In this document: piece by piece, positions 1-36,609 of the stretch
How the letters are laid out: every line of letters begins with the position of its first letter
Numbering within the stretch: the stretch's first letter is position 1
Made by a program: the position numbers and the translations under genes
The notes under the pieces: model-generated
Databases searched by the model: none
What the model saw: the letters and a program-made list of their open reading frames with translations, nothing else
What the model was told of the DNA's origin: nothing
Origin: a virus
Taxonomy: Duplodnaviria > Heunggongvirae > Uroviricota > Caudoviricetes
Direction: 5' to 3' (one strand)
Length of the DNA stretch: 36,609 nucleotides
Virus record (IMG/VR): IMGVR_UViG_2698536401_000015

Positions 1-1254
1 ATGCTGGAACAAATGGGCATTGCCGCGAAGCAAGCCTCGTATAAATTAGCGCAACTCTCCAGCCGCGAAAAAAATCGCGTGCTGGAAAAAATCGCCGATG
101 AACTGGAAGCACAAAGCGAAATCATCCTCAACGCTAACGCCCAGGATGTTGCTGACGCGCGAGCCAATGGCCTTAGCGAAGCGATGCTTGACCGTCTGGC
201 ACTGACGCCCGCACGGCTGAAAGGCATTGCCGACGATGTACGTCAGGTGTGCAACCTCGCCGATCCGGTGGGGCAGGTAATCGATGGCGGCGTACTGGAC
301 AGCGGCCTGCGTCTTGAGCGTCGTCGCGTACCGCTGGGGGTTATTGGCGTGATTTATGAAGCGCGCCCGAACGTGACGGTTGATGTCGCTTCGCTGTGCC
401 TGAAAACCGGTAATGCGGTGATCCTGCGCGGTGGCAAAGAAACGTGTCGCACTAACGCTGCAACGGTGGCGGTGATTCAGGACGCCCTGAAATCCTGCGG
501 CTTACCGGCGGGTGCCGTGCAGGCGATTGATAATCCTGACCGTGCGCTGGTCAGTGAAATGCTGCGTATGGATAAATACATCGACATGCTGATCCCGCGT
601 GGTGGCGCTGGTTTGCATAAACTGTGCCGTGAACAGTCGACAATCCCGGTGATCACAGGTGGTATAGGCGTATGCCATATTTACGTTGATGAAAGTGTAG
701 AGATCGCTGAAGCATTAAAAGTGATCGTCAACGCGAAAACTCAGCGTCCGAGCACATGTAATACGGTTGAAACGTTGCTGGTGAATAAAAACATCGCCGA
801 TAGCTTCCTGCCCGCATTAAGCAAACAAATGGCGGAAAGCGGCGTGACATTACACGCAGATGCAGCTGCACTGGCGCAGTTGCAGGCAGGCCCTGCGAAG
901 GTGGTTGCTGTTAAAGCCGAAGAGTATGACGATGAGTTTCTGTCATTAGATTTGAACGTCAAAATCGTCAGCGATCTTGACGATGCCATCGCCCATATTC
1001 GTGAACACGGCACACAACACTCCGATGCGATCCTGACCCGCGATATGCGCAACGCCCAGCGTTTTGTTAACGAAGTGGATTCGTCCGCTGTTTACGTTAA
1101 CGCCTCTACGCGTTTTACCGACGGCGGCCAGTTTGGTCTGGGTGCGGAAGTGGCGGTAAGCACACAAAAACTCCACGCGCGTGGCCCAATGGGGCTGGAA
1201 GCACTGACCACTTACAAGTGGATCGGCATTGGTGATTACACCATTCGTGCGTAA
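1..1254 (+). CDS. proA: gamma-glutamyl phosphate reductase, full length (417 aa)
   Basis: ORF-track translation matches the enterobacterial ProA sequence end to end as I recall it; ATG at position 1, stop at 1254. Host gene preceding thrW. Confidence 0.93.
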
Positions 1255-1368
1255 ATAAAACCGGGTGATGCAAAAGTAGCCATTTGATTCACAAGGCCAT
1301 TGACGCATCGCCCGGTTAGTTTTAACCTTGTCCACCGTGATTCACGTTCGTGAACATGTCCTTTCAGG

Positions 1369-1444
1369 GCCGATATAGCTCAGTTGGTAGAGCAGCGCAT
1401 TCGTAATGCGAAGGTCGTAGGTTCGACTCCTATTATCGGCACCA
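1369..1444 (+). tRNA. thrW: tRNA-Thr (anticodon CGU)
   Basis: 76-nt sequence GCCGATATAGCTCAGTTGGTAGAGCAGCGCATTCGTAATGCG...TTCGACTCC...GGCACCA with D-loop, T-loop (GGTTCGA) and CCA end; anticodon loop reads TTCGTAA. Lies directly downstream of proA. Confidence 0.9.
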
Positions 1445-1458
1445 TTTAAATCAATAAG

Positions 1459-2622
1459 TTACACATCATTAGTACCTTCCTTATTTTTTGACTGGGACAA
1501 ATTTGGGACCGATGGGTTCAGGATCGAGTCTATTTGCCGTGCGTGTTCGGTAAGGTGATTAGGTGCAAGGTGAGCATATCGACGAACCATTTCGATAGAC
1601 TCCCAGCCTCCCATTTCCTGTAACACTGACAACGGGACTCCGGCTTGAACCAGCCAACTTGCCCAGGTGTGTCTCAAGTCGTGAAATCTGAAATCATCAA
1701 TACCAGCCCGTCTCAGCGCCGCTTTCCAGGCTGTGTTTGCGTCATACCGCATCTTCCTTACTGTTGGCGCTTTCGTTCCGTCTGGTTTGGTACAGCTTTC
1801 CTTGTACACAAATACCCAACGGTGATGATTCCCGATTTGTTTTTTCAAAACGCGACATGCAGTATCATTCAGCGCAACGCCAATTGCGCGGTTTGATTTA
1901 CTCTCTTCCGGGTTTATCCATGCCACCCGGCGCTGCATGTCTATTTGTTGCCATTCAAGGTTGATGATGTTCGAGCGTCTTAAGCCTGTTGCCAGTGCAA
2001 ATTCAACAACAGACTTTAATGGCTCCGGACATTCATCAATCAGCCTTTGTGCTTCATGGGGCTCCAGCCAGCGGATCCGTTTATTCTTTGGTTGAGGCAC
2101 TTTAATAATTGGTGCCTTATCCAGCATTTTCCATTCACGCTCTGCGGCTCTTAGTAGGGCCTTTATAAATGAAAGATGCGTAGCCTTCGTTGCAACGGAC
2201 GCTGGTTTTGGCGTGTATTCTGGAACAGGTTTCCCTTTTTTTCTGCATGCTTCTGCCCTGAGTCTCCAGTTTTCCTCATGACGCCGGTTCGTCATTTTCT
2301 GCATTGCTGAATAAATTTTTGATTCAGTAATGTCTCTTAGTTGCATTCCTGCGAAATGTTGAAGCCAGAATCCGATCCGGCTTTTGTCATCGTCCAGTGA
2401 TTTTTTATGTGCTTTCTCTTCAAGCCACCTGACACACGCTTCCTCGAACGTTATATCAGGTATTTCACCAAGTTTGCTGACCCGCCATGCTTCAGCCTTT
2501 AGCTTGTCATGGAGTTCTGTCGCCTGCCTTTTGTCCTTTGTTCCAAGAGACTGTTTAAATCTTTTACCGTTCGGCAATGTGAAACTGGCGTACCATATTT
2601 CACCTCTGCGGAAGAGTGACAT
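1459..2622 (-). CDS. int: tyrosine site-specific integrase, P22 Int-like (387 aa)
   Basis: Near-identical over its length to the P22 integrase as recalled ([45 protein letters not shown]...[17 protein letters not shown]...RYAHL). Gene ends 14 bp from the tRNA 3' end, the typical attL arrangement. Confidence 0.9.
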
Positions 2623-2849
2623 TTTCTTTCCTCTGTTATGCCATCACCCGCGCTCACCTGGACAGTATGCAGCGGAGACTGAAGAGCCGCAATGCAGGCT
2701 TGTCGTGTTGTGAGGTAAGGAGATTTATTCTTAGTGGGATCTTTGCGTGTTGCCTGAAGACGCCCTGTGCGTATCCAGTTAATGGCAGTCGGTCTGGATA
2801 TCTTGAGAAAATGACAGGCCTCATCGAGTGTGAGGCTGTATGGCTCCAT
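2499..2849 (-). CDS. xis: excisionase (Xis, AlpA-like HTH), 116 aa from the internal start MEPYSL
   Basis: Upstream of and overlapping int; N-terminal HTH ([26 protein letters not shown]). Start chosen at the ATG overlapping the stop of the upstream gene (TGATG); the track's longer N-terminal extension is probably not translated. Confidence 0.7.
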
Positions 2850-3154
2850 TATTTCACCTCTTGCTGTGACATTGTTGAAAAATGGATACCAGCTCGTTGC
2901 TGCCAGACGATCCAACCGAGAGTCATATCCCATGCCATGTATTCGTTATCGCCGTTTTTTGCTCTCCGACGATCTACTAAGTCACCGAAACGCTTTTCCA
3001 TGAATAATTCATAAGCTTCGCGTTCATCTGGTTCTACTTCCAGAGATAGGAGTGCGATTTCATAAGCACGGCGCTCAATATCGTCTCGCACGTCAAGGCT
3101 GCTGATACGCTCTTTAATTTCTTTAATCAGTTCTTTGTCGGTAAAAGTGGTCAT
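2849..3154 (-). CDS. hypothetical early-left protein (101 aa)
   Basis: ORF translationally coupled to its neighbours by stop/start overlaps on both sides; acidic, helical composition. No family recognised. Confidence 0.5.
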   Translation of the reverse strand: MTTFTDKELIKEIKERISSLDVRDDIERRAYEIALLSLEVEPDEREAYELFMEKRFGDLVDRRRAKNGDNEYMAWDMTLGWIVWQQRAGIHFSTMSQQEVK

Positions 3155-3510
3155 TATGCTCCAGCCTCCGGTGCTTTTGGCATTACTGCCCAGTGAGTGA
3201 TATTGACGTTTTCAAGGTCCCCGACCTGAAATGTCCACTGCCATTCTCCGGTTTCTTTTTGTCCCCAGGTGTACCAGAGAGAACGCCAGCCAATTAGCCA
3301 GCCTTCTCCGTTAGCATCGAATAACAAAACACTTTCATTTGCTGGTGGCAGTTCAGTTGACACTGGTATTACTTTGTTTTCCTGTGCTGCACATTTAGCT
3401 TCAAGCGCATCGAATTTACGCACCAGGTATTCAGCATCTGTTTCATTTACTTTCAGATCTCGCGGTACACATCTCCCACGAAGAAACCCTTCCATTTCGA
3501 AAACATTCAT
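3154..3510 (-). CDS. DUF551-like phage protein
   Basis: C-terminal ...NITHWAVMPKAPE resembles the conserved THWMPLPEPP end of DUF551 proteins. Start placed at the ATG (3510) that overlaps the upstream stop as ATGA; an alternative ATG lies at 3516. Confidence 0.55.
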   Translation of the reverse strand: MNVFEMEGFLRGRCVPRDLKVNETDAEYLVRKFDALEAKCAAQENKVIPVSTELPPANESVLLFDANGEGWLIGWRSLWYTWGQKETGEWQWTFQVGDLENVNITHWAVMPKAPEAGA

Positions 3511-4043
3511 GCGCATTTGCGTAACTCCGATAACTCGTTAAAGCGTTCCATAAACATCCCGTAGGCATGGCCCGGTGCCAGTGGAATCACGTTGAACATC
3601 TCTGTTGCCGGGATACCTTCCAGTACAGGCCAGAAAGAGCCATCATCAAGCCCGAGATCGCGGCGTTCGGTTGCCAGCATGATGAGATCGGCATATTTCA
3701 CGGGCGTACTCATAACTGGGGGTAATCCGTATTTCTCACGGATTACGGAGTCTATTTTTTCTTCCATTTGTTTATAGTCAGGAAGAAGGCGTTTCAGTGG
3801 TGCGGGAATGTCCTGGCAATACGCTTCTGTTGCATCATGCATTAACGCTTCAAAAGCAAATTCCTGCGGCACCAGCTGGCTGCAAAGAACCGCATGTTGG
3901 GCGACGCTGTAGAAGTGCGAAAGATGACCGGCAAAGCGACAGATATTTGAAAGGGAAACCGCGATATCGTTAATATCGATGTCGTCTTTATTTATCCTGT
4001 CATAATAAAAATGCTTCCCGGAAAAAGTTTTAATAAATGACAT
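3507..4043 (-). CDS. YfdR-like HD-domain phosphohydrolase (putative 5'-deoxynucleotidase)
   Basis: Start at MSFIKT with a GGAGAA ribosome-binding site; H...HD motif (ALMHDATEAY); matches my recollection of CPS-53 YfdR. Confidence 0.7.
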   Translation of the reverse strand: MSFIKTFSGKHFYYDRINKDDIDINDIAVSLSNICRFAGHLSHFYSVAQHAVLCSQLVPQEFAFEALMHDATEAYCQDIPAPLKRLLPDYKQMEEKIDSVIREKYGLPPVMSTPVKYADLIMLATERRDLGLDDGSFWPVLEGIPATEMFNVIPLAPGHAYGMFMERFNELSELRKCA

Positions 4044-4170
4044 TTTGTTCTCCACGTATATGCACTGCACCGCGCTGAATTCTGGTAAAAGGAAGCCCTC
4101 ACCATTCGGTGATTATTGAGTTAATTACGTTTCCATAAATGCCCCCGCAGGGGCATTTGCAGTAATGAAA

Positions 4171-4995
4171 TCAGGCGGTGAAAGTACCAATAAAGGTTTC
4201 TACTTTGCTGTCTTTGAATTTCTCAACAAGCAGATCACGAAATTCGTTAGCCATTTCTTCCTGCACCGCTTCCAGCTGAATAATGCGCAGAACCAGTACC
4301 GGACGATCGCCAGTGATAATGCTGAGGCGTAATTTAAACGGACGTTCTTTGAGACCTTCAAACGGAATGCATTTAAATTCAAATGCCACTGGCATAATGT
4401 CTTTGGTCTTCGCTTCGACAGACTCCATCAGGGAGCGTTTGCCGCTGAAGTCATTATCTTCAAAATCAGCGGTCTGGTTTGCTTCAATCGTGATTTTACG
4501 GACCGCCGCAGCCGCTTTTGTTGCCTGAATGGTGTCACCATTAGCATCAAAGCCCACAAGGTAGTCGGCCCAGTCTTCAATCCATTCTGCCAGTGATTTC
4601 TGGGAGTTACGCTCGCCATTAACAGACAACAGAGCAGAGAACGGTGCTGTCTTTTTCAGTTTGAGAGTGGCGGTGTTATCTGCGTGACCTGGTTCATCAA
4701 TAGTACCCAGGTTAAGCACACTGACGGCACGCATATTATCAGCATCGATAAAGCAGCGGGTGCCTTCATCTGCAAGATCTTTAGAATAACGGGTAAAGTC
4801 ATCGATGCTGGCAGTGGAAAGCGCACCACGGAAACGGAAGCGATTTAAATTAAATTTTTCCAGATCATGAATGCGGAAATTCTCAGGCAATGCCACAGCA
4901 TCGGCACCAATCTTACTGATAATTTCATTAACACCCTGAGCAGAAATAAGGGCATGGATTTGATTAATTGCGGTTGCGTCTAAGTTCTGAGACAT
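4171..4995 (-). CDS. YfdQ-like protein (DUF2303), 274 aa
   Basis: Length and sequence match recalled CPS-53 YfdQ; sits in the early-left operon. Confidence 0.7.
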
Positions 4996-5060
4996 AATAA
5001 GTCCTCACTATATAAAGATATTCAGTGATGAGATAAATAATCAGTTAATTAAGAACGATA

Positions 5061-5423
5061 TTAATGACCTGCTGCGCGGAGTTTTCCGTCAGGTTCACCG
5101 GCAAGAGTCAGTAATTGTCCCTGGTCTTCCTGCAGAATAGTCAGGCGACCACCGCGATTGACATACATCGGCGTTTCGGTGGTGTCTTCTTCGGAAATTT
5201 TCCCGCGGTTAGTCGGGCGAACATATGAGAGTTTGTGTTTGATTTTCACACGGTTCTCATCAAATGGTTCGATTTCCAGGTTGAGTGAGACCTTACCTTT
5301 GGTTTTCGTGTTCATCACACCGGAAGCGACTTCACTGAGAACTGCGCCGATTTTGGTTTCAAATACGCCGCCGTCCAGCTCCCCGATAAATGCCTGCACA
5401 TCAGTACTGCGTTCGCTAGCCAT
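5061..5423 (-). CDS. YfdP-like hypothetical protein (120 aa from the internal start MASERSTDV)
   Basis: The track ORF extends further upstream; the plausible ATG is at 5423 (ATGGCTAGC). Gene order matches yfdP-yfdQ-yfdR. Confidence 0.55.
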   Translation of the reverse strand: MASERSTDVQAFIGELDGGVFETKIGAVLSEVASGVMNTKTKGKVSLNLEIEPFDENRVKIKHKLSYVRPTNRGKISEEDTTETPMYVNRGGRLTILQEDQGQLLTLAGEPDGKLRAAGH

Positions 5424-5471
5424 TTTGCTGCTCCTCATCATATCGACCCTGCAAGGTCGGTTGGTTTCTCC

Positions 5472-5560
5472 ACAAAACAGAGAAGAACACCTGCGGTGGC
5501 AGCCGCCCGGATGGATTGGGTTATGAGCCCGTCGTCCGGTGATGCTCTTCTCTGTTTTGT
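5472..5560. repeat. imperfect 18-bp inverted repeat (17/18) with a 53-bp spacer in the leader of the leftward operon
   Basis: ACAAAACAGAGAAGAACA (5472-5489) pairs with TGCTCTTCTCTGTTTTGT (5543-5560); a nested CCGGA/TCCGG pair lies inside. Adjacent GGTACC...GGGTACAAG...GGTACC motifs at 5570-5604. Confidence 0.6.
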
Positions 5561-5860
5561 AAAAAGGACGGTACCAGCCGGAAGCAAGGGTACAAGCTGG
5601 TACCGCCAGGACTACACATAGCATAAAGTTGTGGTGCCGGGTGCCTCCCGGTGCCTGGCGAAGGTTGCACACCAGGCGGGTGGGTATCTACAGAAGGTCG
5701 ACTGTCAGCCTCAACCTTAACCCGCGTGCGCTGAGCCGCATTCACCACAACGCTAAGGATTCTCTCTGGTTGAAAATACTTAGCTGTTATGTGCCTGTCT
5801 TTTCACCACTTCAGGCTCGGTGGTATCCTTTTAAGCCCGTATACATAAAAGGAAAATCAA

Positions 5861-6106
5861 ATGACTTTTGATGAAAAAGAACTTGATAATGCAATTAATA
5901 AAATCATCGTAACGTCGCTCTTTTCCTGTCTCAGCGACACTCAGCAGAAACAGTTCTACGAATCGGCTTTCAACATGATCGAGCGTTGTTGTTTCTGCGA
6001 TGCCGACGAGTTACCTGAAAAAATCAGGAAACAGTTGGCTGATGCTCTTCGAGTGCGACTTTCTGACCAATTTTCTGAAATGTGCTCTCCGAATTTGGAC
6101 AAATAG
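5861..6106 (+). CDS. small hypothetical protein (81 aa), cargo gene beside the immunity region
   Basis: ATG preceded by AAAGGAAAA ribosome-binding site; lower GC than flanks; overlaps the 3' end of the convergent minus-strand ORF by 83 bp. Confidence 0.4.
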   Translation: MTFDEKELDNAINKIIVTSLFSCLSDTQQKQFYESAFNMIERCCFCDADELPEKIRKQLADALRVRLSDQFSEMCSPNLDK

Positions 6107-6299
6107 AAAAAGGCCATTTCCATTCAGGGTCTGATGGAAATACTTCAGCCTGTTCCAAAGCACGGCGTAAAGAGAACACAACTCCAGCCATAATCTGATG
6201 TTTCCCATTGGTCCAGCTATCGCCGCTCTGATCTACAGGGGCGGCTATGTCGTATGACCAAACGACTTCACAGTTATTGTTTAAAATCTGGACTTTCAT
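6024..6299 (-). CDS. small hypothetical protein (91 aa from MKVQIL; 98 aa from the upstream ATG)
   Basis: Lies downstream of cI and its terminator on the same strand; AGGTG ribosome-binding site before the second ATG; no family recognised. Confidence 0.4.
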   Translation of the reverse strand: MKVQILNNNCEVVWSYDIAAPVDQSGDSWTNGKHQIMAGVVFSLRRALEQAEVFPSDPEWKWPFSICPNSESTFQKIGQKVALEEHQPTVS

Positions 6300-6453
6300 T
6301 TCATACACCTGCTTTAACATGAGTGCCTAGTGGCACAACATGACTCAACGAATCATCCTGGACTTCATATGCCCCAGGCGGATACTTCGTGGGCGTCCTG
6401 CCTGTTTGTTGTTTCTCTTGGGTACATTATGTATCTCAAAGGTACATTGTCAA

Positions 6454-6479
6454 GTATAAAAAAACCTGCCGAAGCAGGT
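6454..6479 (-). terminator. rho-independent terminator downstream of cI
   Basis: Hairpin ACCTGC-CGAA-GCAGGT followed on the minus strand by a T-run (A7 on the plus strand at 6455-6461), 14 bp past the cI stop. Confidence 0.55.
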
Positions 6480-6492
6480 TCATAAACATTGA

Positions 6493-7167
6493 TTAGGCTT
6501 TGATTTTGTATCTTCTTGGTTTTCCTGAGAAAATCACAGTTCCAATTATAGAGCAATTACCGTTGATCTTAATGTAAGGCTCAGGCCAGTTTGGGTTTAA
6601 CGCTTTGAGATAACGCTGTGTCCCATCTTCTATCAACCTTTTGAAGGTGGTTTCACCTGTATCGTGCATCAATGCAATAACGTCGTCACCGTGGCAGGCA
6701 GGTACTTCAGGATCGACAAAAATCATGTCTCCCGGGCGGTACTCATCAATCATTGAATCACCTATCACCCGCAAGATATAAGTCATTTCCCCACAGGGTA
6801 CAGGGCAGGGATACGTTTCTGCTGTGCTCAAATCAACCTCAGAATATCCAACTTCTTTCCATGCTCCGGCCTGTACCCATGATATGACAGGGACTAATGT
6901 GATTTGTTTATTAGTGATTGAAACATCAGGTTTTTTTGTGATGTTCGTTGTCTGGTGTTCTTGATCGAGCCATCCGACAGGCAGGTCGAAACATTTTTCG
7001 ATGTGTCGTGCCATGCTGTCACCGATATTTTTAGTAGCACCATCTCCCATAAACCTGCTGGTCTGGGTTGGCTCGCGATCAATCATAGTGGCAAAGGAAG
7101 AATTCCCGCCAACACCATCTCTCAGTTTTCTGGCGTTAGACCGCCGGATGTCATGGATTGTTTTCAT
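6493..7167 (-). CDS. cI: CI-type prophage repressor with HTH and S24 (LexA-like) autopeptidase domain
   Basis: 224 aa; C-terminal GDSM...K serine-lysine dyad context and a VDPE region; transcribed divergently from a cro-like gene across an operator-bearing region. Confidence 0.85.
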   Translation of the reverse strand: MKTIHDIRRSNARKLRDGVGGNSSFATMIDREPTQTSRFMGDGATKNIGDSMARHIEKCFDLPVGWLDQEHQTTNITKKPDVSITNKQITLVPVISWVQAGAWKEVGYSEVDLSTAETYPCPVPCGEMTYILRVIGDSMIDEYRPGDMIFVDPEVPACHGDDVIALMHDTGETTFKRLIEDGTQRYLKALNPNWPEPYIKINGNCSIIGTVIFSGKPRRYKIKA

Positions 7168-7183
7168 AACGAAATTAAAACCC

Positions 7184-7252
7184 TTGTACCGTTAAGGTAC
7201 AAGTATCTTGAAGGTTCATTTCAATCATGTAATATGTACACCGGAGGTACAT
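7184..7252. promoter_or_regulatory. right operator region with two 19-bp dyad operators and a candidate pR
   Basis: TTGTACC-GTTAA-GGTACAA (7184-7202) and ATGTACA-CCGGA-GGTACAT (7234-7252). Candidate pR is TTGAAG (7208-7213), 16-bp spacer, TAATAT (7230-7235); GGAGG ribosome-binding site before cro. A similar site ATGTATC-TCAAA-GGTACAT lies at 6429-6447. Confidence 0.6.
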
Positions 7253-7257
7253 ATTGT

Positions 7258-7458
7258 ATGAAAGCGTATTGGGACTCTTTAACCAAAGAACAGCAGGGCG
7301 AGTTGGCCGGAAAAGTTGGCTCAACACCTGGCTACTTACGGCTGGTTTTCAATGGCTATAAAAAAGCCAGTTTTGTGCTGGCTAAAAAACTTGAGCAATG
7401 CACGTCAGGTGCAATTACGAAATCTGACTTAAGACCGGATATCTATCCGAAAGATTAG
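7258..7458 (+). CDS. cro: Cro-like HTH regulator (66 aa)
   Basis: Divergent from cI; ATG at 7258 with GGAGG ribosome-binding site; the track ORF starting at 6955 is an artefactual upstream extension running through the operator region. Confidence 0.65.
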   Translation: MKAYWDSLTKEQQGELAGKVGSTPGYLRLVFNGYKKASFVLAKKLEQCTSGAITKSDLRPDIYPKD

Positions 7459-7489
7459 CAGAACACTTTCAATTTTTAACCACAGAACG

Positions 7490-8053
7490 ATGAGGCTAAT
7501 CGTGGGTAAGCATCACTGGAAAATAGAAAAACAGCCTGAGTGGTACGTGAAAGCTGTCAGAAAAACTATCGCGGCGTTGCCGGGTGGTTACGCTGAAGCG
7601 GCTGACTGGCTGGATGTAACAGAGAACGCATTATTTAACCGCCTTCGTGCCGATGGCGATCAGATTTTCCCGCTGGGATGGGCAATGATTTTGCAACGTG
7701 CTGGTGGAACTCACTTCATTGCTGACGCTGTGGCGCAGTCTGCAAATGGCGTCTTTGTGTCTCTTCCTGACGTCGAGGATGTGGACAACGCCGATATTAA
7801 CCAGCGTCTGCTGGAAGTCATTGAACAGATCGGCAGTTATTCAAAACAGATTCGTTCAGCAATCGAAGACGGTGTAGTGGAACCGCATGAGAAGACAGCA
7901 ATTAACGACGAGCTGTATCTCTCAATTTCGAAGCTGCAGGAGCATGCAGCACTGGTCTACAAAATCTTTTGCATTTCAGAAAGTAATGACGCCCGCGAGT
8001 GTGCAGCTCCGGGCGCCGTGGCGTGTCGTGACTGTGGAGAAACTAACGCATGA
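7490..8053 (+). CDS. CII-like lysogeny regulator (possibly CP76-type), 187 aa
   Basis: Position immediately after cro; size and composition fit the longer CII-like family. Start uncertain (ATG 7490 or GTG 7502). Confidence 0.45.
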
Positions 8054-8388
8054 ACAGTTTAACAACACACTACCGTCGCTCGCAACTGATTGCGCTTCCT
8101 GTACCGGGTGGAAAAGCGAAGGTGGAGTATTGCTATGCAGTGAATGTACCAGGTGACAGGGAAATTGTAACCCACAGCTTTGCAGAGTGGGCTGTGGGTG
8201 ATTTCAACCGGCAGAAGGAGACAGTCCTTTGCGACAAGTTAACCGCTGGTTCAAAGATCACTACGGAGTGCCCGTCAGAGTCATTCGTTGGGAGCCGGAA
8301 ACACAACGGGTTATCTACCTCCGTGAAGGCTATGAGCATGAGTGCTTCAGCCCGCTCGAACAGTTTCGTCGTAAATTCAGGGAAATAG
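8050..8388 (+). CDS. hypothetical protein, frame uncertain (N-terminal part plausible, C-terminal part low-complexity)
   Basis: ATG overlaps the previous stop (ATGA). The translation becomes serine-rich and unconvincing after about 8230, where another frame reads as a better protein. Confidence 0.3.
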
Positions 8389-8408
8389 AGGTCGGTCATG
8401 AGCACTAA
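8229..8408 (+). CDS. small protein (59 aa) from a TTG start with a strong AAGGAG ribosome-binding site
   Basis: AAGGAG at 8215-8220, 8-nt spacer, TTG at 8229; translation [59 protein letters not shown] reads as protein-like; absent from the track because it is under 60 aa. Ends 11 bp into the O-like gene. Confidence 0.4.
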
Positions 8409-16595: not shown

Positions 16596-17078
16596 ATGCA
16601 GGTACTAAATTCCCAGCGTAAAGCTTTCCTCGATATGGTGGCATGGTCAGAAGGAACAGATAATGGGCGACAACCGACACGTAACCACGGTTATGACGTT
16701 ATTGTCGGTGGTGAACTGTTCACTGATTACTCCGATCACCCTCGCAAACTTGTCACGCTAAACCCGAAACTTAAATCAACAGCCGCAGGACGTTATCAGC
16801 TTCTTTCACGCTGGTGGGATGCTTACCGTAAGCAGCTTGGGCTGAAAGACTTCTCTCCAAAAAGCCAGGATGCTGTGGCATTGCAGCAGATTAAAGAGCG
16901 TGGTGCTTTACCGATGATTGATCGCGGCGATATCCGTCAGGCTATTGATCGTTGCAGCAATATCTGGGCGTCATTGCCGGGCGCTGGTTATGGTCAGTTC
17001 GAACATAAGGTTGACAGCCTGATTGAAAAATTCAAAGAATCGGGCGGAACGGTCAGAGAAATTCAGCTATATGAGTAG
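16596..17078 (+). CDS. R: endolysin, lambda R-like lytic transglycosylase
   Basis: Near-identical to lambda R as recalled ([55 protein letters not shown]); perfect AAGGAG ribosome-binding site. Confidence 0.9.
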
Positions 17079-17535
17079 AGTAACTGCGATTCTGTCCTCT
17101 CTGGTTATCTGCACCATCGTCTGCCTATCATGGGCTGTTAATCATTATCGTGATAACGCCATCGCCTACAAAGAACAGCGCGATAAAGCGAAGGAAAAAC
17201 TCAGCCAGGCGAACGCCACCATTACTGAGATGCAGCAGCGCCAGCGTGATGTTTCTGCGCTCGATGCGAAATACACCGGAGAACTTGCAAATGCTAAAGC
17301 AACTATTGAACAGCTTCAGCGTGATGTTGCTGTTGGCACTAAGCGGCTGTTCCTCGCCGCTAGTTGCCCGAGAGTGCAATCAACGACCATTACCACCAGC
17401 CTGGATGATGCTACCGCCCCCCGACTTACTGACGCCGCTCAACGGGATTATTTCACCCTCAGAGAGAGAATTGAAATCAGTTATAAACAGATAAGAGCAT
17501 TGCAGGAATATATCTCTAGTCAGTGTAAAAACTAA
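17071..17535 (+). CDS. Rz: i-spanin Rz
   Basis: Start MSRVTAIL with N-terminal TM segment, matches lambda Rz; overlaps the endolysin stop. Confidence 0.85.
17291..17494 (+). CDS. Rz1: o-spanin Rz1 (lipoprotein embedded in Rz in the +1 frame)
   Basis: Lipobox LLLALSGC followed by a proline-rich segment, entirely within Rz. Confidence 0.8.
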
Positions 17536-17544
17536 AATTGCTTT

Positions 17545-17575
17545 CGATGTATGGATCTGGACATCTTTTTTTTCT
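17545..17575 (+). terminator. candidate intrinsic terminator after Rz
   Basis: Short stem GATGT / ACATC with a 10-nt loop followed by a T8 run; weak stem, strong T-tract. Confidence 0.45.
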
Positions 17576-17616
17576 ACTATGCTGACTGAGAATTGAAACG
17601 TATATGGATATTCTAT

Positions 17617-18375
17617 ATGAAAAGAAAAAAATTAGAAGGTCCCGGGTGTGAATCATATGAAGGGTTAGATGTTGGATATTATATTGATTCCGAAACGGGG
17701 GAATTTAAAGCGGTTTATACATTCAATAATGAAATTGTAGATCGCATAAAATTGAGTGGGCGTATTGCCGATAGAGCATCTTCACTGTCCCTAATTCATA
17801 GGGACTTAAAAAGTGCTAAAGAGTGGTACCAAATAGCTAATGAACTGGCAGGGAGAAACGAATTAAGGACAGATGGCAAGTTATACGGGAATATACTTGA
17901 TCTAGATTTATCAAGTGAAATTAGAGCGTTATTTGTGGCAAGCCTAACGTTTTATGGTAAAGCTTTCTCTGAAGCTAAAGGGAGAAAGTTAAAGATGGAG
18001 CGTGATTGGCTTGATTCTGAATATTTTGGGTTGCATGACTGTATTATTAACTACAGGCATAATTTTGCAGCACATAGCGGCAACCAAGACTATGAGTCAG
18101 CAGAAACTTCATTGTTACTAATAAGGAAAAATGGGAAAACATTTTATCAAGCAGTGACAGATAGAAAACAACTGAGCATGATTGGTGTCGAGGACGAGCA
18201 TGTTAATATGATTAATTTATTTGAACATGCGATACAGGTTGTTGAGAAAAAATATAATGAAACATTAGAGAGAATTAGAACCTATGTCATGCAAAAGAGT
18301 TATTCTTTCTGGTGTTTAGCTGCCACAGGGAAAGATCCCGTCAATTTAGATAAGTTAAATAAGAAGAAAAAATAA
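17617..18375 (+). CDS. AT-rich cargo gene encoding a ~252-aa protein with an R-x5-H (HEPN-like) motif
   Basis: Markedly lower GC than neighbours, bracketed by terminators; motif YRHNFAAHSG fits the HEPN Rx4-6H signature. The track ORF begins at a TTG (17593); the first ATG is at 17617. Confidence 0.55.
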   Translation: MKRKKLEGPGCESYEGLDVGYYIDSETGEFKAVYTFNNEIVDRIKLSGRIADRASSLSLIHRDLKSAKEWYQIANELAGRNELRTDGKLYGNILDLDLSSEIRALFVASLTFYGKAFSEAKGRKLKMERDWLDSEYFGLHDCIINYRHNFAAHSGNQDYESAETSLLLIRKNGKTFYQAVTDRKQLSMIGVEDEHVNMINLFEHAIQVVEKKYNETLERIRTYVMQKSYSFWCLAATGKDPVNLDKLNKKKK

Positions 18376-18410
18376 ACCTACTCTTCACATTAGTAACATT
18401 AGTAGATGCT

Positions 18411-18442
18411 AAGCCACTAGCAATCGATGGTGGCTTTTTTAT
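18411..18442 (+). terminator. rho-independent terminator after the cargo gene
   Basis: Stem AAGCCAC / GTGGCTT with a 12-nt loop, followed by T6. Confidence 0.65.
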
Positions 18443-18454
18443 TGGAGCTTACCA

Positions 18455-18805
18455 ATGCCACCACGAACCCCAAAAGCCTGCCGTGTTCGCGGCTGCCGCT
18501 CTACAACCACAGACCCGTCAGGCTACTGCGAAAGCCACAAAAGCGAAGGCTGGAAGCAATACAAACCTGGACAATCCCGTCATCAGCGCGGTTATGGTTC
18601 GAAGTGGGATGTTATCCGCGTGCGTGTCCTGAAGCGTGACAAAGGCCTGTGTCAGCTATGTCTGCGTGCTGGTGTGGTGCGTGAGGCGAAAACTGTTGAC
18701 CACATCATCCCTAAAGCGCATGGCGGCACTGATGCTGACAGTAATCTGCAGAGTCTGTGCTGGCCGTGTCATAAGGCGAAGACGGCCCGTGAACGGTTGA
18801 AGTGA
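18455..18805 (+). CDS. HNH homing-type endonuclease (terminase-associated)
   Basis: 116 aa with Cys pairs and the HNH core (VDHIIPKAHGGTDADSNLQSLCWPCHKAK); immediately upstream of the terminase genes. Confidence 0.8.
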   Translation: MPPRTPKACRVRGCRSTTTDPSGYCESHKSEGWKQYKPGQSRHQRGYGSKWDVIRVRVLKRDKGLCQLCLRAGVVREAKTVDHIIPKAHGGTDADSNLQSLCWPCHKAKTARERLK

Positions 18806-18930
18806 TAATGATTCTCAACTGCCTGAGGGGAGGGGAGGGTCAAATCCCTGCGGCCTGACGTCTTCCGGACTGCCCGCCCCATCGTTTTTTTATACCCGCG
18901 AAAAATGAAATTTAACCAGGAGTGCCGCAT

Positions 18931-19425
18931 ATGGCTGGAACGGCGGGGCGTTCCGGGCGTCGCCCCAAGCCAACGGCGCGCAAGGCGCTGGCCGGAAACC
19001 CCGGCAAGCGAGCCCTGAACAAAGATGAACCTGTTTTTACGCCCATCAAAGGTGTTGAGCCACCGGAGTGGTTCGCTGAAGAAGATCTCCCTCTCGCCAC
19101 GATCATGTGGCAACTGACAACCAAAGAACTCTGCGGTCAGGGCCTGCTGTGCGTGACTGACCTCGCGGTGCTTGAGCGGTGGTGCGTGGCCTATGAGTTC
19201 TGGCGACGTGCCGTGAAAAATATTGCCAGACAGGGCAACACCATCACCGGTGCAATGGGCGGCATGGTCAAAAATCCGGAGCTGACCGCCAAAAAAGAAC
19301 AGGAGTCCGAGATGAGCAGCACGGGGGCAATGCTCGGACTCGACCCCAGCAGCCGCCAGCGTCTGATTGGCCTGGCGGGGAAGAAGAAAGCCACTAACCC
19401 GTTTCTGAAAATCATCGAATCATGA
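18931..19425 (+). CDS. terminase small subunit
   Basis: Start at ATG 18931 with AGGAG ribosome-binding site (the track begins at an upstream GTG); translationally coupled to the large subunit. Confidence 0.75.
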
Positions 19426-21155
19426 GCCGGAAATCTTACCCCAACGTAAATGCTGCCAATCAGTATGCCCGGGATGTCGTGCGCGGAAAGATTGTGGCCT
19501 GCCAGTTTGTGATTCAGGCCTGCCAGCGCCATCTTGATGACCTGATGGCGGAAAAAAGTAAGTCGTTTCGTTACCGCTTCGACAAGGACCTGGCTGAACG
19601 GGCCGCCAAATTTATTCAGCTGTTGCCGCACACCAAGGGTGAGTGGGCATTCAAGAGGATGCCCATCACGCTGGAGCCGTGGCAGCTCTTTGTGATCTGC
19701 TGCGCGTTTGGCTGGGTCAATAAAGGCTCCCGGCTGCGCCGCTTCCGGGAGGTGTATACCGAAATCCCCCGTAAGAACGGCAAATCAGCAATCTCTGCCG
19801 GTGTCGCCCTGTATTGTTTTGCCTGTGATAACGAGTTCGGCGCGGAAGTGTATTCCGGTGCCACGACGGAGAAACAGGCATGGGAAGTCTTTCGTCCGGC
19901 AAGACTGATGTGTAAACGCACACCCATGCTGACGGAAGCGTTCGGGATTGAAGTTAACGCCTCAAACATGAACCGTCCGGAGGATGGTGCGCGTTTTGAA
20001 CCGCTGATCGGTAACCCCGGTGATGGTTCATCACCCCACTGTGCGGTGGTGGATGAATATCACGAGCACGCCACAGATGCGCTTTACACCACGATGCTTA
20101 CCGGGATGGGGGCGCGACGTCAGCCACTGATGTGGGCTATCACTACTGCCGGGTACAACATTGAGGGGCCGTGCTACGACAAACGGCGGGAAGTTATCGA
20201 GATGCTCAACGGTTCGGTACCCAACGATGAACTGTTCGGGATCATCTATACCGTTGACGAAGGTGACGACTGGACCGACCCACAGGTGCTGGAAAAAGCC
20301 AACCCGAATATCGGGGTGTCGGTTTACCGTGAGTTTTTGTTAAGTCAGCAACAACGTGCGAAAAATAACGCCCGTCTGGCAAACGTCTTTAAAACAAAAC
20401 ACCTCAATATCTGGGTGTCGGCGCGTTCGGCGTATTTCAACCTGGTGAGCTGGCAGAGCTGCGAGGATAAGTCACTGACTCTTGAGCAATTCGAGGGGCA
20501 GCCGTGCATTCTGGCCTTTGACCTGGCGCGTAAACTGGATATGAACAGCATGGCGCGACTTTATACCCGTGAGATTGACGGTAAAGCGCATTACTACAGT
20601 GTGGCCCCGCGTTTCTGGGTACCGTATGACACGGTGTACAGCGTCGAGAAAAATGAAGATCGCCGGACAGCCGAACGCTTTCAGAAATGGGTGGAAATGG
20701 GCGTCCTGACCGTTACCGATGGTGCAGAGGTGGATTATCGCTACATCCTCGAAGAGGCCAAAGCGGCGAACAAAATCAGCCCGGTCAGCGAGTCACCCAT
20801 CGACCCCTTCGGGGCGACCGGGCTGTCACATGACCTTGCTGATGAAGACCTGAACCCCATCACCATTATTCAGAACTACACCAACATGTCCGATCCGATG
20901 AAAGAGCTGGAAGCGGCAATTGAATCGGGGCGCTTTCATCATGATGGCAATCCCATCATGACCTGGTGTATCGGCAACGTGGTCGGCAAAACTATTCCGG
21001 GTAACGATGATGTGGTGAAGCCCGTCAAAGAGCAGGTGGAAAACAAAATCGATGGTGCAGTTGCGCTGATTATGGCGGTTGGCAGAGCCATGCTGTACGA
21101 GAAAGAAGACACGCTGTCTGACCACATTGAGTCCTATGGGATCCGCTCGCTTTAA
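19422..21155 (+). CDS. terminase large subunit (ATPase and nuclease)
   Basis: 577 aa; position and size; Walker-A-like region; start overlaps terS stop (ATGA). Confidence 0.9.
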
Positions 21156-21166
21156 CTGAGGTAATT

Positions 21167-21349
21167 ATGATCATGCTGATTCTCGCGCCTCTGGTGGGCG
21201 TGCTGGGTGCGCTTTTGCTGGCGTATGGTGCCTGGCTGATTTATCCCCCGGCGGGGTTTGTTGTTGCCGGGGCGTTGTGTCTGTTCTGGTCGTGGCTGGT
21301 GGCGCGATATCTCGACCGTACACAGCTGTCTGATGGTGGAGGTAAATAG
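21167..21349 (+). CDS. small two-TM membrane protein (60 aa)
   Basis: GAGGT ribosome-binding site; two hydrophobic helices; sits between terminase and portal. Confidence 0.5.
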
Positions 21350-22590
21350 TGTTCTTTTCGGGATTATTTCAACGAAAAAGTGACGCACCGGTGACCACGC
21401 CAGCAGAGCTGGCGGATGCTATCGGGTTGTCCTACGACACCTATACCGGAAAGCAGATCAGCAGTCAGCGGGCCATGCGACTGACGGCGGTTTTTTCCTG
21501 TGTCAGGGTGCTGGCGGAGTCGGTCGGGATGTTGCCCTGCAACCTGTATCACCTGAATGGCAGTCTGAAGCAGAGAGCCACTGGCGAACGTCTGCATAAG
21601 CTGATCTCCTCGCATCCTAATGGCTATATGACGCCGCAGGAGTTCTGGGAGCTGGTGGTCACCTGTCTGTGCCTGCGGGGCAACTTTTACGCCTACAAAG
21701 TGAAAGCATTTGGCGAAGTGGCTGAACTGCTGCCCGTCGATCCCGGCTGTGTGGTACCGAAGCTTAACAGTAGCTGGGAGCCGGTCTATCAGGTCACATT
21801 CCCGGACGGCTCAACGGATGTGCTGACCCAGGAGGATATCTGGCATGTGCGCACGCTGACGCTGGACGGTCTGGTGGGACTGAATCCCATCGCCTATGCC
21901 CGCGAGGCAATATCGCTGGCAGCAGCGACTGAAGAACACGGTGCCAGACTGTTCAGCAATGGCGCGGTGACGTCCGGTGTGTTGCGTACAGAACAGACGC
22001 TGTCGGATCAGGCTTATGAGCGCCTGAAGAAAGATTTTGAGGAGCGTCACACCGGGCTTGGCAATGCTCACCGCCCGATGATCCTTGAGATGGGGCTGGA
22101 CTGGAAGTCGATGGCATTGAACGCCGAGGACAGCCAGTTCCTGGAAACCCGCAAGTTTCAGCTTGAAGAAATCTGTCGTCTGTTCCGGGTGCCATTGCAT
22201 ATGGTGCAGAACACCGATCGCGCCACCTTCAACAATATCGAAGAGCTGGGGCTGGGATTTATCAACTATTCACTGGTGCCGTATCTGACCCGCATTGAGC
22301 AGCGGATCAACACCGGACTGGTACGAAAAAGTAAGCAGGGCATTTATTACGCCAAATTTAACGCCGGGGCGTTACTGCGCGGGGATATGAAGTCCCGTTT
22401 TGAAGCCTACGCCACCGGGATCAACTGGGGAATTTACTCTCCCAATGACTGCCGCGACCTGGAAGATATGAATCCGCGTCCCGGTGGTGATGTCTATCTC
22501 ACACCGATGAACATGACCACGAAACCCTCCGATGGCAGTAAAGCCGGTAAGCAGAAGGATAACGCCAATGCAGACGAAACAACGTCTTGA
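21349..22590 (+). CDS. portal protein (HK97-family)
   Basis: 413 aa; GTG start overlapping the upstream stop with a GGAGG ribosome-binding site; follows terminase. Confidence 0.85.
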   Translation: MFFSGLFQRKSDAPVTTPAELADAIGLSYDTYTGKQISSQRAMRLTAVFSCVRVLAESVGMLPCNLYHLNGSLKQRATGERLHKLISSHPNGYMTPQEFWELVVTCLCLRGNFYAYKVKAFGEVAELLPVDPGCVVPKLNSSWEPVYQVTFPDGSTDVLTQEDIWHVRTLTLDGLVGLNPIAYAREAISLAAATEEHGARLFSNGAVTSGVLRTEQTLSDQAYERLKKDFEERHTGLGNAHRPMILEMGLDWKSMALNAEDSQFLETRKFQLEEICRLFRVPLHMVQNTDRATFNNIEELGLGFINYSLVPYLTRIEQRINTGLVRKSKQGIYYAKFNAGALLRGDMKSRFEAYATGINWGIYSPNDCRDLEDMNPRPGGDVYLTPMNMTTKPSDGSKAGKQKDNANADETTS

Positions 22591-23218
22591 TGTACCGCTG
22601 AGTCTGAAATCTGTCAGTGACTCCGGTGAGTTTGAAGGGTATGGCTCCGTCTTTGGTGTAAAGGACAGCCACGATGATGTGGTGATGTCCGGGGCATTTG
22701 CTGCTTCCCTGCGGGCGTGGAGTGACAGAAAAGCGTTACCTGCGCTGCTCTGGCAGCACCGCATGGATGAACCCATCGGTGTTTATACCGAAATGAAGGA
22801 AGACGATGTCGGGCTTTACGTCAGGGGGCGGTTGCTCATTGATGATGATCCCCTGGCAAAACGCGCACATGCACACATGAAGGCCGGTTCGTTAACCGGC
22901 CTTTCTATTGGGTACGTCCTGAAAGACTGGGAATACGACCGGAGCAAAGAAGCCTTTCTGCTGAAAGAAATCGACCTCTGGGAAGTCAGTCTGGTGACGT
23001 TCCCGTCTAACGACGAGGCGCGGATCAGCGACGTCAAGAACTCGCTGGCCCGCGGGGAAATCCCCGAACAAAAAAAAATCGAAAGAGTCCTGCGTGATGT
23101 CGGACTCTCCCGTACCCAGGCCAAAGCATTCATGGCCGGGGGCTATGGCGCACTGTCCCTGCGCGACGCTGAGGATGTGGGCTCTGCACTGAATGCACTG
23201 AAAAATCTGAACTTCTAA
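22568..23218 (+). CDS. prohead maturation protease (HK97 gp4-like)
   Basis: Start at MQTKQRLD overlapping the portal end; position between portal and capsid. Confidence 0.75.
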   Translation: MQTKQRLDVPLSLKSVSDSGEFEGYGSVFGVKDSHDDVVMSGAFAASLRAWSDRKALPALLWQHRMDEPIGVYTEMKEDDVGLYVRGRLLIDDDPLAKRAHAHMKAGSLTGLSIGYVLKDWEYDRSKEAFLLKEIDLWEVSLVTFPSNDEARISDVKNSLARGEIPEQKKIERVLRDVGLSRTQAKAFMAGGYGALSLRDAEDVGSALNALKNLNF

Positions 23219-23232
23219 TCAGGAGAAATACG

Positions 23233-24438
23233 ATGGCGGTTGATATTAAAGATGTCGAACAGGTCGCGCAGGAGCTGCAGCAGAAGTTTGACGACTTCAA
23301 AGCAAAGAACGACAAGCGCGTTGATGCGATTGAGCAGGAAAAAGGCAAGCTTGCCGGGCAGGTGGAAACCCTGAACGGGAAACTCAGCGAGCTGGAAAAT
23401 CTCAAAAGCGACCTTGAAAAAGAGCTGCTTGAGCTGAAACGTCCGGCAGGTGGAGCGCAAAATAAACTGGCCACCGAGCATAAAGAGGCGTTTGTGGGCT
23501 TCCTGCGTAAAGGCCGTGAAGACGGTCTGCGCGATCTGGAGCGTAAGGCATTGCAGGTGGGTACCGATGAAGACGGTGGCTACGCCGTGCCGGAAGCACT
23601 GGATCGCAACATTCTTAACCTGCTGAAAGATGAAGTGGTGATGCGTCAGGAAGCCACGGTGATCACCGTTGGCGGTTCCGACTACAAAAAACTGGTGAAT
23701 CTGGGCGGTACGGCTTCCGGATGGGTGGGGGAAACGGATACGCGATCCCAGACTGCCACCTCCAGACTGGAGCTGATTGAACCTCTCATGGGGGAAATCT
23801 ACGGCAACCCGCAGGCTACCCAGAAAATGCTGGACGATGCCTTCTTCAACGTGGAGGCCTGGATCAACAGCGAGCTGGCAACCGAATTTGCCGAACAGGA
23901 AGAAATTGCCTTTACCTCAGGCGATGGCACCAAGAAGCCGAAAGGGTTCCTGGCGTATGAATCCACTGATGAAACCGACAAGGTCCGGGCGTTCGGCAAA
24001 CTTCAGCATATTGTATCCGGCGAAGCGACCGCGGTGACCGCAGACGCCATTATCAAACTGATTTACACGCTGCGTAAGGCACACCGCACTGGCGCGAAGT
24101 TCATGATGAACAACAACAGCCTGTTTGCCATCCGTCTGCTGAAAGACACCGAGGGTAACTATCTGTGGCGTCCGGGGCTGGAACTGGGGCAGCCGTCCTC
24201 TCTGGCGGGTTACGGTATCGCTGAAAACGAACAGATGCCGGATATCGCCGCTGATGCGAAAGCCATTGCATTTGGTAACTTCAAACGGGGTTACACCATC
24301 GTTGACCGTATCGGCACCCGCATTCTGCGTGACCCGTACACCAATAAACCGTTTGTCGGTTTTTATACCACCAAGCGCACCGGCGGGATGCTGGTCGATT
24401 CGCAGGCCATCAAACTGCTGAAGATTGCAGCGGCGTAA
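23233..24438 (+). CDS. major capsid protein (HK97 fold) with N-terminal coiled-coil scaffolding domain
   Basis: 401 aa; N-terminal heptad-rich delta domain; AGGAG ribosome-binding site. Confidence 0.85.
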   Translation: MAVDIKDVEQVAQELQQKFDDFKAKNDKRVDAIEQEKGKLAGQVETLNGKLSELENLKSDLEKELLELKRPAGGAQNKLATEHKEAFVGFLRKGREDGLRDLERKALQVGTDEDGGYAVPEALDRNILNLLKDEVVMRQEATVITVGGSDYKKLVNLGGTASGWVGETDTRSQTATSRLELIEPLMGEIYGNPQATQKMLDDAFFNVEAWINSELATEFAEQEEIAFTSGDGTKKPKGFLAYESTDETDKVRAFGKLQHIVSGEATAVTADAIIKLIYTLRKAHRTGAKFMMNNNSLFAIRLLKDTEGNYLWRPGLELGQPSSLAGYGIAENEQMPDIAADAKAIAFGNFKRGYTIVDRIGTRILRDPYTNKPFVGFYTTKRTGGMLVDSQAIKLLKIAAA

Positions 24439-24487
24439 TCACTCAGGGGCGCGGAACCGCGCCCCCTGTTCTGACGGGTGAAGAATC

Positions 24488-24688
24488 ATGATCCTGAAAC
24501 AAGATCTGAAATGGTCACCGGACGGTATGCGTGTTGAGGTCATTCGGGCCGGTGAGTATGACGACGGGGCGCTTCCTGCCCGGGTGCAGGAGATTGCACT
24601 TCAGGCCGGGTTAGCAGAGCGCGGAACCAGTGCAAAAAGCAGTAAAGCGACAAAAGAGAAAAAAGCCACGACCAGTAAAGAGGGCTGA
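24488..24688 (+). CDS. hypothetical small head-module protein (66 aa)
   Basis: ORF between capsid and connector; lysine-rich C-terminus. No family recognised. Confidence 0.4.
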   Translation: MILKQDLKWSPDGMRVEVIRAGEYDDGALPARVQEIALQAGLAERGTSAKSSKATKEKKATTSKEG

Positions 24689-24690
24689 GT

Positions 24691-25014
24691 ATGCTTCTGA
24701 CAATGGAAGAGATTAAAGCCCAACTCCGGCTGGATGAGGATTTCGATGCTGATGACCGCCATCTGCAACTGCTGGCCTGTGCGGCGCAAAAGCGGACGGA
24801 AACGTATCTGAACCGGAAGCTCTATGCACCGGATGAAACCATTCCGGACAGCGACCCGGACGGACTGCACCTGCCGGATGATATTCGTCTGGGGATGCTG
24901 ATGCTTATCAGCCATTTTTACGAAAACCGCTCGTCGGTTACGGAAGTGGAGAAACTCGACATGCCGCAGAGTTTTAGCTGGCTTGTCGGCCCGTACAGGT
25001 ACTTTCCGCAATGA
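24691..25014 (+). CDS. head-tail connector protein (gp6-like)
   Basis: 107 aa; position and size; ...LGMLMLISHFYENR... region typical of this family. Confidence 0.65.
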   Translation: MLLTMEEIKAQLRLDEDFDADDRHLQLLACAAQKRTETYLNRKLYAPDETIPDSDPDGLHLPDDIRLGMLMLISHFYENRSSVTEVEKLDMPQSFSWLVGPYRYFPQ

Positions 25015-25421
25015 AAATTCGTCAGGCGCAGACCAGCGCAACCTACATTCTGCCGGACCCCGGTGAACTGAATAAACGCGTCCTGATCCGCCTGCGGGTG
25101 GATATGCCCGCGGATAACTTTGGCGTGGAGCCTCAATACCCGGTTACGTTCCGGACATGGGCGAAGGTTATCCAGACCAGTGCCACCACCTGGCAGGAAA
25201 CCGCGCAGACCGGGGACGCCATCACCCATTACATCACCATTCGTTACCGCCGGGGGATCACCGCTGATTATGAGGTGGTCTGCGGTGACAGTGTGTACCG
25301 GGTGAAACGTCAGCGCGATCTGAACGGGGCGCGGCGCTTTCTGCTGCTGGAGTGTACGGAGCTGGGCGAATGTAGGCAGAGTCACGGAGGCAGCAATGGC
25401 GACTCCCTTTTTTCACGTTGA
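25011..25421 (+). CDS. head closure / head-tail joining protein (gp7-like)
   Basis: ITHYITIRYRRGIT...YRV motif region typical of the head-tail joining family. Confidence 0.65.
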   Translation: MKIRQAQTSATYILPDPGELNKRVLIRLRVDMPADNFGVEPQYPVTFRTWAKVIQTSATTWQETAQTGDAITHYITIRYRRGITADYEVVCGDSVYRVKRQRDLNGARRFLLLECTELGECRQSHGGSNGDSLFSR

Positions 25422-25902
25422 TGTTCAGCAGCCCGCCGAGATGCGCTTTAACCGCGCCCGTGTCCGGCGGGCGTTTGTCACGATTGGGCAGCGTCATATG
25501 CGTGATGCCCGTCGGCTGGTGATGCGCCGTGCGCGGTCGGCACCGGGTGAAAACCCCGGTTATCAGACCGGACGCCTGGCTCGTTCGATTGGTTATATGG
25601 TGCCGAGAGCCAGTAAAAAGCGAGCCGGTTTTATGACACGCATTGCCCCTAACCAGCGCAACGGGAAGGGGAACCGGATGATCTCTGGTGACTTCTATCC
25701 GGCGTTTCTGTTTTTTGGTGTCCGGGGAGGAGCAAAACGTCGTCGTAGTCATCATCGTGGTGCATCCGGTGGCAGCGGCTGGCGACTGGCTCCACGTAAT
25801 AACTTCATGGTGGAAACTCTTGAAAAGAACCGCAGCTGGACACGCTATTTTCTGGCGCGGGAATTGCGTAAATCACTGAAGCCGGAGCGACGACACAGAT
25901 GA
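25396..25902 (+). CDS. HK97 gp10-like morphogenesis protein
   Basis: 168 aa, basic; position after the head closure protein. Confidence 0.6.
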   Translation: MATPFFHVDVQQPAEMRFNRARVRRAFVTIGQRHMRDARRLVMRRARSAPGENPGYQTGRLARSIGYMVPRASKKRAGFMTRIAPNQRNGKGNRMISGDFYPAFLFFGVRGGAKRRRSHHRGASGGSGWRLAPRNNFMVETLEKNRSWTRYFLARELRKSLKPERRHR

Positions 25903-26459
25903 AACTGACGCCTGTTATTGCTGCGCTGCGTGCCCGCTGCCCGTATTTTGAAAACCGGGTGGCAGGCGCGGCACAGTTCAAAAATTTGCCGGAGGTCGGA
26001 AAGCTGAGACTCCCGGCGGCGTATGTGGTACCGGGGGATGATTCTCCGGGAGAAAACAAAAGCCAGACCGACTACTGGCAGGAGCTGAAAGAGGGCTTCT
26101 CCGTGGTTGTCATACTGAGTAACGGACGTGATGAGCGCGGTCAGTTTGCCTCGTATGATGTGGTGGACGATGTCCGGCAGATGCTCTTTAAGGCCCTGCT
26201 GGGCTGGAACCCGGAAGCGTGCGGTAACCCGATTACCTATGACGGCGGCACGCTGCTGGATCTGAATCGTCATGAGCTGATTTATCAGTTCGATTTTTCG
26301 GTCATCAGCGAGCTGACCGAAGACGATACCCGCCAGCAGGATGACCTGAACAGTCTGGATGAACTGCAAACGCTGGCGATTGATGTTGATTATCTCGAGC
26401 CCGGTAACGGGCCTGACGGCGATATCGAACATCACACCGAAATAACCCTTCCTTCCTGA
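25899..26459 (+). CDS. tail-associated neck/terminator-like protein
   Basis: 186 aa; position immediately upstream of the sheath module; family not confidently recognised. Confidence 0.4.
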   Translation: MKLTPVIAALRARCPYFENRVAGAAQFKNLPEVGKLRLPAAYVVPGDDSPGENKSQTDYWQELKEGFSVVVILSNGRDERGQFASYDVVDDVRQMLFKALLGWNPEACGNPITYDGGTLLDLNRHELIYQFDFSVISELTEDDTRQQDDLNSLDELQTLAIDVDYLEPGNGPDGDIEHHTEITLPS

Positions 26460-26467
26460 GGATCCTC

Positions 26468-26638
26468 ATGTTTGTCAAACCTGTTAAAGGGCGGTCAGTG
26501 CCTGACCCTGCCCGCGGTGACCTTTTGCCCACCGAAGGGCGAAATGTTGACGAGAACAACTACTGGCTGCGCCGTGAAGCAGCGGGTGATATCCGGCGCG
26601 TGAATAAAAAGGTGAATACCGATGACGATAAGCTTTAA
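26468..26638 (+). CDS. small conserved protein preceding the sheath gene (56 aa, Mu-like, DUF2635-like)
   Basis: ATG with GAGGA ribosome-binding site; translation MFVKPVKGRSVPDPARGDLLPTEGRNVDENNYWLRREAAGDIRRVNKKVNTDDDKL; not in the track (under 60 aa); overlaps the sheath start. Confidence 0.5.
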   Translation: MFVKPVKGRSVPDPARGDLLPTEGRNVDENNYWLRREAAGDIRRVNKKVNTDDDKL

Positions 26639-28118
26639 CACCATTCCGTCGAATACGCTGGTTCCGCTGTTTTATGCGGAAATGGATAACCAGGCGGCGA
26701 ATACTGCACAGGACAGCGGGGCATCGTTGCTGATTGGTCACGCCAATAACGGTGCAGAGATTGTTGCCAACAGTCTGGTGCTGATGCCGTCGGCAGACTA
26801 TGCACGCCAGATTTGTGGTGCGGGAAGTCAGCTGGCGCGTATGGTTGAGGCTTATCGCCAGACCGACCCGTTTGGTGAGCTGTATGTGATTGCCGTTCCT
26901 GAATCCACGGGCGCGGCGGCAACAGTTACGCTGACGGTGACCGGGGCGGCAACCGAAACCGGCACGGTGAATGTTTATGTGGGACGTACCCGCGTGCAGG
27001 CACCGGTGACCAACGGCGATAACGTCGCGACCATTGCCAGCAGTATCCAGGATGCCATCAATGCCGTTCCGACTCTGCCGTTTACAGCTTCATCTTCGGC
27101 TGGTGTGGTCACGCTGACCGCGCGTCATAAGGGGCTTTGCGGGAATGAAATTCCTGTCAGCCTCAATTACTACGGCTTCGGTGGGGGCGAAGTGCTGCCA
27201 GCGGGCGTACAGATTGCCGTGGCGACGGGGACCGCCGGAACGGGCGCTCCGGTTCTCACCGGCGCGGTGGCTGCAATGGCGGATGAGCCGTTTGATTATA
27301 TCGGCCTGCCGTTCAACGACACGGCCTCCGTTAACACGCTGGTGACCGAGATGAACGATACCAGCGGTCGCTGGAGCTATGCGCGTCAGCTGTATGGTCA
27401 TGTGTATACGGCAAAGACCGGTACGCTGTCAGAACTGGTGACCGCAGGTGACCAGTTTAACCAGCAGCACATTACCCTGGCGGGGTACGAAAAAGAGACC
27501 CAGACGCCTGCCGACGAACTGGCGGCAAGCCGTACCGCCCGCGCAGCGGTGTTTATTCGCAACGATCCGGCACGTCCCACGCAGACCGGTGAGCTGGTGG
27601 GTATGCTGCCTGCGCCGAAGGGGAACCGGTTCACGATGACCGAACAACAGACCCTGCTGTCTCATGGCGTGGCAACGGCGTATGTCGAAAGCGGGGTACT
27701 GCGCATTCAGCGTGATGTCACCACGTACAGGAAAAACGCTTACGGGGTTGCGGATAACAGCTACCTAGACAGTGAGACTCTGCATACCAGCGCGTATGTA
27801 CTGCGCAAACTGAAATCCGTCATTACCAGTAAGTACGGGCGTCACAAGCTTGCCAGCGACGGTACCCGCTTTGGTCCCGGTCAGGCGATTGTCACCCCGG
27901 CGGTAATCAAAGGGGAACTGCTGGCAACCTACCGTCAGCTCGAGCGTGCGGGGATCGTGGAAAACTACGAACTGTTTAAGCAATACCTAGTTGTGGAGCG
28001 TGATGCCAGCGATCCGAACCGCCTGAACACGCTGTTCCCGCCTGACTATGTTAACCAGTTGCGTGTTTTTGCCGTGGTTAACCAGTTCCGTCTTCAGTAT
28101 TCAGAGGAGTCTGCATAA
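26622..28118 (+). CDS. contractile tail sheath protein (Mu L-like)
   Basis: 498 aa; size and position; AAGGTG ribosome-binding site. Confidence 0.85.
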   Translation: MTISFNTIPSNTLVPLFYAEMDNQAANTAQDSGASLLIGHANNGAEIVANSLVLMPSADYARQICGAGSQLARMVEAYRQTDPFGELYVIAVPESTGAAATVTLTVTGAATETGTVNVYVGRTRVQAPVTNGDNVATIASSIQDAINAVPTLPFTASSSAGVVTLTARHKGLCGNEIPVSLNYYGFGGGEVLPAGVQIAVATGTAGTGAPVLTGAVAAMADEPFDYIGLPFNDTASVNTLVTEMNDTSGRWSYARQLYGHVYTAKTGTLSELVTAGDQFNQQHITLAGYEKETQTPADELAASRTARAAVFIRNDPARPTQTGELVGMLPAPKGNRFTMTEQQTLLSHGVATAYVESGVLRIQRDVTTYRKNAYGVADNSYLDSETLHTSAYVLRKLKSVITSKYGRHKLASDGTRFGPGQAIVTPAVIKGELLATYRQLERAGIVENYELFKQYLVVERDASDPNRLNTLFPPDYVNQLRVFAVVNQFRLQYSEESA

Positions 28119-28474
28119 TGGCCCGTATCGGGGGAACCTGTTATTTCAAAATTGACGGTCAGCAGCTATCGCTGACCGGCGGCATTGAGGTGCCCATGAA
28201 CAGGACGGTCAATGATGACATCATCGGCCTGGACGGTTCAGTGGACCGCAAGGAAACTCACCGTGCGCCTTATGTCAAAGGGACCTTCAAGGTACCGAAG
28301 AATTTTCCGGTGAGCAAAATCACCTCGTCTGATGAGATGACCATCACTGCCGAGCTGGCGAACGGTCAGGTCTATGTATTGTCGTCCGCCTGGCTGCACG
28401 GAGAAGCGAACCATAATGCCGAAGAAGGCACGGTTGATCTTGAGTTCCACGGTGAAGAAGGGGATTACCAGTAA
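28118..28474 (+). CDS. tail tube protein (Mu M-like)
   Basis: 118 aa immediately after the sheath; GAGGAG ribosome-binding site. Confidence 0.8.
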   Translation: MARIGGTCYFKIDGQQLSLTGGIEVPMNRTVNDDIIGLDGSVDRKETHRAPYVKGTFKVPKNFPVSKITSSDEMTITAELANGQVYVLSSAWLHGEANHNAEEGTVDLEFHGEEGDYQ

Positions 28475-28743
28475 TGAAAGAGCTTGAGTTAAAGAAACCG
28501 ATTATCGCTCATGGTGAGACACTCTCCGTACTGGAGTTTGATGAGCCCACCGGGAAAGATGTCCGCGAGCTGGGGTATCCCTACCAGATGAATCAGGATG
28601 AGTCCGTCAGACTTCTGGCGCATGTGGTGTCGAAATACATTGTGCGGCTGGCGAAAGTGCCGCAAAGCTCTGTCGACCAGATGTCTCCGGCAGACCTGAA
28701 TGCAGCGGCGTGGCTTGTGGCTGGTTTTTTCCTCCAGGCCTGA
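28474..28743 (+). CDS. tail assembly chaperone (G-like, short form)
   Basis: 89 aa immediately upstream of the tape measure gene; ends just after a slippery heptamer. Confidence 0.6.
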   Translation: MKELELKKPIIAHGETLSVLEFDEPTGKDVRELGYPYQMNQDESVRLLAHVVSKYIVRLAKVPQSSVDQMSPADLNAAAWLVAGFFLQA

Positions 28744-28892
28744 CGGCTGAATACCTCACTGATCGCTTCTTTGACTGCGCCAGCTACTGGCGCATTAATC
28801 CCTTCGAATTGCTGAATATGCCGATCAGTGAAATTCCCTTGCTGGTCAGTCAGGCAAACAGGATAGAGCAGGAGAAACGCACACATGGCTGA
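28731..28892 (+). CDS. -1 frame extension of the tail assembly chaperone (GT-like long form via programmed frameshift)
   Basis: Slippery heptamer T_TTT_TTC at 28725-28731 in the zero frame; the -1 frame stays open to 28892, overlapping the tape measure start. Confidence 0.5.
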   Translation, partial: PPGLTAEYLTDRFFDCASYWRINPFELLNMPISEIPLLVSQANRIEQEKRTHG

Positions 28893-30717
28893 ATTTGAGC
28901 TTAAGGCGTTGATCACCGGTGTCGACAGGCTTTCTCCCGCGCTGTCGAAAATGCAAAAGAAAATCCGGGGATTTAAACGCCAGGCGGAAGAAGCGTCACA
29001 GGGTGGGCTGGCGCTTGGTGGAGGACTGGCAGCGGGGCTGACGCTTTCCCTGAAATCTTATGCCGATCAGGAAAACGCCGCTACCGGGCTGAAAGTCGCC
29101 ATGATGGATGCGAACGGCGAGGTTGGAAAGAGCTTTCAGGACATCAATAAACTGGCTATTGGCCTGGGTAACCAGCTACCCGGTACAACGGCTGATTTCC
29201 AGAACATGATGCAGATGCTGGTGCGTCAGGGGATCCCGGCAGAAAACATTCTGGGTGGTGTGGGTAAAGCGACAGCTTATCTTGCGGTACAACTGAAAAA
29301 AACACCGGAAGCGGCTGCTGAGTTTGCTGCAAAGATGCAGGATGCTACCGGAACGGCGTCAGAAGACATGATGGGGCTGTTCGACACTATCCAGAAGGCG
29401 TTTTATCTGGGCGTTGACGATACCAACATGTTGTCCTTCTTCACTAAAACCAGTTCTGTTCTGAAGATGGTGAACAAGGACGGTCTTCAGGCTGCACAGA
29501 GCCTTGCCCCCATCAGCGTCATGATGGATCAGATGGGGATGAACGGGGAGTCGGCAGGTAATGCCCTGCGAAAAGTTATCCAGTCCGGATTAAGTGTTAA
29601 GAAAATCAGGGACGTCAATAAAGTCATGGCCCGCCAGAAACTCGGGGTACAGCTCGATTTTACTGACGGCAAAGGAAGTTTTGGCGGTCTTGATAACATG
29701 TTCAGGCAACTGGCAAAGTTGCGAAAACTGACCGACGTTAAGCGAACAGGCGTACTTAAGGCAATATTTGGTGATGATGCCGAAACCCTTCAGGTGGTCA
29801 ATGCCCTGATCGATAAAGGAAAGGATGGCTACGATCAGATCCAGCAGAAGATGAATAAACAGGCCAGCCTGAATAAACGTGTTCAGGCTCAGCTTGGTAC
29901 GCTGTCCAACCTGTGGGAGGCAATGACGGGGACCGCAACTAACGGTCTTGCAGCTATTGGCGGCGCATTTTCTGGTGACGCTAAAAATATCACGCAATGG
30001 CTGGGGGAGTTGGGGGAAAAATTCACGAAGTTTGCGGATGAAAATCCCCGGGTTATTCGCGGCGTCGTCGGGCTTGCTGCCGGTCTTGCGATTCTGAAAC
30101 TGGGATTGATGGGCGTTGGCGGTGCCATCAGTATTGTCAGCAGGATCATGTCGATGACGCCGATTGGCATGATTGCGACGGCGATAGCCCTGGCTGCGGG
30201 ATTAATTATCACTAACTGGGATGTTGTCGGACCTTATTTTAAGAAACTCTGGGAAACCATTGGTCCTTATTTTGAGGCTGGCTGGGAACTCCTTAAGAAA
30301 GTTTTTGCCTGGTCGCCGCTGGGGATGGTGATCAATAACTGGGGGCCGGTTGTTAAGTGGTTTCAGGATATGTGGGACAAGCTGAAGCCAATTATTGAGT
30401 GGTTTACCGACAGTTCCGGTGACACGGTCGATGCCATTAACTCTGCGCAGTGGGGCGCGGGTGCTTATGATGCTTATGGGACGGGAATACCGACGCGGGG
30501 ATACACACCTTATCCGGCGGTAGATCCGGCTCAGTCAAACAACGCCTCCGATGCCACAGGCCCGAATCCCTTCATGATTAACAAAGCTATCGCGCCAAAA
30601 GTTGATGGCGAGATCAAGGTTTCATTTATGAATATGCCACCAGGTATGCGGGTTACGGAAACACGTTCCAGTGGCATTGATATTAATCACGATGTTGGGT
30701 ACACCAGATTTAGGTAA
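28885..30717 (+). CDS. tail tape measure protein
   Basis: 610 aa, helical and glycine/alanine-rich with a hydrophobic C-terminal half; GGAGAA ribosome-binding site. Confidence 0.85.
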   Translation: MAEFELKALITGVDRLSPALSKMQKKIRGFKRQAEEASQGGLALGGGLAAGLTLSLKSYADQENAATGLKVAMMDANGEVGKSFQDINKLAIGLGNQLPGTTADFQNMMQMLVRQGIPAENILGGVGKATAYLAVQLKKTPEAAAEFAAKMQDATGTASEDMMGLFDTIQKAFYLGVDDTNMLSFFTKTSSVLKMVNKDGLQAAQSLAPISVMMDQMGMNGESAGNALRKVIQSGLSVKKIRDVNKVMARQKLGVQLDFTDGKGSFGGLDNMFRQLAKLRKLTDVKRTGVLKAIFGDDAETLQVVNALIDKGKDGYDQIQQKMNKQASLNKRVQAQLGTLSNLWEAMTGTATNGLAAIGGAFSGDAKNITQWLGELGEKFTKFADENPRVIRGVVGLAAGLAILKLGLMGVGGAISIVSRIMSMTPIGMIATAIALAAGLIITNWDVVGPYFKKLWETIGPYFEAGWELLKKVFAWSPLGMVINNWGPVVKWFQDMWDKLKPIIEWFTDSSGDTVDAINSAQWGAGAYDAYGTGIPTRGYTPYPAVDPAQSNNASDATGPNPFMINKAIAPKVDGEIKVSFMNMPPGMRVTETRSSGIDINHDVGYTRFR

Positions 30718-30748
30718 AGACGAACAGGGAGGGTCGCCCCCCCTGAAC

Positions 30749-31195
30749 TTACTGTGCGAACACGCAATTTCGGCCTGATGGGGAGCCGACAATTCTGGAC
30801 ATTTTTTCGCAAATAACAGTTACTTGTTCTCCTTTTTTAAGAGCAGCAGCTGTTGATTTTTCAGAGTCTTGCATCTCCATTCTTGCTGGCATGAATTCAT
30901 TTTCAGTTCTGAATTTAATAATTATAGAGTCAGTAAAGTCCTTATCAATGGATTGTACGATACCTCTAACGGCGATTAATTTACCTTTTAACTGTTCATC
31001 GGTAGCGACTTCATTTTCTTCATACTCTTTAAACAGCTGTCGAGCAGTAGTGTTGTAGATTTCTTTTTGCGGTGCCGCAGCTTCCGTATCGGATGAGTAT
31101 GAAGAATTAGAGCCTTTATCGTTATTGCCTGCAAAATATCCAATAATCACCAACCCGATGAAAATATATAAAATCCATTTTAATAATTTCTTCAT
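30749..31195 (-). CDS. cargo gene: membrane-anchored OB-fold-like protein (148 aa), opposite strand inside the tail operon
   Basis: Low GC; own AAGGTGA ribosome-binding site; N-terminal TM helix (LLKWILYIFIGLVIIGYF) then a soluble domain (...QLFKEYEENEVATDEQLKGKLIAVRGIV...) resembling tRNA_anti-like/BOF OB-fold proteins. Confidence 0.6.
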   Translation of the reverse strand: MKKLLKWILYIFIGLVIIGYFAGNNDKGSNSSYSSDTEAAAPQKEIYNTTARQLFKEYEENEVATDEQLKGKLIAVRGIVQSIDKDFTDSIIIKFRTENEFMPARMEMQDSEKSTAAALKKGEQVTVICEKMSRIVGSPSGRNCVFAQ

Positions 31196-31305
31196 GTTAT
31201 CACCTTAATGCTAATAATTTATATAGTTACAAATGGTAATGGCTACCACTACAAATTATGGCATTACCAGTAAATATTACTACTGATAATAAATATGGGA
31301 CTTAT

Positions 31306-32634
31306 ATGACGTGGAAAGACAGGCTTCAGGATGCGTCATTTCGCAGCGTGCCGTTTAAGGTTGAAGAAGAAAGTGCGGGAACCGGTCGCCGTGTGGAAAC
31401 ACATGAATACCCGAACCGCGACAAGCCCTATACCGAAGATCTGGGAAAAGTCACTTTCCGCCCGTCCATCACAGCTTATGTGGTGGGAGATGACTGCTTT
31501 GACCAGCGCGATCGCCTGATTGAAGCGCTGAATAAACCCGGTCCCGGCACGCTTGTCCACCCGACATATGGTGAGCTGAAAGTCTGTGTTGACGGGGAAG
31601 TTCGGGTCAGCACATCGAAAAGTGAAGGGCGTATTGTCCGCTTTGACCTGAAGTTTGTCGAAGCAGGAGAACTCTCTTACCCCACATCAGGTGCGGCGAC
31701 GGCGCAGACGCTGATGTCATCCTGTTCTGCACTGGATGACTGCATCAGTGACAGCTTCAGCGGTTTCAGTATCGATGGTGTGGCGGATTTCGTGCAGAAC
31801 GACGTTATCGGTAATGCCAGCATAATGCTGGGGTATGTTTCTGATGCGATGAAAGTGGTGGATTCTGCCGTATCGGATGCCGCCAGGCTGTTGCAGGGGG
31901 ATATCTCGGTACTTCTGCCGCCGCCATCGTCAGGCAAAAATTTCGTTGAGCAGGTGCAGAAAATGTGGCGTACCGGGAAACGCCTTTATGGTAACGCCAG
32001 CGACCTGGTCACCATGATCAAAACGCTTTCCGGTGTCAGCCTCGGCAGCGATCTGCAACCGCGCGGCGTCTGGAAAACGGACAGTAAAACCACCGCCACG
32101 GCGACGCAGCAGCGTAACGTGGTTGCCAGCACCCTTCGTACGACCGCAATCAGCGAAGCGGCGTATGCCGTCACCCGATTGCCTGCGCCAATAACTTCCG
32201 CGGTGATGCAGAATTCCGCAGTGGGGCAGGCAACAACACCCGCGCAGAGCACTGGCTGGCCTTCCGTCACGCATCCGGCACTGAACAATGCACCGGCGGT
32301 GAAAAACACGGTTGACCTGCCGACGTGGGAAGAACTGACTGACATTCGCGACACACTGAATACGGCAATTGATAAGGAGTTGTCCCGTACAACCAGTGAT
32401 GCGCTGTTTCTGGCGCTGCGCCGGGTGAAAGCAGATCTGAATGCGGATATCAACACGCGCCTTGAACAGTCTGCACGGATCATTCAGCGCACACCGGATG
32501 AGGTTTTACCCGCGCTGGTGCTGGCGGCGACCTGGTTTGATAACGCGGCGCGTGACGCGGACATTATCCGGCGTAATGCCATTACGCATCCCGGCTTTGT
32601 GCCGGTGATCCCTCTGAAGGTGCCAGTGCAATGA
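31306..32634 (+). CDS. Mu N-like DNA circularisation protein
   Basis: N-terminal region (MTWKDRLQDASFRSVPFKV...) fits the DNA_circ_N family; an alternative upstream ATG at 31258 lies in AT-rich sequence. Confidence 0.75.
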   Translation: MTWKDRLQDASFRSVPFKVEEESAGTGRRVETHEYPNRDKPYTEDLGKVTFRPSITAYVVGDDCFDQRDRLIEALNKPGPGTLVHPTYGELKVCVDGEVRVSTSKSEGRIVRFDLKFVEAGELSYPTSGAATAQTLMSSCSALDDCISDSFSGFSIDGVADFVQNDVIGNASIMLGYVSDAMKVVDSAVSDAARLLQGDISVLLPPPSSGKNFVEQVQKMWRTGKRLYGNASDLVTMIKTLSGVSLGSDLQPRGVWKTDSKTTATATQQRNVVASTLRTTAISEAAYAVTRLPAPITSAVMQNSAVGQATTPAQSTGWPSVTHPALNNAPAVKNTVDLPTWEELTDIRDTLNTAIDKELSRTTSDALFLALRRVKADLNADINTRLEQSARIIQRTPDEVLPALVLAATWFDNAARDADIIRRNAITHPGFVPVIPLKVPVQ

Positions 32635-33710
32635 ACGACAATGTCACGCTACGGGTAAATGGCCGGGAGTGGAATGGCTGGACATCGGTGCGCATCGGTG
32701 CCGGTATTGAACGGCTGGCGCGGGATTTCAGTGTGGAGATCACTCGCCAGTGGCCGGGAGATGAGGGTATCACCACGCTTCAGCCGCGCATTAAAAACGG
32801 TTCAAAAGTGGAAGTGCTGATTGGTGATGAGCTGGTGATTACCGGCTGGGTGGAGGCGACTCCCGTTCGTTACGATGCCCGTTCGGTCAGCACCGGTATT
32901 GCCGGACGTAGTCTGACGGCTGACCTGATTGACTGTGCAGCCGAACCGACACAGTTTAACGGACGCTCGCTGGTGCAGATTGCGCAGGCGCTTGCTGCGC
33001 CTTTCGGCATTGAGGTGGTGAACAGCGGTGCGCCATCGGGTGTTATTCCTGATGTTCAGCCTGATCACGGTGAAACGGTGATTGAGGTAATCAACAAAAT
33101 ACTCGGTCAGCAGCAGGCGCTGGCTTACGACGACCCGCACGGCAGGCTGGTGATTGGCGGTATTGGCTCAACGCGGGCACATACCGCGCTGGTACTTGGG
33201 GAAAACATCCTTTCCTGTGATACGGAGAAGAGTATCCGGGAGCGGTTTTCTGTTTACCAGGTGGCGGGGCAGCGTGCCGGAAACGACGATGATTTCGGTG
33301 AGGCCACCACCACCGCGCTGCGGGCCCGCACAGAGGACGCATTTATTGCCCGTTACCGTCCGATGTATATCAGGCAGACAGGGCAGGCTACGGGGGCAGG
33401 CTGTATTGCGCGTGCTGACTTTGAAGCCCGGCAACGGGCGGCGCGGACGGATGAAACCACCTATGTGGTGCAGGGCTGGCGACAGGGTAACGGTACGCTG
33501 TGGCAGCCCAACCAGCGGGTGATTGTCTTCGATCCGGTCTGTGGTTTCGACAATACCGAACTGCTTGTCTCGGAAGTCACGTTTACTCAGGACCAGAACG
33601 GCACCCTGACGGAAATCCGTGTCGGCCCGCCTGATGCTTATCTGCCTGAACCCGAAGATCCCGGCGCGCGGAAAAAGAAAAAAGCCAGAGTACAGGAGGA
33701 CCCGTTCTGA
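32631..33710 (+). CDS. Mu P-like baseplate hub protein
   Basis: 359 aa; start overlaps the upstream stop; order matches the Mu tail module. Confidence 0.75.
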   Translation: MNDNVTLRVNGREWNGWTSVRIGAGIERLARDFSVEITRQWPGDEGITTLQPRIKNGSKVEVLIGDELVITGWVEATPVRYDARSVSTGIAGRSLTADLIDCAAEPTQFNGRSLVQIAQALAAPFGIEVVNSGAPSGVIPDVQPDHGETVIEVINKILGQQQALAYDDPHGRLVIGGIGSTRAHTALVLGENILSCDTEKSIRERFSVYQVAGQRAGNDDDFGEATTTALRARTEDAFIARYRPMYIRQTGQATGAGCIARADFEARQRAARTDETTYVVQGWRQGNGTLWQPNQRVIVFDPVCGFDNTELLVSEVTFTQDQNGTLTEIRVGPPDAYLPEPEDPGARKKKKARVQEDPF

Positions 33711-34258
33711 TGAGGACGATTGAAGCCATGCAGCGACAACTTCTCGGCCTGATTGGGCGGGCAGTGGTGAAAAGCATCAGTGCCGCCACGAAATGTCAGA
33801 CCGTGGATGTGTCCCTGATTGCCGGTGAACCCAAAGCCGGGGTTGAACATCTTGAACCCTACGGTTTTACCGCAAGGGCAAACAGCGGTGCGGAAGCGGT
33901 GGTGTTGTTTCCGGATGGCGACCGTTCTCATGCGGTGGTTGTTACGGTGTCGGACCGGCGCTACCGCCTGAAAGGGCTGCAGACGGGTGAGGTGGCGGTC
34001 TATGACGATCAGGGGCAGTCCGTGACGCTGACCCGGGCGGGGATCGTGGTGGACGGTGCAGGGAAAACGATCACGTTTCGCAATGCATCTAAAGCACGTT
34101 TTGAAATGGACCTGGAAGTGACCGGACAGGTGAAAGACCTGTGCGACTCCGGCGGCACCACCATGTCAGCGATGCGGCTTGCCTATAACGGCCATCGTCA
34201 CAGAGAGAATGGTCAGGGCAGTAACACCGACAAACCGGATAAAGCGATGGAGGCATGA
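33710..34258 (+). CDS. baseplate spike / assembly protein V-like
   Basis: 182 aa; position and size in the Mu-like baseplate cluster. Confidence 0.7.
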   Translation: MRTIEAMQRQLLGLIGRAVVKSISAATKCQTVDVSLIAGEPKAGVEHLEPYGFTARANSGAEAVVLFPDGDRSHAVVVTVSDRRYRLKGLQTGEVAVYDDQGQSVTLTRAGIVVDGAGKTITFRNASKARFEMDLEVTGQVKDLCDSGGTTMSAMRLAYNGHRHRENGQGSNTDKPDKAMEA

Positions 34259-34683
34259 TGGAACTGTGGCTGACGGTGAACGGTAAACGCACCTGCGCCA
34301 GCGTACCGCTGGATCCGCTGACCCGCGCCGTGGTGATTTCCCTGTTCACCTGGCGGCGGGCGGAGCCTGATGACAATGCCGACGTCCCGATGGGATGGTG
34401 GGGGGATACCTGGCCTGCGGTACAGAATGACCGTTACGGCTCCCGGCTGTGGCTGCTTCAGCGCGGCAAACTGACCAATCAGCTGGTGCAGACGGTAAGG
34501 GGGTATATCCGCGAATGCCTGCAATGGATGATTGATGACGGTGTGGTGTCCCGTATTGATCTGGATATCCGCCGCACCGGGATTAATGAACTGGGTAACA
34601 GTATCACTCTCTGGCGTCGTGACGGACCGGTAATGATTTCTTTTGATGATCTGTGGAGTGCGATAACGCATGGCGGACAGTGA
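34255..34683 (+). CDS. GP46-family baseplate protein
   Basis: 142 aa with the PMGWWGD...GS.LW.L motif region of the GP46 family. Confidence 0.7.
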   Translation: MMELWLTVNGKRTCASVPLDPLTRAVVISLFTWRRAEPDDNADVPMGWWGDTWPAVQNDRYGSRLWLLQRGKLTNQLVQTVRGYIRECLQWMIDDGVVSRIDLDIRRTGINELGNSITLWRRDGPVMISFDDLWSAITHGGQ

Positions 34684-35728
34684 ATTTCAGCGCCCGACGC
34701 TGGCAGAAAATATCAGTATGCTCCGTAACGATTTATTCGCCAGGCTGGACGTCAGCGACACGCTCCGGCGCATGGATGAAGACGTGCGGGCAAAGGTGTA
34801 TGCGGCGGCGCTGCATACGGTTTACGGTTACATCGATTATCTGGCAATGAACATGCTGCCTGACCTGTGCGATGAGTCCTGGCTGGCGCGACATGCTGCG
34901 ATGAAACGGTGTCCGCGCAAGGGGGCCACGGCTGCCAGCGGGTATATGCGCTGGGAAGGTGTCAGCGATGGCCTGAAGGTGACCGCCGGGAGTGTTATTC
35001 AGCGCGATGACCTGGTTCAGTACACGGCAACTGCCGATGCAACCAGCTCCGGTGGTGTCCTGCGCGTGCCGATCGCCTGCTCAAGTGCAGGAGCGGTCGG
35101 TAACGCTGACGACGGTACGTCATTAATCCTGGTCACGCCGGTGAATGGTCTGCCGTCTTCCGGCGTGGCAGACACTCTGACAGGTGGATTTGATACTGAA
35201 GAGCTGGAAACGTGGCGCGCCCGCGTCATTGAGCGGTATTACTGGACGCCTCAGGGCGGGGCTGACGGGGACTATGTCGTCTGGGCTAAAGAAGTGCCCG
35301 GCATTACCCGCGCATGGACATACCGTCACTGGATGGGAACGGGAACTGTCGGTGTGATGATTGCCAGCAGTGACCTGATTAATCCCATTCCGGAAGAATC
35401 AACGGAAACGGCGGCAAGACAACATATCGGGCCACTGGCCCCGGTGGCAGGCTCTGATTTGTATGTCTTCAGGCCGGTGGCGCATAAAGTGGATTTTCAT
35501 ATCCGCGTGACGCCGGACACACCGGAAATACGGGCTGCCATCACCGCCGAGTTGCGTTCGTTCCTGCTGCGTGATGGTTATCCGCAGGGAGAACTGAAGG
35601 TGTCGCGTATCAGTGAGGCGATTTCCGGTGCGAACGGGGAATACAGCCATCAGTTGTTTGCACCGGCAGACAATATCTCCATTGCAAAAAATGAACTGGC
35701 GGTACTGGGGACGATTTCATGGACGTGA
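34670..35728 (+). CDS. baseplate J-like protein
   Basis: 352 aa; position and size typical of J-like baseplate wedge proteins. Confidence 0.75.
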
Positions 35729-36303
35729 CAAACGATGATTACATCCGTCTGTTGTCGGCACTGTTGCCCCCCGGTCCGGCGTGGTCAGCCAGCGATCCGG
35801 CGATTGCCGGTGCGGCACCGTCATTAACCCGCGTTCATCAGCGTGCGGATGCCCTGATGCGGGAGCTGGATCCGCGCACCACCACCGAACTGATAAATCG
35901 CTGGGAGCGTCTGTGCGGCCTGCCGGATGAATGTATTCCCGCAGGGACACAGACCCTTCGCCAGCGTCAGCAACGACTGGATGCGAAGGTTAACCTGGCG
36001 GGCGGCATCAATGAGGATTTTTACCTTGCACAGCTTGCTGCCCTGGGCAGACCAGACGCCACCATCACGCGATACGACAAAAGCACGTTCACCTGCTCAT
36101 CGGCCTGTACTGACGCGGTGAATGCGCCGGAATGGCGGTATTACTGGCAGGTCAACATGCCAGCCGCCACCAACACCACCTGGATGACATGTGGCGATCC
36201 CTGTGATTCCGCACTGCGTATCTGGGGCGACACCGTTGTCGAGTGTGTGCTTAACAAACTCTGCCCGTCGCATACCTATGTGATTTTTAAATATCCGGAG
36301 TAA
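35719..36303 (+). CDS. tail protein (Mu gp48-like, DUF2313)
   Basis: 194 aa between the J-like gene and the tail fibre gene. Confidence 0.65.
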
Positions 36304-36306
36304 TCC

Positions 36307-36609
36307 ATGCATCGTATAGACACGAAAACCGCGCAGAAGGATAAGTTCGGCGCGGGTAAGAACGGTTTTACCCGTGGTAACCCCCAGACCGGCACGCCTG
36401 CCACCGATCTGGATGATGACTACTTTGACATGTTGCAGGAGGAGCTTTGCAGCGTTGTGGAGGCATCCGGTGCCAGCCTGGAGAAGGGGCGGCATGACCA
36501 GCTGCTTACCGCGCTTCGTGCGCTGCTGTTAAGCCGCAAGAATCCGTTTGGCGATATCAAATCGGATGGCACGGTGAAAACAGCTCTCGAAAACCTTGGT
36601 TTGGGAGAA
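36307..36609 (+). CDS. tail fibre protein, N-terminal fragment (truncated by the window end)
   Basis: ATG at 36307 and open to the window end; N-terminus (...[15 protein letters not shown]) typical of enterobacterial prophage tail fibres. Not in the track because no stop is reached. Confidence 0.7.

Follow-up and report, generated by a model that had tools for sequence, protein, structure and literature searches.

A convergent pair of overlapping genes behind a conserved upstream element in the pL-proximal cargo slot of an SfV-like prophage

Prophages are known to carry defence genes at the site beside the repressor gene, with rexAB of lambda and bstA of BTP1 as examples. In the viral genome record IMGVR_UViG_2698536401_000015 (36,609 nucleotides, referred to as the window), this site holds two small open reading frames that converge and overlap at their 3' ends. 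We asked whether both are genes, to which transcription unit they belong, and what a prophage could gain from keeping them face to face.

Position of the pair in the immunity region

Between positions 5400 and 6600, the window shares 98.8% identity with Shigella phage SfV, and the prophage is of the SfV-like, N-less lambdoid type. The features of the locus are collected in Table 1.

Table 1. Features of the locus, in window coordinates
Feature	Position	Strand	Basis or remark
yfdR/yfdQ/yfdP-like early-left genes	3507-5423	-	ORF list, profile matches, SfV annotation
STnc100/PasD-like structured RNA region	5558-5769	-	RF02076, 41.4 bits, E=6e-7
Ultra-conserved non-coding block GTGCCTGTCTTTTCACCACTTCAGGCTCGGTGGTATCC	5791-5828	+	interleaved pairs GCCTG/CAGGC and ACCAC/GTGGT
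Predicted Shine-Dalgarno (SD) hairpin, UCCUUUUA with UAAAAGGA	5826-5853	+	fold prediction; 7 nt before the plus ATG
Plus gene, antisense to pL	5861-6106	+	81 aa, acidic three-helix protein; phrog_3311
3' overlap, minus tail as run-on	6024-6106		83 bp; codon-position and pN/pS analysis
Minus gene, first of the pL unit	6024-6299	-	91 aa; phrog_3195
Minus gene, alternative upstream ATG	6320	-	98 aa (6024-6320)
Minus conserved core, about aa 1-65	6107-6299	-	beta-hairpin and helix; pN/pS 0.28
Conserved structured leader RNA, put-like candidate	6345-6412	-	directly downstream of pL
pL-like early leftward promoter, TTGACA-16-CATAAT	6426-6453	-	11/12 promoter match
Operator TGTATctcaaagGTACA inside the pL spacer	6430-6446		pattern TGTAC-N7-GTACA
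Intrinsic terminator of the cI transcript	6462-6481	-	8-bp stem and T run; terminator in SfV annotation
cI-like repressor (LexA/S24 type)	6493-7167	-	Peptidase_S24 E=1.5e-26; cI in SfV annotation
cro	7258-7458	+	
CII-like gene	7490-8053	+	

A sequence-only reading of the window had placed a cI terminator at 6454-6479. The terminator exists, with slightly different coordinates (6481-6462 on the minus strand), and a near-consensus promoter containing an operator follows directly after it. By this arrangement, we identify the promoter and operator as pL and OL. Apart from one stray match, sites of the operator pattern were found only in the pL spacer and twice in OR (7185-7201 and 7235-7251), between cI and cro. 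Additionally, a promoter is annotated at the position equivalent to 6426-6453 in phage Ayreon, which has the same immunity.

In lambda, rexAB follow cI ahead of its terminator and are transcribed together with it from pRM. The same reading had assigned our pair to this rexAB slot, an assignment that we could not uphold: unlike in lambda, the cI terminator (6481-6462) and then pL/OL (6453-6426) come first and separate cI from the pair. Since the terminator abuts OL/pL, the pair belongs to the pL unit and shares no transcript with cI. Homology of either protein to RexA or RexB was detected neither in Pfam, PHROG function, PADLOC and NCBIfam nor in fold searches. What the locus does share with lambda rexAB and BTP1 bstA is the presence of accessory genes by the repressor, a site content that varies among otherwise similar phages and, for the plus gene, plausible expression in the lysogen.

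Judged by its place behind pL, the minus gene opens the pL operon, where N or nun would otherwise stand, while the plus gene represents cargo in antisense orientation. In relatives, the minus homolog is found on the strand of the repressor every time, as the first or second gene past it.

The leader downstream of pL (about 65 nt) begins about 10-20 nt past the predicted start site. It is kept behind many different pL/immunity types, including those of phages ST64B, mEp237, SPN3UB and ZF40, and compensatory changes were observed in 6 of its 13 predicted base pairs. An Rfam search with the leader yielded no family. Phage HK022 carries its putL site just downstream of pL (PMC9378689), and our locus resembles the putL/nun arrangement (PMC9378689) in being that of an N-less lambdoid with a structured RNA straight after pL and a small accessory gene at the N position. 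Unlike putL, the leader is present as a single copy, with no putR-like second copy in the window, and blastn against the HK022 pL-putL region found no similarity, only CAGGATGA being common to both. The minus protein also differs from HK022 Nun and lambda N: it is acidic, lacks an Arg-rich N-terminus or motif, is unrelated to Nun and matches no family. By position and covarying stems, we consider the leader a put-like candidate; RNAs of the HK022 put type let polymerase pass terminators by way of the beta' zinc-binding domain of RNAP. The order with the leader first is not obligatory, since in Yersinia locus L089 the leader is found at the opposite end of the cassette.

On the other side of the pair, a structured leader of the leftward operon had been noted from the sequence. 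This structure is supported by a sub-threshold match to STnc100 (5769-5558, minus strand), which covers the full-length model and scores below the gathering score of 47 (Table 1). STnc100 has been described as a prophage sRNA and a relative of PasD (bioRxiv 10.64898/2026.05.13.724894).

Coding evidence for the two genes and the nature of their overlap

The ORF list confirmed the convergent pair and its 83-bp overlap (6024-6106) as first described. Annotations never cover both ORFs. Only the minus ORF is annotated in SfV (orf33) and only the plus ORF in phage vB_EcoM-720R4, while PGAP calls one or the other in E. coli genomes, varying between genomes. That every annotation pipeline calls a single ORF would fit a locus in which only one ORF is real and the other is a chance antisense open frame, and antisense frames of the same phase are indeed frequently open.

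The substitution pattern argues strongly against such a chance frame. Among six lineages, the substitutions per site at codon positions 1/2/3 were 0.62/0.30/1.26 in the part unique to the plus gene (plus codon positions) and 0.63/0.31/1.12 in the part unique to the minus gene (minus codon positions). The corresponding pN/pS values (Nei-Gojobori, mean over six lineage pairs) were 0.26 for plus and 0.28 for minus, compared to 1.75-2.15 in wrong-frame controls. Each unique part is longer than 160 nt and combines a pN/pS under 0.3 when read in its own frame with a value of about 2 when read in the other. Further, each ORF has its own SD sequence, a conserved start and conservative amino-acid replacements in distant homologs. 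Of 173 loci carrying the E. coli-type cassette, all 173 have an intact plus ORF and 170 an intact minus ORF. The natural variants L093, P0043 and P0050, in which the minus ORF is truncated and the plus ORF kept, show that the plus gene is tolerated without an intact partner, at least in these assemblies.

From these substitution data, both ORFs are shown to be protein-coding genes under purifying selection. Since selection acts on each gene in its own frame, the view that only one frame is real is excluded, and we give next to no credence to a chance antisense frame. A frame-by-frame comparison, which the sequence-only reading had put forward as a check, therefore found purifying selection in both genes (0.26 and 0.28) and not in one only, as far as the whole genes are concerned.

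Within the overlap, pN/pS was 0.57 in the plus frame versus 1.06 in the minus frame, and the substitution periodicity flips near cassette position 195-255, which corresponds to window positions of about 6055-6115. The minus ORF has 122 aa in all other lineages and the overlap measures 158-173 bp there, resulting in an overall range of 83-173 bp for the overlap and of 91 to 122 aa for the minus protein with its variable tail. The extra minus tail of the 122-aa versions showed a pN/pS of 1.96, equal to the wrong-frame control. When the plus ORF was synonymously recoded in a simulation, the probability of an antisense open frame equal to or exceeding the observed one was 0.23-0.80. We conclude from these values that the overlap arises passively, by the minus frame running on, and is neither dual-coding nor specially selected, and that the conserved parts of the plus and minus proteins end almost back to back. 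The suggestion of RNA-level coupling, originally drawn from the overlap, is thereby divided. Interplay at the level of RNA or of transcription would be unavoidable if both genes are transcribed, with no terminator or intergenic space between them, while the overlap itself is not selected.

The minus start at 6299 (MKVQIL, with AGGTG upstream) is kept in all homologs, and MKVQ is conserved. Residues W14, G26, W29, P55, W60 and P63 of the core are invariant in the alignment. In the AlphaFold (AF2) model, residues 1-64 are ordered as a beta-hairpin and a helix, and the protein is disordered beyond. One relative is 64% identical, and more distant ones were found among 1.8 billion cluster representatives. 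A first pattern scan of genome contigs for the minus protein gave no matches, and a metagenome pattern scan gave two true matches, the remainder being mostly chance. A terminator candidate inside the minus ORF (ATTTCCAT..ATGGAAAT followed by a T run, about 6110-6150) was rejected; the hairpin is missing in other lineages and the T run codes for a conserved WPFS.

The plus protein was modelled by AF2 as an acidic bundle of three helices (pLDDT 84). It has relatives of 58-64% identity in Klebsiella, Salmonella and Yersinia, and a fold search with the model returned non-specific structural neighbours only. We rejected a CCxC zinc site (RCCFCDAD) because distant homologs keep only one Cys. No convincing plus-strand terminator was found for the plus gene; the stem of a terminator annotated in SfV at window positions 5841-5873 was not convincing.

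Both proteins and their distant homologs gave no usable match in Pfam, NCBIfam and PDB sequences, and PADLOC-DB 2.0 defence models gave only chance-level matches (E>=0.015). The PHROGs families of the plus protein (phrog_3311) and the minus protein (phrog_3195) are both listed as 'unknown function'. The initial impression that neither product belongs to a described family is thus supported by the Pfam, PHROGs, NCBIfam, PADLOC, PDB and fold searches. Public names for the homologs are 'hypothetical protein' and a few obvious mislabels.

The conserved element in front of the plus gene

The conserved element upstream of the plus gene is a more unusual finding than the pair itself. Its block of about 40 nt is better conserved than either protein and is near-identical at a locus whose plus protein is 34% identical. 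The block precedes at least 15 unrelated small ORF families (63-163 aa) in Enterobacterales prophages of 8 genera. In a pattern search, it was found in genomes of Rahnella, Salmonella, Buttiauxella, Kluyvera, Klebsiella, Hafnia and Ca. Phlomobacter and in more than 120 viral contigs. Its placement is constant, with the leftward early genes on one side and, on the other, a rightward cargo ORF that converges on the repressor side. The start codon of the cargo always lies 30-35 nt past the block, which gives a whole element of 71-75 nt (about 73 nt). In the Yersinia variant L089, both interleaved pairs have changed coherently, to GCCGGG/CCCGGC and ACCACG/CGTGGT.

The 3' end of the block, UCCUU, pairs with the SD sequence of the cargo, AAGGA, and the extensions of this helix covary by cargo (UCCUUUUA/UAAAAGGA, UCCUUAC/GUAAGGA, UCCUUGC/GCAAGGA, UCCUCU/AGAGGA and UCUUGGU/ACCAAGA). 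RNAalifold on MAFFT-aligned UTRs recovered the ACCAC/GTGGT stem only; therefore, the SD helix was scored per sequence. It was present in nearly all cargo types, with a mean length of 6.7 bp for cognate versus 5.7 bp for non-cognate combinations. A comparison of the strands with wobble pairs gave 6.7 bp for plus and 7.0 bp for minus.

This organisation resembles SD-sequestering 5'-UTRs, such as fourU-type RNA thermometers and small pseudoknot riboswitches, in that a U-rich strand pairs with an AAGGA SD sequence at a fixed distance. As in small pseudoknot riboswitches and RNA thermometers, a compact conserved domain with pseudoknot-like complementarity precedes the SD helix. In contrast to known elements of this kind, the element of about 73 nt had no family in an Rfam search with block or element, and transcription of the block from the plus strand is putative.

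An extended -10-like sequence, TGgTATCCT, lies within the block. Should this sequence be the promoter, the mRNA would lack the 5' arm of the SD hairpin. The block may serve as a promoter, work as RNA within the 5' UTR or exert its effect on the pL transcript. Readings of the block as a LexA box, a sigma-54 promoter or an RfaH ops site were rejected by inspection. A role as STnc100 promoter would be possible in the window (AAGACA-17-TATTTT), but loci that share the block do not keep this -10. Literature searches for SfV orf33, the block sequence and comparable convergent pairs found nothing relevant.

Linkage of the two genes and a model of alternative expression

We inspected contigs encoding relatives of either protein on the opposite strand for the partner. 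At every examined locus with one gene, the other was also present, convergent and overlapping. From the plus ATG to the minus ATG, the cassette measures exactly 439 bp without any indel in six lineages at 64-68% nucleotide identity, and it resides in prophages of E. coli/Shigella, Salmonella, Klebsiella and Yersinia. Four more distant loci, with plus proteins 27-50% identical, keep the pair as well. The cassette was found in 425 of 5,426 complete E. coli genomes (about 8%). Only three isolated phages have either gene, and each of them carries both.

In place of the pair, between the same repressor and yfdP flank, PhiR29_1 has a 242-aa rightward gene, SfIV two other rightward genes and Ayreon no cargo at all. 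A variable cargo site next to cI, as the sequence-only reading had supposed, is therefore well founded. Hendrix is said to have defined a moron as an independently transcribed insert in a lambdoid genome, and our comparison with SfIV, PhiR29_1 and Ayreon found presence or absence between conserved flanks. Of a promoter and terminator proper to such a moron, the locus shows only the extended -10-like sequence inside the block. Among 80 IMG/VR loci, homology to the window on the right side ends at 6301, shortly before the minus ATG, in 18 and at 6406, the leader end, in 42; the left break, at about 5790, was seen in few loci. By these comparisons, the region is a two-gene accessory cassette (about 5790-6301) in a pL-proximal cargo slot. 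Among the loci carrying the conserved block, minus-core homologs were found only with plus-family cargo. Therefore, the block is a generic feature of the slot, and the plus and minus genes form a specific unit.

Could the two nevertheless be unrelated, an early pL gene and a moron that are linked only because the overlap leaves no neutral junction, with nothing more than normal polarity between them? The passive overlap agrees with this, as do the rare variants without an intact minus ORF. Other cargos behind the block also converge on and overlap the adjacent leftward ORF, and one such leftward ORF, MHYTGVQMNNY..., occurs with two different cargos and with different run-on tails (L117 and L203). 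However, the partner exchange that occurs in these other overlapping pairs of the slot is never seen for our pair in about 10 lineages, down to about 30% identity. Both outer flanks are repeatedly shuffled while the pair stays together, and the plus and minus proteins diverge in parallel. We consider a purely accidental linkage rather unlikely, although it is the main rival of the model that follows.

Because the linkage is strict, we suggest that the minus and plus proteins act on the same process. Tentatively, and as something that may well be so without our calling it probable, we propose a plus cargo expressed in the lysogen and a minus partner of the early lytic phase, made mutually exclusive by convergent transcription. 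In the lysogen, cI would shut pL, which silences the minus gene and leaves the plus gene free to be expressed, subject to gating by its 5' element. Upon induction or infection, pL would fire and the minus protein would be made early, by a polymerase that the leader probably renders termination-resistant. Transcription from pL would then cross the complete plus gene, together with its 5' element, in antisense direction and turn the plus gene off, either because polymerases collide or because antisense RNA pairs. The two proteins would thus be made in mutually exclusive states of the phage. Our best guess is that the minus protein neutralises an exclusion or host-modifying factor expressed by the prophage and thereby spares the lytic growth of the phage itself.

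A prophage hotspot with two small genes in tight linkage, next to the repressor where defence genes are known to reside, also brings to mind a toxin-antitoxin-like or abortive-infection pair: one product would be toxic, the other a protein antidote, and convergence would set their ratio. Sequences and models describe both proteins as small, acidic and cytoplasmic, as such a pair could be. However, no toxin or antitoxin family and no PADLOC model was matched, and the genes are convergent, not co-directional as in type II systems. There is no short hydrophobic peptide or membrane-spanning stretch as in type I, and the antisense partner codes for a protein. Truncation of the minus ORF is seen beside an intact plus ORF, whereas the plus ORF is never lost. 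Moreover, if the two genes are expressed in alternative states, mutual titration is impossible. A toxin with its antidote therefore seems improbable to us.

For alternative expression of the two genes, as proposed above, the closest precedent by analogy may be sieB/esc with its antisense RNA. Ranade and Poteete reportedly described in 1993 the sieB-esc system of P22 and lambda with the sas antisense RNA. As we propose here, an exclusion function expressed in the lysogen lies in the pL operon, self-escape is provided by a second product and an antisense switch operates. In P22 and lambda, a single gene on the pL strand yields both sieB and esc as in-frame products, with sas as a small non-coding RNA; in contrast, our locus has two separate convergent protein genes and no SieB homology. 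Transcriptional interference between the convergent promoters pR and pL of coliphage 186, reportedly described by Callen et al. in 2004, is similar in that transcription units stand face to face in the control region of a temperate phage and a strong lytic promoter silences the opposing one. Unlike in our locus, the opposing promoters are the switch itself in 186; here the opposing unit is cargo with a putative promoter, and the interference is our inference.

A bolder proposal, which we regard as a long shot, is that the element of about 73 nt, with its invariant, pseudoknot-capable block and covarying SD hairpin, could be a new cis-regulatory RNA gating the translation of interchangeable cargo genes at a pL-proximal hotspot of Enterobacterales prophages, and the pair a new two-component system. 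The plus protein would be an effector of the lysogen (exclusion or host modification) that is disarmed in lytic growth by the obligately linked early protein and by convergent, antiterminated transcription.

In temperate phages, genes for exclusion, defence and conversion accumulate in the slots beside the repressor. Since annotation covers one of the two genes, half of the module described here is usually invisible to pipelines. Searching with the upstream element retrieves small cargo genes that are unrelated yet occupy the same position, from at least eight genera, and thereby supplies a candidate list for new prophage functions. If the proposed alternative expression is true, it would offer prophages a simple and general way of restricting a function to the dormant state and revoking it once they are induced.

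Structured regions flanking the cassette

Structured or conserved features were identified around the cassette of convergent plus and minus genes, including a leader located directly behind the leftward early promoter pL.

Conserved features in and around the cassette (window coordinates)
Feature	Position	Strand	Characteristics
STnc100-like region	5558-5769	-	full-length Rfam match, sub-threshold (41.4 vs 47 bits)
Ultra-conserved ~73-nt element	5791-5853	+	also present in the compared loci L107-L234
Structured leader immediately 3' of pL	6345-6412	-	conserved; compensatory base-pair changes

The leader is common to many immunity types and to phages such as ST64B, mEp237, SPN3UB and ZF40. It occupies the same position as putL of HK022, but the two sequences are not similar. 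No second copy of the leader was found after pR within the window, and in a Yersinia locus (L089) the leader lies on the opposite side of the cassette.

STnc100 is a prophage sRNA family described as PasD-related (bioRxiv 10.64898/2026.05.13.724894). In E. coli H1827/12 (L101 2078-2388), the stretch corresponding to the STnc100-like region is annotated by PGAP as a pseudogene, "frameshifted hypothetical protein". Additionally, a motif similar to the 5' portion of the STnc100-like region in the window (GUGGUGAAUGCGC...) occurs directly behind pL in phage 720R4.

Variation of the minus gene

The initial 42 bp of the minus ORF (window 6258-6299, MKVQILNNNCEVVW) were matched at 100% identity in E. 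coli genomes without the remaining cassette (matches H53-H55). These matches suggest either a 5' end common to other genes or a recombination junction. Some proteins of the minus family carry an extra N-terminal domain of ~85 aa (MEFKDLP...; P0060-P0062, L097 4001-4579). By eye, similar N-termini of the MEFKxLP type also begin separate first pL genes in further phages belonging to this group (L107 962-1276 and L109 1429-2001), the C-terminal part of which is unrelated to the conserved N-terminal core of the minus family.

In a Salmonella locus (L093, Logan SRR21221901) and for the homologs P0043, P0050 and P0037, the plus ORF is intact but the minus ORF is either cut short (28 aa) or carries a frameshift; these broken ORFs represent natural or assembly variants.

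An element shared by the plus gene and unrelated cargo

In prophages from at least eight Enterobacterales genera, the ~73-nt element was found upstream of 15 or more small cargo ORFs that are unrelated to one another, with a fixed spacing to the cargo start codon. An invariant block, in which two complementary pairs interleave, is combined in it with a covarying hairpin that sequesters the SD, and it had no match among Rfam families. It may function as a promoter, as a 5'-UTR RNA or within the pL transcript.

The GenBank record of SfV places a "putative rho-independent terminator" over the SD and start codon of the plus gene (window 5841-5873, minus strand), a stretch that lacks any convincing hairpin and T run of the kind expected for a terminator. 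The exact plus protein (cluster of window 5861-6103, plus strand) is named "cation transport regulator ChaB" or "Phage tail protein" in some public records, and neither label was backed by a family search.

In the viral contigs L189 and L216, the conserved block occurs twice, with a different small ORF behind each copy. Therefore, one phage can hold two such cargo positions.

Follow-up and report, generated by a model that had tools for sequence, protein, structure and literature searches.

A single AT-rich gene lies between the lysis and packaging genes of a tailed-phage genome, and the locus raises the question of what this gene encodes and whether it serves the bacterial host or the phage. 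The window, by which we mean the whole stretch of DNA analysed (36,609 nt; IMG/VR record IMGVR_UViG_2698536401_000015), reads from its sequence as an SfV/e14-like E. coli prophage, with tRNA and integrase followed by early region, Q, lysis genes, HNH, P27-type small terminase, large terminase, portal, HK97-type head genes and contractile tail. The lysis gene Rz (PF03245, E = 2.5e-40), which ends at 17535, and the HNH gene, which starts at 18455, enclose one ORF (Table 1). A first-pass annotation had placed a 252-aa gene here and taken it for an acquired, terminator-insulated cargo gene with a possible role in phage exclusion. The ORF is real: RefSeq carries the same ORF with the same start, as a 'hypothetical protein', in 23 complete E. 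coli genomes.

Table 1 Features of the cassette and its flanks (window coordinates).
Feature	Position	Strand	Basis or details
AT-rich 3' end of Rz (i-spanin) gene; left mosaic boundary of the module	17470–17535	+	GC 0.29 versus 0.50 in the rest of Rz
Weak hairpin GATGT...ACATC, then T8	17547–17575	+	5-bp stem with 2 G-C pairs, 10-nt loop
252-aa ORF (stop included); predicted HEPN-superfamily protein, phrog_8440 member	17617–18375	+	250/252 identical to RefSeq WP_001407090.1
Codon of invariant H140, two helical turns before R147 in the same helix	18034–18036	+	56/56 in alignment A2
R147-H148-N149-F150-A151-A152-H153 codons, R-[H/N/D]-x4-H; predicted catalytic site	18055–18075	+	Family conservation; models
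Intrinsic terminator, 9-bp stem, 8-nt loop, T-run	18411–18442 (hairpin 18411–18436)	+	−12.3 kcal/mol; 3' arm and T-run are conserved backbone upstream of HNH
HNH endonuclease gene, packaging module; right flank, outside the cassette	18455–18805	+	PF01844, E = 2.3e-16; HNH endonuclease annotation in SfIV, SfV and E. coli prophages

The low GC content noted for the gene in the first pass is confirmed by measurement. The ORF has a GC content of 0.356 (GC3 0.31), against 0.56 for the HNH gene, 0.54 for terL and 0.517 across the window. The GC content of the 36.6 kb reaches its minimum here, with only 0.25% of 759-nt windows equally low. The gene also behaves as a moron, because its flanks are found in 3,598 of 5,426 complete E. 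coli genomes whereas the complete cassette is found in 23. Composition and distribution mark the cassette as cargo ('moron') gained by horizontal transfer and inserted where the lysis genes meet the packaging genes, an acquisition that the first-pass annotation had already proposed. In the prophage of E. coli D217-5, the Rz–HNH slot is filled by iss instead.

The limits of the cassette had to be redrawn. It had been set at 17536–18442; the AT-rich module runs instead from about 17470, inside the 3' end of Rz, to about 18430. Similarity to the iss-carrying prophage variant decays within 17470–17535, and homology with that variant and with SfIV-type phages resumes at the right junction, which falls inside the 3' arm of the terminator stem. 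Spacers of 81 bp upstream and 79 bp downstream surround the ORF, and an Rfam scan of the cassette found no RNA family. One Rz–cassette–HNH copy (H46, H54) lies at 81394–82785 of NZ_CP104632.1, a 100.9-kb non-mobilizable E. coli 'plasmid' record that may be a phage-plasmid or an episomal prophage.

Elsewhere in the window, a tRNA gene at 1369–1441 (+; Rfam RF00005, 71.8 bits) adjoins a 387-aa ORF at 1459–2622 (−) that stands at the integrase position of the syntenic R12 prophage, and the junction of the two is presumably the prophage attachment site. A second cargo slot lies between antiterminator Q (13021–13386) and the holin gene. Its ORF at 13591–14586 (−; 331 aa, GC 0.43) encodes a ClpP-like SDH-type serine proteinase domain (PF01972, E = 1.9e-14) and has no PADLOC match, and in related prophages (L001, L002, L017) the slot holds other reverse-strand hypotheticals. 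Between the Q/late-promoter region and the holin gene there is also an IS3-family insertion sequence (15012–16132, −), with orfA at 15869–16132, orfB at 15012–15845 and an IS1222-type ribosomal frameshift element at 15785–15902 (Rfam RF00383, 156.6 bits); it is missing from the otherwise syntenic E. coli R12 prophage. This copy of the prophage could be defective, since the IS3 element may interrupt late-operon transcription. Inside Rz, in another frame, ORF 17150–17494 (+) carries a lipobox-like LLLALSGC; it probably encodes the Rz1 o-spanin, and translation would be confined to its C-terminal part.

The gene had been described as bracketed by intrinsic terminators, and this proved right on one side. 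The downstream hairpin with its T-run is the only terminator-like site called by a terminator scan of 16000–20000. The upstream hairpin we rejected as a terminator: its stem is 5 bp long, the scan did not call it, and it is absent from the minimum free energy fold of 17536–17585, a region that folds no better than its shuffles (z = −0.14). The downstream terminator is chimeric, with its 5' arm from the AT-rich cassette and its 3' arm and T-run (GGTGGCTTTTTTATTGGAG) from backbone sequence; the backbone part also lies upstream of HNH in iss-carrying prophages (L002, about 3950–3990).

On the + strand of 17536–17616 a scan, which weak or non-consensus promoters could escape, detected no sigma-70 consensus promoter. 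In lambdoid phages, Q-antiterminated transcription reads through intrinsic terminators. Because the ORF is co-oriented with the late operon, such transcription should pass both hairpins, so that the cassette could be called 'insulated' in the lysogenic state at most and not during lytic growth.

What the protein might be turns on the segment YRHNFAAHSG (residues 146–155; R147 at nt 18055–18057, H153 at nt 18073–18075), which had been singled out as an HEPN-like motif. In a single sequence this match is within chance, because 67% of shuffled versions of the protein contain at least one R-x(4–6)-H, and the motif is therefore significant only through its conservation in the family. The protein contains one R-x(4–6)-H match, and it falls on the most conserved columns. 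In alignment A2 (56 sequences, 19–50% identical to the query), R147 is found in all 56 sequences, H153 in 55, G155 in 54 and A152 in 53, and position 148 is occupied by H (32), N (20) or D (4) and by no other residue. Further invariant residues are H140, Y113, K115, R123 and D63. The motif noted in the first pass thus stands as a family feature, and not as a single-sequence match.

The family is large. Word-indexed searching yielded 197 relatives; an HMM search, run exhaustively, yielded 871 representatives (50% clustering), 436 of them at E ≤ 1e-10. Among the relatives listed, nearly all are stand-alone proteins of about 225–260 aa (shorter entries align with the profile over part of its length); none has been named or contains a Pfam domain. 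They come mainly from Proteobacteria, with single genome matches in Chloroflexota (Caldilineaceae), Ignavibacteriota and Acidobacteria, and among the PHROGs the family corresponds only to phrog_8440, 'unknown function'. The impression that the protein belongs to no characterised family was upheld: Pfam gave 0 matches for the query, and its scans of another 110 family members gave noise only; neither NCBIfam nor PADLOC matched the query, and PDB sequence searches with two family profiles returned nothing or noise. Split or truncated members occur in species-representative genomes, in Alcanivorax (L051 1210–1893, ORFs of 126 and 97 aa) and at two further loci (L055 7980–8339, 119 aa; L057 7911–8258, 115 aa). 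These copies suggest that the gene now and then decays to a pseudogene, which is what one would expect of cargo that is costly or toxic.

AlphaFold2 run on the family alignment gave a model (pLDDT 86.7, pTM 0.83) with an N-terminal beta-hairpin (17–36), helices at 49–80, 96–115 and 134–152, a long beta-hairpin (160–185) and a further helix at 198–225. R147 lies in the last two turns of helix 134–152, and H153 is the first non-helical residue (DSSP on the AlphaFold2 model). The AlphaFold2 model of a Pseudomonas homologue (31% identical; pLDDT 91.8) repeats this architecture: its R132 is in helix 119–137, and H138 comes directly after the helix. As predicted, then, the core is a four-helix bundle with R-[H/N/D]-x4-H at the end of helix 3, elaborated in the models by the N-terminal beta-hairpin and by the long beta-hairpin, which is inserted right after the motif. 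The best structural matches of both models are HepT/DUF86 toxins of MNT–HEPN systems (PDB 7ae2, 5yep, 1ylm). A Foldseek search against the PDB was uninformative (best E = 0.14).

The HEPN signature is Rx4–6H, in which the residue after R is 'mostly N, D or H' (Anantharaman et al. 2013, PMC3710099). The superfamily is further characterised by a four-helix up-down bundle, by dimerisation that juxtaposes two R/H motifs and by metal-independent RNase activity, and many of its families, although not all, have a second acidic residue in helix 2 (E-x3-[KR]) (PMC3710099). The predicted structures show a four-helix up-down core with the motif at a helix end, and alignment A2 shows a conserved R-x(4–6)-H with a polar residue after R. 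Helix 96–115 is without a conserved acidic residue, the invariant acidic residue being D63 in helix 1, and this counts against HEPN.

DUF86/HepT was the sole HEPN family compared profile–profile, using an alignment of 45 proteins, all carrying PF01934, that had been retrieved with a DUF86-like consensus as bait. The result of hhalign was not significant (probability 0.8%, E = 0.074); its single 22-column alignment pairs R147 with the DUF86 motif arginine, which we did not count as evidence. On motif conservation and predicted fold, the protein is probably a member of a new, previously unnamed family of the HEPN superfamily.

Throughout the contexts examined, the family gene stands alone in varied mobile-element slots, with no conserved partner gene. 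It occupies an Rz-to-terminase-type slot beside three different types of lysis/packaging module (the window, L003 and L017): Citrobacter lambda-like prophages carry it between Rz and the Nu1/GpA terminase (50% identity), and the L017 prophage between Holin_3/GH19/LysC and HNH/TerL (59% identity). In Escherichia phage 2H10 the gene separates int from xis and runs against the neighbouring xis/early-left operon, and in Pseudomonas prophages it lies in early regions, counter-oriented to the surrounding lytic operons. A Vibrio inovirus carries it at its cargo end, where the depositors labelled it 'endonuclease', and in a Burkholderia chromosomal islet it adjoins a Tlde1 toxin. Its GC content is 10–18 points below that of the flanks in 8 of 9 loci. 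In Pseudomonas (L006–L009, 8766–9288, +), two small co-oriented ORFs (63–81 aa) without a Pfam domain follow the family gene; they are absent from the enterobacterial loci.

We surveyed 150 neighbour ORFs within 2.6 kb, at 30 loci from species-representative genomes, with PADLOC models. The neighbours included Lamassu LmuA (2.6e-108), LmuB (1.4e-150) and LmuC (4.9e-51), a CBASS cyclase and NucC, HEC-03A/B, PD-Lambda-3_B, NsnB and Abi_alpha, with a Ppl-like protein and a helicase as further candidates. In the Chromohalobacter locus L047, LmuB is the ORF immediately upstream of the family gene. The gene is enriched beside defence systems and in mobile cargo slots, an enrichment that is qualitative only, and its occurrence at varied positions in other prophages and next to known defence systems agrees with what the first-pass annotation had led one to expect.

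A defence role for this gene had already been flagged computationally by others. Table S10 of DefensePredictor, which gives predictions for 3,000 E. coli strains, has a row for WP_073313554.1 (252 aa, 'hypothetical protein') under cluster_id WP_001407090.1 (Science 2026, PMC13092281). The cluster has a mean log-odds of 8.21 (range 5.99–9.40), where the strict cutoff is 4, and is entered as predicted_defensive TRUE, 'Predicted novel defense gene' (PMC13092281). In that study, 45% of 94 cloned units were validated, at a rate that rose with the score; the cluster is absent from the cloned and validated units of Tables S6–S8, and its HHblits and Foldseek fields in Table S10 are empty, with no fold or mechanism proposed there (PMC13092281). 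This supplementary-table row is the only mention that a literature search found, the main texts naming neither WP_001407090 nor phrog_8440. As far as computation goes, the gene keeps its standing as a candidate for phage exclusion or abortive infection.

By analogy with HepS and Tha, we lean towards the view that members of this new HEPN-superfamily family are solo, prophage-borne abortive-infection RNases, and place it somewhat above an even chance. The protein would be made in an inactive form and, as in characterised HEPN proteins, would oligomerise, bringing two R/H motifs face to face. The signal for activation would come from an infecting phage, probably as a phage protein recognised by the beta-sheet elaboration, and the activated protein would act as a metal-independent RNase cutting tRNA, rRNA or mRNA. 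Translation would then halt and the infection would abort, leaving the lysogen population protected. The RNase chemistry, oligomerisation, trigger and abortive-infection phenotype of this scheme are modelled on HEPN families such as HepS and Tha. Against it stand the missing sequence-level link to any recognised HEPN family, the uninformative Foldseek search, the lack of the helix-2 acidic residue, the failure to detect a promoter upstream from which a lysogen might express the gene, and the 45% overall validation rate of DefensePredictor. One unlikely alternative is a helical-bundle protein that is non-catalytic or not an RNase (a regulator, a binding anti-defence or exclusion factor, or an enzyme acting on another substrate), in which the R/H pair would serve binding or a different chemistry.

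An HEPN-type RNase might also serve the phage itself, being expressed from the late operon on induction and degrading host or competitor RNA, whether for takeover or for inter-phage competition at burst. In three types of enterobacterial prophage the gene lies between Rz and the terminase genes and points the same way as the late genes, which would fit such a use, as would Q-antiterminated transcription passing intrinsic terminators where no independent promoter was detected. However, the gene is counter-oriented in Pseudomonas prophages and lies between int and xis, opposite to the xis/early-left operon, in 2H10, a layout characteristic of cargo expressed in the lysogen. Copies are also found away from recognisable phages, beside Lamassu and other defence systems, and the gene is dispensable, most related prophages being without it; we doubt that the phage's own use is the explanation. 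Quite improbable, in our view, is a distinct type of enzyme on an HEPN scaffold, with H140, R147 and H153 in helix 3, Y113, K115 and R123 in the helix 2–3 insert, D63 in helix 1 and a beta-sheet sensor subdomain. Deployed from the late operon, it would fire at the prophage's own induction or on a competitor's late proteins, on a substrate or with a trigger logic that would be new to HEPN defences. The best structural match, an HEPN toxin of an MNT–HEPN system, and the small co-oriented ORFs that follow the gene in the Pseudomonas loci could further be taken to indicate the prophage-stabilising toxin of a toxin–antitoxin or addiction module whose antitoxin, a small protein or RNA, has escaped recognition. 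Yet the 81 bp upstream and 79 bp downstream leave no room for a partner, the cassette holds no Rfam RNA, no MNT/NTase or other conserved neighbour recurs across the contexts examined, and the protein lacks the Y of the DUF86 RxxxxHxY site that is AMPylated in MNT–HEPN systems, all of which makes an addiction toxin very improbable.

Should the abortive-infection reading be correct, the HEPN superfamily would gain a widespread family (871 representatives at 50% identity), and the gene would join Tha and HepS as the third worked case in which one prophage gene encodes an HEPN nuclease for abortive infection. A name and a testable active site (R147/H153) would then be available for phrog_8440 and for a protein so far annotated only as 'hypothetical', and one of the thousands of DefensePredictor calls that await validation would have a mechanism. 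The late-operon position poses the question of how the prophage escapes its own nuclease on induction, a problem that HepS and Tha solve differently.

HepS (STM14_3211), from the Gifsy-1 prophage of Salmonella Typhimurium 14028, is a solo HEPN Abi protein that forms a tetramer, is activated by a siphovirus tail-tip protein and cleaves tRNA anticodon loops; it has Rx4H at residues 100–105, and its stand-alone homologues reach 250 aa (Nature 2026, PMC13043305). The HepS gene can be expressed on its own without toxicity. The spacer between R and H is 5 residues in the window protein versus 4 in HepS. LT2 Gifsy-1 (NC_010392) contained no ORF with R100-x4-H105, and the 2026 PDB sequence set no relative of the family profiles. 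GiPD474, another Gifsy defence protein, was set aside as unrelated, as it has an ATPase domain. Tha-1/Tha-2, a tail-activated HEPN system of S. aureus prophages, provides another precedent for solo prophage Abi (Nat Microbiol 2024, PMC11087260). In Tha the HEPN domain (R265-x4-H270) is C-terminal, the N-terminal region is disordered, and an antisense transcription unit encodes the cognate inhibitor Ith (PMC11087260); none of these features was seen in the window gene.

With HepT/DUF86 the window family shares a motif of the R-polar-x-x-x-H type at the end of the third core helix. HepT/DUF86 proteins are about 115–140 aa long, carry RxxxxHxY and have an adjacent MNT antitoxin gene (Pfam PF01934), whereas members of the window family are about 225–260 aa long, have Rx5H followed by S-G, carry beta-hairpin insertions and have no MNT neighbour. 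As a moron, the gene resembles bor and iss, which occupy the same Rz-to-terminase slot, are present or absent among related prophages, deviate in GC content and have a terminator of their own. However, the products of bor and iss are outer-membrane lipoproteins that confer serum resistance, and both genes run in the opposite direction, whereas the window gene, with no promoter in the consensus scan, is co-oriented with the late operon and encodes a product predicted to be cytoplasmic and enzyme-like.

Follow-up and report, generated by a model that had tools for sequence, protein, structure and literature searches.

The lactococcal protein Sie2009 is the archetype of DNA-injection blocking by prophages (PMC4155818), and proteins of the Sie2009 type are described as preventing DNA injection. 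Exclusion of this type has so far been studied only in dairy lactococcal phages. Resistance to two other exclusion proteins, Ltp of TP-J34 and SieA of P22, maps to tape measure or ejection proteins. In the literature that we searched, no paper ties Sie2009 to the Pfam family PF12869, to an OB fold or to Gram-negative homologs. The publications found there on PF12869 (tRNA_anti-like, a family of exported OB-fold proteins) deal with TcdC or report genomes in which the family appears incidentally; none is a functional study, and the family is not mentioned in a 2026 paper on P2 defence hotspots. The SNIPE paper concerns an unrelated protein.

Here we describe a gene for a Sie2009-related OB-fold protein (the OB gene) in a stretch of viral DNA of 36,609 nucleotides (IMGVR_UViG_2698536401_000015), referred to below as the window. 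Its carrier is an SfV/e14-like E. coli prophage with a Mu-type contractile tail, and the gene is surrounded by a series of genes for Mu-type sheath, tube and baseplate proteins P, V, gp46 and J (Table 1). The first-pass annotation had reported an opposite-strand, low-GC gene for a 148-aa protein within a Mu-like tail module, an assignment that we confirm: the open reading frame starts with ATG, ends with TAA and has a GC content of 0.371. The interval that it had delimited, 30718-31305, coincides exactly with the intergenic region that separates the tape measure gene from that for the Mu N-like protein. The GC content at third codon positions (GC3) of the OB gene is 0.336, compared to a GC of 0.51-0.58 and a GC3 of 0.56-0.64 in the neighbouring genes, and the composition profile shows an abrupt trough between 30600 and 31400, with ~37% GC in the segment and ~55% around it. 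The N-like gene starts at 31306 and not at 31258, as ATGACGTGGAAAGAC opens this gene in all alleles compared. The start at 31258, which belongs to a longer listed reading frame, was rejected because its ATG is merely the reverse complement of the putative -10 hexamer of the OB gene.

Table 1. Coordinates of the OB gene, its predicted signals and protein parts, its flanks in the window, and the alleles found at the same junction in other E. coli genomes (L numbers denote compared loci).
Feature	Position or locus	Strand	Basis and remarks
Tape measure gene (left flank, outside the inserted element)	28885..30717	+	PF10145 PhageMin_Tail, E 9.8e-27; RefSeq 'phage tail tape measure protein'
Inserted low-GC cargo segment (apparent moron)	30718..31292	.	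Junction comparison with empty and other cargo alleles; GC 0.38; GC trough
Intrinsic-terminator-like hairpin	30715..30745 (stem-loop 30745..30725, then TTCGTCTTTA)	-	Predicted; 3 nt past the OB gene stop
CDS, 148-aa Sie2009-family OB-fold protein	30749..31195	-	RefSeq WP_000734912.1 'OB-fold protein'
OB-fold domain, codons 45-148	30752..31063	-	YxxNEVAxD and QSIDKDF motifs; invariant C129/C144
Ser/Asn-rich acidic disordered tether, codons 24-44	31064..31126	-	pLDDT <50 for residues 26-37
Hydrophobic N-terminal anchor, codons 7-23 (WILYIFIGLVIIGYFAG), after MKKLLK (+3)	31127..31177	-	KD19 maximum 2.16; AF2 helix 2-22
Shine-Dalgarno sequence AAGGTGA	31200..31206	-	5 nt upstream of the ATG; kept in the diverged E. 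coli allele
Extended -10-like element TGcCATAAT, with weak -35 TAGTAA at 31282..31277	31255..31263	-	Relaxed scan and alignment; predicted
Mu N-like/DNA circularisation protein gene (right flank)	31306..32634	+	PF07157 DNA_circ_N, E 5.6e-33; RefSeq start
Empty allele: 60-bp junction, no gene	L002 (1222-1281)	n/a	Many other genomes also empty
176-aa protein with N-terminal hydrophobic helix	L003	+	178 E. coli genomes
79-aa remnant of the 176-aa protein (truncated)	L005	+	
125-aa bPH_1 domain protein	L004	+	28 E. coli genomes
225-aa lipoprotein, lipobox LLGGC	L006	+	55 E. coli genomes
Second OB allele, ~72% identical to the window gene	L016	-	7 E. coli genomes
Diverged OB allele broken by IS1	L007 1193-2339, strain CX08	-	One genome

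This position is variable among E. coli genomes. The flanks of the OB gene (2-kb region) match 1,096 of 5,426 complete E. coli genomes at ~95-100% identity, which places the tail module concerned in ~20% of them, and the whole 2-kb stretch is intact in only 74 genomes. The OB gene itself occurs in 79 genomes, in every case on the chromosome, and is missing from >90% of the genomes with the same tail module. It had been suggested from the window that the gene is an insertion, and comparison with related tail modules bears this out: elsewhere the junction is either an empty 60 bp or filled with unrelated low-GC cargo, and the gene is clearly not a constant part of such modules (79/1,096). Similarity between the inserted segment and the other alleles ends straight after the tape measure stop codon and returns ~13 nt before the ATG of the N-like gene. 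The junction of SfV/e14-like prophages holds at least four unrelated cargo families (two TM-anchored, one lipoprotein and one with a bPH domain), and the GC content of all cargo there is 0.34-0.42. For the other cargo proteins, Pfam, PADLOC and the named PHROGs give no function apart from the bPH_1 domain. The junction between the tape measure and N-like genes behaves as an exchangeable cargo slot, or swap site, for small and mostly envelope-directed genes.

Decayed alleles are found as well. In at least eight genomes, including that of strain 042, the slot contains a deletion derivative of the window allele without start codon, hydrophobic helix or the upstream region with its putative promoter. 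Together with the IS1-disrupted allele, these derivatives indicate that selection to retain the gene is not strong everywhere. The remnant in strain 042 (L015 3001-3387) is nonetheless listed in RefSeq as a 128-aa 'OB-fold protein' that begins at a non-canonical start codon. The presence/absence polymorphism and the decayed alleles imply that the OB gene is dispensable cargo and not a part of the tail. It looks like a horizontally acquired moron in reverse orientation between the tape measure and N-like genes, with traits from the Juhala/Hendrix definition of such elements, as summarised in PMC3594210: it is extra DNA that is absent from the same junction in relatives, its base composition is unlike that of the surrounding genes and, by prediction, it has its own terminator.

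This terminator-like hairpin has a 9-bp stem with 7 GC pairs (-17.5 kcal/mol, z -2.25) and should keep transcription of the moron from proceeding antisense into the tape measure gene, with a predicted end 8 nt short of the tape measure stop codon. No plus-strand terminator was called at this hairpin, and its T-tract is on the minus strand only, so it should not halt transcription of the late operon. At the other end of the gene, we also find the ribosome-binding site of its own that had been noted before (Table 1). A strict sigma-70 scan of the 110-bp region upstream of the OB gene returned no promoter. In a relaxed scan combined with an alignment, an element TGCnATAAa is kept in three alleles with ~72% identical coding regions (TGcCATAAT in the window, TGcTATAAA and TGcGATAAA in the other two), and we predict from this conservation that the OB gene has a promoter with a weak match to the consensus. 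The empty and forward-strand alleles have in common a terminator-like hairpin and a GGAG Shine-Dalgarno sequence just 5' of the N-like ATG; the window allele has other sequence in its place, up to ~13 nt from that ATG. The plus-strand hairpin and T-run before the N-like gene (L002, L003, L004 and L006) sit inside the late tail operon, and this feature could be either the scar of an earlier moron or a normal element that is read through by Q-antiterminated transcription.

The three slot alleles (window, E. coli 15.03CC and Buttiauxella) are ~72% identical and differ at ~70% of the synonymous versus ~16% of the non-synonymous sites, corresponding to a dN/dS of ~0.05-0.1 with dS near saturation. 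The low non-synonymous divergence shows that the open reading frame is a real gene. Among the three alleles, the N-terminal part and the linker are under less constraint than the OB domain, and the tether has a higher pN than this domain; among homologs, the tether varies in length and sequence. The first-pass annotation had described one N-terminal TM helix followed by a soluble, OB-fold-like domain, and predictions support both parts of this description. A helix is predicted at residues 2-22 with a hydrophobicity maximum of 2.16; the protein matches PF12869 over residues 2-130 (69.5 bits versus a gathering cutoff of 23.5, E 2.9e-19), and the confident model of the domain has an OB fold like that of the solved PF12869 structure. 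All 90 database relatives belong to PF12869 and all come from Enterobacterales. In an alignment of 48 sequences, Y58, N61-E62-V63-A64, D66, G78, K85, G122, C129 and C144 are invariant. A sequence search of the PDB with the window protein gave nothing meaningful, with spurious coiled-coil matches only, and 3f1z, the top structural neighbour of both the window protein and Sie2009, was found only by fold search.

Several features bear on the topology of the protein. The N-terminal stub has a charge of +3 and no acidic residues, whereas both linker and domain are acidic, the latter with a pI of 5.2. In three homologs the anchor is replaced by a lipobox, and a Bordetella phage homolog has a cleavable signal peptide. 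The three lipoproteins have N, S or G at position +2; under the Lol sorting rule, such residues direct lipoproteins to the outer membrane. In addition, the invariant cysteine pair fits an oxidising compartment and hence a location of the OB domain outside the cytoplasm. From charge, hydrophobicity, the cysteine pair and the homolog forms, we infer that the N-terminus is inside and the OB domain in the periplasm. Reading the window protein by eye with the -3/-1 rule, we found no canonical signal-peptidase site; cleavage to a soluble periplasmic form is nevertheless a conceivable alternative to the TM anchor.

The relationship to Sie2009 is supported by several comparisons. For the window protein, the match to PHROG 8545 ('superinfection exclusion Sie-like') has an E-value of 1.5e-49; orf2 of Tuc2009 (sie2009), located between the repressor and integrase genes, bears the same Sie-like annotation, and its product matches PHROG 8545 at 1.7e-79 and PF12869 at 43.3 bits. 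Aligned to the enterobacterial profile with hhalign, Sie2009 scores a probability of 97.5% (E 6e-12) across anchor, linker and OB domain. A profile-profile comparison using a 17-member alignment of the Sie2009 family raises this to 98.5% (E 3e-15) over 89 columns; because these all lie inside the OB domain, the match is independent of hydrophobic and low-complexity regions. Even pairwise BLASTP detects the similarity (E 1e-6, over the NEVATDE...KGK region), and the Sie2009-family model has a helix at 14-32. Thus, PHROG and Pfam assignments, profile-profile comparison, structural neighbour and architecture agree that the window protein and Sie2009 of Tuc2009 belong to the same family. A tblastn search of phage records, even at E 5, returned no homolog annotated as Sie, and weak matches of the window protein to phrog_4980 and phrog_15667 cover the hydrophobic N-terminus only. 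Many lactococcal proteins of 163-166 aa share only the N-terminal ~20% of Sie2009, with a 94-100% identical anchor and linker, and have another C-terminal domain, in some cases DUF3862 (PF12978), which suggests that ectodomains of lactococcal Sie-like proteins have been swapped on a common membrane anchor.

Homologs of the OB gene are found in different genomic contexts. The slot and orientation seen in the window are shared by Buttiauxella (73% identity) and by the second E. coli allele. In other phages, the gene follows the immunity repressor directly and on the same strand, namely in the Burkholderia P2-like phage Carl1 (in the order repressor, hypothetical gene, OB gene, terminator), in a metagenomic P2-like contig, and in a lambdoid contig, where the repressor is a CI-type HTH/S24 protein and the OB domain is fused to a zinc ribbon. 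The homolog in Bordetella phage vB_BaM-IFTN4 is also downstream of the repressor gene and on its strand. This 263-aa open reading frame (L026 4833-5624, plus strand) encodes the protein with the cleavable signal peptide and matches PF12869 at E 2.9e-8; the deposited annotation instead places a 158-aa frame on the other strand (4850-5326), and three related Bordetella phage records probably carry this mis-annotation. A zinc-ribbon fusion is also encoded antisense within the baseplate module of Klebsiella phage ST405-OXA48phi1.2, and in Serratia the gene lies at a prophage edge beside tail fibre genes and an Acyl_transf_3 gene. Finally, homologs in Pantoea, Pectobacterium and one further enterobacterial contig are chromosomal with no phage genes nearby. 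Across these contexts, temperate phages have repeatedly set genes of this OB family at positions that are typically expressed in lysogens.

A candidate role in superinfection exclusion, raised when the window was first read, gains support from the homology to Sie2009 and from these contexts. We consider it probable, with moderate confidence, that the window protein is a lysogen-expressed exclusion protein of the Sie2009 type that is tethered to the inner membrane, carries a periplasmic OB domain and blocks DNA delivery after adsorption. In the lysogen, where the late operon is silent, the gene would probably be transcribed from a promoter of its own. The signal-anchor would fix the protein to the inner membrane with a cytoplasmic N-terminus, and the disordered tether of ~20 residues would project the acidic OB domain, probably stabilised by a disulfide, into the periplasm. 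Incoming phages would adsorb and, most likely, by homology with Sie2009, be blocked in the delivery of their DNA across the envelope. The domain could bind a component of the tail tip or of the tape-measure-derived conduit, or it could mask a periplasmic or inner-membrane entry factor. A PADLOC search with the window protein gave no match, PADLOC having no model for it, and searching NCBIfam yielded noise only.

The chromosomal homologs, at 55-65% identity to the window protein, show that the PF12869 OB family need not always act against phages, and they speak for a different reading, in which the protein is an envelope factor for lysogenic conversion or host fitness with no role in phage exclusion. 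Its periplasmic OB domain might then bind an oligosaccharide or another envelope ligand and contribute to stress tolerance, colonisation or toxin resistance, comparable to the Bor/Lom-type morons of lambda. OB folds bind ligands of many kinds, the Serratia homolog adjoins an O-antigen-type acyltransferase, the similarity to Sie2009 is remote, and morons are functionally diverse (PMC3594210). We still regard a pure host-fitness role as unlikely, because the one phage-borne family member that has been characterised by experiment blocks injection and the placement after the repressor recurs in four phage lineages. Furthermore, HK97 gp15, which is a Sie protein, likewise has chromosomal homologs (YebO; PMC3594210).

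Exclusion might also act at another step, through receptor masking and an adsorption block as in Cor and Llp, or at the peptidoglycan or outer membrane. The residues at +2 of the three lipoprotein homologs suggest that the target can be reached from either membrane. The window protein, however, has no lipobox, its tether is short compared to the width of the periplasm, and injection is the step at which Sie2009-type proteins are described to act, so that we give this variant a small chance only. An abortive infection mechanism of the AbiP/PdpSau type, in which an anchored, cytoplasm-facing OB domain would bind phage nucleic acid and trigger membrane damage, is very improbable: the +3 stub, the invariant cysteine pair and the lipoprotein and signal-peptide homologs put the domain outside the cytoplasm, and the domain is acidic instead of a positively charged cytoplasmic one and without a PADLOC match. 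A structural or assembly role in the tail, or a regulatory one such as antisense transcription into the tail operon, could be imagined for a gene inside the tail module and next to the tape measure gene, but is effectively refuted by the presence/absence data, since most genomes with the same module lack the gene and have an empty slot or unrelated genes there, deletion and IS1-disrupted alleles persist, the transcript is predicted to end 8 nt short of the tape measure stop codon, and homologs are also found in lysogeny modules and bacterial chromosomes.

We tentatively propose, as possible rather than probable, that the Sie2009 OB family is a cross-phylum injection-blocking module, repeatedly recruited by temperate phages of Firmicutes and Proteobacteria, and at the same time that the junction between the tape measure and N-like genes is a dedicated, exchangeable slot for envelope-directed exclusion genes. 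Should this be true, the locus would make E. coli a tractable organism in which to ask which part of the DNA-delivery conduit a membrane-tethered OB domain recognises, and the three other cargo families would become candidate exclusion or defence genes. A family with the same architecture in prophages of E. coli, Klebsiella, Burkholderia and Bordetella would open the mechanism to E. coli genetics and defined phage panels. In addition, a cargo gene that standard defence-finders miss could alter phage susceptibility, which is relevant to host-range prediction in phage therapy.

Other variable sites are found in the same prophage. The window is collinear with the prophage in NZ_CP046000.1 only over 18453-36609 and two other blocks (Rfam, tRNA and BLAST comparisons). 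Its left part (1-2622) is the prophage boundary, with proA (1-1254), tRNA-Thr(CGT) (1369-1444) and a tyrosine integrase gene (1459-2622, minus strand); this is the thrW/proA site, at which SfV-like phages integrate. A second antisense cargo gene follows directly after the Q antiterminator and encodes a 331-aa protein with a ClpP-like, SDH-type serine protease domain (13591-14586, minus strand; PF01972, E 1.9e-14), and the reference strain 1916D18 has an NYN-domain gene at the same position, which makes this a variable cargo site near Q. The Q region is separated from the lysis genes by an IS3-family insertion sequence with rve/HTH_21 transposase domains (15012-16238, minus strand); it contains an IS1222-type ribosomal frameshift element at 15785-15902 (Rfam, 156.6 bits) and has no counterpart in the prophage of NZ_CP046000.1, which is otherwise similar. 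The segment from the lysis cassette to the terminase (17009-18452) also differs from the reference, with a gene for a 260-aa protein without a Pfam match in the window (17593-18375, plus strand) and two antisense hypothetical genes in the reference prophage. Past the position of the right end of the window, NZ_CP046000.1 (L001 30404-33080) encodes a cytosine methyltransferase, a type II restriction endonuclease and a GIY-YIG protein after the pinE invertase, so that this distal prophage end is another defence-type cargo cluster.

Among the known systems, the 'putative nucleic acid-binding lipoprotein' of Klebsiella (PDB 3f1z) is close in fold but only 16% identical, and it is a lipoprotein and not TM-anchored; the 'nucleic acid-binding' in its name is a prediction. 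C. difficile TcdC and AbiP/PdpSau share with the window protein a single-pass anchor, a C-terminal OB fold and an origin in mobile or phage-derived elements. In the literature, however, TcdC is treated as a toxin-expression regulator, a type of role that was considered here and rejected, whereas AbiP and PdpSau are treated as Abi proteins with positively charged cytoplasmic domains, in contrast to the acidic domain of the window protein, which is predicted to be exported. Ltp of TP-J34 and SieA of P22 are comparable as prophage-expressed, membrane-attached DNA-injection blockers but belong to unrelated folds and families. Ltp is a PF07553 protein, and the window protein has neither a PF07553 match nor a cysteine in its N-terminal region; SieA has three predicted TM helices instead of one.

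By position, the closest analogue is gp15 of HK97, the original moron. It also is a moron in the tail operon directly beside the tape measure gene with a terminator of its own, and its product, a small inner-membrane protein with chromosomal, non-phage homologs, blocks genome injection. The two proteins are not homologous: gp15 has 62 aa and is YebO-like (PF13974, phrog_5031), and the window protein matches neither PF13974 nor phrog_5031. Furthermore, gp15 is encoded on the strand of the tail genes and on the opposite side of the tape measure gene, and it lacks a folded periplasmic domain.

By homology, the closest system is Sie2009 itself (identical to SieLC3). The differences are considerable, as identity is ~27% across phyla with very different envelopes, the Gram-negative host of the window protein would place the domain in the periplasm and not on the cell surface, and the invariant cysteine pair and C-terminal strand of the enterobacterial proteins have no counterpart in the alignment. 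The window copy is also encoded antisense in a tail operon and not in a lysogeny module; the location between repressor and integrase is the usual place of the family and not a mechanistic requirement, and relatives of the window gene are likewise found just downstream of a repressor. Still, both proteins consist of an N-terminal TM helix, a Ser-rich disordered linker and an OB domain of ~105 residues, and both are prophage cargo, fall into PHROG 8545 and PF12869 and have 3f1z as their top structural neighbour. The database names 'OB-fold protein' (RefSeq) and 'Sie-like' (PHROGs) were already in place for such proteins; what the present comparison adds is the explicit homology to Sie2009 with its shared OB fold, and the exchangeable cargo slot at the tail junction.
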